In this document: positions 1 through 64,000 of the stretch, in pieces
Layout: every line of letters starts with the position of its first letter
How positions within the stretch are numbered: the first letter of the stretch is position 1
Assembly: GCA_963828665.1 (NCBI GenBank)
Contig: CAWHFL010000011.1
Span: 156,550-220,549, forward strand
Source: an uncultured beta proteobacterium
GTDB lineage: Bacteria > Pseudomonadota > Gammaproteobacteria > Burkholderiales > Casimicrobiaceae
Reading direction: 5' to 3'
Length of the DNA: 64,000 nucleotides
Position numbers and translations under genes: made by a program
Notes under the pieces: model-generated
Told to the model about the DNA's origin: nothing
What the model saw: only the letters and a program-made list of their open reading frames with translations
Databases searched by the model: none

Positions 1-159
1 TTCGGTCGCGGCACCCGACCCCGAGGGCACTGGATGGAATTTGATGATCAGCCGCTGGGTCGTCGGCTCCGGCGTTCCCGGCATCGACTGCGGCAATGCG
101 CGCGCAGGCGCGAGTGCGGCCAGCGTCAGCAGGCAGATGACGACTGCGCGGACGATCAC
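1..159 (-). CDS. N-terminal fragment of a probable secreted protein (runs off the window edge)
   Basis: GTG at 159 opens VIVRAVVICLLTLAALAPARA/LPQSMPGTPEPTTQRLIIKFHP. This is a signal-peptide-like hydrophobic stretch ending in AxA. The frame stays open to position 1. It is absent from the ORF track because it is partial. Confidence 0.35.
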   Translation of the reverse strand, partial: MIVRAVVICLLTLAALAPARALPQSMPGTPEPTTQRLIIKFHPVPSGSGAATE

Positions 160-169
160 CGGTTACCGG

Positions 170-3785
<3,616 letters not shown>

Positions 3786-4012
3786 TGTTTTAAACCCAAT
3801 AACAGCTAATAGGAGTGCGTCGATTTTCGGTAAAACAGCGAAAAAAGCAACTGATTCCGGACCTTCGGCGTGTTCGCGCGCCGGTATAAACTCTGTTCGG
3901 CGTGGGGATGGTTTGGGGGCAAAATTGCGCGCGCCGGCCTGGCTCGGGTAATCAACAAATTATAAACCCGTTCACTGCCAATTCATACAGTCCGGACGGC
4001 TCGGTTTTGCCT

Positions 4013-5347
4013 TTAGTTGCGCAGCACCTGAAGCAGAAAATTGACGTCGTGGGTCATCTCGGGGACGGACTCGCGCAGCTTGGCGATCTGCCGGCAGGCG
4101 TGCAACACCGTGGTGTGATCCCGGCCGCCGAAATTGCTGCCGATCTCGGGCAACGAGAGCTGGGTCAGCTCCTTGGCGAGTGCCATCGCGACCTGCCGGG
4201 GCCGCGCGATCGCGCGCGAGCGCTTCTTCGAGTGCATGTCGGAAATGCGGATCTTGTAGTAGTCGGCGACCGTCTTCTGAATGTTCTCGATCGAAATCTG
4301 GCGGTTCTGGACTGCGAGCAGGTCGCGCAGCGCATCCTTGGCCACCGACAGTGAAATCTCCTGGCGATGAAAACTCGAATAGGCGAGAACGCGCTTCAGC
4401 GCGCCTTCGAGCTCGCGGACGTTCGAGCGTATGTGCTTGGCGATGAAGAACGCGACCTGCTCGTCGAGCTTCATGCCGGTCTGCGCCGCCTTCGACAGCA
4501 GGATCGCAACACGCATCTCGAGCTCGGGCGGCTCGAGCGCAACCGTGAGGCCCCAGCCGAAGCGCGAAATCAGCCGCTCCTCGATGCCGGAGATTTCCTT
4601 CGGATAGGTATCGCAGGTAATGACGACCTGCTTGCGCGCCTCGATCAGCGTATTGAACAGATAGAAAAACTCTTCCTGCGTGCGACTCTTGCCATTGAAA
4701 AACTGGATGTCGTCGATCAACAGAAGATCGAGCGTCCGGTAATAGCGCTTGAAATCGTCGAATGCCTTGTGCTGATAGGCGCGGACGACGTCGGAAACAT
4801 AGGTTTCGGCATGAATATATCGAATCTTGGCGGCCGGATCGTTGACCAGGATCTGGTTCCCGATCGCCTGGATGAGGTGCGTCTTGCCGAGGCCCACGCC
4901 CCCATAGACGAACAGAGGGTTGTACGAGGTCGGGTTGTCGGCGACCTGCATGCCGGCCGCACGCGCGAGCTGGTTGGCCTTGCCCGCGACGAAGGTCGCG
5001 AACGTGAATGCGGGGTTGACGCTGGCTTGATCGCCGCGGCGCGCGGCGGCGATGCCCGGGTCCGGCGATATCGCGGTAACCACCGGAGCCGGCACGCGCT
5101 CTGCGCCTTCGGCAACGACCAGCCCAAGGCGCAACGGGCGGCCGACGGCGACCGCGGCGAGCTCCTCGATGCGCCCGGCGAAACGCTCCTTGACCCATTG
5201 CAGTACAAAACGGTTGGGGGCGATCAGCTTGAGTTCGTCGCCAGCGATCTCCAGCCTTAGCGGACGGATCCAGGTATTGAATTGCTGTGGCGTCAACTCC
5301 TGCTGGAACGACTCCAGGCAGGCCTGCCAGAATACGGGTGTGGACAT
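4013..5347 (-). CDS. dnaA: Chromosomal replication initiator DnaA
   Basis: [30 protein letters not shown], Walker [11 protein letters not shown], and C-terminal DNA-binding region [16 protein letters not shown]. The track ORF (to 5692) was trimmed to the ATG at 5347. Confidence 0.96.
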
Positions 5348-5438
5348 GAGTGATGCGTGCCGGGAGGGGGGAGACCCAAAAATACCGGGCGCCGAACGGA
5401 GCCCGTCATGGCCAGCAGTGTACTCCGCTGCGGCAAAG

Positions 5439-5447
5439 TTATCCACA
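5439..5447. promoter_or_regulatory. Consensus DnaA box TTATCCACA in the dnaA-rpmH divergent spacer
   Basis: Exact 9-mer TTATCCACA read at 5439-5447. It is bracketed by a perfect 9-bp inverted repeat, GTACTCCGC (5420-5428) and GCGGAGTAC (5457-5465). Confidence 0.6.
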
Positions 5448-5479
5448 GCGTTCCAGGCGGAGTACTGTCTCGAATTACC

Positions 5480-5509
5480 TTGACAGCGCTCGATGCAAAA
5501 CGCTCTAAT
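5480..5509 (+). promoter_or_regulatory. Sigma70-like promoter for rpmH
   Basis: TTGACA at 5480-5485, an 18-nt spacer, then TCTAAT at 5504-5509 (5/6 match to TATAAT). Lies 30 nt upstream of the rpmH ATG. Confidence 0.45.
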
Positions 5510-5538
5510 GTAAGGCTTTTTTCGAACGGAAGCAGAAC

Positions 5539-5673
5539 ATGAAGCGCACTTACCAGCCGTCGGTGATCCGGCGCAAGCGGACACACGGTTTTCGCGCCCG
5601 GATGAAGAGTATCGGCGGCCGCAAGGTCCTGCGCGCCCGCCGCGCCAAGGGCCGCGCGCGGCTCGCGGTCTAG
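5539..5673 (+). CDS. rpmH: 50S ribosomal protein L34
   Basis: Hand translation gives [44 protein letters not shown] (44 aa). It is below the ORF-track length cutoff. Confidence 0.95.
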
Positions 5674-5691
5674 ACTCGTCGCGAATCCGCA

Positions 5692-6039
5692 ATAGGCTCG
5701 AATCAACGGCACCGGCTGCGTGGCGCGGCGGCGTTCGCGAGACTGTTCCGCCAGGGACACCGCATCGAAGCCGAACATCTGCAGCTGTTGGCGGCGCCGG
5801 CGGGTGGCGCGATCGGCCAGGTAGGATACGTGATCGGCAAGCAACAACTGACCCTCGCCGTGGACCGCAACCGGCTCAAACGCATGCTGAGGGACGCGGT
5901 GCGGTTGCGCCGTCCGGCGCTCGACGCATTCGACATCGTTTTGCGCCTTCGCCGCGGCTGTCCGCGAACGGGCATCGCGGCGGTCAGCGCCGAAGCGGCG
6001 CGGCTGCTGGACTCGCTGACCCCTGAGAGGTCGCGATGA
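5692..6039 (+). CDS. rnpA: RNase P protein component (start codon uncertain)
   Basis: RNR motif [14 protein letters not shown] is present. The conserved N-terminal block [15 protein letters not shown] lies upstream of the first canonical start, TTG 5788. The frame is open from the rpmH stop codon, so 5692 (ATA) is only an approximate start. Confidence 0.8.
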
Positions 6040-6245
6040 AAACGCTGTTGCTCGGTCTGCTGCGCGCCTACCAATACGTACTGCGCCCGATGCTCGGCGC
6101 GAACTGCCGCTTCTATCCCAGTTGCTCGGACTATGCGCGCGAGGCGATCGAGCGGCACGGCGCGTTCCGCGGTGTGTGGTTGGCCGCGCGCCGCGTGGCG
6201 CGCTGTCATCCGTATCATGCCGGTGGATACGACCCGGTCCCCTAG
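6036..6245 (+). CDS. yidD: Membrane protein insertion efficiency factor YidD
   Basis: 69 aa, [38 protein letters not shown]. Shows a 4-nt ATGA overlap with rnpA. Confidence 0.9.
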
Positions 6246-6272
6246 CATCATTACGTTTCGATTTCGGTAGTC

Positions 6273-7958
6273 ATGGATACCCAACGCCTGATTCTTTTTG
6301 TCATCTTTTCGTTCTCCGCGCTATTCCTCTGGGAGGCGTGGCAGCGCGAGCACCGGCCGCCGCCCCCCCCGGTCACGCAGGCGGCCCCCGGTGCGCCCGC
6401 TGAAGCGCCGGTACCTACGGCAACCCCCGCGCCCGGGGCGGCCGCCGCGCTCAATCCGAACGCCGCGCCCGCCGCCGCGTCCGCGGGCGAAACGATCGCG
6501 ATCCGCACCGATCTTTACAGCGCCGACATCGACACCGCCGGCGCCGTCATCACCCAGATCGCGCTGAACGAACACCGCGATACCGAGGACAAGACCAGGC
6601 CGTATCTGCTGCTGCAGAAGAATGCCGACCGGACGTTTGTCGCGCAGTCGGGCCTGCTCGGCGAGGGCCTGCCCAACCATCGCACGCTCTGGCAGGCGCT
6701 GCCCGGACCGCGAGAGCTGGCTCCCGGCGCGGACAAGCTGCAGCTCGCGTTGGAGGCGGGCGCCGCCAACGGCGACAAGGTGGTGCAGACGCTGACCTTC
6801 CACCGTGGCAGCTACGTGATCGACGTCGACTTTGCGATAACCAACGCGGGCACGGCGCCAATCGCACCCCACGCCTATTTCCAGTTCACCCGCGATACCA
6901 AATCGCAGAGCAAACAGAACTCGATGGCGCCCTCGTCGTACATCGGCCCGGTCGTGTACAACGAGACCGACAAATACAAGAAAGTCGACTTCGGCGAACT
7001 GGACAAGGAGGCCGCGGATCCGAGCCGCAAGCCGCCCTTCAGCAAGAATGCCGACAACGGCTGGGTCGGCATGGTCGAGCATTACTTCGTCACCGCATGG
7101 CTTCCGCCCGACGAGCCGAAAGCACCGCGCGAGTTTTACGCGCGCAAGCTCGACAACGGCCTGTATGCGGCGGGAGTGATCGTTCCCGGGCCGACGATCG
7201 CGCCGGGCGCGACCGGCGACGTCAAGGTCGAGCTCTACGCCGGACCGCAGGTCCAGGACACGCTGCGATCGCTGGCGAAGGGTCTCGACCTGGTCGTCGA
7301 TTACGGCATATTCACCGTCATTGCCGCCCCGCTGTTCGTGCTGCTCAAATGGCTGCATGCGCTCGTGCACAACTGGGGCTGGGCGATCGTGCTGCTGACG
7401 ATCATCATCAAGAGCGTTTTCTATCCGTTGAACCATGCCAGCGCGCGCTCGATGGCGAAGATGAAAGTGATCGCCCCGAAGCTCAAGGCGCTGCAGGAGC
7501 AATACGCCAAGGACAAGCAGCAGCTGCAGATCAAGATGATGGAGATGTACAAGACCGAAAAGATCAATCCGCTCGGCGGCTGCCTGCCCATCGTCGTGCA
7601 GATTCCCGTATTCATCGCGCTCTACTGGGTGCTGCTCTCCGCGGTCGAGCTTCGCCATGCGCCGTGGATCGGCTGGATTCACGACCTATCCGCGCCCGAC
7701 CCGTGGTACGTGCTGCCGGTTATCTACGCGATCACTGCGTACTTGCAGGTAAAGCTTTCGCCGACGCCGATCCAGGATCCGGTGCAGGCGAAGGTCATGC
7801 AGATCATGCCGATTGCGTTTTCGGTGATGTTCATCTTCTTCCCGGCGGGCCTGGTGCTGTACTGGCTGATCAACAATTCGCTGCAGATCTTCCAGCAATG
7901 GCACATGAACCGCGTGATCGGACGCGAGACGGCCGCCGCGGCGGCCAAGCGACGCTAG
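6273..7958 (+). CDS. yidC: Membrane protein insertase YidC
   Basis: 561 aa with an N-terminal TM segment, a periplasmic domain, and the C-terminal 60-kDa insertase core (PLGGCLPIVVQIPVFIALYWVL). Confidence 0.96.
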   Translation: MDTQRLILFVIFSFSALFLWEAWQREHRPPPPPVTQAAPGAPAEAPVPTATPAPGAAAALNPNAAPAAASAGETIAIRTDLYSADIDTAGAVITQIALNEHRDTEDKTRPYLLLQKNADRTFVAQSGLLGEGLPNHRTLWQALPGPRELAPGADKLQLALEAGAANGDKVVQTLTFHRGSYVIDVDFAITNAGTAPIAPHAYFQFTRDTKSQSKQNSMAPSSYIGPVVYNETDKYKKVDFGELDKEAADPSRKPPFSKNADNGWVGMVEHYFVTAWLPPDEPKAPREFYARKLDNGLYAAGVIVPGPTIAPGATGDVKVELYAGPQVQDTLRSLAKGLDLVVDYGIFTVIAAPLFVLLKWLHALVHNWGWAIVLLTIIIKSVFYPLNHASARSMAKMKVIAPKLKALQEQYAKDKQQLQIKMMEMYKTEKINPLGGCLPIVVQIPVFIALYWVLLSAVELRHAPWIGWIHDLSAPDPWYVLPVIYAITAYLQVKLSPTPIQDPVQAKVMQIMPIAFSVMFIFFPAGLVLYWLINNSLQIFQQWHMNRVIGRETAAAAAKRR

Positions 7959-7987
7959 CGAAATTCCAGAGCCCCGCAAGGGCAGGC

Positions 7988-9349
7988 ATGCCGACGCCGA
8001 TCGCAACCGAGCTCATCGCCGCGATTGCGACACCCGCCGGCCGGGGCGGCATCGGCATCGTGCGCGTCTCAGGGCCGGACTTGTCACGCGTCGTCGAAGG
8101 CATTGTCGGCCGCGCGCTCACCCCGCGGGTCGCGACCAGTGCCGATTTTGCCGGCATGCACGGCGAGACCCTGGACCAGGGATTGGCGTTGTATTTTCCA
8201 GCGCCGGCTTCGTACACCGGCGAGACCGTGCTCGAGCTGCATTGTCATGGCGGTCCGGCCGTCCTCGCGCAAGTGCTGCGCCGCTGCCTGGATCTTGGCG
8301 CACGGCTCGCCGAGCCCGGCGAATTCACCAAGCGGGCGTTCCTCAACGGCAAGATCGATCTAGCGCAGGCCGAGGGTGTGGCCGATCTGATCGATGCGGC
8401 GACGGCGACCGCGGCGCGCGCCGCAGCGCGAAGCTTGACCGGCGCCTTTTCAGCGGAAGTCCGCGCGCTCGTCGACGGGTTGACCGAGCTTCGCATGTAC
8501 ACCGAAGCGGCGCTGGATTTTCCCGACGAAGACCTCGAGTTCATGCACGCGACCGATGCCGGCGGCAAGCTCGCGCGCTTGCGTGAGCGACTGGATTCGA
8601 TCGCGGCGCGCTCGCACCAGGGCCGCCTGCTGCGCGATGGACTCGATGTCGTGCTGATCGGTCAGCCGAACGTCGGCAAGTCGAGCCTGATGAACCAGCT
8701 GGCCGGCGAGGACGTGGCGATCGTGACTCCGCATGCCGGGACGACGCGCGATGCCATTCGCAGCAGCGTCGAGATTCGCGGCATCCCACTGCACGTCATC
8801 GACACCGCGGGGCTGCGCGAGAGCACCGACCCGATCGAGCGCATCGGCATCGAAAGAACATGGGCGACGATCGCCCGCGCCGACCTGGCGCTGATCGTCA
8901 CCGATGTACGCGAGTCCGATCAGGGCGCCAACGCCGCGATCGTCGGGCGACTGCCGCAGCCGCTGCGGCGGATCATCGTTCGCAACAAGATCGATCTCGC
9001 GGCCATCGAAGCGAAACGCTCGGAATCCGGCGGCGCAGAAGAGGTTTGGCTTTCCGCCAAGACCGGCGCCGGCGTCGAGCTCCTTCGCGAAGCCATGCTC
9101 GCGGCGTCCGGCGCGCACGAGGACATGGAGGGCACGTTTCTCGCACGCGAGCGGCATCTCGCGGCCATGCGCGAGGCGGCCCTTCATCTCGAGGCGGCGG
9201 TGCGTCATCTGGAGACTTTGCCGCCGCCGCTGGAGCTTTTCGCCGAGGAGCTTCGCAGTGCCCAGCAGTCGCTGTCCGCGATCACCGGCGAATTCAGAGC
9301 CGACGACCTGCTCGGTGTGATCTTCGGTCGTTTCTGCATCGGCAAATGA
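7988..9349 (+). CDS. mnmE: tRNA modification GTPase MnmE
   Basis: MPTPIATELIAAIATPAGRGGIGIVRVSGP, G-domain GQPNVGKSSLMN and DTAGLR, and the C-terminal CIGK motif. The 750-aa track ORF was trimmed to the ATG at 7988. Confidence 0.95.
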   Translation: MPTPIATELIAAIATPAGRGGIGIVRVSGPDLSRVVEGIVGRALTPRVATSADFAGMHGETLDQGLALYFPAPASYTGETVLELHCHGGPAVLAQVLRRCLDLGARLAEPGEFTKRAFLNGKIDLAQAEGVADLIDAATATAARAAARSLTGAFSAEVRALVDGLTELRMYTEAALDFPDEDLEFMHATDAGGKLARLRERLDSIAARSHQGRLLRDGLDVVLIGQPNVGKSSLMNQLAGEDVAIVTPHAGTTRDAIRSSVEIRGIPLHVIDTAGLRESTDPIERIGIERTWATIARADLALIVTDVRESDQGANAAIVGRLPQPLRRIIVRNKIDLAAIEAKRSESGGAEEVWLSAKTGAGVELLREAMLAASGAHEDMEGTFLARERHLAAMREAALHLEAAVRHLETLPPPLELFAEELRSAQQSLSAITGEFRADDLLGVIFGRFCIGK

Positions 9350-9608
9350 GCGCCTCGCTCGCGACCTGCGCGTGCCGGTCGTGACTGCGTTTCACGTCAC
9401 GCCGGTGACCTTCTTTTGACCTGCACCGGGCCGCTGTTCGCCTGGTTGCGGCGTCACCGCCGACGCGCGGCAGGTGCGGGCGGCCCAGTGGCCTGACCGG
9501 TTTCGGGGCCTCGAACCCCGCTTACGCCGGCCGCGGCCAGCGTGCTAGAGTTATCTTTCCCCTTTGTTCTGCGCGCCCGATCGAGCATGGCGCCACTTTC
9601 CAGACCGC

Positions 9609-11450
9609 ATGAACGCCCCCGATCCTGCATCATCGTTTGCCGCGTCGATTCGAGCGCCGCGGGAGGTGCGCCATCCGAAGCTCATCGCCTGGGTGCATGA
9701 CATCGCTTCGCGCAGCCGCCCCGACAAGATCGTCTGGTGCGACGGCTCGCAGCAGGAATACGATCGCCTGTGCGCGGCCATGGTGGACTCGGGGATGCTG
9801 CGCCGGCTCAATCCCGCCAAGCGCCCGAATAGCTACCTTGCCTGGTCGGATCCGTCCGACGTCGCACGCGTCGAGGACCGCACGTTCATCTGCAGCGAGC
9901 GCGAAGCCGACGCCGGTCCGACCAACAACTGGGTCGCACCCGCCGAGATGCGCCGCACGATGGACGCGCTGTTCGAAGGCTCGATGCGAGGGCGCACGAT
10001 GTATGTCGTGCCGTTCTCGATGGGCCCGCTCGGCAGCCCGATCGCGCATATCGGCGTCCAGCTGACCGACAGCCCGTACGTCGTGGCCAGCATGCGCATC
10101 ATGACGCGCATGGGTTTTGCGGCCCTCGAGGTGCTGGGCACCGACGGCAAGTTCGTCCCGTGCGTGCATTCGGTCGGCGCCCCGCTGGCGCCCGGTGCGC
10201 GTGACGCGCGGTGGCCCTGCAATCCCGATCAGAAATACATCGTCCATTTTCCCGAGACGCGCGAGATCTGGAGCTACGGTTCGGGCTACGGCGGCAACGC
10301 GCTGCTCGGCAAGAAGTGCTTTGCGCTGCGCATTGCTTCGGTGATGGGCCGCGACGAAGGTTGGCTCGCCGAGCACATGCTGATCCTCGGCGTGACTTCG
10401 CCCGAGGGCCGCAAGAGCTACGTCACGGCGGCGTTCCCGAGCGCCTGCGGAAAGACCAACTTTGCGATGATGATTCCGCCGCAAGGTCTCGACGGATGGA
10501 CAGTGACGACGATAGGCGACGACATCGCCTGGATCAAGCCGCACGCCAACGGCCGCTTCCACGCGATCAATCCGGAAGCCGGCTATTTCGGTGTTGCGCC
10601 GGGCACCTCGTATCAATCGAATCCGAACGCAATGGAGACGTTGCGCGAGAATGTCATCTTTACCAACGTCGCGCTGACCGACGACGGTGATGTCTGGTGG
10701 GAGGGCATGACCAAGGAGCCGCCGGCGCACCTGACCGACTGGCGCGGCGAGTCGTGGATCCCCGGCTGCGGGCGCAAGGCCGCGCATCCCAACTCGCGCT
10801 TTACCGTTGCGGCGACGCAGTGTCCGTCGCTCGACCCGGAATGGGACAACCCGGCCGGTGTGCCGATATCCGCATTTATTTTCGGCGGGCGCCGCAGCGA
10901 CACCGTGCCGCTTGTCGTCGAGGCGACCAGCTGGGCTGACGGCGTCTACAAGGCGGCGACGATGGGATCGGAGACGACCGCGGCAGCGACCGGGAAGGTC
11001 GGCGAAGTGCGCCGCGATCCGTTCGCGATGTTGCCTTTCTGCGGCTACCACATCGGCGATTATTTCGCGCACTGGCTGGCGATGGGACGCGCGGTAGCGA
11101 AGCCGCCGCGGGTGTTCAACGTCAACTGGTTCCGCACCGACGCACAGGGCCGATACGCCTGGCCGGGATTCGGCCAGAACATGCGCGTGCTGAAATGGAT
11201 CATCGAGCGCTGTCAGGGCAATGCGCACGCCGTCGAAACCGAGCTGGGATTGCAGCCTGAGTATGGTGACCTCGATTGGCGCGGACTGGAGTTCGGTCCC
11301 GAGCGGTTTGCGGAAGTCATGCACTTCGACTCGGCGCGCTGGACGCGCGAACTTGATGCGCACGACGAGCTCTTCGCCAAGCTTGGCGCCAAGCAACCGC
11401 ACGCCTTGTCGGCGCGACGGCGGGTGCTTGGCGCGAGATTTCACCGATAA
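9609..11450 (+). CDS. pckG: Phosphoenolpyruvate carboxykinase (GTP)
   Basis: About 613 aa. GTP-PEPCK hallmarks are [12 protein letters not shown] and the [18 protein letters not shown] block. Start set at ATG 9609. Confidence 0.93.
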
Positions 11451-11473
11451 CGGTCCGTCCAGTCCAGATTGGA

Positions 11474-11502
11474 AGGGCGCGCCAATGCGCCCTTTTTCTT
11501 TT
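11474..11502 (+). terminator. Rho-independent terminator after pckG
   Basis: Stem GGGCGC (11475-11480), loop GCCAAT, stem GCGCCC (11487-11492), followed by TTTTTCTTTT. Confidence 0.7.
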
Positions 11503-11575
11503 GGGCGAGCTTGCGCTCCGCAGGGCGACCGTCTAATCTTAACCAATGCACAAGCGCTTTCAGATATCGGTTACG

Positions 11576-11600
11576 GCAAGCGATTACGGTAATCGTTTGC
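11576..11600. promoter_or_regulatory. 25-bp near-perfect palindrome, candidate operator upstream of the LacI-family gene
   Basis: GCAAGCGATTAC-G-GTAATCGTTTGC, with 11 of 12 arm positions complementary. Lies 41 nt upstream of the regulator ATG. Confidence 0.4.
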
Positions 11601-11640
11601 TCTGGCTAGATTCAAGCCAGTCAAACTTCCCTTCGGATCG

Positions 11641-12645
11641 ATGATTTCGCAGCCGCGGCGAAGAGCACGGTGGCCCGCGGGCCACGATACGCCGAGCCTG
11701 GAGGATGTCGCCCGCGCTGCAGGGGTGTCCACGGCCAGCGCTTCTCGGGCGCTCGCGCGCCCAGAGTTGGTTAGCGAGGCGGTCTTGGCGCGGGTTTCGG
11801 CCGCGGCGACTCGGATGGGCTACATCGCCAATGCGGCCGCGCGTGCGCTGTCGACGCGCAAGTCAGGCGTAATCGGCGCGGTGCTCGCCGACGCCGCCGA
11901 TACTGTCTTGCTGCAGATGCTGGGGGCCGCCGAACGGACGTTTTCGGCGCAAGGCATAGGGGTGCTTCTCCGTGTGGCTTCCGCTGCGGCGTCCGCCGCT
12001 GTGTGCGCTCGGTCCTTGGCGGCGCGCGGCGTCGACGGCTTGCTGTTGGTTGGCAACGTCGCTGTGCCGGACACGGTCTCGGCGCGTACCCTGCCGTATG
12101 TCGTCTGCGGCCAAAACTCCGGATCGGGCGCCGCGGAGCCCGCGCAGTCGCTCGAGTACCGTGGTCTGGCGTTGGCTTGCGCTTATCTGCAGCAGCTCGG
12201 GCACGGGCGGATCGGCGTGATCGCGGGGCGTCGCGAGGAGGGTGCCGGGCAGGTTGCCCCGACGCTGAAGCACATCATGACGATAGAGCAGCGAGTCGAG
12301 ACGCCTTACGATACCGACGCGGTCAGGAGCGCGGCTCGCGCGCTGATGCGCGGCGAAGTCACTGCGATCGTGGTTGCGTCGGACGTCGCAGCAGCGGCCG
12401 TGCTGCGCGAATGCCGTGCGCTCAAGCTCGCCGTGCCGCGGCAAGTGTCGGTCGTCGGCTGGGGCGACAGCGAACTGGCGCGATGCCTGGACCCTGCCCT
12501 GACGTCGGTGCGCCTACCGGCACGCGTCGGCGGCCAAGCCGCCGCCGAGTATCTGATCGCCACCATGGCTGGCGATGTTTTCGCTTGGCCGGATCTGCCA
12601 CTGAAGCTGGTTATCCGCGATTCGACGGGACCGGCACCGGCGTGA
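11641..12645 (+). CDS. LacI-family transcriptional regulator
   Basis: N-terminal HTH SLEDVARAAGVSTASASRALA followed by a periplasmic-binding-protein-like sugar-binding fold (334 aa). Confidence 0.85.
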   Translation: MISQPRRRARWPAGHDTPSLEDVARAAGVSTASASRALARPELVSEAVLARVSAAATRMGYIANAAARALSTRKSGVIGAVLADAADTVLLQMLGAAERTFSAQGIGVLLRVASAAASAAVCARSLAARGVDGLLLVGNVAVPDTVSARTLPYVVCGQNSGSGAAEPAQSLEYRGLALACAYLQQLGHGRIGVIAGRREEGAGQVAPTLKHIMTIEQRVETPYDTDAVRSAARALMRGEVTAIVVASDVAAAAVLRECRALKLAVPRQVSVVGWGDSELARCLDPALTSVRLPARVGGQAAAEYLIATMAGDVFAWPDLPLKLVIRDSTGPAPA

Positions 12646-12656
12646 TTCCCGGGCCC

Positions 12657-12672
12657 TGTTCCACGTGGAACA
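12657..12672. promoter_or_regulatory. parS centromere-like site
   Basis: TGTTCCACGTGGAACA matches the canonical parS TGTTNCACGTGAAACA at 15/16 positions. It is embedded in a perfect 20-bp palindrome, CCTGTTCCACGTGGAACAGG (12655-12674). Confidence 0.75.
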
Positions 12673-12684
12673 GGACAGCTGCGT

Positions 12685-12700
12685 TGATCCACGTGAAACA
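12685..12700. promoter_or_regulatory. Second parS-like site
   Basis: TGATCCACGTGAAACA matches the parS consensus at 15/16 positions. Its centre is 28 bp from the centre of the first site. Confidence 0.6.
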
Positions 12701-12783
12701 TCGCGACGCAACCCCTGTTGTTGCGATGCGGATTGCCGTATCATGAGCGGCATCGGAACCGTAGGCTATTCTTCTTATAAAAC

Positions 12784-14685
12784 ATGAAGTTCCCTGAACA
12801 TTTCGACGTGATCGTCGTCGGTGGCGGCCACGCCGGGACGGAAGCGGCCTTGGCGGCGGCCAAGATGGGTCGGCGCACACTGCTGCTGACGCATAGCATC
12901 GAAACCTTGGGCCAGATGTCGTGTAATCCGTCGATCGGAGGCATCGGCAAGGGTCACCTAGTCAAGGAGGTGGACGCCCTCGGAGGCGCTATGGCGCTGG
13001 CCACCGATCAGGCCGGGATCCAGTTCCGCATCCTCAACGCGAGCAAGGGACCGGCGGTGCGCGCGACCCGCGCTCAGGCCGACCGCGTGCTTTACCGCCA
13101 GGCCATACGGACGCGGCTGGAAAGCCAGCCGAACCTGACTTTGTTCCAGCAGGCGGTGGACGACCTGGTTCTCGAAGGTGATCGGGTCGTTGGAGTCCTT
13201 ACCCAGCTTGGCATTCGCTTCGACGCGACAACCGTGGTGTTGACGACCGGCACCTTCCTGTCCGGAAGGATCCATGTCGGAGTTGAGCATTACGAGGCTG
13301 GCCGCGCCGGGGATCCGCCGGCCACCACGCTCGGCGCGCGCCTGCGCGAGCTCAAGCTGCCCGCCGGCCGCTTGAAGACCGGCACGCCGCCGCGCATCGA
13401 CGGCCGCACGATCGATTACACTCGCCTGGCGCTCCAGCCCGGCGACGACCCGGCGCCGGTTTTTTCTTTCGTCGGCAGCCGCGGCATGCATCCGCGGCAA
13501 TTGCCTTGCTGGATCACGCACACCAACGCGAGCACTCACGACATCATCCGCGGCGGCCTCGACCGCTCGCCGATGTTCACCGGCGTGATCGAAGGAGTAG
13601 GCCCTCGCTATTGCCCCTCGATCGAGGACAAGATCACCCGGTTTGCCGGGCGCGACAGCCACCAGGTATTCCTGGAGCCCGAGGGCCTGACAACGCACGA
13701 GGTCTATCCGAACGGCATTTCGACCAGCCTGCCATTCGACGTGCAGCTGGCACTGGTACGCTCGATGCGGGGCCTCGAGCATGCGCACATCCTGCGGCCC
13801 GGGTACGCGATCGAATACGACTATTTCGATCCGCGCGCGCTGAAGACCACACTCGAAACCAAGGCGATCCCCGGACTGTTTTTCGCCGGCCAGATCAACG
13901 GCACTACCGGCTACGAAGAAGCCGCCGCGCAGGGGCTGCTGGCCGGCATCAATGCAGCACTCCTCGCTGGTGGACGCGACGGCTGGTGCCCGCGCCGCGA
14001 CCAAGCCTATCTCGGCGTGCTGGTTGATGACCTCATTACGCGGGGTGTTACCGAGCCCTACCGGATGTTTACCAGCCGCGCCGAATACCGTCTGCAATTG
14101 CGCGAAGACAATGCGGATCTGCGCTTGACGGAGGCCGGCCGCGAGTTCGGCGTCGTCGACGATGCGCGCTGGGATGCGTTTTGCCGCAAGCGCGACGCCG
14201 TCGCCGCGGAGATCGAGCGTCTCAAGTCGACCTGGGTCAATCCGCGTTTGGTCGATCAAGCCAACGCGATGCGGGTGCTGGGGCAAACACTCGACCGCGA
14301 CCATGCACTGGTCGATTTATTGCGCCGTCCGGGCATCGGATATGCCCACCTGATGACCCTGCCGGGCGCGGGACCGTCGGTCGCCGATGCCGACGTCGCT
14401 GCCCAGGTCGAGGTCGCGACCAAGTACGCCGGCTATATCGAGCGGCAAAACGAGGAGATCTCGCGCCACGCCGGGCAGGAAGGCTTGCGCCTGCCGGAAG
14501 GGGTCGACTACCGCTCGGTGCGAGGGCTTTCGGTCGAGGTTCAGCAAAGGCTCAACCAGCACCGGCCGGAGACCATCGGACAGGCCGCCCGCCTTCCCGG
14601 GATGACTCCGGCGGCGATTTCGCTGCTGCTGGTCCACTTGAAACGCGGGTTCGAAGCGCCGGCCGCGCGCAAGCTGTCGGCATGA
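12784..14685 (+). CDS. mnmG: tRNA uridine 5-carboxymethylaminomethyl modification enzyme MnmG (GidA)
   Basis: 633 aa with FAD motif [15 protein letters not shown] and [26 protein letters not shown]. Confidence 0.97.
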
Positions 14686-15323
14686 CGCCCGCGGCGCTGC
14701 TGGCCGACGGCGTCGCCGCGCTGGGACTGACCGCGTCGGCCGGCGCTCACGTCCAGGCCAGGCTGCTGGCCTATCTGGCTCTGCTCGACAAATGGAACCG
14801 CACCCATAATCTGACGGCGATTCGCGAGCCGGAACGGATGATCACGCATCATCTGCTGGACTCGCTGGCCGTGCTGCCGCATCTGCCATCGCGGGCCGGC
14901 CTGCGCGTAGTCGACATCGGCAGTGGCGGCGGCCTGCCGGGCATCCCGCTGGCGATCGTTCGCCCCGACTGGCAGTTTGCCTTGCTCGACAGCAATTTCA
15001 AAAAGGCTACGTTTCTCCGCCAGGCCGCGATCGAGTTGCCGTTGCCGAACGTCGAGGTGGTCGCCGCACGGGTCGAGCAATACACACCCTCAACGCCGTT
15101 CGACATCGCGATTTCCCGGGCCTTTTCCGACCTCGCGGCGTTCGCCGGCGCCGGCCGCAGCCTGCTCGCCCTGGACGGACGACTGGTCGCGATGAAAGGC
15201 GTCTATCCGCACGAGGAGTTGACCCACCTGCCGGCGGGGATTGGCGTGACGGCGACTCCTGCACTCAATATCCCCGGCCTCGACGGCGATCGGCATCTGG
15301 TGATCATGGAGCGCGCGGCGTGA
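14682..15323 (+). CDS. rsmG: 16S rRNA m7G527 methyltransferase RsmG (GidB)
   Basis: [14 protein letters not shown]...[14 protein letters not shown] with SAM motif [15 protein letters not shown]. The ATG at 14682 overlaps the mnmG stop. Confidence 0.92.
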
Positions 15324-16150
15324 CCAAGATCATCGCCGTGGCGAACCAGAAGGGCGGGGTCGGCAAGACGACGACCAGCGTAAATCTTGCAGCCAGCCTG
15401 GTGGCGATGAAGCGCAAGGTTCTGCTGGTCGATCTCGATCCTCAAGGCAACGCCACGATGGGCGCCGGAGTAGATAAGCGTGCACTTACTCACACGGTTT
15501 ACCAGGTCCTGCTTGGAGAGAAAAGGATCGCCGACGTCCGCGTCGCGTCACCTTCCGGAGGATTCGACCTGGTACCGGCCAACCGCGAGCTTGCCGGCGC
15601 CGAGGTCGAGCTGGTCGATCTTCCCGAACGCGAAATGCGGCTCAAGGACGCGCTTGCCGAAGCACTGTCGCAGATGCGCGCCGCCATCTCGGAGGTCGCC
15701 GGCGAGTACGACTTTATCCTGCTCGATTGTCCGCCGTCGTTGTCGCTGCTGACGTTGAACGGCCTGTGTGCCGCCGACAGCGTGTTGATTCCAATGCAAT
15801 GCGAGTACTACGCGCTGGAGGGCCTGTCCGACCTCGTACAGACGATCCGCAAGGTGCGCGCGCATCTGAACCCGCGCCTCGAGATCGAAGGGTTGCTGCG
15901 CACGATGTTCGATCCGCGCAACACGCTGGCGCTCAACGTGTCGGCCGACCTGCAAAAACATTTCGGCGACAAGCTCTACCGCACGGTGATTCCGCGCAAC
16001 ATCCGGCTCGCCGAAGCGCCGAGCTTCGGCGTGCCCGCGCTCAATCTCGACCGGACCTCCAAAGGAGCGCTCGCCTATCTGGCGCTGGCCGGCGAAATGC
16101 TCCGCCGCGATGAAGCCGCCGCGCCGCAACCTGGAGTCGTCAATGGCTAA
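15320..16150 (+). CDS. parA: Chromosome partitioning ATPase ParA (Soj)
   Basis: GTG start overlapping the rsmG stop. Deviant Walker A is present in [24 protein letters not shown]. Confidence 0.95.
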
Positions 16151-16997
16151 GCTGAAGGGCCTCGGGCGCGGACTCGATGCGCTGTTGTCCGGATCGACGG
16201 ACGCGCCGGGCCGCGAATCGCTGCAGACGATCGCGCTGGATCGCATCCGCCCGGGCAAATACCAGCCGCGTTCGCGCATGGACGAAGCCTCGCTCAACGA
16301 GCTGGCTCAATCGATCAAGGCGCAGGGTGTCATGCAGCCGATACTTGTGCGACCGGTCGATGCCAACCGCTTCGAAATCATCGCCGGCGAGCGGCGCTGG
16401 CTGGCGGCGCGGCGTGCAGGATTGCCCGACGTGCCCGCCTTGGTGCGCGAAGTCCCCGACCAGGCCGCGCTGGCGCTGGCGCTGATCGAGAACATTCAGC
16501 GCGAGGACTTGAATCCTCTCGAGGAAGCGCACGGCATCAAGCGGTTGATAGACGAATTCGGGCTGACGCACGAGGCCGCTGCGCAGGCGGTGGGACGCTC
16601 GCGCAGCGCGGTGACCAACCTGCTGCGACTCACGCAGCTTGTAAAGCCGGTGCAGGATTATCTGCTCTCGGGCGAGATCGACATGGGGCACGCCCGCGCG
16701 CTGCTGGGATTGCCAGCGGCGCAGCAGGCGGCGGCCGCGGCGAAGGTCGTCGCACTCGGCATGTCGGTGCGCGACACCGAGCGCATGATGCAGGCCGCGC
16801 AGCATCCGGCGCCACGCAAAAAGCGGCGTGCGCGGGGAACCAGCGCCGACCCCGATCTGGCGCGCCTCCAAAACGAATTGTCCGACGCGCTGGGCACGAG
16901 CGTTCGCATCGAAGCGACGCGAGACGGCGCCGGCCGCATCGTCGTCGCCTATTCGAGCCTCGATCAGCTCGACGGGATTCTGGCCAAGCTCCGGTAG
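16143..16997 (+). CDS. parB: Chromosome partitioning protein ParB (Spo0J)
   Basis: [15 protein letters not shown], ParB box [12 protein letters not shown], and an HTH. Start set at ATG 16143, an 8-nt overlap with parA. Confidence 0.95.
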
Positions 16998-17039
16998 CCT
17001 CGTTGCCGGCGATCCCGGACGCTGTCGTCCCGTATCAAC

Positions 17040-17067
17040 AAAAACGGCGTTCTCAGGCGCCGTTTTT
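17040..17067. terminator. Bidirectional intrinsic terminator between parB and the peroxiredoxin gene
   Basis: AAAAA-CGGCG-(8-nt loop)-CGCCG-TTTTT, with an A-run on one side and a T-run on the other. Lies between two convergent genes. Confidence 0.6.
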
Positions 17068-17083
17068 GCGTAATGCCGGCGCT

Positions 17084-17590
17084 CTAGCCGAATTGCTTCA
17101 ACATCGTCTGGGCATCCGAGACTTCGAACTTGCCCGGCGCCTCGATGTTCAGCGTCTTTACAACGCCGTCATCGACCAGCGCCGAAAAGCGCTGGCAGCG
17201 CACGCCCATGCCGCGCGCCATCAGGTCGAGCTCGAGTCCCAGCGCCTTGGTGTACACGGCGCTGCCGTCGCCCATCATGCGCACCTTGCCCTGGGTTTTC
17301 TGATCCTTCGCCCACGCACCCATGACGAATGCGTCATTGACCGACATGCAGATGATCTCGTCGACGCCTTGGGCCTTGAGCTCGCCGTAGTGCGCGACGT
17401 AACCCGGCACGTGCTTGCCGGAGCAAGTGGGCGTGAATGCGCCGGGCAAGCCGAACAGCACGACCTTCTTGCCCTTGGTCAGCGCATCGATCTGAAACTG
17501 GTTGGGCCCGACCGGACAGCCTTCGGTCGCGACCTCGACGTACTCGCTCAAGGTGCCGGCAGGCAGCCGGTCGCCGACTTTGATCGTCAT
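17084..17590 (-). CDS. Peroxiredoxin (Prx5/AhpC-TSA type)
   Basis: 168 aa, MTIKVGDRLPAGTL...LFGLPGAFTPTCS (peroxidatic Cys motif). Only the 3' third of the 620-aa track ORF is used. Confidence 0.9.
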   Translation of the reverse strand: MTIKVGDRLPAGTLSEYVEVATEGCPVGPNQFQIDALTKGKKVVLFGLPGAFTPTCSGKHVPGYVAHYGELKAQGVDEIICMSVNDAFVMGAWAKDQKTQGKVRMMGDGSAVYTKALGLELDLMARGMGVRCQRFSALVDDGVVKTLNIEAPGKFEVSDAQTMLKQFG

Positions 17591-17785
17591 GATATTTTTC
17601 CTTCCGTGATGGTGTGCGGCGACGGCTATCGCGAACGTGCGCGGCGTCCGGCACACGGCAGCGACAGATCGTAAATTGTACCCGAATTCGTCGCGATGCC
17701 GGAACGCGAGGCGGCACTTGTCTGCGCGTGTGCGAAAGCGTAACTTCGGCAGTCCGACCGAGTCCGCCCGATGAAGGAGAACATC

Positions 17786-18916
17786 ATGGCGCAGGCAGCG
17801 AAGAAGCCTGCGCGTCGCGTGAGCTTGCTGATCGCGACGCGCAAGGGCCTGTGGCAGCTGCACGGCGATGCCGCGCGTCGAAGCTGGCGGATCGCCGGGC
17901 CGCAGTTCCTCGGCCACATCGTGCATCACTGCATCGCCGATCCGCGCGACGGCAAGACGATGCTCGCGGCGGCGCGCACCGGCCATCTGGGTCCGACGAT
18001 TTTCCGCTCCTCCGACCGGGCCCGAAGCTGGCACGAAGCCAAGCAACCGCCGGCCTTCGGCGAGACGAGCGATCGCACCGTCGATCACACGTTCTGGCTG
18101 ACTCCGGGACATGCGAGCGAGCCGGGAGTCTGGTACGCGGGCACTTCGCCGCAGGGCCTGTTCCGCTCTGAAGACGGCGGCGCAACCTGGCGCGGAGTCG
18201 CCGGATTCAACGAGCACCCGCAGCGCAAGGCATGGTGCGGCGGCGACCAGGACGGCACGCCCGATGGACCGAAACTGCACTCGATACTGATCGACCCGCG
18301 GGATGCGCGACACATGTACATCGGCATGTCGGGTGGCGGCGTGTTCGAGTCGATCGACGCCGGCGCCGACTGGCGCCCGCTGAATCGCGGCGTCAAGGCC
18401 GATTTCCTGCCGCAGCCCGATCCCGAGTACGGCCACGACCCGCATTGCGTACGCCTGCACCCGATGTTGCCCGATCGCCTGTACCAGCAGAATCACTGCG
18501 GCATCTATCGCCTCGATCGACCCGCCGAGCGTTGGGAAGATATCGGCGCCACGATGCCGAAAAGCGTCGGTCCGATCGGCTTGCCGATGGTCGTTCACCC
18601 GCGCGAGCCGGACACCGTCTGGGTGTTCCCGATGGATGGGACCAGCGTATGGCCGCGCGTCTCGCCCGGTGGCAAGCCGGCCGTCTATCGCTCGGTCAAC
18701 GGCGGAAAGACGTGGCAGCGCCAGGCAATCGGCCTGCCGAAATCGCAGGCGTGGCTGACGGTCAAGCGGCAAGCGATGACTGCCGACGCAGGCGCGCCGG
18801 TCGGCGTCTATTTCGGCACGACCAGCGGCGAGATCTGGGGCAGCCGAGACGAAGGGCGCACCTGGAAATGCCACGCGGCGCATTTGCCCGAGGTCTATGC
18901 AGTCGAGGCGATGTAG
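17786..18916 (+). CDS. BNR/Asp-box beta-propeller protein (sialidase-like fold, function unknown)
   Basis: Five SxDxGxxW-type Asp boxes: SSDRARSW, SEDGGATW, SIDAGADW, SVNGGKTW and SRDEGRTW. AAGGAG lies 7 nt upstream of ATG 17786. Confidence 0.75.
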   Translation: MAQAAKKPARRVSLLIATRKGLWQLHGDAARRSWRIAGPQFLGHIVHHCIADPRDGKTMLAAARTGHLGPTIFRSSDRARSWHEAKQPPAFGETSDRTVDHTFWLTPGHASEPGVWYAGTSPQGLFRSEDGGATWRGVAGFNEHPQRKAWCGGDQDGTPDGPKLHSILIDPRDARHMYIGMSGGGVFESIDAGADWRPLNRGVKADFLPQPDPEYGHDPHCVRLHPMLPDRLYQQNHCGIYRLDRPAERWEDIGATMPKSVGPIGLPMVVHPREPDTVWVFPMDGTSVWPRVSPGGKPAVYRSVNGGKTWQRQAIGLPKSQAWLTVKRQAMTADAGAPVGVYFGTTSGEIWGSRDEGRTWKCHAAHLPEVYAVEAM

Positions 18917-18968
18917 CGGCCTCGCGGGCACGTCGACGCGCGTCATGACGCCGCTCTAGCTGACGCCG

Positions 18969-19229
18969 ATGCGCGTGCTCATCCCCGGCCCGCTGCGCTC
19001 GTATACCGACGACGCCGCGACAGTTACCGCTGCCGGCGACACGCTCGCCGATGTCGTCGGTGAGCTCGACCGGCGCTACCCGGGCATTCGCTTTCGCATC
19101 GTCGATGAGCACGGGCGCATCCGCCAGCACATCAAGTTTTTTGTCAATGGCACGCAGGCGCGCGACCTCTCGCCGCGTCTGACTGTCGATGACGAAGTGA
19201 TGATCGTCTGCGCGTTGACTGGCGGCTGA
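18969..19229 (+). CDS. MoaD/ThiS-family ubiquitin-like small protein with C-terminal Gly-Gly
   Basis: 86 aa, MRVLIPGPLRSYTDD...DDEVMIVCALTGG-stop. Its size and terminal GG are typical of sulfur-carrier beta-grasp proteins. Confidence 0.7.
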   Translation: MRVLIPGPLRSYTDDAATVTAAGDTLADVVGELDRRYPGIRFRIVDEHGRIRQHIKFFVNGTQARDLSPRLTVDDEVMIVCALTGG

Positions 19230-19272
19230 AGCCGCACCTGAAGCGGCTGGCGCATTTGCGCGGCGCTTTTCG

Positions 19273-19302
19273 TTGACGCGGCGCCGCACAAAACCCTATA
19301 AT
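19273..19302 (+). promoter_or_regulatory. Candidate sigma70 promoter of the atp operon
   Basis: TTGACG (19273-19278), an 18-nt spacer, then a perfect TATAAT (19297-19302). It sits only about 9 nt before the TTG that opens the atpI ORF, so either the promoter call or the atpI start is off. Confidence 0.35.
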
Positions 19303-19310
19303 CCAAAGGT

Positions 19311-19706
19311 TTGCTTCGCTCCGTGGCCACGCCGGATTCGGCACGTTCCCAACCGGGTTTTCCTGTCGGTCGCGTCGCGGCTTGGCAGCTCCTCGCGACG
19401 GTTGCGATCGTCGCGATCGCAGGATGGTGGGCAGGGCTGCACGGCGCTTTGTCGGCGTTGCTAGGCGGACTGGTAAACATCACCGCGGGCGTCGTCTATG
19501 CAGTGGTCGTCGGGCTTAGCAGGGTGCCGACGCCAGGGGATACGGTGCGGACGATGATCCGGGCCGAAGCAGCCAAGATTACGTCGATCGTGCTCCAGCT
19601 CTGGCTGGCGCTGGCGACCTACCGAGACGTTGTTCCCGCGGCCCTGATTGCCGCGTTCGTCGTGACGGTACTGGTTTCGACAGCAGCGATCGTGATGCGC
19701 GACTGA
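19311..19706 (+). CDS. atpI: ATP synthase protein I
   Basis: Small hydrophobic protein (four predicted TM stretches) immediately upstream of atpB. Start uncertain: TTG 19311 or GTG 19323. Confidence 0.75.
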
Positions 19707-19720
19707 TTGCAACCACAGGG

Positions 19721-20581
19721 ATGGGGATGGCCGCAGCAACCGAACAGGTCGGTGAAAAGCTCGCCGAGCAGCACGACGCGTCGACCTACATTCAGCACCA
19801 CCTGACATTTTTCGCCAAGCCGGTCGTGGATACCGACGGCGGCTTCTGGACGATCCATTACGACACGGTCATCACCTCGCTTATCCTGGGCGTCCTCGTC
19901 CTGGGCTTCATCTGGCTGGTCACGCGCAAGGCGACCTCGGGCGTCCCCTCGAAGACGCAAGCTTTCGTCGAACTGACCGTGGGATTCGTCAACGACCAGG
20001 TCAGAAGCATGTTCCACCACGATTACCGAATCGTGGCGCCGATCGCGCTGACCGTCGGTCTGTGGGTCCTGTTCATGAACCTGATGGACCTGCTCCCGGC
20101 CGACATCATGGCGTGGATCTTCAGCAACGTTTTTCATCTGCACGCATGGCGCAGCGTGCCGACCGCCGACGTCAACACCACGTTCGCGCTCTCGCTGTCG
20201 GTCCTCGGGTTGATGATCTTCTACAACATCAAGAACAAGGGTCTGGCCGGGTGGCTGCACGAGCTCTATGCGTCGCCGTTCGGCATCCGACCGTTCTGGG
20301 CGGCGCCGCTGCTGATCGCGTTCAACGTGCTGTTCAACCTGATCGAATACGTTTCCAAGCCGCTGTCGCATTCCCTGCGGCTGTTCGGAAACATGTACGC
20401 CGGCGAAATCATGTTTCTGTTGATCGGCCTGCTGGCGTCGAGCGGTTACGTGGGCATGGTCGGGGGGGCCGTTGCGCAAGTCGCCTGGGTGATCTTCGAT
20501 GGTTTCATAGCGATACTGCAGGCCTACATATTCATGATGCTGACCGTCGCCTATATCGCGATGGCGCACGAGCGGCACTAA
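19721..20581 (+). CDS. atpB: F0F1 ATP synthase subunit a
   Basis: 286 aa with [16 protein letters not shown] and [14 protein letters not shown], the conserved a-subunit C-terminal helices. Confidence 0.96.
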
Positions 20582-20902
<321 letters not shown>

Positions 20903-20934
20903 GCAGGTCCGTTCGCGGGACTGGGGACAGTTAT

Positions 20935-21405
20935 ATGAATATCAACCTGACGCTGCTGATGCAGGCCGTGATCTTCGGCCTCCTGATCTGGGCTTGCGCG
21001 AAGTACATCTGGCCGGCCTTGATGCGCGCGGTCGAGAAGCGCCAGCAGCAGATCGCCGATGGACTAGCCGCAGGCGAGGAAGGCCGGCACAGCCTGGCGA
21101 ATGCCGAGAAGCGCATCGCGGAAATGATGGCGGAGGCGAAGGGGCGCGCGCAGGAAATCGTCGCACAGGGCGAAAAATTGAAGACCGAAACGATCGAGCA
21201 GTCGAAGTCTCTCGCTAAGACCGAGGGCGATCGGCTGCTCGCGGCGGCCAAGGCCGAGATCGAGCAGGAAATCTACCGCGCCAAGGAAACGCTGCGCGGG
21301 CAGGTGGCGCAGCTTGCGGTCGCCGGCGCCGAGCAGATACTCAAGCGCGAAGTCGACGCCAGCGCGCACGCCGATCTCCTGGCGGCGATCGAAAAGCAGC
21401 TTTAG
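20935..21405 (+). CDS. atpF: F0F1 ATP synthase subunit b
   Basis: 156 aa with an N-terminal TM helix followed by a long charged coiled coil. Position within the operon fits. Confidence 0.93.
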
Positions 21406-21416
21406 GCGAAGCGTTC

Positions 21417-21953
21417 ATGGCCGAACCGATCACCGTCGCCCGACCGTACGCCGAAGCGGCGTACGCGCTGGCGCGCGACGGCAACGGGCTGCCTGTGTGG
21501 TCCGAGATGCTGCGAGTGACGACGGCCGTGGGCGCGGATGCCCGGGTGCGCGCCGCGCTCGACAATCCGAAGCTCGCCGCGGCCGAGAAGGAAGCCTTGT
21601 TCCTGTCGATCTGCGGCGACAAGCTCGACCCGAACGGCCGCAACTTCGTCCGCGTCCTGATCGAAGCGGATCGCATCGGTCTGTTGCCGGAGATCCGCAC
21701 GCTGTTCGAGGCACTGAAGGACGAATCCGACGGCGTCGCGCGGGCGCAGATCATCAGCGCCTTCCCGATCGACGACACTCAATTGGCATCGCTGCGCAAG
21801 GGCCTGGAGCGCCGCTTCGCCAGGAAGATCGAGGCGACGGTCAGCGTCGACCGCGCGCTGATCGGCGGCGCGAAAATCATCGTCGGCGACACGGTGATCG
21901 ATGGCTCGGTACAGAGCGAATTGCAGGCCATGGCGAACCAGTTGCAAGTCTAA
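21417..21953 (+). CDS. atpH: F0F1 ATP synthase subunit delta
   Basis: 178 aa, [19 protein letters not shown], an OSCP-like protein. Position within the operon fits. Confidence 0.93.
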
Positions 21954-22012
21954 TTTCGAAACTACGCGACGCCGCCCGCGATGCGGATTGCGGCGAAGCG
22001 CGAGGAAAAAAC

Positions 22013-23554
22013 ATGCAGTTGAATCCATCGGAAATCAGTGAACTGATCAAGAGCAAGATCCAGAACCTGGATACTGGCGCCGAAGTCAGCACGCAGGGGA
22101 CGGTAATTTCGCTGTCCGACGGCATCAGCCGCATCCACGGTCTCAGCAATGCGATGCAGGGCGAGATGCTCGAGTTTCCGGGCAACACGTTCGGCCTGGC
22201 GCTGAACCTCGAGCGCGATTCGGTCGGTGCAGTGATTCTCGGCGACTACGAGCACATTTCCGAGGGTGACACCGTCAAATGCACGGGGCGGATTCTCGAG
22301 GTGCCGATCGGGCCCGAATTGATCGGCCGCGTCGTCGACGCACTCGGGCAGCCGATCGACGGCAAGGGTCCGGTCAACGCCAAACTGACCGACGTCATCG
22401 AGAAGGTCGCGCCCGGCGTCATGTGGCGCAAGAGCGTGTCGCAGCCGGTGCAGACGGGATTGAAGTCGATCGACGCGATGGTGCCGATCGGCCGCGGCCA
22501 GCGTGAATTGATCATCGGCGACCGCCAGACCGGCAAGACGGCCGTGGCGATCGATACGATCATCAACCAGAAGGGCAAGGATCTGATCTGCATCTACGTC
22601 GCGATCGGCCAGAAAGCCTCGTCGATCATGAATGTGGTGAAAAAACTCGAGGAGCATGGCGCACTGGCTTACACGATCGTCGTCGCCGCGTCGGCGTCGG
22701 ATTCGGCGGCGATGCAATACATCGCGCCGTATTCGGGCTGCACGATGGGCGAGTATTTTCGCGATCGCGGCCAGGACGCGCTGATCATCTACGATGACCT
22801 GACCAAGCAGGCTTGGGCATACCGTCAGATCTCGCTGCTGCTGCGCCGGCCCCCGGGCCGCGAGGCTTACCCGGGCGACGTGTTCTATCTGCACTCGCGC
22901 CTGCTGGAGCGGGGCGCGCGCGTCAACGAGGAATACGTCGAGAAATTCACCAAGGGTGCGGTCAAGGGCAAGACGGGGTCGCTGACCGCGCTGCCCGTGA
23001 TCGAGACGCAGGCAGGCGACGTGACCGCGTTCGTCCCGACGAACGTCATCTCGATCACGGACGGCCAGATCTTCCTCGAGACCGATCTTTTCAACGCCGG
23101 CATCCGCCCGGCGATCAACGCCGGCATTTCGGTGTCGCGGGTCGGGGGTGCGGCGCAAACCAAAGTGATCAAGAAGCTGGGCGGTGGCGTGCGGCTCGCG
23201 CTGGCGCAGTACCGCGAGCTGGCGGCATTCGCGCAATTCGCGTCCGACCTGGACGAAGCGACGCGCAAGCAACTCGACCGCGGGCGTCTGGTCACCGAGT
23301 TGATGAAGCAGCCGCAATACTCACCGTTGTCGGTCGCCGAAGAAGCACTGACGCTTTTCGCGGTGACGAAGGGCTACTTCGACGACGTGCCGGTCGAGAA
23401 GGCGCTGGCATTCGAATCGAGCCTGCGCGCGTTCATCAAGAGCAAGTATGCGGCGCTGATCGACAAGCTCGAGTCGACCAAGGAAATGGACGGCGAAGCC
23501 GAAAAGGCATTCGCTGCGGCGATCGAGGACTTCAAGAAGAACGGCAGCTACTAG
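22013..23554 (+). CDS. atpA: F0F1 ATP synthase subunit alpha
   Basis: [18 protein letters not shown] and Walker [14 protein letters not shown] (513 aa). The track ORF was trimmed to the ATG at 22013. Confidence 0.97.
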
Positions 23555-23565
23555 GAACCAAGGCG

Positions 23566-24435
23566 ATGGCCGGCTCGAAAGAAATACGCAACAAGATCAA
23601 GAGCGTGCAAAACACGCGCAAGATCACGAAGGCGATGGAGATGGTTGCGGCCTCCAAGATGAAAAAGGCGCAGGAGCGCATGCGCGCCTCGCGGCCCTAT
23701 GTCGCGCGCATGCTCGCAATCGCACGCCATCTGGCCCACGCCAACCCCGAGTACCGCCACGCGTTCCTGATCAAGCGCCCCGAGATCCGCAACGTCGGGC
23801 TGATCGTGGTGACGTCCGACAAGGGCCTGTGCGGCGGCCTCAACACCAACGCGTTGCGCCTCGCGCTGGCGGCGATCAAGGGCTGGCAGGCGAAGGGCGT
23901 CGGCGTGCAAGTCACGGCGATCGGGAACAAGGGTCTGGGCTTCATGCACCGGATCAAGGCCAACGTCATCTCGCAGGTCATCAACCTCGGCGATCGCCCA
24001 CAGCTTGACAAGCTGATCGGTCCGGTCAAGGTCCAGCTCGATGCGTACATCGACGGCAAGATCGACGAGCTGCACTTGATCGCGACCCGGTTCGACAACA
24101 CGATGAAGCAGACGCCGGTGCAGAGCCTGATCCTGCCGACCTCGGACCTGGCCGACGAAACCGAAAAGCGCGATTTTCCGTGGGACTACATCTACGAGCC
24201 CGACGCGAAGACCGTGCTCGACGGGCTTCTGACACGCTATATCGAGTCGGTGATCTATCAGGCGGCGAACGAGAACATCGCCTCCGAGCAGAGTGCCCGC
24301 ATGGTCGCGATGAAGGCGGCGTCGGACAATGCGCTGACGATCATCGACGAACTGCAGCTGATCTACAACAAGACACGCCAGGCGGCGATCACCAAGGAAT
24401 TGTCGGAGATCGTCGCCGGCGCGGCCGCGGTTTGA
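23566..24435 (+). CDS. atpG: F0F1 ATP synthase subunit gamma
   Basis: [32 protein letters not shown] ... [15 protein letters not shown] (289 aa). Confidence 0.96.
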
Positions 24436-24464
24436 GCCAAGGCGCGGCGGCCGTTTGAAATTGA

Positions 24465-25865
<1,401 letters not shown>

Positions 25866-25870
25866 ACGCC

Positions 25871-26296
25871 ATGGCCAACACGATCCACGTCGATGTGGTC
25901 AGCGCCGAAGAGTCGATCTATTCCGGCGAAGCGGAGTTCGTCGTGCTGCCGGGCGTGATGGGCGAGCTCGGCGTGTATCCGAAACACACGCCGCTGATCA
26001 CGCAGATCAAGCCGGGCGAGGTGCGGATCAAGGTTCCGGGGCAAGCCGAAGAGCAGATCGTTTTTGTCCAGGGCGGCTATCTCGAGATCCAGCCCGACAT
26101 CGTGACGGTGCTGTCGGACACGGCGATACGTGCCAAGGACCTGGACGAGGCCAAGGCGCTGCAGGCCAAGCAGGCAGCCGAACAGGCGATGCAGAACAAG
26201 GCGTCGAAAGAAGACGTCGCGCGCGCCGAAGCCGAGCTCGCAGGCGCGGTCGCGCAGCTCGCGGCGATCCGCCGGCTGCGCCGAGGCCGCGGCTAG
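25871..26296 (+). CDS. atpC: F0F1 ATP synthase subunit epsilon
   Basis: 141 aa, [28 protein letters not shown]. Confidence 0.94.
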
Positions 26297-26350
26297 CCGG
26301 CGGGCGGCCTGCCACGAGCAGGGGGTGGCCAGTAAGGCGCTCCTGTTCCG

Positions 26351-27757
26351 ATGGACGATTATCGCAACCGCACATACGCAGAGATCGCCGTCGGCGAAAC
26401 GGTGACGGCTGAGCACGTCGTAACCGTGACCGACGTCGAGGCGCTCGCGCTCGCCGCAGGCAGGATCGAAGCATTTCATCTCGAAGACGGCAAGGCATCG
26501 CAGGACGGTCTGGCGGTCCAAGGCGCTGCCGCGGTGGCGCTGATCGCCGGCGTGCTGTCCCGTCGCCTGCCGGGACCGGGGAGCCGGATCATCGGCACCC
26601 GGTTCGAGTACGCCGGAACCATCAACGTCGGCGATGTGCTGAGCGTGACGGTAACTGCGACCGCGCGGCGGCGGGACGATACCCATACGATCGAATTTAC
26701 CTGCCGCTGCGAGAACCAGCGCGGCGAGGTGCTCGCAACCGGCGCGGCCCACGTAATGGCGGCGACCGAGCGGATCGCCTACAGCAATCTCGCGACGCCC
26801 GAGCAGATCCTGCGCCGCAACGATGGTTTCGCGCCGATCTTCGCGGCGTGCGAATCGTTGCCGGCGGTGACTTGCGCGATCGTGCATCCCTGCGATCGCG
26901 ATTCGCTGCTCGGCGCCGTCGAAGCCGCCAGGATCGGATTGATCGTGCCGGTTCTGGTCGGTCCGGCCGCCAGGATACGCGCGGTCGCCAAGGCCGAAGG
27001 CGTCGATCTGTCCGCCTACCGCCTGGTGTCGACCGAGCATAGTCATGCCGCTGCCGCCGCCGCGGTAGCGATGGCGGGTGATGGTGAAGTCGAAGCCTTG
27101 ATGAAGGGCAGCTTGCACACCGACGAGCTGATGTCCGCCGTCATGGCCACGGCCGCGGGACTGCGCACCGCCCGCCGCATCAGTCACGTGTTCATCCTCG
27201 ACGTGCCGAGCTATCCGCGGTTGCTGATGATCACCGATGCGGCGATCAACATCGCCCCGGATCTTGCGGACAAGGCCGACATCTGCCGCAACGCGATCGA
27301 TCTTGCGCATGTGCTGGGCCTGTCGGAGCCGAGAGTCGCCGTCCTCTCGGCAGTCGAGACGGTGAATCCGCACATTGCCTCGACCGTCGATGCCGCCGCG
27401 CTTTGCAAGATGGCCGAACGCGGCCAGATCGTGGGCGGCATCATCGACGGACCGCTGGGCTTCGACAATGCGATCAGTGCGGATGCCGCCAGGATCAAGC
27501 ATATCGAATCGCCGGTCGCCGGCCGTGCCGACATCCTGCTCGTTCCCGACATCGAATCGGGGAACATGCTGGCCAAGCAGCTGCAATACCTGGCGGGTGC
27601 GGGCAGCGCGGGGATCGTGCTCGGCGCCCGCGTGCCGATCATGCTGACCTCGCGCGCCGACTCGGTGCGCGACCGGCTCGCCTCGACCGCGGTGCTCAAG
27701 CTGCTGGCCCACAGGCGCCGCGAGACGAGCGCCGCGAGCCTGGCGCAACCGCAATGA
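26351..27757 (+). CDS. Bifunctional MaoC-like hotdog domain / phosphate acetyl(butyryl)transferase
   Basis: The N-terminal ~145 aa is hotdog-like (GDVLSVTVTATARRRDDTHTIEFTCRCENQRGEVLATGAAHV). The remainder is PTA_PTB-like (HVFILDVP, GPLGFDNAIS, LVPDIESGNMLAK). Confidence 0.85.
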   Translation: MDDYRNRTYAEIAVGETVTAEHVVTVTDVEALALAAGRIEAFHLEDGKASQDGLAVQGAAAVALIAGVLSRRLPGPGSRIIGTRFEYAGTINVGDVLSVTVTATARRRDDTHTIEFTCRCENQRGEVLATGAAHVMAATERIAYSNLATPEQILRRNDGFAPIFAACESLPAVTCAIVHPCDRDSLLGAVEAARIGLIVPVLVGPAARIRAVAKAEGVDLSAYRLVSTEHSHAAAAAAVAMAGDGEVEALMKGSLHTDELMSAVMATAAGLRTARRISHVFILDVPSYPRLLMITDAAINIAPDLADKADICRNAIDLAHVLGLSEPRVAVLSAVETVNPHIASTVDAAALCKMAERGQIVGGIIDGPLGFDNAISADAARIKHIESPVAGRADILLVPDIESGNMLAKQLQYLAGAGSAGIVLGARVPIMLTSRADSVRDRLASTAVLKLLAHRRRETSAASLAQPQ

Positions 27758-28938
27758 CCGCAACGATCCTGGTGCTGAATGCGGGATCGTCGAGCCTGAA
27801 ATTCACCTTGTACGCCGACAACGCTTCCGGCCCGCGGGCGCTGTTGCGCGGCCAGATCGAGGGCATGACGATGAAGCCGGCATTCGCCGCCCGCGACGCG
27901 CAGGGGCGGCTGGTGCAGGAACGCGACTGGCCCGACCGCGACTCGCTCGGTTACGCCGGCGCGGTTGCCTATGTGCTCGACTTCGTGCAGCAGCATCAAG
28001 GTCAGCGCACGCTTGCGGCCGTCGGCCACCGCGTCGTGCACGGCGGCGAGGAATTCGACGCGCCGGTTCGGATCGACGCTGCCGTGCTGGCCCGGCTCGA
28101 GCGACTGGTGCCGCTGGCGCCGCTGCATCAACCGCACAATCTGGCGCCGATGCGGGTCATCGCCGAGCGTGCGCCGACGCTGCCGCAGGTCGCCTGCTTC
28201 GACACGGTGTTTCACCGCACTCAGGAGCCGGTCGCACGGGCGTTCGGATTGCCGGCCGAAATCACCGCCCGCGGCGTTCGCCGCTACGGGTTTCACGGCC
28301 TGTCGTACGAATATGTCGCTGACGTCTTCGCGCGTTACGATCCTGCGGCCGCGCGCGGACGTGTCGTCGCGGCGCATCTGGGCAACGGCGCCAGCATGTG
28401 CGCGATGCACGCCGGCAGGAGCGTTGCCACCACGATGGGATTCACGGCGCTCGACGGCCTGATGATGGGAACGCGCGCCGGTTCGCTCGATCCCGGCGTG
28501 GTGCTGTATCTGTTGGACGAGCTCAAGATGGACGCACGCGCGATCGAAAGACTCCTGTACCACGAGTCGGGACTACTCGGCGTATCGGGCGTGTCCGGCG
28601 ACATGCGTATGCTGCTTTCGCGCGACGATCCCAGGTCGGCGTTCGCGATCGAGCTTTTTTGCTACCGCGCCCGGCGCGAACTCGGCTCGCTGGCCGCCGC
28701 GCTGGGTGGCATCGACGCGATCGTCTTCACCGGAGGTATCGGCGAACATGCTGCGCCTATCCGCGCGCGCATCTGCCGCGACGCGGCGTGGCTGGGTGTA
28801 GCCCTCGACGAACGAGCCAACGCCGCTGGCGGCCCGAGGATCAGCGGCGAAGGCAGCCGCGTCTCGGCGTGGGTGATCGCGACCGACGAGGAGTCGATGA
28901 TCGCGCGGCATACGCTGGCCGCGCTCGAAGCCGCCTGA
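27754..28938 (+). CDS. ackA: Acetate kinase
   Basis: MTATILVLNAGSSSLKFTLY, HRVVHGG and FTGGIGEH. The ATG overlaps the preceding stop (ATGA). Confidence 0.93.
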   Translation: MTATILVLNAGSSSLKFTLYADNASGPRALLRGQIEGMTMKPAFAARDAQGRLVQERDWPDRDSLGYAGAVAYVLDFVQQHQGQRTLAAVGHRVVHGGEEFDAPVRIDAAVLARLERLVPLAPLHQPHNLAPMRVIAERAPTLPQVACFDTVFHRTQEPVARAFGLPAEITARGVRRYGFHGLSYEYVADVFARYDPAAARGRVVAAHLGNGASMCAMHAGRSVATTMGFTALDGLMMGTRAGSLDPGVVLYLLDELKMDARAIERLLYHESGLLGVSGVSGDMRMLLSRDDPRSAFAIELFCYRARRELGSLAAALGGIDAIVFTGGIGEHAAPIRARICRDAAWLGVALDERANAAGGPRISGEGSRVSAWVIATDEESMIARHTLAALEAA

Positions 28939-28942
28939 AGCG

Positions 28943-30130
28943 CTACGCCGCCTTCTGCGCCGCGGAGGCCGCCAACTGCTGCTCGACCAGTGTGACCCAG
29001 TAGCTCGCGCCAATCTCCAGTGCCGCGTCGTTGAAATCGTAATGCGGGCTGTGGATGTTGTGCGTGTCGGGTCCGCTGCCCGCCCCCAGCCAGACGTAGC
29101 AGCCGGGCTTGGCCTGCAGCATGAAGGCGAAATCCTCGCTGCCCATTTCCGGCGTCGGGTCGGTCTCGACATGCTCGGCACCGACGACCGCCGTCGCGGC
29201 GGCCAGTGCGTGGCGCGTCTCGTTCTCGGCGTTGACCGTCGCGGGATAGCGGCGCTCGTAGCGCACGGTTGCGCTCATCTCGAAAGTTGCCGCGACGCCG
29301 GCGACGATCGTGCGCATCCGCTGCTCGATCAGATCCTGCACCGCGGGATCGAAGGTGCGGACCGTTCCGCGAAGGACCACTTCCTGCGGAATCACGTTCC
29401 AGGTGTCGCCGCCGTGCACCTGCGTCACGCTTACTACGCCAGCGGCGAGCGGATGGAGGTTCCTCGAGACAATCGTCTGCAGCGCGTTGATTGTCTGCGC
29501 GACGAATAGCATCGGATCCTTGCCCATGTACGCCATCGCCGCGTGCGCCCCCTTGCCGACGGCCGTAATCTCGAAAATGTCGTACGCGCCCATCAGCGGG
29601 CCTGGTCTCAGCGCAAACGAGCCCAGCGCCTTGCGCGGCCAGTTGTGCATGCCGTAGACCGCGCGCATCGGGAACTTGTCGAACAGGCCCTCCTCGACCA
29701 TCACGCGCCCGCCGCCTTCGTTTTCCTCGGCCGGCTGAAAGATGAAGTAGACGGTGCCGTCGAAGCGGCGCCGCCGTGCCAGCGCCTTGGCCGCGCCCAG
29801 CAGCATCGCGGTGTGGCCGTCGTGGCCGCAGGCGTGCATCCGGCCCTCGTGGCGCGACGCATAGGCGACCCCGGAGCGTTCGGCGATATGCAGGGCGTCC
29901 ATGTCTGCTCGCAAGCCGATCGCGTCGCTCCCGCCGCCGCAGCGAAGGACGCCGACGACACCGGTCTTCGCGAGCCCGGTATGCACGTCCAGGCCGATGG
30001 CTTCGAGTTTTCCCGCGACGAATGCGCTGGTGGCCGTCTCCTCGAACGCGGTTTCCGGGTGCGCGTGGATGTGGTGCCGCCAGTCACGCATCTCGGTGTC
30101 GAGCGAAGCAACTTCGGGCACGATGTTCAT
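28943..30130 (-). CDS. M20D-family amidohydrolase (hippurate hydrolase / N-acyl-amino-acid amidohydrolase type)
   Basis: 395 aa with WRHHIHAHPE, LRADMDAL and HACGHDGH metal-binding motifs. Confidence 0.85.
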   Translation of the reverse strand: MNIVPEVASLDTEMRDWRHHIHAHPETAFEETATSAFVAGKLEAIGLDVHTGLAKTGVVGVLRCGGGSDAIGLRADMDALHIAERSGVAYASRHEGRMHACGHDGHTAMLLGAAKALARRRRFDGTVYFIFQPAEENEGGGRVMVEEGLFDKFPMRAVYGMHNWPRKALGSFALRPGPLMGAYDIFEITAVGKGAHAAMAYMGKDPMLFVAQTINALQTIVSRNLHPLAAGVVSVTQVHGGDTWNVIPQEVVLRGTVRTFDPAVQDLIEQRMRTIVAGVAATFEMSATVRYERRYPATVNAENETRHALAAATAVVGAEHVETDPTPEMGSEDFAFMLQAKPGCYVWLGAGSGPDTHNIHSPHYDFNDAALEIGASYWVTLVEQQLAASAAQKAA

Positions 30131-30224
30131 CGTCTTCTCGCCAGAGATCTTTCGGATGCACGATCTTAGCGCAATCGGTGCGAGCCGTCCGCTGCGCTAG
30201 AATGGCGAGCGCCGCCAAGCCCGA

Positions 30225-31736
30225 ATGAACGCTACTCCACCTGCGATTTACGACCTCGCCGTCATCGGCGGAGGCATCAACGGCGCCGGCATCGCGCGCG
30301 ACGCCGCCGGCCGCGGTCTGTCGGTGCTGCTGGTGGAGAAAGACGACCTTGCCTCGCACACCTCGTCGTGGAGCACCAAGCTGATCCACGGCGGCTTGCG
30401 CTATCTCGAGCACTACGAGTTCCGCCTGGTCGCCGAATCGCTGTCCGAGCGCGAGGTGCTGCTAAGCATCGCGCCGCACATCATCGAGCCGCTGCAGTTC
30501 GTGCTGCCGCACGAGCCTCATCTGCGGCCGGCGTGGATGATCCGCTGCGGCCTGTTCCTGTACGATCACATAGGCGGCCGGAAGACGCTGCCGTCCTCGT
30601 TCGGCGTCGACCTCGGCACAAGCCATTGGGGCGCAGGGCTCAAGGACAGCTTCCGCAAAGGTTTCGTCTACTCGGACGCGCGCGTCGACGATGCGCGACT
30701 GGTAGTCCTCAACGCGATCTCGGCGCGCGAGTTGGGCGCGGAGGTCCGCGTGCGGACGAGACTCGCGGCGGCCCGTCGCGAGGGCGACCTGTGGCGCGCG
30801 ACGCTGGTCGACGCCGCCGGACGGCGCCAGGATGTGCTCGCGCGCGTACTGGTCAATGCCGCCGGACCCTGGGTCAAGGACCTGCTGGACGAAATCAGCC
30901 CGGACTCGATCCGCGCCGCCGTCCGGCACGTCAAAGGCAGCCACATTGTCGTGCCGCGCGTGCATGCCGAGCCGCATGCCTACATCCTGCAGAATTCCGA
31001 CCAGCGTATCGTTTTCATCATCCCGTTCGAGCAGAATTTTTCGCTGATCGGAACCACCGACGTCCCGGTCGCCTACTACGAGGCGCCGAGCATTTCGACC
31101 GACGAGATCGATTACCTTTGCTCGATCGCCAATGCCTATCTCGCGCGTGAAATCGCCGCTAGCGACATCGTGTGGACCTACAGCGGCGTTCGGCCGCTCT
31201 ACGACGATGGCTCGGACGACCCGTCGGCGGTCACGCGCGACTATGTGCTCAAGCTCGATGTCGCCGACCGCCGCGCTCCCCTGCTGTCGATCTTCGGCGG
31301 CAAGATCACGACCTATCGTAAGCTGGCCGAGCACGCGCTTATCCAGCTGCGGCCGTTTTTTCCGCAAATGCGCGCCGCCTGGACCCACGCTCAGCCGCTG
31401 CCGGGCGGCGACCTGCTGCCCGGTGGACTCGCGGCATGCGAGCGCGCGCTGGTCGCACGCTACGCTGAGCTGCCCGCGACCCTGCTCGCAGCGCTGGCGC
31501 GCCGCCATGGCTCGCGGGCGCCACGTGTCCTGGCCGATGCCCGCGTGCCGGCGGATCTGGGTGCGCATTTCGGGCACACGCTTTACGCTGCCGAGGTCGA
31601 TTATCTGGTCGCGCACGAATGGGCGATCGAGGCCGACGACGTACTCTGGCGGCGAACCAAATGTGGCCTGCACATGAGTGCGGACGAGCGTCGTGCAGTC
31701 GCCGCATATCTCCGCGCTCGCGGCGGTTCTGCTTGA
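30225..31736 (+). CDS. glpD: Aerobic glycerol-3-phosphate dehydrogenase
   Basis: 503 aa with FAD motif DLAVIGGGINGAGIARDAAGRG and SSWSTKLIHGGLRYLE. Confidence 0.92.
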   Translation: MNATPPAIYDLAVIGGGINGAGIARDAAGRGLSVLLVEKDDLASHTSSWSTKLIHGGLRYLEHYEFRLVAESLSEREVLLSIAPHIIEPLQFVLPHEPHLRPAWMIRCGLFLYDHIGGRKTLPSSFGVDLGTSHWGAGLKDSFRKGFVYSDARVDDARLVVLNAISARELGAEVRVRTRLAAARREGDLWRATLVDAAGRRQDVLARVLVNAAGPWVKDLLDEISPDSIRAAVRHVKGSHIVVPRVHAEPHAYILQNSDQRIVFIIPFEQNFSLIGTTDVPVAYYEAPSISTDEIDYLCSIANAYLAREIAASDIVWTYSGVRPLYDDGSDDPSAVTRDYVLKLDVADRRAPLLSIFGGKITTYRKLAEHALIQLRPFFPQMRAAWTHAQPLPGGDLLPGGLAACERALVARYAELPATLLAALARRHGSRAPRVLADARVPADLGAHFGHTLYAAEVDYLVAHEWAIEADDVLWRRTKCGLHMSADERRAVAAYLRARGGSA

Positions 31737-31747
31737 GCGCGGCGCCG

Positions 31748-32543
31748 ATGCGGCCGCTCGCCACCATGCCCGCCGCGGCGTGCTCGGCGATGCGCGGCGT
31801 GCTCGCCGACATCGACGATACGCTGTCGACCGGTGGCAGGATCACCGCCGAAGCGTACGCGGCAATGGAGCGGCTGCGCACCGCGGGACTGCTGTTCATC
31901 CCGATCACTGGACGCCCCGCGGGCTGGTGCGATCACATCGCCCGCATGTGGCCGGTCGATGCGGTCGTCGGCGAAAACGGCGCGCTGTATATGCGCCATG
32001 ATGACGCCATGGGGAGGCTCCGCAAGCGCTACGCCGCGACCGAGACTGAGCGCGCCGCCAATCGCGGGCGTCTCGTCGCGGTCGGAGAGTCGATTCTGCG
32101 CGCGGTGCCCGGCACGGCGCTGGCATCCGACCAGCCGTATCGCGAAAGCGATCTCGCGATCGACTTCTGCGAAGACGTGCCGCGCCTGCCGGACGAGGCG
32201 ATCGACCGCATCATGGCCCTGATGCGCGCTGCGGGCATGACGGCGAAGATGAGCTCGATCCACGTCAACGGCTGGTTCGGCGCGTACGACAAGCTGGCGA
32301 TGACGCGAAGCCTGCTGCGCGATGAATTCGGGGTCGACGTCGATGCCGAGCGCGAGCGTTTTGTCTTTGTCGGCGATTCGCCGAACGATGCGCCGATGTT
32401 CGAGCATTTCCCCTATGCGGTCGGCGTGGCCAACGTGCGCAAGTACGCGGGACGCCTGTCGAGCTCTGCCGGCGTACGTCACCGAGGGAGCGTCGGGCGC
32501 GGGCTTCGCCGAGCTGGTCGCGCACTTGCTCGCGACGCGCTGA
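31748..32543 (+). pseudogene. HAD-IIB family hydrolase, apparently interrupted by a +1 frameshift near 32459-32463
   Basis: Frame A carries the HAD motifs DIDDTLST, ITGRP and FVGDSPNDAPMF up to VANVRKYAGRL. The expected tail ALPAYVTEGASGAGFAELVAHLLATR-stop is in the +1 frame and ends at 32543. Frame A itself runs on to 33313, antisense to the next gene. Confidence 0.6.
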
Positions 32544-32614
32544 CGATCGCGCTTCCGGCGCGCGATACAGTCACGGCGGGCAGGCCGCCGCATGCGGATC
32601 GCATCGCCGGCCGG

Positions 32615-34099
32615 CTACTTCGCCAGCGCGACGAGCCCGGCCATGTCGATCTGCTGGATCGCGCCCTGCAAGGTGGCGGCGTCGACGCCGTTGCCGCGCA
32701 CCGCGACATTGAAACGCTCAGCAAGAATGATGCTGATCTCGCCGTTTTTCGCGCGGCGATCGTAGCGCTCGTGGACGATCTGACCGTTGACCTTGCTCGT
32801 CCTCTCATAGCCGGTGTCGGTTTCTTTTTCCATGCTGGGGTCGAATCGGGACGCGAGCCCGGCCAGTCCCGCCAGCGACCCCATGTCGGAAATATCGACG
32901 TTCATCGATGCGCCGGCGCCGTCGGTATAGCGCGCGGTCGCGCTCGAACCCTTGATGCCCATCGCCTCGCCGCTTTGGCCGGTGGCTTCGACGCGTTTCA
33001 TCCCGGCCAGCGTTTCGGGCAGCATTTCCCTGAGCTTGCGGAAGTCGACCGGCTGCACATCCTTGCCGCCGGCTACGATGGCGCCGACCGCGTTCAGGGC
33101 AGCGGTCATGTCGGCGCTCGTCTTGGAATCAGGCGCAGGATGGGCGGTTGCCTTCTGGGCATCTTCGCCGATCTTCTGCAACTGCGACAGCGCCGCGCTG
33201 ACCCGCGCCTTGTCGGCGTCGGACTTTGCGCCGAATATGCCGGAGATCATCCCGCTGGCGTCGGTTGCCGCGGCGCCGCCATCCGGAGCGCCGAGCCGCC
33301 CCATCGCGCCTAGCCCCGCCAGACCCAGCCCCGCCACGGCGCAGCTGCTCAGGATCCCGATGACGACCGAAACGACGATCGCGCACAGGATCAGCACGAT
33401 CGTGTAGCCGGCCGATTTCTCCTTCGGGCAACGCATCAGTACCGGCAAGCCCGCATAGAGCAGGTACAGCCCATAGCAACCGGCCAGCAGCGCGAGCATG
33501 CCCAGGGCGGGAACGAGCTGCAGAATGCCGGCGACCCATGCCGGCGTGTAGCTGTAGGCGGTCAGCTTGAGCGCGCGGAGCCGATCGCGCTGGCCGCCGA
33601 AGCTCGGTGCCAGCATGTCGACCAGCCAGGCGATGACGAACACGCTGACGAACGACAGCAGGTAGCCGAGCAGCGCCGTCGCTGCGCCGGCGACGACGCC
33701 GATGCGGATGTGGCCGAGCAATGGAACGTTGTAGCCGATGACCGTGTGGCCGATGAATCCCGCGATGGCGCCGATCGCGGCCAGCGGGGCGACATAGCGG
33801 CCGTAGATCGCGCCCGCAGACGAGGGCTCGGCGGCAATGACCGGCCATTCCGCCGATGGCGTAAGGAGGATCGCCTTGATGCGCCCGACCAGGCCCGCGC
33901 CGGCTTCACCGGCGGACCTCGGCCCGGGGACACCAGCCTCGAAGCCCGGCTGCGGCGTGGGTCCTGACACCGATTCCGCCTCACTCGCCGCTGTGGCGGG
34001 AGGCGCGGGGGCGGTTGGCGCCACGACCACCGGGGCGCCGCAGTGCGGGCAGAACTTCATCCCCTCGGCGACGAGCTGACCGCACTGGGCACAAAACAT
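32615..34099 (-). CDS. Zn-ribbon / Yip1-like multipass membrane protein with an uncharacterised C-terminal soluble domain
   Basis: MFCAQCGQLVAEGMKFCPHCGAP (CxxC-x10-CxxC), a Pro/Ala linker, about five hydrophobic helices, then ~220 aa soluble. GGAGA lies upstream of ATG 34099. Confidence 0.65.
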   Translation of the reverse strand: MFCAQCGQLVAEGMKFCPHCGAPVVVAPTAPAPPATAASEAESVSGPTPQPGFEAGVPGPRSAGEAGAGLVGRIKAILLTPSAEWPVIAAEPSSAGAIYGRYVAPLAAIGAIAGFIGHTVIGYNVPLLGHIRIGVVAGAATALLGYLLSFVSVFVIAWLVDMLAPSFGGQRDRLRALKLTAYSYTPAWVAGILQLVPALGMLALLAGCYGLYLLYAGLPVLMRCPKEKSAGYTIVLILCAIVVSVVIGILSSCAVAGLGLAGLGAMGRLGAPDGGAAATDASGMISGIFGAKSDADKARVSAALSQLQKIGEDAQKATAHPAPDSKTSADMTAALNAVGAIVAGGKDVQPVDFRKLREMLPETLAGMKRVEATGQSGEAMGIKGSSATARYTDGAGASMNVDISDMGSLAGLAGLASRFDPSMEKETDTGYERTSKVNGQIVHERYDRRAKNGEISIILAERFNVAVRGNGVDAATLQGAIQQIDMAGLVALAK

Positions 34100-34486
34100 C
34101 AATCTCTCCGGCGCTTGAGGTGGACGCGATTGTGCACTGGCTGGGCAGGCGCTTCAATGTGCGCAACCCGGACGCAAATGACGGTGCGCGGCACCGCGGC
34201 TTTGCCCGGACGTTCTGCCAAAGGATCGTTCGGGCGCACCAGGCCGTTCTTGAGGTGAGTGGTTACTTCCGCTCTATGTCACTGCGGCAAAGATCACCGT
34301 CGCTATCCGGCGACACCCACCCTGGGCCGCAGGCATTCCAGTCCCTTCTGTACAACACACATCGGCTCTCGGTACGATAATTGCATCTGCAGCACAGCGT
34401 ATGATGGCAACCCCGGACGCGCCGAGGGTCCGCGGCGCCAGGGGTAGCGCGCGGAAGAACGCCTGTAAGCGACCGGCACGGAGGAA

Positions 34487-34759
34487 GTGATGACGCGTTT
34501 TGGCTTCAACATTCGCACGCGCAGCGGCCAGCGGGTCGACAACATCTGCATCATGGCGGCGAAACGCGAAGACGCCGAACGGCGCCTGCGGCAGATGTAC
34601 CACCACTGCCAGGTCATCAGCTGCAACAGCGAGTCGGTCCGTCGGAGCGATCCGATGGACATCGAAGGCGTCATCAGTATCATCAGCAACACCGACGCCG
34701 TCGCCATGGGCGTGCCAACGATCGCACGTTCGATGCTACGCAAGTCCGGCAGTCACTAG
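34487..34759 (+). CDS. Hypothetical small protein (90 aa)
   Basis: GGAGGAA Shine-Dalgarno 4-5 nt upstream of the ATG. Composition is non-repetitive (MMTRFGFNIRTRSGQRVDNICIMAAKREDAERRLRQMYHHCQVI). I recognise no family. Confidence 0.4.
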   Translation: MMTRFGFNIRTRSGQRVDNICIMAAKREDAERRLRQMYHHCQVISCNSESVRRSDPMDIEGVISIISNTDAVAMGVPTIARSMLRKSGSH

Positions 34760-35497
34760 CTCGTCGACCAATGCCCTGTAGTCGCGCGCGCCGGTGCTCG
34801 TCGGCGCGTAGCGGAACACGTCGAGCTGCCGCGCCGGGCTCTCCGCGAGACTTACGTTTTCGGCAATCCGGGTCGCGCAGATTTCCTCGGGGCGAAACGC
34901 CATCGCCATCAGATCTGCCACTTCCGAGCTCATCTTGCGGCGCGCATCGAATCGCGTCAGCAAGTAGCGTCGCGGCAGGCGCGCCTTAAACACCGGCTCC
35001 AGCGCGTTGAGCGCGCGTTCGACTTGTTGGGCGCCCTGCAGCGCCAGGTAGTCGGCGGACACCGGTATCACCACCAGATCGCAGGCGAAAATCGCGTTCA
35101 GCGACAGCACACCCAGCAACGGGCAGCAGTCGATGACGACCGGCCCGGGCGCGACACCGGGCACACGCAGTGCGGTGCGCAGTCGGGTCACCACGTTGAC
35201 GCCCTTGCCCAGCATTGTGTCGAGCTTGGACAAATCGAGGTGGCCCGGACACACCATGACGCCACTGGCCGCGATTTCGGTGATGTCGGCAAGCGGGCGT
35301 TGGCGCACGAAAAACGAATAGACCGAATCGTCGGCCAGCCGCGGGCGCACGCCGAATATGCCGGACAGGTGCGTCTGCGGATCGAGGTCGATGGCGAGCG
35401 GGCGCTGCTTGCGCTGCGCAAGACCCGCCAGCAGGTTGAGCGCGGTCGTCGTCTTGCCGACGCCGCCTTTCTGGTTGAACACGGCAATGACCGTCAT
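34736..35497 (-). CDS. Orphan ParA/MinD-like ATPase
   Basis: 253 aa with deviant Walker [23 protein letters not shown]. This is a second ParA paralog in the window, with no adjacent ParB. Confidence 0.85.
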   Translation of the reverse strand: MTVIAVFNQKGGVGKTTTALNLLAGLAQRKQRPLAIDLDPQTHLSGIFGVRPRLADDSVYSFFVRQRPLADITEIAASGVMVCPGHLDLSKLDTMLGKGVNVVTRLRTALRVPGVAPGPVVIDCCPLLGVLSLNAIFACDLVVIPVSADYLALQGAQQVERALNALEPVFKARLPRRYLLTRFDARRKMSSEVADLMAMAFRPEEICATRIAENVSLAESPARQLDVFRYAPTSTGARDYRALVDELVTAGLA

Positions 35498-35673
35498 TGC
35501 GGATGCTTGACTGATGCAAAGGTTTTCGAAACGGTGGTCGGCGCCGCGGCGCGCGACTTAAGATCGCGCGGTATGCGCGGCATTTTCGCACGGTTCGCGC
35601 GCGAAGCGCGACACGTATGGCCGGGGAGCGCAGTGCCGGTAGCCCGAGCAAAAATGCGATAATTCACGCCCTG

Positions 35674-37044
35674 ATGCCATCGTCGCTCCAAATCGCGATT
35701 CTCGCCGCCGGACGTGGCAAGCGCATGCGCTCGGCGTTGCCCAAGGTGCTGCAGCCGCTCGGCGGCCGGCCGTTGCTCGCGCATGTGCTGTCGACTGCGC
35801 GCAAGCTCGAGCCTCGAGCGATCTGCGTCGTCGACGGCGGCGGCGAGGTGCGCGAGCGCTTCGCCGACGCCGACCTCACCTGGGCGCGGCAGGATCCGCC
35901 GCGCGGCACCGGCGATGGCTTGCGGTGTGCGCTGACAGGACTGGGCCCCGACGGCGTCACATTGGTGCTGTTCGGCGCCGATCCGCTGGCGCGGGTCGAG
36001 ACGCTGCGGCAGGTCGCCGAGCGGGCGCAGGAAGGCATTCTTTCGCTGCTGACCGTCGAGCTCGACGATCCGACCGGTTACGGGCGCATCGTGCGCGGCG
36101 TCGACGGCAAGGTCGCGGCGATTGTCGAGCACAAGGACGCGACGCCGGAACAGCGAGCGATCAGAGAGATCAATACCGGCATCATGGCGGCACCCACGGC
36201 CGCGTTCGCGCGCTGGCTGCCGAGGATCGACAACCGCAATGCCGGCGGCGAATACTATCTGACCGACGTGATCGCGATGGCCGTCGCCGACGGCGTGCCG
36301 GTCGAAACGACTCATCCGGCCAGCGCCGACGAGACGCTGGGCATCAACAGCAAGCGCGACCTGGCGCAGCTCGAGCGGATCTATCAGCGTGCGCAGGCCG
36401 ACGCGCTGCTCGACGCCGCAGTGACTCTGGCCGACCCGGCGCGGATCGATGTGCGCGGCACGCTGGCGTGCGGGAGCGACGTGACGATCGATGTCGGCTG
36501 CATCTTCGAAGGCGACGTCGTCCTTGGCGATGCGGTCAGCATCGGCGCGTACAGCATCCTCAGGGACGCCAGCGTCGGCGCGGCGACGGCGATTGCACCG
36601 TATTCGCATGTCGACGGCGCCGCCATCGGCGCGCGGTGCCGCATCGGGCCGTACGCACGCATCCGTCCCGGCACGAACCTCGCCGATGAGGTCCACATCG
36701 GCAACTTCGTCGAGGTGAAGGCGAGCAACCTCGGCGAGCGCAGCAAAGCGAACCACCTGGCCTACGTGGGCGATTCGACCGTCGGCCGCGACGTCAACAT
36801 CGGCGCGGGCACGATCACCTGCAACTACGATGGCGTGAACAAGCATCGCACGGTGATCGAGGACGACGTCCATATCGGGTCCGACACGCAACTGGTGGCC
36901 CCCGTGACGATCGGCCGCGGGGCTACGATAGGCGCCGGCACGACCGTATGGCGCGACGTCGAGCCTGGGGTTCTTGTTTTCAACCAGAAAACGCAGGCCA
37001 GCAAGGCCGATTATCAGCGGCCACGCAAAAAAATCAAGGAATAG
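35674..37044 (+). CDS. glmU: Bifunctional UDP-N-acetylglucosamine diphosphorylase / GlcN-1-P acetyltransferase
   Basis: [27 protein letters not shown] and C-terminal left-handed beta-helix hexapeptide repeats. 456 aa from ATG 35674. Confidence 0.95.
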
Positions 37045-37048
37045 CGCC

Positions 37049-38863
37049 ATGTGCGGCATCGTCGGCGCGGTTGCGCGCGATAACGTCGTTCCGATTCTGA
37101 TCGAGGGCATCCGTCGGCTCGAATACCGGGGCTACGACTCGACGGGTCTTGCGGTCATCAACGGCGGCCTGCATCGATTGGTGAGTACCGCACGCGTGGC
37201 CGATCTCGCGGCGCAGGCGAAGGCGACGAAGATCTCCGGGAGCACGGGCATTTCGCATACGCGCTGGGCGACGCACGGCGCGCCGACGTCGGCCAACGCG
37301 CATCCGCACGTCAGCAGCGGCGAGATCGCGGTCGTGCACAACGGCATCATCGAGAACTTCGAGCCGCTGCGCGCGCGGTTGCAGCAGCAGGGATACGCAT
37401 TCGTCACCCAGACCGACACCGAGGTCATCGCGCATCTGATCCATGCGCATTACGACGGCGACCTGCTGGCCGCGGTGGCCAAGGCGGTCGCTGAGTTCCA
37501 CGGAGCCTACGCGATCGCCGCGATGACCACGCGTGAGCCGGGTCGCGTCGTCGGCGCGCGGGCCGGCAGCCCGCTGCTGGTCGGCCTCGGCGAGCACGAT
37601 CACTTCCTCGCCTCGGACGCGAGCGCGCTGGCGCCCGTCACCAGGCGCGTCGTTTATCTCGAGGAAGGCGACATCGCCGACATCGGACGCGAGGGATACG
37701 CGATCTATGACGCCGCCGGCGTGCGCGTCGCGCGCGAAGTGGTGACGGTCAAGACTTCGGGCGACGCGGTCGAGCTCGGTCCGTACAGCCATTTCATGCA
37801 AAAGGAAATCTTCGAGCAACCGCGCGCGATCGCCGACACCTTGGAAAGCGTCGGCGGCATCGGCCCCGAGCTGTTCGGGCCCGCGGCGGCCGAAATCTTC
37901 GCCGGCGTCAACGAGGTTCGCGTGCTGGCCTGCGGCACCAGCTACTACTCGGGCATGGTCGCGCGGCTATGGCTCGAGGCCGTCGCCGGCATTCCGGCGC
38001 ACGCCGAGATCGCCAGCGAATACCGCTATCGCGACAGCGTGCCCAATCCCGACGCGCTGGTCGTCGTCATTTCGCAGTCCGGCGAGACGGCGGACACCTT
38101 GTCGGCACTCAAACACGCCAAGGCGCTGGGCCATCGCAATACGCTGGCCATCTGCAACGCTCCGACGAGCTCGATGGTGCGCCAGACGGCGCTTACCTAC
38201 CTGACGCGCGCCGGCGTCGAGATCGGCGTCGCCTCGACCAAGGCGTTCACCACGCAATTAACCGCGTTGTTCCTGCTGACGCTGACGCTGGCCAAGCAGC
38301 GTGGAAGGCTCGACGCCGCGCAGGAAGCGCGCTGGTTGCAGGGCTTGCGCCACCTGCCGGCGGCGATCCAGGCAGTGCTGGCGCTCGAGCCCTCGATCAT
38401 TGCCTGGGCCGAACGCTTCGCCAAGAAGGAGAACGCACTCTTCCTCGGGCGTGGCCTACACTACCCGATCGCGCTGGAAGGCGCGCTTAAGCTCAAGGAA
38501 ATTTCGTACATCCACGGTGAGGCGTATCCGGCCGGCGAGTTGAAGCACGGGCCGCTCGCGCTGGTCGACGCCAACATGCCGGTCGTGGCGATCGCGCCCA
38601 ACGACGCGCTTCTGGAAAAGCTCAAGTCGAACCTGCAGGAAGTGCGCGCCCGCGGCGGCGAGCTCTACGTTATCGCCGACGCTGACAGCCAGATCTCGTC
38701 GAGCGAAGGCGTGCACGTGTTGCGCCTGCCCGAGCACGCCGGGCTGCTGTCGCCGATCGTGCACACGATCCCGCTGCAGCTCCTCGCCTACCACACCGCC
38801 GTGCTACGCGGCACCGACGTCGACAAGCCGCGGAACCTGGCGAAGTCGGTCACCGTGGAGTGA
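37049..38863 (+). CDS. glmS: Glutamine--fructose-6-phosphate aminotransferase
   Basis: MCGIVGAV (N-terminal nucleophile Cys), SIS domains, and C-terminal [13 protein letters not shown]. Confidence 0.97.
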
Positions 38864-38961
38864 TCCAACGCCGTACCGCGGCTTGCGGTACAGGCTGCCT
38901 GAGCGAAGCGAACGGGTGCCCACGAGATGCTGGCTCGCGACCGTTCGCGATCGGCGCGCGC

Positions 38962-41259
38962 CTAGTAGTCCAGCCACTCCATCGGCGAGACCAGCGCGGA
39001 GCCTTTGATGGTCTCCAGCGTCTGCGTCAGCACGTCGATATTGTTGTCGAATGAGCCGTGCGTCGCCTGGATGGTGGCTCCCGTCTTCGTCGTGCGCACG
39101 TCGGGTGTGGTGACTGGAAACCCTCGCTGCGAGGCGCCGGTCGTTCCAGGCTTCCACTCCTGCCGCCACGCCGTCATCGACGCGACCTGCTCGTCGGCCC
39201 ATTGCTTCGGATCGAAGGCATTCGGCGTGATCGCGTTCTGCAAGCCCAGAATCGGCATTTTTCTCGAATCGTCCAGCGCGCGCGACACGAGATAAAGCAG
39301 CGACTTCCCGTAGAGCTGGACTTCGGGGGAAGGCAGGCCGTCAGCCTTCTCATTCGAGTCGCTCAGATAATGGAGCCGGAGGTCCTCGAGATTGAACAGC
39401 GACGTCGTTGCGACTTTGCCGTACGTCCCTACCGCGAACTGGACCGAGCACGCCGCGGCGTAGAGCGTGCACGAGCTGACCGTTGGCGCGTTTGGCCGCA
39501 GATCGTCCTTGGCCAGCCGGTCCAGCAGCCAACCTAGCAGGATCGATCCCGCCGAGTGCCCGACCAGATGGACTTCGATCGCGCGCCCGTCGGTGCGCAA
39601 GGCATCGCGCAACGCGATGAGCTTCTTGGCGAGCAGGTCGAGCGCGCGGCCACTCGACTCCGAAGCTGCCGCGTTGTCGCGCATCTCCGTCCACATGCCG
39701 CGGAACATCAGGTGGCTGGTCGCCTCGACCAGACGGTCGGCGCCTTCGCGCACCTCATCGGCGACGCCACCTGCCGGGAGCGGTCCGATTTCCGGCTGGC
39801 CCTTGAAGTAATCCTGGAATATGTCGAGCAGCGTTTCGACCGGCCCCGTCTTCCACGTCATGAACAAGGGATAGATGCCGTTGGCCGCGGCGTAGGGCGC
39901 CAGAACGCGGATGCGGCGAATCGATTCGTCCTCGCCATTCAATCCGCCGTGAGCATAGATCATCACCTTGGCAGGCTTGCCGGCGGGTTGCGTCGCGAAC
40001 CACCGCCGGGGCGTGTCGACGACGATCTTGGTTGCGTAAGGCTCGGGATCGATACCGACGCCGAAAGTCACATCCGATACCGTCAGCGCGCCGTCGTTGC
40101 CGCTGACCAGCGTATGCGCGTAGGCATCCGCGGTGCTCCACGGCTGATAGGCAGCATAGTCGTACAGATGGTCGATCGGCCACGGATCGTCGCTCGGGTT
40201 GGCGGGGTTCTTCGGTGTCTTCGCCTGCGTTCCAAGCGATTGGCCGGCCGACACGCGAAACCGCGACAGCGCCACGCGCGCATCCGACACCTCGACCGGG
40301 ACACCGAGCGCACACACCCAGGCATCGGTGCCGTGCTCGACCCAGTCTTCGTACGGCAGGACGCCGAAACCGCGCGCACCCCATAGCTCGCCCCACGAGT
40401 TCTGGACGACAAAGCCGATGGCGTTATAGCCGACCAGCGCGAAGGCGTGCCCGCCCCACGACTTGGGATCCTTCGCCGTTCCGATGATGGGCAGCGACTC
40501 GTGCGATTGAGGCAGTGGTCGCTTTTTCGTTGCGAGCAGGCGGTCCCAGCCGTCGTGCACGTTCGCCGAGACGAAGACGGCGCCGACGTCGTTGAGCGCT
40601 GCCTGCAGATCGACGACCGACGCCTTGTCGACCCGGTAGTAGACGCCGAGCGGCCGGTTCGCGGCGTCGCGTTCCCATCCCCGCTTCGGCGACTGGAAAA
40701 TCGGCTTGCCTGTGCGGTCGAGCGCATAAGGCCATATCGGCTCAGTACAGACGCCGTGCTTGTTCCAGCCCTTGAGCGCGCCGCGGCAACTCGAACCCTC
40801 GTAGTCGACGCCGGGCCATTCGTCGTAGCGTCGCGCGAGCTCGTAGAACATCCGCGGGCTGACCGACACGAACGATTCCCTGGACCTGGACTCGACGTGA
40901 CGAACCCAGCGCAGGTAGTTGGCCACGCAGGTCAGGCCGAAACCCGTGCATGCGCCCTCGGTACCCTGGTCGCGGACCAGGCCGGCCTGAATGTAGCCTT
41001 TCAGATTCTGCGCGATGACGGCATCGGACGGCCAGCGCGGCGCGAGCGAACGCAACGGGGGACGATAGGGAAGGTCGCGAAAATCCAAGCGGTCCGGTCG
41101 CGCGTCGAGCACGCGACCGCTGAATCGGATCGCCGCGGCGTCACGCGAGGTTCGAGTCGCGACTTCGTCGGAGCGGGACCGCTGAGCTGACCGGCGCTCC
41201 TTCGCCCGCGGTCCGCGCTTCGCGGCGACTCCGGCCTTGTGGGTCTTGGTGTCCGCCAT
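38962..41259 (-). CDS. Two-domain hydrolase: papain-like C1 cysteine peptidase fused to an alpha/beta hydrolase
   Basis: 765 aa from ATG 41259 (GGGAGA Shine-Dalgarno). C1 triad motifs are RDQGTEGACTGFG (Cys104), GGHAFALVGYN (His271) and VQNSWGELWG (Asn287). The C-terminal half has VMIYAHGGLNG and the nucleophile elbow LVGHSAGS (Ser569). The N-terminal 40 aa is Lys/Arg/Ala-rich. No signal peptide. Confidence 0.75.
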   Translation of the reverse strand: MADTKTHKAGVAAKRGPRAKERRSAQRSRSDEVATRTSRDAAAIRFSGRVLDARPDRLDFRDLPYRPPLRSLAPRWPSDAVIAQNLKGYIQAGLVRDQGTEGACTGFGLTCVANYLRWVRHVESRSRESFVSVSPRMFYELARRYDEWPGVDYEGSSCRGALKGWNKHGVCTEPIWPYALDRTGKPIFQSPKRGWERDAANRPLGVYYRVDKASVVDLQAALNDVGAVFVSANVHDGWDRLLATKKRPLPQSHESLPIIGTAKDPKSWGGHAFALVGYNAIGFVVQNSWGELWGARGFGVLPYEDWVEHGTDAWVCALGVPVEVSDARVALSRFRVSAGQSLGTQAKTPKNPANPSDDPWPIDHLYDYAAYQPWSTADAYAHTLVSGNDGALTVSDVTFGVGIDPEPYATKIVVDTPRRWFATQPAGKPAKVMIYAHGGLNGEDESIRRIRVLAPYAAANGIYPLFMTWKTGPVETLLDIFQDYFKGQPEIGPLPAGGVADEVREGADRLVEATSHLMFRGMWTEMRDNAAASESSGRALDLLAKKLIALRDALRTDGRAIEVHLVGHSAGSILLGWLLDRLAKDDLRPNAPTVSSCTLYAAACSVQFAVGTYGKVATTSLFNLEDLRLHYLSDSNEKADGLPSPEVQLYGKSLLYLVSRALDDSRKMPILGLQNAITPNAFDPKQWADEQVASMTAWRQEWKPGTTGASQRGFPVTTPDVRTTKTGATIQATHGSFDNNIDVLTQTLETIKGSALVSPMEWLDY

Positions 41260-41379
41260 GAGGGTCTCCCTATGCTGCGCTAAGGACTGCGGCAACCGCC
41301 CGATTAGTGAACTACAACCCGATGGAGGACGCAAGAGAGGATGCCCTCCTGCCGAGCTGATTTTGGGTGTCCGGCGGGC

Positions 41380-41391
41380 GTGAATATTCAC
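41380..41391. repeat. Perfect 12-bp palindrome GTGAATATTCAC in the divergent island promoter region
   Basis: Read directly from the sequence. It is AT-rich relative to its surroundings and lies between the peptidase gene (start 41259) and the 2-TM gene (start 41584). Confidence 0.8.
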
Positions 41392-41583
41392 CTTGCGCTG
41401 GCGACTCGCCGGCATTATTGTCACCTACAACGCGTCGCGGGACGAAGGGGCGGGAAGTTTGCTTCGGCGCGTTTACGACCCGCCTTAATGCGAGTCCGGC
41501 GCGGCACGGGTCAACCGTTCGATCGCTGTTCAGATGCGGCGCGCAGGCACCCGAGCGCTGCGCGTCGACGGGAGGATCACAGC

Positions 41584-42186
41584 GTGGGCACTTTCGATTT
41601 CGTCGTCGTACTCGCCGGCTTGTGCGGACTCCTCATGGTTCTCGGAGGACTGCTGCTCTTCTACAAAGGGATCATCACTTTGCAGCAGGTCAGCGACAAG
41701 CCGGACGCCGTGACCTTCGAGTTTCAGCGCGTGCTGAAGATCCAGTCACGGTATCCCGCTTACGGGTTCTTCATCTTCGGGCTTGCATTCATTACGCTGG
41801 CCGCGTTCTATGGACGCCCCGACCCGCAGCCTACGATCACGCTGTCCGGGTCGGTCGAAAATGTCGTCGATCCCCAAGCGGCACGCGTCGTGGTTCAGTT
41901 GCCCCTTTGGGATACGAACCTCAATGTCGACGGGCGAGTGCGGAGGGACCTGCATCCGGATCTGAAACAGGTTCATATCGAGATCCGGTCGCCCGGCAAC
42001 GATCCTCCGATCTATACGACCGATGTCGACATCTCGGGGCAAGGGCGTGAGCTCACCGCTCAATTTGCGCCGGTAAAGCTCAAGAGGGTCGGGGCCCAGC
42101 CGCCGGCGGGAACCATCGAAAGCGTCCCCGCCGACGTCAAGCTGGCGTCTCCGGACACATCGACCGGATTCAAGGAAATGCCATGA
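41584..42186 (+). CDS. Hypothetical 2-TM membrane protein with a beta-rich C-terminal domain
   Basis: GTG 41584 is preceded by GGGAGGA. VGTFDFVVVLAGLCGLLMVLGGLLLFY and YGFFIFGLAFITLAAFY are hydrophobic helices. The 281-aa track ORF was trimmed. Confidence 0.55.
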   Translation: MGTFDFVVVLAGLCGLLMVLGGLLLFYKGIITLQQVSDKPDAVTFEFQRVLKIQSRYPAYGFFIFGLAFITLAAFYGRPDPQPTITLSGSVENVVDPQAARVVVQLPLWDTNLNVDGRVRRDLHPDLKQVHIEIRSPGNDPPIYTTDVDISGQGRELTAQFAPVKLKRVGAQPPAGTIESVPADVKLASPDTSTGFKEMP

Positions 42187-42518
42187 AGAAACTGGCTGAC
42201 GTACTGATCGCGTCACTCGCGCTTACCTTGGCGGTTGCGTTCCTGCCGATGGGAACGGCCGCCGCGAGCACCGTACAGGGCAGAGTCGCCTACCAGAATG
42301 GAACACCGATTCCGGGCATCACTGTCTATCTCGTGCATCCCAGCGCGGGACGCAGCGCCCCGGTGACCACTGATTCGGATGGCCGATTTCTGATATCCAG
42401 CGTGCCGCCGCAGCAGACGCCGTTTTACGTCGAGGTCTACTGGGGCCGTACGCTGAAGTACCGCAAGGCCCTCAGTGTGACGGCGCCTCGCGTCGCCGTT
42501 CCGGACATTCTGCTCTAG
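42183..42518 (+). CDS. Exported carboxypeptidase-regulatory-like (CarboxypepD_reg) beta-sandwich protein
   Basis: Signal peptide MKKLADVLIASLALTLAVAFLPMGTAAA, then GRVAYQNGTPIPGITVYL...TTDSDGRFLISSVPP...YVEVY. Shows ATGA overlap with the upstream gene and an AAGGAAA Shine-Dalgarno. Confidence 0.6.
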   Translation: MKKLADVLIASLALTLAVAFLPMGTAAASTVQGRVAYQNGTPIPGITVYLVHPSAGRSAPVTTDSDGRFLISSVPPQQTPFYVEVYWGRTLKYRKALSVTAPRVAVPDILL

Positions 42519-42618
42519 CGAGCGAGCCCGGTGCAGGCCGTCGCGATCCGAGACGGCTAACGCACGCGGCCCCGCCTTTCCCAGGGTACCCGGAACGTAA
42601 CGCAAGGAGCCTTTCGCC

Positions 42619-44094
42619 ATGGTCGAGAAAACGACTGCCCCGAAGCGCACCGCACGGCGTGCGAGCAAACGCGCGTCTCCCGCCACGGTGCTGGTATGGC
42701 AAGACGATCCGATGTCCGGCATGCCCGCGATTTCGCGTCCGGTTCCCAAGCTCGCGAAGCCACCGCTCAAGTACAAATTCAAGGGCGCCACGGTCAAGCC
42801 GGGCGTCTACGCGCAGGGCACGCCGCAATTCCGTTATTGGACTGCCGCCGAGGCCCTGCGACGCGGCGGCGACTTCTGGGCGCCGCTGCTCGGCGTCAAG
42901 CACTGGCAACCTGGCGCGGTTCTTCCGGTAAGCCTCGATAAGGGGGTCGACCTCAACGCCTATTACGATCGCTCCGAGCTCGCTTTCTTCCATGAGGCGG
43001 TGGGCGGGAAGACGATCTACTCCGGCGAGAGTCCAGACGTCGTGTGTCACGAAATGGGACACGCGTGTCTCGACGCCCACCGGCCGGAGCTGTTCGACGC
43101 GCCTTTCATCGAGGCCGGCGCATTTCACGAATCCTTCGGCGACATGAGCGCGATTCTCTCGGCGCTGCAATTGCCAAGCGTCCGGCAGTCGGTGCTGGGC
43201 GCCGTGAAGAGCTACAAGGCCTCCTTTGTTTCCCGCTGCGCCGAGCAACTCGGCTGGGCGATTCGTCAGGTCGCCGCACCCGCGGTCGATCCGGACTGTC
43301 TTCGCAACGCCTACAACGCGTTCAAGTACGTCGACCCGCAAACCTTGCCGGACGACGCTCCAGCCACCAAATTGTGCGCGGAGGTTCATTCGTTTTCGCG
43401 CATATTCACCGGAGCGTTTTACGAAATACTGTCCGGCATGCTGAAGATCCGGTCCGGCAAGCCGGCGCAGGCAGACCTCGCGGCGGTCGCCGGTGATTTT
43501 GCTCAGCTCCTGATGGATGCCACGGCGGCCGCGCCGGTGCAACCCAATTATTTTTCGCAAGTCGCGGCGCACATCATCGACGCCGACACCGCCCGCTTTT
43601 CGGGCAAGTATCGCGCGGCGCTGATCAAGACTTTTGTCGGTCGCCTCATCGTGCCCGAAACCGCAGTGCACGCGCTTGCTGCATCCAAGCGCGCGCCCGC
43701 AAAGCGCGCGGTTCGGACGGCAGCCTTAGCGGAAAGAGCGGCGAAGCCGCAGTCGCACAAGATCGCGATGAATACCAAGGAATTCGGCTTGCCGAACAAA
43801 CCGTTCGTGGTCATCGCGCCGCTCGACCAGAAACCCTTCCTGCTGGCGGCGGCGGGATTGGCGAACCGGCAAGCCGGGCCGGACGTCGTGCAGCAGGCCA
43901 CGCATCGCTTCGTGAAAATGCTTTTTGCCCACGACCGGGTCGATACCGCACCGGCAGCGAAAAAACTGTCGGTGACGGCCAGCACGCCGAGAGACAAGCT
44001 CCGCAAGACCCACGTCCTGATCCCATCGAAGGACGGACTGAAGCTCACGCGCCGCTTGTTCCACTGTGGATGCGAGGTCGAGCGGAGGCCCTGA
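42619..44094 (+). CDS. Thermolysin-like (M4-type gluzincin) metallopeptidase homolog lacking signal peptide and propeptide
   Basis: NAYYDRSELAFFHEAVGG...DVVCHEMGHACLD...GAFHESFGD parallels thermolysin NAFWNGSEMVYGDG...DVVAHELTHAVTD...GAINEAISD. HEMGH is at 43048-43062. AAGGAG lies 9 nt upstream of the ATG. The N-terminus is basic. Confidence 0.7.
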   Translation: MVEKTTAPKRTARRASKRASPATVLVWQDDPMSGMPAISRPVPKLAKPPLKYKFKGATVKPGVYAQGTPQFRYWTAAEALRRGGDFWAPLLGVKHWQPGAVLPVSLDKGVDLNAYYDRSELAFFHEAVGGKTIYSGESPDVVCHEMGHACLDAHRPELFDAPFIEAGAFHESFGDMSAILSALQLPSVRQSVLGAVKSYKASFVSRCAEQLGWAIRQVAAPAVDPDCLRNAYNAFKYVDPQTLPDDAPATKLCAEVHSFSRIFTGAFYEILSGMLKIRSGKPAQADLAAVAGDFAQLLMDATAAAPVQPNYFSQVAAHIIDADTARFSGKYRAALIKTFVGRLIVPETAVHALAASKRAPAKRAVRTAALAERAAKPQSHKIAMNTKEFGLPNKPFVVIAPLDQKPFLLAAAGLANRQAGPDVVQQATHRFVKMLFAHDRVDTAPAAKKLSVTASTPRDKLRKTHVLIPSKDGLKLTRRLFHCGCEVERRP

Positions 44095-44255
44095 AGGCAT
44101 CCGGGACGGCGCCCCTCGCGCTAATGTTGCCCGCGGGCCACTGCGGCGGCCGCGTTGGCAGTCTTCCGCATGGCTTGCGCAGTTCGTCCGAATGACGGCT
44201 CGCCAAGCGCCACGCGCGGGATTAACATTCGTCTTTGCTTTGGGTGAACATCGAG

Positions 44256-44549
44256 ATGGCAACGACGGCGCGCAAAAATCCCTCCGCAAAATCGACGCGC
44301 GCGGGTTCCGCCAAGACCCCTGTGCGCCGGACCAAGCCGGTTGAAACGTCAACGGTGGCTTCGCGTCTGCCGGCAGTTGGCTGGACGCAGCGCGAGGCTG
44401 CGCAGCAAAAATTCGAAAAGGGCATCCTCGCCCGGCGCGAGGCAATCGAAGCCGGCAAGCCGCTTCCTGCGGGAGCCACGCATGAGATCGTAGGGCGCCG
44501 CCCCGACGGCGCGCCGCTGCTCAAGCGGAAGCGATTCTCGGCAAGATAG
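44256..44549 (+). CDS. Hypothetical small basic protein
   Basis: MATTARKNPSAKSTRAGSAKTPVRRTKPVE...LLKRKRFSAR. Start ambiguous (TTG 44235, GTG 44244 or ATG 44256), RBS weak, and no family recognised. Confidence 0.35.
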   Translation: MATTARKNPSAKSTRAGSAKTPVRRTKPVETSTVASRLPAVGWTQREAAQQKFEKGILARREAIEAGKPLPAGATHEIVGRRPDGAPLLKRKRFSAR

Positions 44550-44555
44550 GCAGGG

Positions 44556-44571
44556 GACCGTGGCCACGGTC
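44556..44571. repeat. Perfect 16-bp palindrome GACCGTGGCCACGGTC (hairpin or possible terminator) at the right edge of the island
   Basis: Begins 7 nt after the TAG of the small basic ORF. The flanking G/C extend the stem. No T-run follows. Confidence 0.5.
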
Positions 44572-44711
44572 TCCGCGCGTCGGGTCTTCGCCATCGTCCC
44601 CCGGCGCGAGTGCGGCATGCTCGAGCTTGCCGGGAATCGTGCGCGCCGAACGCGATCTCTAGCGCGCACGCATCGGAAGGCGCAAGAGCTCTTCCGGCGG
44701 GTTACCTTGGA

Positions 44712-45059
44712 GTGAAACCTCGGGTCCAGTTTCGCCTGCGCATCAGTCAGGGCGAGGAGATCGCCGTCGGCCCGGGCAAGGTCGATCTGCTCGAGGCCAT
44801 TGACGCCGCCGGCTCGATCACGGCGGCAGCGCGATCGCTCGGCATGTCGTATCGCCGCGCCTGGCTTCTGGTCGACACGATGAATCGGTGTTTCCGGACG
44901 CCGCTGGTCGAGGCCGAGGCCGGAGGCAAGCGCGGCGGCGGCGCCCGCCTGACTCGGCTCGGCAGTGAAGTGATCGAACGCTACCGCCGGATCCAGCGCC
45001 GCGCCGAGCGTGCGGGCGCGGCAGACATCCGCGCACTGATGCGAAAGCTCGCGGGCTAG
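44712..45059 (+). CDS. modE: ModE-like winged-helix regulator, N-terminal DNA-binding domain only
   Basis: GPGKVDLLEAIDAAGSITAAARSLGMSYRRAWLLVDTMN matches the ModE/LysR-type HTH. The protein is at most 149 aa, so there is no room for the di-Mop molybdate-binding domain. Start guessed at GTG 44712. Confidence 0.7.
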   Translation: MKPRVQFRLRISQGEEIAVGPGKVDLLEAIDAAGSITAAARSLGMSYRRAWLLVDTMNRCFRTPLVEAEAGGKRGGGARLTRLGSEVIERYRRIQRRAERAGAADIRALMRKLAG

Positions 45060-46144
45060 GCGTATCCGACGCTGCGCCGGTCGAGCGACACCGCCTTGAT
45101 CAGCGCATAGACTTGCTGCCCTTCGCGCAGCGCGAGCTCGTGCGCCGACCGGCGCGTGATGCGTGCCGCAAGCGGCAGCTGCCCGGCCCTCAGCTGCACG
45201 TCGACGATCGGGCCTTCTTCGGAGGCGATCGCGACCAGCGTCGCCGGCAGCACGTTGAGCACGCTCAAACCAGCCGGGCGCGCCAGCGCGAGTGCCACGT
45301 CGCGCGCTCGGATGCGAACGCGGACTCTTTCGCCGACCAGCGCCTCGACGTTGGGCACAATCAGCTCGCCGCCTTCGAAGCGCAGTGTGGTGAGGCCGTA
45401 GACAAGATCGTGCGCAGCGACGACGGTCTCGAACACCGAGCCCGATTCGTAGCGACCGGTGTGGGGTCGCAGATCGGTCCGGCCCATCACCTCCTCGACC
45501 GGCCCCGAAGCCAGCGCCCTGCCGTCGGCGAGGAGCACGACCGTATCGGCCAGGCGGGTGATCTCGCCGACCGCGTGACTCACGTACACGATCGGAATAT
45601 GCAGATCATCGCGCAGCTGCTCGATGTAGCGCAGCACCTCGCTTTGCCGCGGCACGTCGAGCGAAGCGAGCGGCTCGTCCATCAGCAGCAGCCGCGGCTG
45701 CGCGAGCAGCGCGCGGCCGATCGCCACCCGCTGTTTTTCGCCGCCCGAGAGCTTGTCGGGCAGGCGACCTAGCAGCGACTTGAGTCCGAGCAGCTGGATG
45801 ACATGGGCCGGGTCGATGACACGCGCGGCGGCAGGCACGCGACGCAACCCGTACAGCAGGTTGGACTCGACGTCGAGGTGCGGGAAAAGCAGCCCGTCCT
45901 GGAATACGTAGCCGAGGCGCCGCTTGTCGGGCGGCAGGTCGATGCCGCGCGCGCTGTCGAACAGCGTTTCTGCGTTGATGATGATGTGTCCGCGATGCGG
46001 GCGGCTGGTGCCGGCGAGCGCGTTGACGAGGCTGGTCTTGCCCGAGCCCGAGCGGCCGAACAGCCCGACGATCGGCGCCTCGGCGCGAAACGCGACTTTG
46101 AGCTCGAACGTACCCAGGCGCTGCTCGATATCAACGTCGATCAT
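45056..46144 (-). CDS. modC: Molybdate ABC transporter ATP-binding protein
   Basis: 362 aa with Walker A GRSGSGKTSL, LSGGEKQRVAIGRAL, and a C-terminal TOBE/Mop-like domain. Its stop shares the CTAG tetramer with the modE-like stop. Confidence 0.9.
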   Translation of the reverse strand: MIDVDIEQRLGTFELKVAFRAEAPIVGLFGRSGSGKTSLVNALAGTSRPHRGHIIINAETLFDSARGIDLPPDKRRLGYVFQDGLLFPHLDVESNLLYGLRRVPAAARVIDPAHVIQLLGLKSLLGRLPDKLSGGEKQRVAIGRALLAQPRLLLMDEPLASLDVPRQSEVLRYIEQLRDDLHIPIVYVSHAVGEITRLADTVVLLADGRALASGPVEEVMGRTDLRPHTGRYESGSVFETVVAAHDLVYGLTTLRFEGGELIVPNVEALVGERVRVRIRARDVALALARPAGLSVLNVLPATLVAIASEEGPIVDVQLRAGQLPLAARITRRSAHELALREGQQVYALIKAVSLDRRSVGYA

Positions 46145-46829
46145 CGCCGCCTTTCGACTTGCGCGATCGCCGCGTCAGCCATTCCGAAGCGATCAGCGCC
46201 GCGATCGACAGGACCACGGCGAACAGCGACAGACGCAGCGCCTGCGCATCTCCGCCGGGCGTTTGCACGAACGTGTAGATCGCCAGCGGCAGCGTTTCGG
46301 TCTCGCCGGGAATGTTGGACACGAAGGTGATCGTCGCACCGAATTCGCCGAGGCTGCGCGCGAACGAGAGCAGCGCGCCGGTGACGATGCCGGGCATCGC
46401 CAGCGGCAGCGTGATCGATACGAACACCCAGGCGCGCGAGCCGCCAAGCGTCCGCGCGACGGTTTCGAGGCGGCGGTCGATGGCGGCGATCGACAGCCGG
46501 ATCGCGCGCACGATCAACGGAAAGCCCATGATCGCGGCCGCGAGTGCAGCGCCCGTCCAGCGGAACGCAAATACGATGCCGAACCAGTCGGCGAGCCAAG
46601 CGCCGAAAACGCCGTGCCTGCCGAAGAGCAGCAGCAGGGCAAAGCCGACGACGACCGGCGGTAGCACCAGCGGCAGGTGAACGAGCGCATCGAGCATCGT
46701 CTTGCCGGGAAAATCGGCGCGCGCGAGAACGTAGCCGAAGAAAATCGCCGGCGGCAGGCTGAAGACGACGCCGACTAGCGCCACTTTGAGGCTGAGGACG
46801 ATGATGCCGAATTCGGCGCCGCTCGGCAT
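46131..46829 (-). CDS. modB: Molybdate ABC transporter permease
   Basis: 232 aa with the EAA-loop region ARSLGEFGATITF, typical of CysT/ModB-type permeases. Confidence 0.9.
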   Translation of the reverse strand: MPSGAEFGIIVLSLKVALVGVVFSLPPAIFFGYVLARADFPGKTMLDALVHLPLVLPPVVVGFALLLLFGRHGVFGAWLADWFGIVFAFRWTGAALAAAIMGFPLIVRAIRLSIAAIDRRLETVARTLGGSRAWVFVSITLPLAMPGIVTGALLSFARSLGEFGATITFVSNIPGETETLPLAIYTFVQTPGGDAQALRLSLFAVVLSIAALIASEWLTRRSRKSKGGDDRR

Positions 46830-46835
46830 CGCGGC

Positions 46836-47606
46836 CTAGTTCGCCATCGTGAAGCCGTGCTGCTGCCAGACGGTCCGTGCTGCGGGCGACCCCAGGGCGA
46901 CGATGAAGCGCTGCGCGTAGGGCGAGCGGCTGGCGGCGATGATCGCGACCGGGTAGACGATCGGTGCGTGCGTGCTCTCAGGGAACGTGTCGACGACGCG
47001 CACCTTGGGCTCCGCCAGCGCATCGGTCGCGTACACGATGCCGAACGGCGCCTCGCCGCGCGCCACCAGCAGCAACGCGGCGCGCACGTTTTCGGCGCGC
47101 GCGAGCCGCGACTCGATGCCTGGCCACACGTTAAGCGCGCGCAGCGCATCCCGGCCGTACTTTCCTGCCGGAACACTGTCCGGATTAGCCATCGCCAGGC
47201 GTCCGGTCCCGAGTGCGGCAGCAAGTTCGAACCCCGGCGCTATTCGCAGCGCTACCGTCGAATCGGCAGGCGCGATGAGCACCAAGCGGTTGCGCAGCAG
47301 GTTGATGCGGGTCGTATCTCGAATGAGCTTGCGTTGGTCCAGATAGTCGAGCCAATCGACGTCGGCAGACAGGAAAACGTCGGCTGGCGCGCCCGCCTCG
47401 ACTTGCTTCGCCAGCGCGTTACTTCCCGCGTACGCGACGACGACTTTACTGCCGGTGGCGGTCTCGAATCTGGCGACCTGGCCGTCCAGCGCTTCCTTGA
47501 GGCTCGCGGCGGCGAAAACGGTCAGATCGGCACCGTGCGCCGCCCCGATCGGCGTCGCAAGCGTCAGGCCGATCGCGACGGTGAGTGCCGCCCACAGGTT
47601 CCGCAT
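46836..47606 (-). CDS. modA: Molybdate ABC transporter periplasmic binding protein
   Basis: MRNLWAALTVAIGLTLATPIGAAHG signal peptide, then DLTVFAAASLKEALD and VVVAYAGSNALAKQ. The track ORF was trimmed to the ATG at 47606. Confidence 0.9.
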   Translation of the reverse strand: MRNLWAALTVAIGLTLATPIGAAHGADLTVFAAASLKEALDGQVARFETATGSKVVVAYAGSNALAKQVEAGAPADVFLSADVDWLDYLDQRKLIRDTTRINLLRNRLVLIAPADSTVALRIAPGFELAAALGTGRLAMANPDSVPAGKYGRDALRALNVWPGIESRLARAENVRAALLLVARGEAPFGIVYATDALAEPKVRVVDTFPESTHAPIVYPVAIIAASRSPYAQRFIVALGSPAARTVWQQHGFTMAN

Positions 47607-47634
47607 CCTTGGTTTCGCATAGTGCGCTGGAGGG

Positions 47635-47662
47635 ACAGTAATATACCGTGGGATATAACGGT
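47635..47662 (-). promoter_or_regulatory. ModE-type operator upstream of modA
   Basis: The minus strand reads ACCGTTATATC-CCACGG-TATATTACTGT. This resembles the E. coli-type ModE consensus as I recall it (atCGcTATATA-N6-TATATAaCGat). Lies 29-56 nt upstream of the modA ATG. Confidence 0.5.
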
Positions 47663-47702
47663 GGGCAATCTCCCGCGACAAGCGGACAGAGCGCGCGGTT
47701 GC

Positions 47703-48530
47703 TCATGCATTGGAGTCGCCGGCGTTCGGATAGAACAACTGCTCACCGTTGATCTTGTAGCCGGCGATCGCCGCCTGCCCGGCCGGTGAGATGAGCCAGT
47801 CGACGAACTGCTGCCCGAGCTCTTTTTTCACGCTCGGATGCTTGACTGGATTCACCAGCATCACGCCGTACTGGTTGAACAGGCGCTTGTCGCCTTCCAC
47901 CAGTATCGTGAGATCGCCGCGATTTTTGAACGCGAGCCAGGTGCCGCGGTCGGCGAGAATGTAGGCATTCATCGAGGCCGCAGTGTTGAGCGCCGGGCCC
48001 ATCCCCTGGCCGACGTCGCGATACCATGGCCCCTTGCTCTTGTCGAGGTCGATACCGGCGACCTTCCACAGTGCGAGCTCCGCCATGTGCGTCCCGCTGC
48101 GATCGCCGCGCGAGACAAACGGCACGTGGTCGGCCTCGAGTTTCCTCATCGCCACGACGATGTCCTTGCCGCCACCGATTTTCGCCGGGTCGCCTTTCGG
48201 TCCGATCAGCACGAAGTCGTTGTACATCACCGGAAAGCGCTTCACGCCTTCGCCTTCGGCGAGAAATTTCCCCTCCGCCGAGCGCGCGTGCACGAAGACG
48301 ACGTCGGCGTCGCCCCGCCGCGCGACGTCAAGCGCCTGACCCGTGCCGAGCGCGACGACGTGGACCTTGATGCCGGTTTTGCTCTCGAAAATCGGCAGCA
48401 GGTAGCCGAACAGGCCGGACTGCTCGGTGGACGTGGTCGAGGCCACGGTGATGAAGCGTTCCTGCGCGGCGGACGCGAATGCGGCAATCACCAGCAGGAC
48501 GAAAAGGCAAGCGCGGCGGGTCATTACCAT
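47703..48530 (-). CDS. tupA: Tungstate/oxyanion ABC transporter substrate-binding protein (TupA-like)
   Basis: Signal peptide, then ITVASTTSTEQSGLFGYLLP (TTS motif of the TupA family), and GDADVVFVHA. Confidence 0.8.
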   Translation of the reverse strand: MVMTRRACLFVLLVIAAFASAAQERFITVASTTSTEQSGLFGYLLPIFESKTGIKVHVVALGTGQALDVARRGDADVVFVHARSAEGKFLAEGEGVKRFPVMYNDFVLIGPKGDPAKIGGGKDIVVAMRKLEADHVPFVSRGDRSGTHMAELALWKVAGIDLDKSKGPWYRDVGQGMGPALNTAASMNAYILADRGTWLAFKNRGDLTILVEGDKRLFNQYGVMLVNPVKHPSVKKELGQQFVDWLISPAGQAAIAGYKINGEQLFYPNAGDSNA

Positions 48531-49264
48531 GGCAATTCTCCTTCGAGGAAACGTCTGGCTTCGGTGGACTGCGGATCCCGAAAAAAAGTCCGGGCGCTGG
48601 CGCGCTCGGCAATTTGTCCCTGATGCATGAACAGAATTTCATCGCCCAGGCGACGCGCCTGCCCCAGGTTGTGCGTCACTAACACGATCTTGGTGCCGGC
48701 CGAGGCCATTGCGAGGATCACCTTCTCGATTTCGTGCGTCGCACCCGGATCCAGGCTCGCGGTCGGCTCGTCGAGAAATATGATCTCGGGCTGCAATGCC
48801 CAGGCGCGTGCGAGCGCAAGGCGCTGCTGCTCGCCTCCCGAAAGCACGCGCGCCGGGTGCGCGGCGTGTCCCTCGAGACCCACCTTGCGCAGCGCTTCGC
48901 GAGCGCGCTCGCTGCGATTCCGTCGCGGCACGCGGCCGATGCCCAATGCGTGCGCGACATTGGCGAGCGCCGATCGTCGCAGCAGGACCGGCCGCTGGAA
49001 CACCATCGCCTGCCGGCGCGGCGCGCCGCTCGTCTCGGGGGCGTTCCAGAGGATCGCACCGGACGTCGGCGACAACAGGCCGTGGCAGAGGCGCAGCAGG
49101 ACGCTCTTGCCAGCACCGTTGGGTCCGACGATCACGGTGCGGGAACCCGCGCTGATCGTCAGCGAGACGTCGTCGATGATCCGGCGTCCGCCTGCCGCGA
49201 ACACCAATCGATCCAGCCGCAGCGGCAACAATGCCATAGGCGCACGCATATCCATCGGCGTCAC
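48524..49264 (-). CDS. tupC: ABC transporter ATP-binding protein (TupC-like)
   Basis: Walker A GPNGAGKSVL, LSGGEQQRLALARA and Walker B IIFLDEP. The GTG start overlaps the tupB stop. Confidence 0.8.
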   Translation of the reverse strand: MTPMDMRAPMALLPLRLDRLVFAAGGRRIIDDVSLTISAGSRTVIVGPNGAGKSVLLRLCHGLLSPTSGAILWNAPETSGAPRRQAMVFQRPVLLRRSALANVAHALGIGRVPRRNRSERAREALRKVGLEGHAAHPARVLSGGEQQRLALARAWALQPEIIFLDEPTASLDPGATHEIEKVILAMASAGTKIVLVTHNLGQARRLGDEILFMHQGQIAERASARTFFRDPQSTEARRFLEGELPW

Positions 49265-49965
49265 CCGTACCGCCGCTGTGCCGTTTCTTTGACTGCGTAC
49301 GCGGCGGCGTTGAGCGCGACGACGATAGTCACCAGAATGATGCCGAGGCCAAGCGCAAGCGGCAGGTCTCCCTTGCTGGTTTCGAGCGCGATCGCGGTAG
49401 TCATCACGCGCGTGACCCCGTCGATGTTGCCGCCGACGATGATCACCGCGCCGACTTCGGCGGCCGCCCGGCCGAAGCCGGCCAGCACAATAGTCACCAG
49501 CGAAAAGCGCAGATCCCAGAGCAGCGTCGTCACCGAGCCGAGTCGGGTCTCGCCCAGCGAGCGAAGCTGCTCGCGATATTCGAACCAGGAGTCTTCGACC
49601 ACCTGTCGCGTGAGCGCGGCGATGATCGGCGTGATCAGGATCGCCTGTGCGATCACCATCGCCGCGGGGGTGAACAACAGCCCCATCGCGCCGAGCGGGC
49701 CGGCGCGCGAAAGCAGCAGGTAGACCAGCAGCCCGACGACGACCGGTGGCAGGCCCATCAGCGCGTTCAGCAGAACGATCGTCGTGCGCCGGGCGGGAAA
49801 GCGACTGACGGCGATCAGCGCTCCGAGCGGCAGGCCGAGGATGCTGGCGATGGCCACGGCGGTCAGACTGACCTGCAGGCTCAAGACCACAATGTCGCCC
49901 AGCCGCGGGTCAAGCGACGCGACCAGATGCCAAGCTTGGGCCAGGGCCGCAGGAAGGCTGCTCAT
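49261..49965 (-). CDS. tupB: ABC transporter permease (TupB-like)
   Basis: 234-aa multipass permease, first gene of the tupBCA unit. Confidence 0.8.
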   Translation of the reverse strand: MSSLPAALAQAWHLVASLDPRLGDIVVLSLQVSLTAVAIASILGLPLGALIAVSRFPARRTTIVLLNALMGLPPVVVGLLVYLLLSRAGPLGAMGLLFTPAAMVIAQAILITPIIAALTRQVVEDSWFEYREQLRSLGETRLGSVTTLLWDLRFSLVTIVLAGFGRAAAEVGAVIIVGGNIDGVTRVMTTAIALETSKGDLPLALGLGIILVTIVVALNAAAYAVKETAQRRYG

Positions 49966-49981
49966 CGAGCGTTGGGCAAGC

Positions 49982-50009
49982 TTTGATTGATATGCACAAA
50001 TATACCGAT
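49982..50009 (-). promoter_or_regulatory. ModE-type operator-like element upstream of tupB
   Basis: The minus strand reads ATCGGTATATT-TGTGCA-TATCAATCAAA. The left half matches the recalled ModE half-site at 9/10 defined positions; the right half is weak. Confidence 0.4.
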
Positions 50010-50024
50010 GCTAGATCTGGCAAC

Positions 50025-50050
50025 TATCATCTTGCAGATTCAAGATGATA
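50025..50050. repeat. Perfect 10-bp inverted repeat with 6-bp spacer (TATCATCTTG-cagatt-CAAGATGATA)
   Basis: Read directly from the sequence. It sits in the AT-rich tupB-gshB divergent intergenic region. Confidence 0.85.
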
Positions 50051-50188
50051 AGTCGAGGCAGCGAGCGGTCAAACAGGCAAGAGTGTGCCTAAATAGGCTC
50101 GCTCGCTCAAGGCCGCAGGCAAGGCGGCGCCGTCGGGGCATCGGTGATTTACGGTACGATGGGCGCCCGCGAAGCGACGCCTTAGCCG

Positions 50189-51136
50189 ATGGAATTTGCG
50201 TTCATCATCGATCCGCCCGAATGGCTGAAGGCCTACAAGGACACAAGCATCTCGATGATGCGTGCCCTGCGGGCGCGCGGGCATACCGTCTACCTGACCG
50301 AGCCCAGGGAGCTCTTCTGGCGCGCGGCTGTGACGCAGGCGCGGTTGCGCCGCATCGAAGTCCGCGCCGACGATCACGACTGGTATCGCGCCGCCGAGCC
50401 CGAAACGCGGCCGCTCGCCTCGTTCGCCGCCGTGCTGATGCGCAAGGATCCTCCGTTCGACATGGAGTACGTCTACTCGACTTACCTGCTCGAGGCGGCG
50501 GAGCGCGAAGGAGCCTACGTCATCAACGGCCCTCGCGCGATACGCGACCACAACGAAAAGTGGGCGATTGCCGAGTTTCCCCAGTTCACCGTGCCGACGC
50601 TGGTGACGCGCGACCCGGAGCTCATCGCCGGCTTCATCGACGAGCATGGCGACGTCATCCTGAAGCCGCTGGACGGCATGGGCGGATCGTCGATCTTTCG
50701 CGTGCGCGGCGACGACGTCAACCGCAACGTGATCGTCGAGACGATGGCCCACTTCGGTGCGCGCAGCGTCATGGCGCAGCGATTCATCCCCGAGATCGTC
50801 GACGGCGACAAGCGCATCATCCTCATCGACGGGAAGCCGGTGCCGCATGCGCTCGCGCGCATCCCCAAGGCCGGGGAGACGCGCGGCAACCTGGCGGCAG
50901 GCGGCCGTGGGGTGGCGCGTCCGCTCACCGCGCGTGACCGCGAGATCGCCGAAACGATCGGGCGGGCGCTCGCGCCCAAGGGCCTTTTCGTTATCGGGCT
51001 CGACGTGATCGGCGACTACCTGACCGAGGTCAACGTCACCAGCCCGACCGGGTTTGTCGAGATCAGCCAGCAGACCGGATTCGACGTCGCCGAAGCCTTC
51101 GCGCAAGCGCTGGAAAACAGCGTGGGCGCGCGCTAG
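50189..51136 (+). CDS. gshB: Glutathione synthetase
   Basis: 315 aa, MEFAFIIDPPEWLKAYKDTSISMMRALRARGH, with an ATP-grasp C-terminal half (ILKPLDGMGGSSIFRV). Confidence 0.93.
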   Translation: MEFAFIIDPPEWLKAYKDTSISMMRALRARGHTVYLTEPRELFWRAAVTQARLRRIEVRADDHDWYRAAEPETRPLASFAAVLMRKDPPFDMEYVYSTYLLEAAEREGAYVINGPRAIRDHNEKWAIAEFPQFTVPTLVTRDPELIAGFIDEHGDVILKPLDGMGGSSIFRVRGDDVNRNVIVETMAHFGARSVMAQRFIPEIVDGDKRIILIDGKPVPHALARIPKAGETRGNLAAGGRGVARPLTARDREIAETIGRALAPKGLFVIGLDVIGDYLTEVNVTSPTGFVEISQQTGFDVAEAFAQALENSVGAR

Positions 51137-51278
51137 CGGCCCGGGCCGCGTCGGGCCTGCCGCGCATCGACGCGTGCTAAGATAAAGCTACCCGTACGGG
51201 CGAGAGGCACTCCGGTCGGGGCCAATGACAAATGCCGCGGGATACACTCAGGGCACGCGCCGCCAGGGGAAACACAGC

Positions 51279-51692
51279 ATGATCGGCATCCTCATCGTCG
51301 CCCACGGCACCTTGAGCGACGCCCTGATCGGGGCTGTGACCCATGTTCTCGGCAGCCGGCCGCCCCAGTTCGAGGGTATGCGCGTCGCCGCCGGTGACGA
51401 TCCGCTGTCGCTGCTGCCGCGGGCGCGTGAGGTCGTCAAGTCGCTCGACAGCGGCGACGGCGTACTGATCTTCTCGGATATCTACGGCGCCTCGCCCTGC
51501 AATCTTGCGATCAAGATGTTGCAGCCGGGACGCGTCGAAGCCATCGCCGGCGTCAACCTGCCGATGCTGGTGCGCGCATTCACCTATCGCGGCAAGGGCA
51601 TGGACACGATGATCAAGAAGGCCATCAGCGGCGGCTGCGACGGGGTCGTTCGCGTCGAAGTGGACCCGGTCTATGCAGCAACGCGAAATTGA
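51279..51692 (+). CDS. PTS EIIA component, mannose/fructose family
   Basis: MIGILIVAHGTLSDAL (phospho-His loop), 137 aa from ATG 51279. Sits in the gshB-EIIA-HPr-EI arrangement known from Burkholderiales. Confidence 0.85.
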   Translation: MIGILIVAHGTLSDALIGAVTHVLGSRPPQFEGMRVAAGDDPLSLLPRAREVVKSLDSGDGVLIFSDIYGASPCNLAIKMLQPGRVEAIAGVNLPMLVRAFTYRGKGMDTMIKKAISGGCDGVVRVEVDPVYAATRN

Positions 51693-51942
51693 AATCGTCA
51701 ACCGGCTCGGATTGCACGCGCGCGCATCGGCCAAGCTGACGCAACTTGCAGCGAAATATCAATGCGATGTGTCGCTGGCGCGGAACGGCCGCAAGATCAA
51801 TGCCAAGAGCATCATGGGCGTGATGATGCTGGCGGCGGGCAAGGGGTCCCGCGTCGTGCTCGAGACCGACGGGCCCGACGAGGCTGAAGCGCTCGACGCG
51901 ATCACCGCGCTGATCGGCGATTATTTCGGCGAAGGGCAATGA
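51673..51942 (+). CDS. ptsH: Phosphocarrier protein HPr
   Basis: 89 aa with the His15 loop NRLGLHARAS and the Ser46 region NAKSIMGVMML. Shows a 20-nt overlap with the EIIA gene. Confidence 0.9.
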   Translation: MQQREIEIVNRLGLHARASAKLTQLAAKYQCDVSLARNGRKINAKSIMGVMMLAAGKGSRVVLETDGPDEAEALDAITALIGDYFGEGQ

Positions 51943-52104
51943 CGATCGGACGCCTCGCGCGCGAGAGCGTCGCCGATAGCCGACACATCGCGTTGCCTCA
52001 ATCGCGGAACCAAAGTCCGCGGCGCAGGATCAATGAACAGGCGCGCTCCCCGGCGCCAGCCAGGCGCGCAGGCTCATACTTCAACTGCGACGGGCATCCC
52101 GATC

Positions 52105-52374
52105 ATGCAAACTCTCGACATTGGCATCACCAACCGCTTGGGTCTTCATGCACGCGCGGCAGCACAGATTGTGCGTCTCGCGTCACAGTTCCGGTGCAGC
52201 GTCTGGCTGATCGTGAACGGACGGCGGGCGAGCGCCAGGAGCATGCTGGCGGTCATGATGCTCGCCGCCAGCGTGGGCAGCACGATCACGCTCGAAACCA
52301 GCGGCCCGGACGAGGCGGCCGCAATGGTCGCGATGGTGCAGCTGATCGGCGACGGGTTCGGCGAGACGCGTTAA
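52105..52374 (+). CDS. Second HPr-family phosphocarrier paralog
   Basis: 89 aa, MQTLDIGITNRLGLHARAAAQ...ARSMLAVMML...LETSGPDEAAAM. Roughly half of positions are identical to the upstream HPr by eye. The track ORF was trimmed to the ATG at 52105. Confidence 0.8.
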   Translation: MQTLDIGITNRLGLHARAAAQIVRLASQFRCSVWLIVNGRRASARSMLAVMMLAASVGSTITLETSGPDEAAAMVAMVQLIGDGFGETR

Positions 52375-52390
52375 CCCGGCGTCCCCGCCG

Positions 52391-54124
52391 GTGAGCTTTG
52401 TCCTGCACGGCATCGGAGTCTCCAGCGGCGTCGCCATAGGCCGGGCACAGCTCGTCTCGCACGCCACGCTCGAAGTCGCGCACTACGCGATTCGCCCCGA
52501 ACAGGTGGCGGCCGAGATCGAGCGATTGACGCTGGCGCTGCGCGCGGTCCAGAAGGAGCTCGAGGCGCTCCACGGCGCGATGACCTCGGGCGACGCGCCG
52601 GCCGAGTTCGGCGCGTTCCTCGACGTGCACTGGATGATCCTTACCGATCCGACGCTTGCCGAGGCGCCGAAGCGGATGATCGCCGAGCAGCATTGCAACG
52701 CCGAATGGGCGTTGACGCAGCAGATGAACGTGCTGGTCGAGCAGTTCGAGTCGATCGAAGACGCGTACCTGCGCGAGCGTAAGGCCGATGTCGTGCAGGT
52801 GGTCGAGCGCGTGCTCAAGGTCCTCCTCGGCAAGCGCAGCGGCGTGCGTCCCGCAAGCGCGGAAGATCAGACGATTCTGGTCGCGCACGATCTGTCGCCG
52901 GCCGACGTTATCCAGTTCAAGAGCCATCATTTCGCGGCCTTCCTGACCGACCTGGGCGGAGCCAGCTCGCATACGGCGATAGTCGCGCGCAGTCTCAATG
53001 TACCCGCCGTCGTGGCGACGCACAACGCCCGCGGCCTGATCCGCGAGCACGAGCTGTTGATCGTCGACGGCGCCAAGAATGTCGTCATCGTCAACCCCGA
53101 TCGCTCGGTGCTCGCCGAGTACCGTCTGAAGCAGGGCGAGATCGAGCTCGCGCGGAAAAAGCTCAAACGGCTCAAGACGACGCGCGCGGCAACGATCGAC
53201 GGCGCGGAGATCGAGCTGTTCGCCAATATCGAGCTGCCCGACGACCTCGATCAGGCGCTCGATAACGGCGCCGGAGGCATCGGCCTGTTTCGCAGCGAGT
53301 TCCTGTTTCTGAATCGTCAGGGACTGCCATCGGAGGACGAGCAGTTCGAGGCCTACCGGCAAGTCGCGGTCGGCATGCGCGGCAAGCCGGTAGTCATCCG
53401 CACGTTCGATCTGGGTGCCGACAAAAGCAAGGAAGGTCTGGGCGGCCTGGCGCGGGTCGCGCCGAATCCCGCGCTTGGCTTGCGCGCGGTGCGTTTTTGT
53501 CTCGCCGAGCCGCGATTGTTCCTGACGCAGCTCCGCGCGATCCTGCGCGCGTCGCACTACGGCAACATCCGGATTTTGCTTCCGATGCTCGCCTCGACTG
53601 GCGAAATCGATCAGTCGCTGGCGCTGCTGGCGCAGGCCAAAGGCAGCTTGCTCGAGCGGGGCGTGCCGTTCAATCCGTCGATCGAGGTCGGCGGCATGAT
53701 CGAGATTCCGGCGGCGGTGCTCACGATCGAGCCGTTCGCGCGTCGGCTGGATTTCCTGTCGATAGGCACCAACGACCTGATCCAGTACACGCTGGCTGTC
53801 GATCGCGCCGACGAAGCGGTGTCGCACCTCTACGATCCCCTCCATCCGGCGGTGCTCAAGCTGATCGCGATCGCGATCGCGACCGCGAACAAGATCGGCG
53901 TCCCGATTGCCGTCTGCGGTGAAATGGCCGGTGAAGCGCGCATGACGCGGCTGCTGCTCGGGATGGGCCTGCGCAACTTTTCGATGCATCCGGCGCATCT
54001 TCTGTCGGTCAAGCAGCGCGTGCTGACGACCGACATCGGCGAGATCCGGCCGCTGGTCAGGCGCCTGCTGCGCGGCGAGGAGCCGGTGAAGGTCGCCGGC
54101 CTGCTCGAGAAGCTCAACGATTGA
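52391..54124 (+). CDS. ptsI: Phosphoenolpyruvate-protein phosphotransferase (PTS Enzyme I)
   Basis: 577 aa with GGASSHTAIVARS (phospho-His), GIGLFRSEFLF and SIGTNDLIQY. GTG start. Confidence 0.95.
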   Translation: MSFVLHGIGVSSGVAIGRAQLVSHATLEVAHYAIRPEQVAAEIERLTLALRAVQKELEALHGAMTSGDAPAEFGAFLDVHWMILTDPTLAEAPKRMIAEQHCNAEWALTQQMNVLVEQFESIEDAYLRERKADVVQVVERVLKVLLGKRSGVRPASAEDQTILVAHDLSPADVIQFKSHHFAAFLTDLGGASSHTAIVARSLNVPAVVATHNARGLIREHELLIVDGAKNVVIVNPDRSVLAEYRLKQGEIELARKKLKRLKTTRAATIDGAEIELFANIELPDDLDQALDNGAGGIGLFRSEFLFLNRQGLPSEDEQFEAYRQVAVGMRGKPVVIRTFDLGADKSKEGLGGLARVAPNPALGLRAVRFCLAEPRLFLTQLRAILRASHYGNIRILLPMLASTGEIDQSLALLAQAKGSLLERGVPFNPSIEVGGMIEIPAAVLTIEPFARRLDFLSIGTNDLIQYTLAVDRADEAVSHLYDPLHPAVLKLIAIAIATANKIGVPIAVCGEMAGEARMTRLLLGMGLRNFSMHPAHLLSVKQRVLTTDIGEIRPLVRRLLRGEEPVKVAGLLEKLND

Positions 54125-54156
54125 CTTTCGCCTGCGCGGCGCTAGACTAGAACCAA

Positions 54157-54235
54157 CGCGCCGATTTGACGATCAGCTTGCGGGCGCAAGGAGAGCCTTG
54201 TCGAGGTTTTCCTGACAAATACGGCTAAAGCGGCG
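54157..54235 (+). ncRNA. Structured 5' leader of metX, possible SAM-responsive riboswitch (type uncertain, some SAM-II-like elements)
   Basis: GCGCC (54158-62) pairs with GGCGC (54183-87), enclosing GAUUUGACGAUCAGCUUGCG. Two hairpins follow: CAAGG-AGAG-CCUUG and GUCGAGG-UUUU-CCUGAC. Then comes GGCUAAAGCGG, whose AAGC can pair with the loop GCUU. The CGAUUU, GCUU and AAAGC elements recall the SAM-II (metA) motif, but the spacing is longer than the compact consensus. Confidence 0.3.
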
Positions 54236-54244
54236 AGGAAGGAT

Positions 54245-54280
54245 CCGACCCGATTGGCGCCAAGCTGGTCGGGTTTTTTT
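54245..54280 (+). terminator. Intrinsic terminator/attenuator between ptsI and metX
   Basis: CCGACC (54245-50), a loop containing the TTGGCGCCAA palindrome, GGTCGG (54267-72), then a G and seven T residues (54274-80). Confidence 0.65.
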
Positions 54281-54321
54281 GTTGCCTCGAATATCGCAGC
54301 GGTGACAGCGCCGCCCTTGCC

Positions 54322-55464
54322 TTGACCCGGACGCCAACCTCAGTCGGTCTGGTGACGCCCCAGCGCGCGGCGTTCGCAACGCCGCTCGCGCTGAGTTCCG
54401 GCGCGTCGCTGCCGGCGTTCGAACTCGTCTATGAGACCTACGGAACGCTCAACGCCGCGCGATCGAATGCGATCCTCATTTGCCATGCGCTGAACGCGTC
54501 GCACCATGTCGCCGGGTTCCATCCCGGCCAGAGCGAAAGTGAGGGCTGGTGGGACAACATGGTCGGTCCCGGCAAGCCGGTCGACACCGACCGTTTTTTC
54601 GTCGTCGGGGTTAACAATCTGGGCAGCTGCTTCGGGTCGACCGGCCCCGCCTCGATCAATCCGGCCACGGGGAGGCCCTGGGGCGCCGATTTTCCGATCG
54701 TGACCGTCGAGGACTGGGTCGAGGCGCAGGCACGGCTCGCCGACCGGCTGGAGATCGCGCGCTTCGCGGCGGTCATGGGCGGCAGTCTCGGCGGCATGCA
54801 GGCGCTCGCCTGGGCGATCCGCTATCCGAATCGCCTGGGACGCGCGCTGGTGATCGCCGCGGCGCCCAACCTCTCGGCGCAGAACATCGCCTTCAACGAA
54901 GTCGCGCGCGCGGCGATCATGACCGACCCGGACTTTCACGCCGGCCATTATTATGATTACGGCGTCAAGCCGCTGCGAGGGCTGCGCGTCGCGCGGATGG
55001 TCGGGCACATCACGTACATCTCCGACGAACAGATGGGTGAGCGCTTCGGGCGGCAGCTTCGCGACGGCCTCAACTACTCGTTCGCGCCCGAGTTCGAGAT
55101 CGAGTCCTACCTTCGCTACCAGGGCGAGAAGTTCGCCGACTACTTCGACGCCAACACCTATCTGGGCATCACCAAGGCGCTCGACTATTTCGATCCGGCG
55201 TCGGCGACCGGCGGCGACCTGACGCAGGCGCTTTCGCCGGCGAGCTGCCGTTTTCTGGTCGTCGCCTTCACCACCGACTGGCGTTTTTCCCCCGCGCGCT
55301 CGCGGGAGATCGTCAAGGCGCTGGTCGACAACCGACGCGATGTCTGCTATGCCGAAGTCGTCGCGCCACACGGGCACGATGCCTTTCTTCTCGACACGCC
55401 GCAGTATCACGCGATCGTGCGCGCGTACCTCGCGCGCGCGGCAGACGAGGAGGAGGTCGTGTGA
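54322..55464 (+). CDS. metX: Homoserine O-acetyltransferase (or O-succinyltransferase) MetX
   Basis: 380 aa, SVGLVTPQ...[32 protein letters not shown], with nucleophile elbow [12 protein letters not shown] start. Confidence 0.93.
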
Positions 55465-55573
55465 GCCCGCGGCGAGGGGCCCCATGCGCAGCATGGGGAT
55501 CGCGCGAGGCGAATCGCGACCGCGGCCGACTACGGGCGCGTGAGTCGTCGGTGCCGGTCGAGGAGGCCGCAGC

Positions 55574-56173
55574 ATGAGTTACGCCACCCGCGCCGACTTC
55601 TCGACGATCGCCGGCTGGATCGCCGCTAATGCGCGCGTGCTCGACCTGGGCTGCGGCGACGGGAGCCTGCTCGCGTACCTGCGAGAGTCGCGCGGCGCGT
55701 TCGGCTATGGGATCGAAATCGACGACGCCGGCGTGCTCGCGTCGGTCGGCAACGGGGTCAACGTCATCCAGAGCGACCTGGAAAGCGGGCTCGCCGGCTT
55801 CGACGACCGGTCGTTCGACAGCGTGATCCTGTCGCAGACCTTGCAGGCGATGCGGCACACCGAGCAGATCGTGCTCGAGATGCTGCGGGTCGGGCGCGAA
55901 GCGATCGTCACCTTTCCGAACTTCGGCCACTGGTCGCACCGGATGCAGGTGCTGCGCGGACGCATGCCGGTGTCGAAGAATCTGCCCTACCAGTGGTACG
56001 ACACGCCGAACATCCACCTGTGCACGGTGGCCGATTTCGATGCGTTCTGCGCGGCCCGCCGCTTCGATGTGCTCGAGCGGGTCGTGCTGCACGACGCGCG
56101 ACGCGTGTCGATGTTGCCGAATCTGTTCGGGTCGCTCGCCATCTATCGCTTCCGGCAGGCCGAGACTGCCTGA
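55574..56173 (+). CDS. metW: Methionine biosynthesis protein MetW
   Basis: 199 aa, RADFSTIAGWIAANARVLDLGCGDGSLL ... TFPNFGHW. Confidence 0.9.
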   Translation: MSYATRADFSTIAGWIAANARVLDLGCGDGSLLAYLRESRGAFGYGIEIDDAGVLASVGNGVNVIQSDLESGLAGFDDRSFDSVILSQTLQAMRHTEQIVLEMLRVGREAIVTFPNFGHWSHRMQVLRGRMPVSKNLPYQWYDTPNIHLCTVADFDAFCAARRFDVLERVVLHDARRVSMLPNLFGSLAIYRFRQAETA

Positions 56174-56208
56174 AATCTTCGCGCGGAGCGCGGCCGCGCT
56201 TCGCTACA

Positions 56209-57516
56209 ATGCCGGCGATGGGCGACTCGAGGCTCCCGCTGGCGAAAGCGCTGTTCAATCGCCGGATGCTGATTTGCATTTTTACCGGCTTCAGCTCCGG
56301 ACTGCCTCTCTACATACTGATCAACCTGCTGCCGGCGTGGCTGCGTACCGAGCACGTGGACTTGAAGGCGATCGGCCTGTTCGCCCTGATCGGGCTGCCG
56401 TTCACGTGGAAATTCATCTGGTCGCCGCTGGTCGATCGCTACGCCTTGCCGCTGCTCGGGCGGCGCCGCGGCTGGATGCTGGTCACGCAGGTCGCGCTGA
56501 TCGCGTCGCTGCCGCTGTTCGGCACGCTCGCGCCGCAACAGGATTTGTGGACGATCGCCTATCTTGCCACGGCGGTCGCATTTTTCGCCGCGACGCAGGA
56601 CATCGTCCTCGATGCCTATCGCCGTGAGCTGCTGCCCGAGGTCGAGCTGGGTCTGGGCAATGCGATCCACGTGCAGGCGTATCGGATCTCGAGCCTCGTT
56701 CCCGGCGCGCTGTCTCTGATCCTCGCCGACCGGCTGCCCTGGCAAAGCGTGTTCTTCATCACCGCTCTGTTCATGCTGCCGGGCATCGTCAACACGCTGT
56801 TGATCGCCGAACCCGCGCTATCGCGCACGGCACCGCGCACGCTGCGCGAGGCGGTTATCGAGCCGTTTCACGAATTCATCACGCGCGCCGGCTGGCGGCA
56901 GGCGTTGCTGGTGCTCGGCTTCATTTTTCTCTACAAGCTCGGCGACAGCATGGCGACCGCGCTGGCGACGCCGTTCTATCTGGACACCGGCTTCACTATG
57001 TCGGAGATCGGCCTGATCGCCAAGAACGCCGGACTCTGGGCAAGCGTATTCGGCGGCCTCCTCGGCGGTATCTGGATGCTCAGGATCGGCATCAATCGCG
57101 GCCTGTGGCTGTTCGGCGCGGTCCAGGTCGTCTCGATCCTCGGCTTCGCGTGGCTCGCCTATGTGCATCGCCCGGACCGGCTGCTGCTCGCCGGTGTCAT
57201 TGCCTTCGAGGCGCTGGGCGTGGGGCTCGGCACCGCGGCGTTCACCGCGTTCATCGCGCGCACCACCGACCCGCGCTACACGGCCACGCAGTTCGCGCTG
57301 TTCACGAGCCTCGCTGCCGTGCCGCGCTCGGTGATCAATGCGACAACAGGATGGATCGTCGACGCCATCGGCTGGTTCGACTTCTATCTGTTGTGCATGG
57401 CGCTGGCGCTGCCCGGGATGGCGCTTCTCTTGCGGGTGGCGCCGTGGAACGCACCGCTGTCCGCCGGGCCGACGACGGCGGCGAAGCCTGGCGCGAGGGC
57501 GCGAACGCCTCCTTAG
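56209..57516 (+). CDS. ampG: AmpG-family muropeptide MFS transporter
   Basis: LICIFTGFSSGLPLYILINLLPAWLR and 12-14 hydrophobic helices. Start at ATG 56209 or 56218. Confidence 0.85.
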   Translation: MPAMGDSRLPLAKALFNRRMLICIFTGFSSGLPLYILINLLPAWLRTEHVDLKAIGLFALIGLPFTWKFIWSPLVDRYALPLLGRRRGWMLVTQVALIASLPLFGTLAPQQDLWTIAYLATAVAFFAATQDIVLDAYRRELLPEVELGLGNAIHVQAYRISSLVPGALSLILADRLPWQSVFFITALFMLPGIVNTLLIAEPALSRTAPRTLREAVIEPFHEFITRAGWRQALLVLGFIFLYKLGDSMATALATPFYLDTGFTMSEIGLIAKNAGLWASVFGGLLGGIWMLRIGINRGLWLFGAVQVVSILGFAWLAYVHRPDRLLLAGVIAFEALGVGLGTAAFTAFIARTTDPRYTATQFALFTSLAAVPRSVINATTGWIVDAIGWFDFYLLCMALALPGMALLLRVAPWNAPLSAGPTTAAKPGARARTPP

Positions 57517-59432
57517 TCGCCTGCGCGCTCGAGCGCCTCGTGCAGTTCGAGCCATTCGGCTTCGTCGCGCGCGAGCTGCCACGCCAGATCGCCCTGGCGC
57601 GCCAGCGAGGCGATCAGCCGTTCCTTGTTGTCCTCGATATAAGCGTCGGAGGTCGCGAGCCACTCGTCGAGCCCGCGTTTTTCCGCCGACAACAGATCGA
57701 TCCGCTGCTCGACGCGCTCGATCTTCTGCTGCAGCGGCTTGCGCAACTCCGACAAGCGCTGTCTTGTGGCTGCTTCGGCGCGCCTCTGGGTCTTGCGGTC
57801 GGGCGTGGCAGGTACGGCATCAGCAGTGGCCGCAGCCTCGCGCCCGCGACCGGCCAGCACCCATTGCCGGTAATCGTCCAGATCGCCGTCGAAAAGCGTA
57901 AGCGCACCGTCGGCGACGAGCCAGAGCTCGTCGGCGGTGGCGCGGAGCAAATGGCGGTCGTGCGCGACGACGATCAGCGCGCCGGTGTAGTCCTGCAGCG
58001 CCTCGGTCAGCGCTTCGCGCATGTCGATGTCGAGATGGTTGGTCGGCTCGTCCAGCAGCAACAGATTCGGCCGCTGGCGGACCAGCAGCGCCAGCGTCAG
58101 GCGCGCCTTTTCGCCGCCGGAAAATTCACTCACCGGCGCGCTTACCCGGTCGCCGCGAAAATCGAAGCCGCCGAGAAAGTCGCGAAACGCCTGCTCGCGC
58201 GTGCCAGGTTCGATCTGCTGCAGGTGCCACAGAGCACTTTGGTCGAGGCGAAGCTGCTCGACCTGATGCTGGGCGAAATAGCCGATCGACAATCCCTGTG
58301 CCGTCAGGCGGTCGCCGCTTTGCGGTGGAAGCTCGCCGGCGATCGCGCGCAACAGCGTCGATTTGCCCGCACCGTTGGGCCCAAGAAGGCCGATCCGCGC
58401 ACCGGCGAGGACCGCCCAGTCGACATCGGCCAGAATCGTCTTATCGCCATAGCCCAGCCGCGCGTGGTCAAGCTTGAGCAGCTGTCGCGCATGGATGGTC
58501 GTTGCCGGAAATTCGAACGAGAACGGGCTGTCGACGTGCGCCGCGGCGATCAGCTCCATCCGCTCGAGCGCCTTGATCCGGCTTTGCGCCTGCCTCGCCT
58601 TGGTCGCCTTGGCGCGGAAGCGATCGACATACGAGCGCAGGTGCGCGATCTGCTTCTGTTGCTTGACGTAGGCTGAATGCTGCAGCGCCAGCGCCAACGC
58701 GCGCTCTTGCTCGAACTGCGCGTAATTGCCGGTGTACAGCCGCAGCTTGTGGCCTTCCAGATGCGCGATCTCGGTGACCACGGCGTCGAGAAAATCGCGA
58801 TCGTGGGCGATCAGCACCAGCGTGCCGGGGTAGCGGGCCAGCCAGTCCTCGAGCCAGAGCACGGCGTCGAGGTCGAGGTGATTGGTCGGCTCGTCGAGCA
58901 GCAGAAGGTCGGAGCGCGACATCAGCGCCTGCGCGAGATTCAGGCGCATGCGCCAGCCGCCCGAAAAGCTCGCGACCGGCTCGCTCTGGCGCGCGGCGCC
59001 GAAGCCCAGACCGGCGAGCAGCGCCGCGGCCCGAGCCCGGGCCCCGTAACCGCCGATGGCTTCGAAATGGTGATGCAGCTCGGCCAGCCGCTCGCCGCCG
59101 GCATGCGGATCGGTTTCCGCCGCGGCCTCGGCCTCCTGCAATGCGCGCTGGACACGACGCAATTCGGCGTCGCCGTCGAGGACGTAATCGATCGCCGGCG
59201 CCGCGACCGCGGGCGTTTCCTGCGCGACGTGCGCGATCACCCAGGCCGGCGGCAGCGCAACTTCACCCGCATCTTGCGAAAGCTCGCCACGCAGCAGCGC
59301 GAACAGCGACGACTTGCCGCTGCCGTTGGCCCCGATCAAGCCGACCTTGTGGCCAGGGTGCACGGTCAGCGATGCGCCTTCGAGCAGACGCTTGTTGCCG
59401 CGTGACAGCGTGAGATTGCTCAGGCGCAGCAT
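57513..59432 (-). CDS. ABC-F family ATPase (YheS/Uup-like) with C-terminal coiled coil
   Basis: 639 aa with two ABC cassettes (GANGSGKSSL and GPNGAGKSTL; LSGGWRMRLNLA and FSGGEKARLTLA) and no TM domain. Confidence 0.9.
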   Translation of the reverse strand: MLRLSNLTLSRGNKRLLEGASLTVHPGHKVGLIGANGSGKSSLFALLRGELSQDAGEVALPPAWVIAHVAQETPAVAAPAIDYVLDGDAELRRVQRALQEAEAAAETDPHAGGERLAELHHHFEAIGGYGARARAAALLAGLGFGAARQSEPVASFSGGWRMRLNLAQALMSRSDLLLLDEPTNHLDLDAVLWLEDWLARYPGTLVLIAHDRDFLDAVVTEIAHLEGHKLRLYTGNYAQFEQERALALALQHSAYVKQQKQIAHLRSYVDRFRAKATKARQAQSRIKALERMELIAAAHVDSPFSFEFPATTIHARQLLKLDHARLGYGDKTILADVDWAVLAGARIGLLGPNGAGKSTLLRAIAGELPPQSGDRLTAQGLSIGYFAQHQVEQLRLDQSALWHLQQIEPGTREQAFRDFLGGFDFRGDRVSAPVSEFSGGEKARLTLALLVRQRPNLLLLDEPTNHLDIDMREALTEALQDYTGALIVVAHDRHLLRATADELWLVADGALTLFDGDLDDYRQWVLAGRGREAAATADAVPATPDRKTQRRAEAATRQRLSELRKPLQQKIERVEQRIDLLSAEKRGLDEWLATSDAYIEDNKERLIASLARQGDLAWQLARDEAEWLELHEALERAGD

Positions 59433-59444
59433 CGCGCCGCGCGT

Positions 59445-59491
59445 TCACAACAGGTAGTCATAGTCGATGATGAGCGGCGCCAGAACCTCCG
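59445..59491 (-). pseudogene. Degenerate duplicate of the xthA 3' end (gene-end relic)
   Basis: The 47 nt at 59445-59491 align with 59495-59548: 31/36 identical, then a 7-nt deletion, then an identical AGAACCTCCG. The relic would encode APLIIDYDYLL-stop, compared with APLIIDYDYVL-stop in the real gene. Confidence 0.7.
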
Positions 59492-59494
59492 CAG

Positions 59495-60268
59495 TCACAG
59501 CACATAGTCATAGTCGATTATGAGGGGCGCATGATCGGAGAACCTCCGGTTCGTATAGATCGCGGCCGCATGTGCCGTTGCGGCGATGCCGGCGGTGGCG
59601 ATCTGGTAGTCGATGCGCCAGCCCACGTTCTTGGCCCACGCCTGCCCGCGATTCGACCACCAGGTGTACTGGTCGGGTTCGCGGTTGATGCGGCGAAAGA
59701 CGTCGACAAAGCCCAGCTCGTCGAACACACGGGAGAGCCACGCGCGCTCTTCGGGCAGGAACCCGGAATTCTTCTGATTGCTGCGCCAGTTCTTCAGATC
59801 GATCGGATGATGCGCGATGTTCCAGTCGCCGCAAAGGATCACTTCCTGCCCGGCGTCACGCAGCCGCTTAAGGTGCGGTAGAAATTCGGCGAGGAAGCGG
59901 AACTTGGCGAGCTGGCGCTCAGGCGAGCTCGACCCGGACGGAAGATAGACGCTGATCACGGTCAGCTTGCCGAAGTCTGCCTCCAGATACCGGCCCTCGG
60001 CATCGAACTCGTTGCTGCCGAAGCCGCTGCGCACCGGCACCGCGCGGCGCGCGTACAGCGCAACGCCGCTGTAGCCCCTCTTTTGCGCGTGATAAAACGC
60101 GGCGTGTGATTTGCGCGGCGCCCGCATCGCCTTCGGCACATCTTCCGGATGGGCCTTGATCTCCTGCAGGCAAACGACGTCCCAGGGCTCGATCCGCGCG
60201 AGCCAGCGTGCCAGACCCTTGCGTTCCGCCGAGCGGATGCCGTTGACGTTGAGTGTGACAATGCGCAT
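59495..60268 (-). CDS. xthA: Exodeoxyribonuclease III
   Basis: 257 aa, MRIVTLNVNGIRSA ... LQEIK ... GDWNIAHH ... SDHAPLIIDY. Confidence 0.93.
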   Translation of the reverse strand: MRIVTLNVNGIRSAERKGLARWLARIEPWDVVCLQEIKAHPEDVPKAMRAPRKSHAAFYHAQKRGYSGVALYARRAVPVRSGFGSNEFDAEGRYLEADFGKLTVISVYLPSGSSSPERQLAKFRFLAEFLPHLKRLRDAGQEVILCGDWNIAHHPIDLKNWRSNQKNSGFLPEERAWLSRVFDELGFVDVFRRINREPDQYTWWSNRGQAWAKNVGWRIDYQIATAGIAATAHAAAIYTNRRFSDHAPLIIDYDYVL

Positions 60269-60403
60269 GTCGGGGTGTGCGGTAGCCGGGACGGCCGCCG
60301 CGGCGCGGAGTTTACACGATCGGCCGGGGCACTCCTGCCAGCGCCGGCGAGGGTGGCGCGCGTATAATTTGCGGCCGAGCCTTCGTGCCGTGCACTGCCC
60401 CTC

Positions 60404-61048
60404 ATGTCCGACTTCCGCCAGGAATTTCTCGAATTAGCCTTGGCACGCGACGTGCTTCGATTTGGTGCGTTCGTCACCAAGTCGGGTCGAAAGACTCCTT
60501 ACTTCTTCAACGCGGGGCTTTTCAACGACGGGGCAAGTTTGAGCGAGCTGGGCCGGTACTACGCCACGGCGTATCTGGCCTCGGATGTACGTTGCGATCA
60601 GTTGTACGGCCCGGCCTACAAAGGAATACCGCTGGCGGCGGTGACGGCTGTCGCCCTCGCCGCAAAAGGGCACAATCTGCCGTACAGTTTCAACCGGAAG
60701 GAAGCCAAGGATCACGGGGAGGGCGGCGCTATTGTCGGTGCGGCGCTCAAGGGACGCGTGCTGATCGTCGATGATGTCATCACCGACGGCGGTGCCAAGC
60801 GCGAGGCGATCGAGCTGATACGAGCCCACGGCGCAGTTCCTGCCGGCGTGTTGATCGCCTTCGACCGGATGGAGCGCGGTCGGGGCAAGCGCTCCGCGGT
60901 GCAGGAGTTGGAGCAGGAATTCGGCATTCCCGTCGTCGCCATCGCGACACTCGACGACTTGCTGGGCTTGCTGGCGCGGCGCAAGGACCTGGCACAGCAC
61001 CGGACTGCCGTGACGTCGTACCGCGAGCAATATGGCGCTGCCGCCTGA
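60404..61048 (+). CDS. pyrE: Orotate phosphoribosyltransferase
   Basis: 214 aa, FGAFVTKSGRKTPYFFNAGLF, with PRPP loop VLIVDDVITDGGAKRE. Confidence 0.95.
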   Translation: MSDFRQEFLELALARDVLRFGAFVTKSGRKTPYFFNAGLFNDGASLSELGRYYATAYLASDVRCDQLYGPAYKGIPLAAVTAVALAAKGHNLPYSFNRKEAKDHGEGGAIVGAALKGRVLIVDDVITDGGAKREAIELIRAHGAVPAGVLIAFDRMERGRGKRSAVQELEQEFGIPVVAIATLDDLLGLLARRKDLAQHRTAVTSYREQYGAAA

Positions 61049-61094
61049 AGCAGCGCGAATCACTGGATCGGAAAGAAGGCTTATCGTGAAATTC

Positions 61095-61832
61095 ATGAGT
61101 TTGTGGCAGCCGGCGCCAAAGCTGGCCGGCGCGATCGCCGTCCTGGGGCTCGTTTGCGCCGCGGGCACGGCGGCTGGTGCAGGCATGTACAAATGGGTGG
61201 ACGACCAGGGTGTCGTCCACTACACCGATCGCATACCGGCGGAGTCGGTCAGTAAAGGCGCTACCGTGCTCGACAAGCAGGGCCGATCGGTCAAGACGAT
61301 CGATCCGGCCCCGACTGCGGAGCAGCGCAAGGCGATCGAGGCCGAGGCGGAGCGACAGCGCGAGCAGGCCAAGGTGGATGCCGAGCGGGTGCGACGCGAC
61401 CGTGCGCTGACGCAGTCGTTCACCAGTGAAGCGGAGATCGATGTCGCCCGCGCGCGGGCCGTGTCGACGGTGGAGGCGCAGCTGACGACGATCGACGCGT
61501 ACATCGCCGACATGAAGCGACGCCAGCAAGAGCTCGAAAAGCGCAAGGCCGGCTACGGCACCAAGCCCATTCCGGGGTCGCTGGACAACGAGCTCGGTTC
61601 GGTCAGCGAAGAGCTGACGCGGCAAACGGCGCTGCGCGCCCAGAAAAAGGAAGCGCTGGTCGCCCTCGGTAAAAAGTACGATGCCGACAAGCAGCGCTGG
61701 CAGGAGATCAAACTGGAACAGGATCAGGCGGCGGAACGGCAACGCGCCGCCGAAGCGCAGAAGGCGAGCCCACCTTCCGCGCCGACCCGCGCCAAGAGCG
61801 CGGCATCCGGCTCGGCCAACACAACCCGCTGA
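61095..61832 (+). CDS. DUF4124-domain exported coiled-coil protein
   Basis: Signal-like N-terminus, MYKWVDDQGVVHYTD (DUF4124 signature), then a long charged coiled coil. Start at ATG 61095 or GTG 61086. Confidence 0.7.
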   Translation: MSLWQPAPKLAGAIAVLGLVCAAGTAAGAGMYKWVDDQGVVHYTDRIPAESVSKGATVLDKQGRSVKTIDPAPTAEQRKAIEAEAERQREQAKVDAERVRRDRALTQSFTSEAEIDVARARAVSTVEAQLTTIDAYIADMKRRQQELEKRKAGYGTKPIPGSLDNELGSVSEELTRQTALRAQKKEALVALGKKYDADKQRWQEIKLEQDQAAERQRAAEAQKASPPSAPTRAKSAASGSANTTR

Positions 61833-61955
61833 GTTCCGCCCGGTTTCCCGCTCGGGCGAACCCCCGGGCGTTTCGCGGCTCCCGCCGCACATCGGCGATA
61901 ATCGCGCATCGCGGCGCGTGGCGCCCGACCTTCCATTCGAGAACGCAGGAATTCC

Positions 61956-63620
<1,665 letters not shown>

Positions 63621-63699
63621 TGTCATTGGCCAAACCATTGCGCCGACGGCTGTCGACCAGCACAATGCCTGGCTGACCGGTGACTCCATGGGGGAGGCG

Positions 63700-64000
63700 A
63701 TGAAGTGCCGGGCATGCGATGGTGAGCTGCGACCGGGGCAACGCTTCTGCGAATCTTGCGGGACGCAGGTCGACAAGACGTGCCTTACCTGCAATGCGCC
63801 AGCGACGCCGGACGCCCGATTCTGCGGGACGTGCGGCGCTTCGTTTTCGGATGGCGCAGATGAGGTCCACGTCGCCAAGCCTGGAGGACGGGGCGGGCAC
63901 GCGGCGACTTCGTCGGATGGCAGCGTCGGCAGCCACCGACGGCCTGGATTCGCAGGAGCTCGTCGACGTAAAAAGCCTGCTGGCTACGCTGGGTTAACCG
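63700..64000 (+). CDS. Start of a double zinc-ribbon protein (runs off the window)
   Basis: GGGGAGG Shine-Dalgarno, then ATG 63700. MKCRACDGELRPGQRFCESCGTQVDKTCLTCNAPATPDARFCGTCGASF contains four CxxC pairs. The frame is open to 64000, and it is absent from the ORF track because it is partial. Confidence 0.5.
   Translation, partial: MKCRACDGELRPGQRFCESCGTQVDKTCLTCNAPATPDARFCGTCGASFSDGADEVHVAKPGGRGGHAATSSDGSVGSHRRPGFAGARRRKKPAGYAGLT

Follow-up and report, generated by a model that had tools for sequence, protein, structure and literature searches.

A relic islet of three independently distributed gene units at the glmS/modE junction of a Casimicrobiaceae clade

Related systems and setting of the block

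Tn7, on insertion, duplicates 5 bp of its target about 25 bp past the end of glmS. Integrase-type genomic islands enter the 3′ end of a gene, restore the gene and leave direct repeats, as found for SGI1 at trmE. Among the hydrolases, xylellain of Xylella fastidiosa (3OIS) is a short bacterial member of the C1A papain family, a C1 type that phages also commonly carry (PMC10380794). Cinquedea is a secreted archaeal bactericidal phospholipase, and 69% of its homologues are DUF900 proteins (bioRxiv 10.64898/2026.06.10.730825).

The block described here spans 5.8 kb and separates glmS from modE in a soil bacterium of the Casimicrobiaceae (Burkholderiales), inside a window of 64 kb, which is the whole stretch of DNA analysed. 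All else in the window was found to be housekeeping DNA, as a sequence-only reading of this DNA had proposed, and it surrounds the origin of replication (gyrB, dnaN, dnaA, yidC, the atp operon, parA and glmUS). The five open reading frames of that reading were all found to be real and conserved, with unchanged coordinates, and its domain calls were upheld by Pfam for Peptidase_C1 and CarboxypepD_reg and by Foldseek for the metallopeptidase. The 324-bp spacer that it had placed between two divergent units was likewise present. The block contained the following features.

38962..41259, minus strand, two-headed hydrolase (fusion) gene, gene unit 1; 765 aa, no signal peptide, solitary gene
41260..41583, no strand, divergent intergenic spacer of 324 bp; presumed promoter region of both divergent units
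41584..42186, plus strand, 2-TM membrane protein, gene unit 2; 200 aa, two TM helices and then about 115 aa of soluble domain
42183..42518, plus strand, CarboxypepD_reg protein, transthyretin-like, predicted to be exported, gene unit 2; 111 aa, PF13620 E 3.6e-12
42619..44094, plus strand, fungalysin/thermolysin-fold Zn-metallopeptidase, gene unit 3; 491 aa, assigned by AF2 model, Foldseek and invariant residues
44256..44549, plus strand, small basic partner protein, gene unit 3; 97 aa, C-terminal core of about 50 aa conserved (LPxGATHxIxG...RFS)

The spacer was the least conserved stretch in the comparison with one relative (L001), and a search of it for a sigma-70 consensus match or an Rfam family found none. 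On the plus strand, a gap of 100 bp was found between the CarboxypepD_reg and peptidase genes, followed by a gap of 161 bp between the peptidase and small-protein genes. The GC content of the block was 0.63-0.66 whereas that of the flanks was 0.665-0.685 (1-kb windows), and the GC3 was 0.71-0.82 against 0.82-0.87 in the flanks, inside the spread of the other genes of the window; the lower GC content that had been judged by eye is true, and the dip is small. Hydropathy indicated 2 TM segments in the 2-TM protein and a signal-like N-terminal segment in the CarboxypepD_reg protein, and no TM or signal segments in the two hydrolases and the small protein. As the earlier reading had also held, searches found no tRNA at the block, no transposase or integrase domains among the five block proteins, and no tns genes at the block. 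Tn7-type ends and terminal repeats were not found at the block either.

Insertion at the glmS/modE junction

The glmS gene was found to end at 38863, followed by the convergent stop of the fusion gene 98 bp away, which confirms the claim that the block lies immediately 3′ of glmS. The boundaries contained the following features.

38848..38863, plus strand, last 16 nt of glmS including the stop (GGTCACCGTGGAGTGA), read from the sequence; left copy of the bounding direct repeat
38864..38961, no strand, left junction from the glmS stop to the convergent fusion-gene stop; 98 bp
44700..44715, plus strand, second, degenerate copy of the glmS 3′ end (GGTTACCTTGGAGTGA), 14/16; right boundary of the insertion

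The GTG start of modE (44712) falls within the right copy, and the two copies were the only 16-mers with at least 13/16 matches in the whole window. The left junction was found to carry a hairpin with a 7-bp stem (38873-38891) and was poorly conserved in L001 and L096 except for about 14 nt beside the fusion-gene stop. The glmS-modE interval, which the earlier reading had named as the place to compare in relatives, was empty in three genomes (L011, L012 and L013), where glmS is directly followed by modE-modCBA, and filled in one clade. The carriers (the window, L001 and L096/L097) belong to one glmS clade with 94% GlmS identity, and the order and orientation of the block genes were kept in three genomes of this clade; the empty-site genomes, with GlmS 84-86% identical, fall outside it. 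Between the carriers, the block genes showed 64-90% identity against 81-96% for the flanking genes, which fits vertical descent of the block. In L096 the bounding repeat, a short one, has decayed, and L011 was found to contain a homologous pseudo-end of glmS, a 32/48 duplication located 124 bp past the real glmS stop. With a 14/16 copy of the 16-nt glmS terminus at the modE start, the block is a true insertion; this lineage-specific insertion spans 38864-44699 and marks the glmS/modE junction of a single Casimicrobiaceae clade.

It is highly unlikely that the block is ancestral and that the glmS-modE adjacency of the three empty-site genomes reflects deletions. Only two states were observed, and the 124-bp spacer between the duplicated glmS ends of L011 could be a deletion scar; this spacer, however, has no similarity to the block ends, the empty-site genomes branch separately outside the clade and would require several losses against one gain, more distant genomes contain neither the block nor an adjacent modE, and the GC3 of the plus-strand genes lies below that of the flanks.

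Decayed cargo of a Tn7-like transposon at attTn7 is a further, very improbable, origin of the block. Like Tn7 insertions, the block is accessory DNA directly 3′ of glmS, and a homologue of its fusion (P0007, 76% identical) adjoins TnsA, TnsB, TnsC and TniQ/TnsD genes elsewhere; homology to that locus is, however, confined to the fusion-gene coding sequence. Unlike Tn7, the block contained no tnsABCD and no terminal repeats, its junction duplicates the glmS end, with at least 16 nt copied and joined to the start of modE, and the 5-bp duplication expected about 25 bp past glmS would here fall inside modE. Acinetobacter genomes commonly have decayed Tn7-like insertions at glmS: this site carried an insertion in 54/203 genomes, less than half of them complete (PMC11014353). 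The attTn7 comparison drawn in the earlier reading is valid as to position alone (no tns genes, no Tn7 ends and a different boundary), and it is supported that the block is accessory DNA at a glmS-linked insertion hotspot.

The insertion resembles SGI1-type integrase islands in having the target 3′ end directly repeated on either side, in the empty sites of relatives and in a slight compositional deviation, and differs from them in that it contains no integrase, excisionase or transfer genes, is only 5.8 kb long and has a short, decaying repeat. The insertion event duplicated the glmS 3′ end, a trace typical of a site-specific integrative element and unlike that of Tn7; the islet was not found in any version with an integrase, and the mechanism of integration is read from the scar. 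Any mobility genes have meanwhile been lost from the islet, which descends vertically.

The three gene units

The fusion protein was found to contain a disordered basic N-terminus (residues 1-60) and two domains.

40300..41106, minus strand, C1 papain-fold domain, residues ~52-320; PF00112, phmmer, Foldseek and invariant columns
38965..39987, minus strand, C-terminal alpha/beta-hydrolase domain, residues ~425-765; invariant columns and predicted model

The match to Peptidase_C1 (PF00112) scored 22.3 bits (cut-off 20.7), and xylellain was the best sequence and fold match of the C1 domain (phmmer E 1.4e-11; Foldseek E 5e-13). The fusion keeps the catalytic Gln, Cys, His and Asn of xylellain (invariant Gln98, Cys104, His271 and Asn287), whereas the identity is only 24-25% and the fusion adds the 60-aa N-terminus and extends the C-terminus by about 440 aa that include the alpha/beta-hydrolase. 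The latter contained an HGG motif (437-439), a nucleophile elbow at Ser569 (GHSAG) and, further on, invariant Asp640 and His734, with strands and helices alternating in the structure model. The elbow, the HGG motif and the Ser-Asp-His order are those of DUF900 (PF05990), DUF676, LCAT and LysB hydrolases, and the weak fold matches were LCAT, DUF676 and LysB. Members of the fusion family matched DUF900 in 5/20 cases (best 3e-5) and also Abhydrolase_6, LIDHydrolase and DUF676. Unlike DUF900 hydrolases, the domain in the window is fused to a cysteine peptidase and has no signal peptide, and it fell below every Pfam threshold (12 bits against the 20.5-bit DUF900 cut-off). We infer a putative xylellain-type Cys-His-Asn peptidase joined to a putative DUF900-like Ser-Asp-His alpha/beta-hydrolase; a search for an experimentally characterised protein with this architecture found none.

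Longer relatives of the fusion were found to bear PG_binding_1, GH19-like or Amidase_2 domains, so that an envelope-directed role of the fusion is probable. A homologue on a plasmid of Sinorhizobium fredii adjoins a peptidoglycan-binding protein, and in a phage search the short C1 type was also common, with phage C1 relatives in lysin-like fusions. The fusion would cut cell-envelope substrates at one peptide bond and one ester bond; it counts against this that a solitary fusion with no signal peptide, holin or immunity gene has no evident path to such a substrate.

The 2-TM gene contained a GTG start and a GGGAGGA ribosome-binding site, and its product found no match in Pfam, NCBIfam, PADLOC or PHROG. 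Homologues are likewise of 200 aa. Its family comprised 20 detected homologues, with one named source, a Casimicrobiaceae MAG. The ATG of the CarboxypepD_reg gene overlaps the TGA of the 2-TM gene (ATGA), indicating translational coupling, and the overlapping pair was also found in L094, followed by a Lipase_3 gene, and in L095, together with a patatin, a distant HETTH peptidase (37% over 82 aa to the block metallopeptidase, E 2e-10) and an MBL-like protein.

The metallopeptidase was found to contain HEMGH at 144-148 followed by Glu171 in HESFGD, with invariant catalytic residues, and its AF2 model (pLDDT 83.5) matched the M36 structure 4K90 at 4.7e-7 and aureolysin 1BQB at 5.4e-4 in Foldseek. 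The HEXXH motif and the downstream Glu in an HExxxD context are as in fungalysin (M36) and thermolysin/aureolysin (M4). Unlike these, the block peptidase fell below the M36 and M4 Pfam thresholds, contained no signal peptide and no FTP/PepSY propeptide, carries an additional alpha/beta domain at the C-terminus, has a net charge of +23, and is almost always accompanied by a small conserved partner gene, which was found downstream in nearly all contexts examined. This pairing was conserved out to alphaproteobacterial plasmids, and the two genes occurred without the other three in L007-L010, L092, L258 and L259.

Mosaic composition and proposed roles

The fusion gene was found alone, with the other block genes absent, in many different contexts (L002-L006, L091 and L260). 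At 80 further metagenome loci with a fusion homologue the other block genes were present in none (0/80), and no neighbour family recurred in more than 6/80 loci. The DNA homology to loci in other contexts ends at the edges of the coding sequences. The islet is a mosaic: outside it, its three gene units are distributed independently of one another.

The sequence-only reading had proposed the five genes as a candidate for a single undescribed degradative or conflict module. The block does carry uncharacterised hydrolase genes, and its statement that they match no named secretion, toxin or defence system was borne out for defence and secretion systems, PADLOC giving no matches on the block. The single-module part fails by the refutation set in advance, since other genomes carry the block genes in scattered, unlinked positions. 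A single module, with all five genes acting together in conflict, defence or degradation, would account for the order and orientation kept in three clade genomes, for catalytic members that are all hydrolases, and for the fusion homologue beside Tn7-like genes, a common home of defence cargo; it is nevertheless highly improbable, given the 0/80 loci, the occurrence of either pair, metallopeptidase or 2-TM, without the other block genes, and the empty PADLOC result. Vertical descent explains why the block is conserved in the clade, its divergence being about that of the flanks.

A four-gene operon of gene units 2 and 3, in which the membrane/periplasmic pair serves the peptidase by export, anchoring or self-protection, is unlikely, though less so than the single module. 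The four genes lie on the same strand with gaps of merely 100 and 161 bp, the pair of L095 closes a tight operon holding the distant HETTH relative, and that of L094 precedes a lipase gene. Against this, the peptidase family of about 2000 members was without the pair in every non-clade context sampled, the 2-TM family has just 20 detected members, and the peptidase gene has its own ribosome-binding site (AAGGAG) past the 100-bp gap. The L095 arrangement nevertheless suggests that the two gene units may be functionally linked after all.

A clade-specific insertion, composed as a three-unit mosaic with the unit functions proposed here, is the reading that we consider reasonably probable overall. 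The block is a relic islet of an ordinary kind; its genes are uncharacterised, and they do not make up a single new system of defence or degradation. In it the small basic protein would regulate or chaperone the metallopeptidase in trans, and the 2-TM/CarboxypepD_reg pair would be an envelope accessory alongside hydrolases that carry no signal peptides.

Gene content and distribution of the glmS-modE block

The window was found to be filled by an origin-proximal region containing gyrB, dnaN, dnaA, yidC, atp, parA and glmUS. In its first part (1-26000), the minus strand contained gyrB, dnaN and dnaA, with yidC and the genes of the ATP synthase operon next. The ORF list reproduced the gene map of the sequence-only reading, with a five-gene block (38864-44699) present between glmS and modE.

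Features of the glmS-modE region in the window
35617-37044, glmU
37049-38863, glmS
38962-41259, minus strand, C1/alpha-beta-hydrolase fusion protein, 765 aa
Divergent spacer of 324 bp between the fusion gene and the 2-TM gene
41584-42186, plus strand, 2-TM protein, 200 aa, GTG start with GGGAGGA just upstream
42183-42518, plus strand, CarboxypepD_reg protein, 111 aa, ATG overlapping the stop of the 2-TM gene
42619-44094, plus strand, HEMGH metallopeptidase, 491 aa
44256-44549, plus strand, small basic protein, 97 aa
44712-45059, short ModE-type regulator, 115 aa (TIGR00637, E 2.6e-26), with modCBA (minus strand) next

The modE gene of the window was found to encode the N-terminal domain only, without the Mop/TOBE domains. 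It converges on modC (45056-46144), and the 3′ ends of the two genes overlap by 4 bp.

The somewhat lower GC content of the block, earlier judged by eye, was found to be real and small (0.63-0.66 in 1-kb windows vs 0.665-0.685 in the flanks). The GC3 of the block genes was 0.71-0.82 vs 0.82-0.87 in the flanking genes, and dnaN, dnaA and other core genes of the window were equally low. The GC minimum of the window (0.586-0.60) was located at dnaN/dnaA and not in the block. No tRNA was found in the window, in agreement with the sequence-only reading. The Rfam scan of 38.5-48.8 kb contained nothing credible, and the results of the scan for promoters and terminators did not exceed chance.

The GlmS scan covered species-representative genomes and assigned the window to the Casimicrobiaceae, the best named match (85%) being to a Casimicrobiaceae MAG. 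In L011, L012 and L013, the three nearest of the other lineages (GlmS 84-86%), glmS was found to be followed directly by modE-modCBA. The five-gene block was found at the same site and in the same order in three genomes, namely the window and the loci L001 and L096/L097, whose GlmS proteins share 94% mutual identity. Comparison of the glmS-to-modE interval, as proposed earlier, placed the block in one clade. The genomes with an empty site branch outside this clade, so that a single gain is the most parsimonious. Within the clade, the block genes were 64-90% identical vs 81-96% for the flanking genes, which shows that the block is at present inherited vertically.

The boundary scar and the origin of the insertion

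The nucleotides 44700-44715 (GGTTACCTTGGAGTGA), which end at the modE start, were found to agree with the 16 terminal nt of glmS (38848-38863) at 14/16 positions. Among the ~128,000 16-mers of the window, only these two sites reached at least 13/16. In the empty-site genome L011, a pseudo-end of glmS was found as a clear 32/48 duplicate, situated 124 bp past the true glmS stop and fused to the GTG start of modE. A duplicated gene end is the signature of site-specific integration into the 3′ end of a gene. Integrase-type genomic islands carry target-site direct repeats at both ends and have empty sites in relatives, and both were present here (the 14/16 repeat and L011-L013). No integrase or recombinase domain was found in any ORF of the block, and the islet represents a small, integrase-less relic genomic island. 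In the ancestral state, glmS probably overlapped modE through GTGA, and the site would later have been opened by events duplicating the glmS gene end. This soil lineage has an insertion hotspot at the 3′ end of glmS, and the hotspot works by gene-end duplication.

The corresponding stretch of L011 (11780-11945; Casimicrobiaceae MAG DASPTZ010000058.1) is the same hotspot as that of the window, with no cargo and with a GC-rich hairpin in the spacer. The 124-bp spacer was rejected as a remnant of the block, no similarity to the block ends being found.

Tn7 inserts ~25 bp downstream of glmS and duplicates 5 bp. Here the Tn7 position would fall within modE, whereas the boundary of the block was found to be the glmS-end duplicate. 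The attTn7-like position suggested by the sequence-only reading holds as far as the block adjoins glmS, but the machinery and the ends of such an element were not found: TnsA, TnsB, TnsC and TniQ-TnsD domains were absent from all five proteins, as the sequence-only reading had observed for tns genes, and no Tn7-type end repeats or repeat arrays were present in the window. For Acinetobacter, decayed Tn7-like insertions at glmS have been described (PMC11014353), and the block could in principle be decayed cargo of that kind; this explanation was kept at a low probability because the junction anatomy disagrees with it. Integration with duplication of the gene end is preferred, and the locus cautions against reading each glmS-adjacent block as attTn7 cargo.

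A 34-nt inverted repeat (76% complementary) was also found to flank the block (38926-38959 and 44641-44674), with a score reached by only 1/300 to 3/1000 shuffles. It was discounted as chance or lineage-specific because it was absent from L001 and L096.

Composition and contexts of the three units

The fusion protein was found to contain a disordered, basic segment at residues 1-60 and a papain fold at residues ~52-320, followed by the alternating strand-helix pattern of an alpha/beta-hydrolase at residues ~425-765 of the predicted model. The papain fold was closest to xylellain (phmmer E 1.4e-11; Foldseek 3OIS E 5e-13), and the Foldseek match of the C1 domain to papain was about 5e-7. PF00112 (Peptidase_C1) was above threshold at residues 95-298 (22.3 bits vs the cut-off of 20.7), and the residues Gln98 (oxyanion hole), Cys104, His271 and Asn287 were invariant in 44 sequences. 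The C-terminal domain contained HGG at 437-439 and GHSAG with Ser569, followed by the presence of Asp640 and His734, all invariant or nearly so, which gives a GxSxG nucleophile elbow and the canonical Ser-Asp-His order. This domain was below every Pfam threshold (DUF900, 12.1 bits with a cut-off of 20.5; Abhydrolase_6, 12.9-14.8 with a cut-off of 26.3). Relatives of the fusion do reach DUF900, Abhydrolase_6, LIDHydrolase and DUF676; DUF900 was found at 22.3 bits in the relative P0338 and in 5/20 members with E down to 3e-5. The single-sequence search of the C-terminal domain against PDB returned nothing useful, the profile search returned weak matches only, to serine hydrolase and lipases, and weak matches to LCAT, DUF676 and LysB were found in BFVD. 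No hydrophobic segment was found by hydropathy in the fusion protein or in the metallopeptidase.

At 90% identity, the fusion family was found to comprise >6,400 clusters that share the full-length architecture, from Burkholderiales, Solimonas and Acidobacteriota, and its members were mostly pre-annotated with PF00112 and named 'C1 family peptidase'. The C-terminal domain family contained 1,517 clusters at 50% identity, mostly ~700-aa proteins of the same architecture. Longer relatives were found to add PG_binding_1 or a GH19-like domain, and one relative contained Amidase_2 and a caspase domain in place of C1; no signal peptide was found in these domain variants. Viral contigs contained the short C1 domain only and never the C1/alpha-beta-hydrolase fusion, and the phage C1-domain relatives included fusions to peptidoglycan-binding and muramidase domains. 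In PHROGs, the C1 domain alone was matched among the five proteins.

Because the relatives carry peptidoglycan-related domains and the C-terminal domain is lipase-like, the fusion enzyme may act on envelope substrates. Most homologues of a secreted bactericidal phospholipase are DUF900 proteins (bioRxiv 10.64898/2026.06.10.730825). The weak point of the envelope reading is that the fusion gene is solitary, without signal peptide, holin or immunity partner. On a less probable reading, the two-headed cysteine-peptidase/serine-hydrolase might be an effector of abortive infection, or an envelope-lytic weapon acting alone.

Homologues of the fusion gene at 70-81% identity were found to stand alone between sox and bmp genes, and other contexts included opp-like, amidase and M20 genes, a Tn7-like gene set, an Ideonella replicon and rhizobial plasmids. 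The survey of 80 further metagenome fusion loci (39-82% identity; 44 of them at least 8 kb) contained no other block gene, glmS, modE or tns gene nearby. No conserved partner of the fusion gene was found, no neighbour family being present in more than 6 of the 80 loci. The Tn7-like set was found in the loci L002 (1-16000) and L003, where a 76%-identical homologue is located downstream of TnsA, TnsB, AAA_22 TnsC-like and TniQ/TnsD genes and is followed by 333-aa and 803-aa genes of no known kind. The ends of the L002 element were not mappable, and its TnsA, TnsB and TnsC gave no tblastn match in the 80 metagenome loci. In L261, the conjugative plasmid pSfreNXT3a of Sinorhizobium fredii (47429-51430), a 684-aa 'C1 family peptidase' homologue was found divergent from a 'peptidoglycan-binding domain-containing protein' gene, with a separate alpha/beta-hydrolase gene ~3 kb away.

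In the metallopeptidase, the residues H144, E145, H148 and E171 (HESFGD) were found to be invariant in 40 sequences, so that HEXXH and the third Zn ligand Glu are both present. The protein was below the curated Pfam cut-offs (M36, 22.4 vs 23.3 bits; M4_C, 15.2 vs 24.4; M4, 14.6 vs 22.4). Its model (pLDDT 83.5) contained a thermolysin-like two-lobe fold, with Foldseek matches to the M36 fungalysin 4K90 at 4.7e-7 (TM 0.55 on target) and to aureolysin 1BQB at 5.4e-4. Characterised M4/M36 members typically have a secretion signal and an N-terminal FTP/PepSY-type propeptide, whereas the window protein contained neither: no FTP or PepSY match was obtained, and no signal peptide was found (12-aa hydropathy at most 0.44 over residues 1-70). 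The metallopeptidase and its partner are both strongly basic (net charge +23 and +15; 42619-44549), an unusual property in a thermolysin-fold enzyme, and one that may indicate a nucleic-acid or other polyanionic context.

The metallopeptidase family contained ~2,000 clusters, every one annotated as hypothetical, and no relative was found on viral contigs. It was nearly always paired with the small protein, which has a conserved core of ~50 aa and no hydrophobic segment by hydropathy. The pair, with the gene of the small protein coming second, was found in Caenimonas, Usitatibacter and other contexts with the other three genes absent. On plasmids of Mesorhizobium, Aminobacter and Polymorphobacter it was kept at an identity of 44-46%; on pSymA of Sinorhizobium medicae the partner copy was degenerate. 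The small partner may regulate or chaperone the propeptide-less metallopeptidase. The fungalysin-fold peptidase and its small partner, whose pairing is conserved between alpha- and betaproteobacteria, make up a third uncharacterised unit, of two genes. A by-eye likeness of the small partner to the metallopeptidase C-terminus was rejected as paralogy (hhalign probability 2.9%). In the metagenomic genome of locus L010 (1-2136 and 16107-17141), the neighbours of the pair, within 6-8 kb, were found to include an IS110 transposase and the ubiquitin-like conjugation genes JAB, ThiF and YukD.

The 2-TM protein was found to contain two TM segments, and the CarboxypepD_reg protein an N-terminal signal-like segment, both by hydropathy. 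PF13620 was matched in the latter at 46.9 bits (cut-off 32.3; E 3.6e-12). Only 20 homologues of the 2-TM protein were detected, with a Casimicrobiaceae MAG as the one named source, and the overlap of the two genes was conserved. In the locus L095 (1244-6432), the pair was found at the end of a tight five-gene operon containing patatin (340 aa), HETTH thermolysin-like peptidase (618 aa) and MBL-like (445 aa) genes followed by the 2-TM and CarboxypepD_reg genes. The HETTH peptidase is distantly related to the window metallopeptidase (E 2e-10; 37% across 82 aa surrounding the active site). This operon is a genuinely linked multi-hydrolase cassette, having in common with the window only the last pair and the distant peptidase relative. 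In the locus L094 (10001-11744), the pair was followed directly by a class-3 lipase gene without evident signal peptide. The pair may serve hydrolases without signal peptides; on a less probable reading, it could be a dedicated envelope device for such enzymes (thermolysin-like peptidase, patatin, class-3 lipase), in non-classical export or self-protection.

Three units in place of one module

The sequence-only reading had proposed the five genes as a candidate undescribed degradative or conflict module. The observation was confirmed and the interpretation was partly supported. The domain calls were borne out, Peptidase_C1 just over the cut-off, CarboxypepD_reg clearly, and HEMGH as sub-threshold M36/M4 with the fold given by Foldseek. 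The five proteins had no match in PADLOC-DB v2 at E up to 0.1, in line with the absence of a named defence system. The single module was not upheld: outside the clade, the units were found scattered and the same genes unlinked, the outcome that had been named as counting against it. DNA similarity between the window and the loci with other contexts was found to end at the coding-sequence edges. The three units are distributed independently across the loci compared, and the predicted catalytic sites of both hydrolases are intact. A looser link between the metallopeptidase unit and the 2-TM/CarboxypepD_reg unit is possible.

The proteins all belong, as divergent members, to known catalytic folds, and databases already list the gene families under 'C1 family peptidase' or 'hypothetical protein'. 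Literature searches on xylellain, DUF900, fungalysin and glmS islands turned up no characterised representative of either the fusion architecture or the peptidase-partner pair. It is rather improbable that any of the three units constitutes a functional system not yet described. The block itself is not a new system, and its value is as a pointer to three gene families worth testing, for none of which a characterised member was found: a very widespread papain-fold and alpha/beta-hydrolase fusion, a fungalysin-fold peptidase without signal peptide or propeptide that is nearly always partnered, and a rare membrane/periplasm pair recurring beside signal-peptide-less hydrolases.

Follow-up and report, generated by a model that had tools for sequence, protein, structure and literature searches.

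The coding sequence and its peptidase half

Within the window (the whole 64,000-nucleotide stretch of DNA that was analyzed), positions 38962..41259 of the minus strand hold a complete coding sequence of 765 amino acids plus stop, as judged by translation and by a start methionine shared with homologues. The initial annotation placed a single open reading frame at exactly these coordinates, which we reproduced, without stating the strand; the plus-strand frame across the same interval is full of stops. The ATG start codon (41259..41257), at which homologues also begin, is preceded at a 5-nt spacing by a Shine-Dalgarno-like GGGAGA read from the sequence (41265..41270), and the stop codon occupies 38962..38964. 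These and all features below lie on the minus strand. A longer, GTG-initiated frame (to 41424) was rejected because its 55 additional residues have no counterpart in homologues, and a scan of 38700..41700 yielded no sigma-70-like promoter. The frame is not a chance one, since its GC3 is 0.80, the Pfam family Peptidase_C1 (PF00112) is matched above its gathering cut-off, and 6,497 database proteins match at E<=0.001.

From the N-terminus onwards, the protein consists of a basic tail, a C1 peptidase domain, a linker, and an alpha/beta-hydrolase (ABH) module, all of which NCBI labels solely as a ‘C1 family peptidase’. No other domain was found in the 765 residues, nor any recognizable sensor. The AF2 model is a single confident two-domain fold (pLDDT 87.9, pTM 0.87). 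As initially described, the tail is basic: residues 1-47 (41119..41259) include 13 Lys/Arg and 10 Ala. It is predicted to be disordered or weakly helical (pLDDT 40-58), varies in length among homologues, and is missing from some of them (P0034, P0067, P0086, and P0120 in alignment A1). Hydropathy analysis revealed no signal peptide or transmembrane segment in the 765 residues, in agreement with the initial annotation on the former; the most hydrophobic 19-residue stretch, with a Kyte-Doolittle mean of 1.29, is the nucleophile strand of the hydrolase.

Residues 48-325 (40285..41118) form a xylellain-type, papain-fold C1 peptidase domain on the evidence of PF00112, the xylellain structure 3OIS, and Foldseek. 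The Pfam match scores 22.3 bits against a gathering cut-off of 20.7 over residues 95-298, and the 765-residue protein also matches phrog_16701 (‘peptidase’) at 1.1e-9. Xylellain is the best match in the PDB both by sequence (1.4e-11, ~25% identity, residues about 55-306) and by structure (Foldseek 1.2e-13, TM 0.68 normalized to the target). Papain and cathepsins follow at 1e-9 to 1e-7, with papain itself (1ppn) at 5.7e-8 and TM 0.70. The model, with pLDDT mostly 90-97 in this domain, predicts the two-lobe fold of papain.

The catalytic set is complete and highly conserved: Gln98 (40966..40968; Q in 197/199), the catalytic Cys104 (40948..40950; C in 198/199), His271 (40447..40449; H in 206/208), and Asn287 (40399..40401; N in 210/210). 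All four residues are invariant in 81/81 diverse full-length members and keep the order seen in papain. An invariant DxxDxxD (D56, D59, D62) marks the N-terminal strand of the domain. There is no Pfam match to an I29 prodomain; the N-terminus is not hydrophobic and only the short, variable basic tail precedes the domain. By profile, catalytic set, and fold, this half belongs to peptidase family C1 and is of the xylellain type.

The linker and the alpha/beta-hydrolase half

Residues 326-424 (39988..40284) begin as a low-complexity linker and continue into two conserved stretches, NPxDDPWPxDH and AYxHTLVxGNDG (alignment A1). The latter, which forms the beta-hairpin at the N-terminal side of the hydrolase module, recurs in protease-free and caspase-linked relatives, its equivalent reading H-[VA]-[IV]-N-L-R-x-G in P0259, P0272, and P0282. 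A custom HMM of this region also matches stand-alone ABH proteins.

Pfam assigned no ABH family to the C-terminal half even at E<=1, Abhydrolase_3 and DUF900 included. The core (residues 425-765; 38965..39987) is modeled with pLDDT mostly 85-99 except in the insert loop, and its order of secondary-structure elements in the AF2 model is that of the ABH fold, which this half is accordingly predicted to adopt. Foldseek (model 1) retrieved acylaminoacyl peptidase 4hxg (2.4e-3) and the A. fulgidus lipase 2zyh (2.8e-3) with probabilities of 0.97-0.99, and FphH, monoglyceride lipases, and cutinases with about 0.5-0.95; cutinase and LysB are among the weak matches. The E-values are weak overall (2e-3 to 3e-2), so this half has no close solved relative. 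Among its relatives, the nearest Pfam family is DUF900 (PF05990), at or below threshold: P0198 alone passes (22.3 bits against a cut-off of 20.5) and several others reach E 0.004-0.07 near the nucleophile elbow. By sequence comparison, the relation to DUF900 is one of superfamily, not membership.

The putative active site can be traced through both the C1-linked clade and the clade of relatives without a C1 domain. The nucleophile, Ser569 (39553..39555), lies in a G-H-S-A-G elbow where strand 561-568 ends and is conserved in 261/262 sequences (236/237 C1-linked, 106/106 non-C1). On conservation, His437-Gly438-Gly439 (39943..39951), after strand beta3, is the probable oxyanion-hole turn, with H437 in 230/237 C1-linked and 106/106 non-C1 members and G439 in 236/237 and 105/106. 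The initial reading of this HGG in the hormone-sensitive-lipase sense did not hold, as neither Abhydrolase_3 nor any other Pfam ABH family matches. Glu637...Asp640 (39340..39351), after strand 627-632, supply candidate triad acids by the same measure (E637 in 237/237 and 99/106; D640 in 236/237 and 104/106). Asp634 was discarded as a conserved triad acid; in the non-C1 clade it is Asp in only 46/106. The suggestion that ATHGSF supplies the catalytic histidine is borne out by His734 (39058..39060) of T-H-G-S-F-D-N, which is His in 238/240 sequences where the position is aligned. Nucleophile (S569), acid (E637/D640), and histidine (H734) thus follow in that order. The chain closes with E-W-L-D-Y (38965..38979; pLDDT 92-98), directly at the stop codon; in the close family (alignment A1), E761, W762, L763, and D764 do not vary and Y765 is at least 90% conserved. 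Where an ABH is fused to a caspase, the linker to the caspase domain comes after the equivalent strand.

Between beta4 and the nucleophile strand, the AF2 model places a helical insert (residues 474-556; 39592..39840) of three helices (474-486, 498-532, 539-556). Exposed loops separate them: loop 1 covers residues 487-497 (39769..39801), and loop 2 covers residues 533-538 (39646..39663). The only low-confidence stretch within the ABH domain falls here (about 480-500, pLDDT 58-64). In non-C1 relatives, caspase-linked and protease-free alike, an Arg-Gly pair (R 63%, G 50%) aligns to A496-G497, with a conserved Asp some 10 residues before it (compare D64-R73 of the LcHydrolase discussed below), and ‘GGAR’ aligns to R538. 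P0282 has two arginines 44 residues apart by hand count, the spacing of R73 and R117 in LcHydrolase. C1-clade sequences have R-A-G-G in loop 1 (R 43%), and opposite R538 they carry G, H, or R. The 765-residue protein itself has GPLPAGG in loop 1, with no Arg, and SSGR-A rather than R-G in loop 2. We infer that the insert may be an autoinhibitory segment and the site of proteolytic licensing.

The motif residues named in the initial annotation are all correct: Cys104 in QGTEGACTGFG, His271 in GGHAFALVGYN, and Asn287/Trp289 in QNSWG, and in the C-terminal half His437 in IYAHGGLNG, Ser569 in GHSAG, and His734 in ATHGSF. Its central claim, a papain half and an ABH half in one polypeptide, also stands. 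Both folds are real and the catalytic residues of both halves are intact and ~99% conserved, so neither half is a pseudo-enzyme. The protein permanently unites a papain-fold cysteine peptidase with a Ser-His-acid ABH, both of them intact.

Distribution, relatives and genomic setting

The fusion is widespread. The best 120 matches share 53-87% identity with the protein and nearly all cover at least 91% of it, two being shorter fragments. At least 591 species genomes carry the full-length C1-ABH fusion, which is uninterrupted in hundreds of independent assemblies, for example the complete chromosome of Ramlibacter sp. MMS24-I3-19 and rhizobial replicons. Both domains are present in nearly all full-length members among the 150 best 50%-identity cluster representatives, and a phmmer search with residues 400-765 recovered 1,517 such representatives. 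The taxa include Burkholderiales, Pseudomonas, Solimonas, Steroidobacteraceae, rhizobia, Acidobacteriota, Gemmatimonadota, Nitrospirota, and others, in a patchy, cross-phylum distribution. Identity across phyla (Acidobacteriota 56%, Gemmatimonas 51%, Pseudomonas 52-53%) is as high as that to other Burkholderiales (53-56%), a pattern of sequence identity that indicates an accessory gene spread horizontally.

The ABH module also occurs in other settings. BLASTP relates the 765-residue protein to the caspase-linked P0272 (E 6e-23), and a C-domain HMM matches the caspase-linked P0259, P0272, P0277, P0282, P0302, and P0319 at 1e-25 to 1e-44 and the protease-free P0130 at 3e-91. C1-linked and non-C1 modules share HGG, W469, D508, E512, W523, GHSAG, E637, D640, Y650-K-S, and H734. 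Fusions of ABH with caspase (C14, PF00656) are many. Amidase_2-ABH-caspase fusions were found in P0259 and on plasmid pA of Kovacikia minuta, and the same three parts are, in that order, separate genes on three independent contigs. A further locus, L248, was set aside as a two-gene ABH and caspase pair; it is probably a frameshifted fusion. P0282, an ABH-caspase homologue, is encoded right after a bacterial gasdermin gene (PF26164; one case), which sets the ABH family in a context of proteolysis-gated cell death. Variants of ~960-1,030 residues carry an N-terminal PG_binding_1 and GH19 module ahead of C1-ABH, without a signal. This module matches endolysin PHROGs (phrog_181, 4.6e-23) and is present in roughly half of 80 metagenome loci. 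In Arthrobacter, many ABH homologues stand alone beside TetR regulators with no protease nearby. No Lysobacter-named protein was among the homologue matches returned. Fusion or adjacency thus links the ABH family recurrently to two unrelated folds of cysteine endopeptidase, C1 and C14, and the family is joined as well to domains that bind or cleave peptidoglycan.

The gene is flanked in the window by glmU/glmS and an ABC transporter, and in relatives by genes of aromatic catabolism, acyl-CoA dehydrogenases, and LysR/MarR regulators. Roseateles/Pelomonas and Steroidobacteraceae each keep a stable gene order, and no neighbor family recurs beyond such genus-level synteny: across 84 + 26 loci there is no conserved partner gene and no conserved holin, secretion, immunity, or phage gene. 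PADLOC found nothing in the 765-residue protein and only scattered matches, with no defense-island signal, among 150 flanking proteins. Gasdermin was absent from the window and from the loci searched by phmmer, all C1-ABH loci included. Full-length homologues were absent from 50,697 phage records. In IMG/VR, 389 relatives were confirmed, the best 80 of which match in the C1 domain alone, never as the fusion. The xylellain-type C1 domain is common in phage and giant-virus contigs.

Possible roles of the fusion

In bacterial cell-death modules, relatives of the hydrolase go together with caspase-like proteases, and for this reason we lean, with rather less than even confidence, towards reading the protein as a single-chain, sensor-less, papain-fold version of the ABH-caspase suicide module, gated by its own protease. 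The protein would be cytoplasmic and its hydrolase latent until cut. By analogy with the caspase that cuts on either side of a ~44-residue segment, the C1 domain would license its own hydrolase domain, in cis or between protomers, by cutting on both sides of the insert's long helix 498-532, in exposed loops 1 and 2 (at about 487-497 and 533-538). The freed hydrolase might then destroy a cellular target with ester or peptide linkages, for which membrane lipid is the most plausible candidate. Cell death would follow, as in an abortive-infection or programmed-death device, and in the ~1,000-residue variants the signal-less PG_binding_1 and GH19 module may complete lysis once the membrane is breached.

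Such a role bears on the alternatives offered in the initial annotation. Its ‘self-processing enzyme’ appears to be the best fit among them, because ABH homologues recur with cysteine proteases and a caspase-coupled zymogen has been described (PMC12642450). Its ‘two-activity effector’ fits poorly with the lack of a secretion signal, of immunity or secretion neighbors, and of a conserved partner. A secreted or contact-dependent toxin effector, in the manner of T6SS Tle lipases or polymorphic toxins, was likewise rejected for want of a trafficking signal, transmembrane segment, or recurrent neighbor.

Other observations sit uneasily with suicide. Synteny is kept within genera and conservation is high, unlike most defense genes; Arthrobacter has its stand-alone ABHs; and there is no sensor, no defense neighborhood, and no Arg in loop 1.

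If the suicide reading is correct, the family, which spans at least 590 species under the bare label ‘C1 family peptidase’, would be a compact death effector licensed by a protease. The papain fold would join the short list of protease folds that gate prokaryotic immune effectors, and such modules would exist without a fused sensor and outside defense islands, where current defense-finding tools miss them. The link to peptidoglycan-binding and -cleaving domains offers a concrete hypothesis for the course of killing. More doubtful is a broader proposal, that C1-ABH proteins are a very widespread, unrecognized branch of proteolysis-gated death, sensor-less and contained in one polypeptide, in which a papain-fold protease (as opposed to a caspase, trypsin, or subtilisin) excises the autoinhibitory helix of its own hydrolase and the membrane is attacked. 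The long variants (PG_binding_1-GH19, or Amidase_2 in the caspase branch) would then be a holin-free lysis machine outside defense islands. Should the suicide reading be wrong, an uncharacterized, strongly conserved bifunctional hydrolase remains, and its C-terminal domain merits a family model of its own.

Two rivals are unlikely to a similar degree. One holds that the protein is an ordinary cytoplasmic, bifunctional catabolic enzyme with no role in suicide or conflict, its peptidase and esterase acting in sequence on a mixed peptide/ester substrate such as depsipeptides, lipopeptides, acylated peptides, or the coats of storage-polymer granules. The housekeeping and metabolic neighbors accord with this, as do the stable synteny in Roseateles/Pelomonas and Steroidobacteraceae, strong purifying selection (53-58% identity across orders), the lack of a defense-island signal, and the lone Arthrobacter ABH beside TetR regulators. 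However, no conserved operon partner, transporter, or regulator defines a pathway, and the distribution is patchy across phyla. The other partners of the ABH are caspases, gasdermin, and peptidoglycan hydrolase domains rather than metabolic enzymes, and a papain-type endopeptidase left unregulated in the cytoplasm would be a hazard.

The second, which we also regard as improbable, is that of a lytic or antagonistic enzyme whose protease and esterase/lipase attack wall-linked proteins and lipids of the envelope in parallel after release by lysis, vesicles, or an unrecognized secretion route. The PG_binding_1 + GH19 and Amidase_2 variants would be three-activity lysins. Mycobacteriophage LysA together with the esterase LysB is an analogue of such multi-activity lysins, and some endolysins have polycationic ends that the basic N-terminal tail resembles. 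The frequency of the endolysin-like variants in metagenome loci, the Amidase_2 fused or adjacent in the caspase branch, and the weak fold matches to cutinase and LysB are consistent with this. Against it, the protein has no signal peptide or transmembrane segment, the 84 + 26 loci conserve no holin, secretion, immunity, or phage gene, the phage and IMG/VR searches yielded no full-length homologue and C1-only relatives, respectively, and many homologues are missing the tail. Interbacterial toxins, moreover, usually require an immunity gene next to them and evolve more quickly.

Finally, an artefact or dead enzyme, in which genes were joined or motifs lie out of catalytic register, finds nothing in its favor beyond the weak C1 Pfam score and the lack of a Pfam match in the C-terminal half, and is refuted with near certainty by the same architecture in hundreds of independent assemblies, complete genomes included, by the occurrence of the fusion in so many species (which also disposes of two genes joined by a sequencing error), by the confident two-domain model, and by the conservation of all catalytic residues.

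Comparison with known systems

Gram-negative phage endolysins with PG_binding_1 and a GH19 or lysozyme domain have the same signal-less module that opens the ~1,000-residue variants; the 765-residue protein differs in that it has no such module and the full-length fusion was not found in phage genomes. A parallel with bacterial gasdermin-protease systems lies in the gasdermin gene before the ABH-caspase P0282, but the presumed executioner here is the hydrolase itself. DUF900 proteins, rhizobial alpha/beta hydrolases of unknown function, are described with a sheet of 11 strands and with a putative lipoprotein signal (PMC11878206); the 765-residue protein gives no match to them at E<=1. Xylellain of Xylella fastidiosa (PDB 3OIS) belongs to the ‘short bacterial xylellain-type’ C1A peptidases (PMC10380794). 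Like the C1 half described here, it has no I29 prodomain, no signal peptide, and a short N-terminal extension. It stands alone, with 291 residues in the crystallized chain, whereas here a 440-residue linker and hydrolase follow.

The closest parallel is the ABH-caspase pair, a predicted conflict-system module in which caspase domains are ‘always’ found with a neighboring alpha/beta-hydrolase gene (Kaur et al. 2020, eLife, PMC7159879). These pairs have a caspase fold and come with a sensor (WD40/STAND/vWA-MoxR) and a defense setting, whereas the 765-residue protein lacks both and carries a papain (C1) fold N-terminally in the same polypeptide. The initial annotation considered its architecture not a textbook one. 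This holds in that the papain-fold, single-chain form of protease and ABH is undescribed in the literature searched. It does not hold for the pairing of protease and hydrolase, which has precedents, because ABH homologues recur with cysteine proteases and because of the LcHydrolase zymogen (PMC12642450).

LcHydrolase and LcCaspase of Lysobacter capsici AZ78 have been tested (Evans et al. 2025, bioRxiv preprint, PMC12642450). [quoted passage not shown] The C1-ABH protein would be a convenient one-gene system for finding the substrate of an activated alpha/beta-hydrolase, a question left by that study. LcHydrolase has an Arg at its first cut, in contrast to loop 1 of the 765-residue protein. Non-C1 relatives of the ABH, some with a fused or adjacent caspase, carry an R-G motif at the first loop (R 63%, G 50%). 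The presumed kinship of the ABH family with LcHydrolase rests on shared features (size, the position of D...R-G, the 44-residue spacing, and folds) rather than on alignment. As in the Lysobacter pair, the ABH is tied genetically to a cysteine endopeptidase and has lipases and oligopeptidases as its nearest folds, and a helical segment with exposed loops lies just before the nucleophile strand.

An obligate fusion of two intact enzymes

The gene at 38962..41259 is encoded on the minus strand, where an uninterrupted open reading frame of 765 codons occupies exactly the interval proposed in the initial annotation; the plus-strand frame of the same interval is full of stops. The gene starts with the ATG at 41259, with GGGAGA five bases upstream. 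Homologues start at the methionine of this ATG; a longer, GTG-initiated frame (to 41424) would lengthen the protein by 55 residues for which they have no equivalent. GC3 is 0.80 and the GC content of the window is 65%. The possibility that a sequencing error joined two genes is ruled out by recurrence of the fusion in at least 591 species-level loci, confirmed in a scan that took a single genome from each species. The features first read from the sequence were likewise borne out. The catalytic motifs are located at the residues named (C104, H271, N287/W289, H437-G-G, S569, H734). The protein has no signal peptide, with neither a hydrophobic N-terminus nor a transmembrane segment, and its Kyte-Doolittle 19-mer mean peaks at 1.29 in the nucleophile strand. 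The N-terminal tail is basic, with 13 Lys/Arg and 10 Ala within the first 47 residues; this variable tail could be a xylellain-like pro-region.

Pfam recognized Peptidase_C1 alone, in the N-terminal half and just over threshold. Nothing was detected beyond this half at E ≤ 1, and NCBIfam and PADLOC searches of the protein gave no match. By sequence, the nearest solved protein to the N-terminal half is xylellain (3OIS; 1.4e-11). An AF2 model derived from 37 close homologues was poor in the N-terminal domain (pLDDT ~50) and improved when 81 diverse family members were used; the latter model (mean pLDDT 87.9, pTM 0.87) is the one adopted here. Foldseek superposes its N-terminal half on xylellain (1.2e-13, TM 0.68 normalised to the target), as well as on papain and cathepsins. 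The catalytic residues of this C1 domain are retained family-wide: Q98 in 197/199 sequences, C104 in 198/199, H271 in 206/208, and N287 in 210/210.

No Pfam model spans the C-terminal domain; the nearest Pfam family, DUF900, is reached by some relatives only. In the AF2 model, the strand-helix order of this half is that of an alpha/beta hydrolase (ABH), with HGG following beta3, GHSAG at the end of strand 561-568, the acidic stretch E637…D640 after strand 627-632, and H734 last. The best non-papain Foldseek matches of the first model were acylaminoacyl peptidase, lipases, monoglyceride lipases, cutinases, and FphH, all with weak E-values. Hence, the ABH fold is clear but has no close solved relative. 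S569 is conserved in 261/262 members and H734 in 238/240, and E637 and D640 are equally conserved. Asp634 was rejected as the triad acid, as it varies in the non-C1 clade, i.e. caspase-linked or protease-free relatives of the ABH domain. By this pattern of conservation, D640 (or E637) is the likely acid. With catalytic residues ~99% conserved among 200-260 family members, the alternative of a pseudo-enzyme is ruled out for both halves. The fusion is obligate, and its protease and hydrolase are each intact.

Distribution and genomic setting

In a database search with the protein, 6,497 sequences matched at E ≤ 0.001. The best 120 matches share 53-87% identity and nearly all span at least 91% of the query; every NCBI-named protein among them is a “C1 family peptidase”, the label that databases give to C1-ABH proteins and nothing more. 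When residues 400-765 were used alone in a filter-free search, 1,517 cluster representatives were retrieved. Purpose-built HMMs for each half detected both domains in nearly all full-length members (650-770 aa) of the best 150 representatives. Among the matches listed, the closest relatives are from Casimicrobiaceae (81-87% identity), and other Burkholderiales carriers include Roseateles/Pelomonas, Variovorax, Ramlibacter, and Hydrogenophaga. The listed carriers extend to Solimonas, Pseudomonas putida, P. vranovensis, Steroidobacteraceae, Acidobacteriota, Gemmatimonas, Nitrospirales, Magnetococcales, and Desulfobulbus, and the fusion is also present on rhizobial chromids. Among these matches, Acidobacteriota sequences are no less identical (56%) than those of other Burkholderiales (53-56%), a pattern that indicates horizontal transfer of the gene.

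Downstream in the window, and convergent with the gene, are housekeeping genes of glmU-like (NTP_transferase + Hexapep) and glmS-like (GATase + SIS) type at 35617..38863 (+). Beyond these are genes for a ParA/MinD-type ATPase (34736..35497, -) and a zinc-ribbon + Yip1 membrane protein (32615..34102, -). On its other side, a small divergent operon of three plus-strand genes extends over 41341..44094. Its products are a protein with two hydrophobic helices (frame from 41341, its true start probably later, given that the gene called in the related locus L001 encodes 200 aa), a 111-aa CarboxypepD_reg domain protein with a signal peptide (42183..42518), and a 491-aa protein that contains the zincin motif HEMGH and matches Peptidase_M36 weakly, below the Pfam cut-off (42619..44094). 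Since this trio is common only to the closest relatives (L001, L005, L006), it was left out of the C1-ABH system.

Flanking frames were clustered for 84 genome loci and, separately, for 26 loci of a longer variant of the fusion. Neither set contained a conserved partner, secretion, or immunity gene past genus-level synteny; recurring neighbors of C1-ABH loci are glyoxalase and SDR paralogues. PADLOC analysis of 150 flanking proteins gave scattered matches only, which do not support a defence-island setting, and no gasdermin gene was found adjoining any C1-ABH gene. Caspase (PF00656) genes occur within two genes of C1-ABH in an Acidobacteriota MAG (L013:1822-2781, -) and a Binatia MAG (L081:2-646, +), the sole such cases among the loci examined.

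A phage origin of the fusion was rejected. In tblastn searches of 50,697 phage records there was no full-length homologue and matches were weak and confined to C1; an IMG/VR scan confirmed at least 389 relatives, of which the best 80 match through the C1 domain alone. Apart from C1 peptidases, a BFVD fold search yielded nothing but weak ABH/LysB matches. In the absence of a phage copy, partner, immunity gene, secretion gene, or defence island, C1-ABH is a stand-alone cellular gene. This genomic context, together with the conservation of the protein, would be compatible with an ordinary bifunctional catabolic enzyme, a reading that we consider improbable in view of the other partners of the ABH family.

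The C1 domain is also encountered apart from the hydrolase. Hydrolase-free xylellain-type C1 domains are frequent on viral contigs (L085-L164; at least 389 relatives), including jumbo-phage-sized and giant-virus contigs, in agreement with the horizontal acquisitions noted for such peptidases (PMC10380794). Plasmids of Roseivivax marinus (H33) and Paracoccus aminovorans (H35) encode C1-like domains 30-35% identical to residues ~55-320. These are located within genes annotated “trypsin-like peptidase domain-containing protein”, which suggests double-protease fusions of C1 and trypsin.

Partner domains of the hydrolase family

Some C1-ABH proteins are extended at the N-terminus. Four of five representatives of 950-1,020 aa carry a signal-less module ahead of C1-ABH, which is either PG_binding_1 + GH19 or a phage-lysozyme-like domain; in the fifth, P0218, this region has no Pfam match, yet it shares the GH19 sequence motif. 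Endolysin PHROGs were matched by two scanned long variants. In a metagenome scan seeded on the PG_binding_1 + GH19 module, the module runs on into C1-ABH at roughly half of the 80 loci retrieved. Such fusions with peptidoglycan hydrolase domains would favor an envelope-attacking lysin or antagonistic effector in which two activities lie side by side, but there is no export route, immunity gene, or phage context, and we regard this explanation as unlikely.

At metagenome loci L165-L244, the signal-less PG_binding_1 + GH19 module is found either stand-alone (~270-300 aa) or at the N-terminus of ~960-1,030-aa C1-ABH proteins (e.g. L174:9944-12841; L187:9974-12847). The frame at L178 is open for ~1,480 aa, and its ~520 additional upstream residues are a putative extension.

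A second set of partners emerged from P0259, a homologue with the architecture Amidase_2–ABH–caspase. Used as sole query, its ABH region retrieved many ABH-caspase fusions (PF00656), together with Amidase_2-ABH proteins, shorter C1-ABH proteins, and stand-alone ABHs, all of which share the motif set of the window protein; BLASTP of the latter against the homologue P0272 gave an E-value of 6e-23. On three independent contigs (L251:5154-8088, L252, L253) the three parts are separate, consecutive genes in the order Amidase_2, ABH, caspase, and on Kovacikia minuta plasmid pA (L250:5116-8100) they make up a single fusion of 994 aa. A third arrangement, represented by L254:5334-7599, places an Amidase_2 gene ahead of an ABH-caspase fusion, as in a Caldilineaceae genome. 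These three parts, with Amidase_2 of PGRP type, thus form a recurrent module, one part of which recognises or cleaves peptidoglycan. The protease link is not universal, as Arthrobacter homologues of the ABH domain stand alone. Overall, the ABH family is repeatedly linked with cysteine proteases of two folds and with domains that bind or cleave peptidoglycan.

At L245:6164-8725, 24 bases separate a bacterial gasdermin gene (PF26164, 270 aa) from the ABH-caspase fusion P0282 behind it; the arrangement resembles a gasdermin system in which the protease bears an ABH domain. Peptidase_S8 and CarboxypepD_reg genes are nearby. L248, considered as a two-gene ABH and caspase case, was downgraded to a probable frameshifted fusion because its caspase frame opens with the hydrolase's last strand. 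DUF7379 may be a further protease-linked partner: it is N-terminal to ABH in the homologue P0335, and L255:9566-13776 (-), two genes away from an ABH-caspase gene, encodes DUF7379 together with CHAT protease and TPR-S in one protein of 1,508 aa or more.

Proposed mechanism and relation to hydrolase–caspase pairs

In the AF2 model, a helical insert (474-556) lies between beta4 and the nucleophile strand of the hydrolase. Loop 1 (487-497), the sole low-confidence stretch of the ABH domain, and loop 2 (533-538) border the long helix (498-532) of this insert. Aligned with loop 1, the non-C1 clade has an R|G motif (R 63%, G 50%) about ten residues past a conserved Asp, and GGAR falls at loop 2; 43% of C1-linked members have R-A-G-G at loop 1. 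We propose that the C1 domain would cut the two loops, in cis or between protomers, and so license the hydrolase, which once activated would kill the cell. With the membrane breached, lysis may be finished by the endolysin-type module of the long variants. As a whole, this self-licensing protease-hydrolase death module is put forward tentatively, at somewhat less than even probability: the protein contains no sensor domain, the neighborhoods are of housekeeping type, its loop 1 has no Arg, and the geometry from C1 to the loops is hypothetical.

Pairing of a protease with an alpha/beta hydrolase is already known, having been predicted in 2020 and tested for one caspase pair in 2025. In NTP-dependent conflict systems, caspase domains always occur with a neighboring alpha/beta-hydrolase gene (Kaur et al. 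2020, PMC7159879). We found no description of the papain-fold, single-chain, sensor-less form, nor of endolysin-bearing variants; literature searches on DUF900, Peptidase_C1 in phage defence, and “C1 family peptidase” effectors likewise turned up no account of the C1-ABH fusion.

The closest comparison is with Lysobacter capsici, where LcCaspase cuts LcHydrolase at R73 and R117 (R|G) and the N-terminus of the resulting C-fragment contributes to the lid; HHpred places LcHydrolase nearest to lipases and oligopeptidases, and fragments mimicking the cut enzyme are reported to be toxic only when their junctions are exact (Evans et al. 2025 preprint, PMC12642450). As modelled, the window ABH domain has a matching anatomy of a helical insert with two flanking loops. 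Part of the non-C1 clade has R|G at loop 1, and the two Arg residues of P0282 are 44 apart, as counted in its sequence, which is the spacing of R73 and R117. Unlike LcHydrolase, the window protein has LPAGG at loop 1 and SSGR|A at loop 2. On the features in the published description, rather than by alignment, the ABH family defined here is probably that of LcHydrolase.
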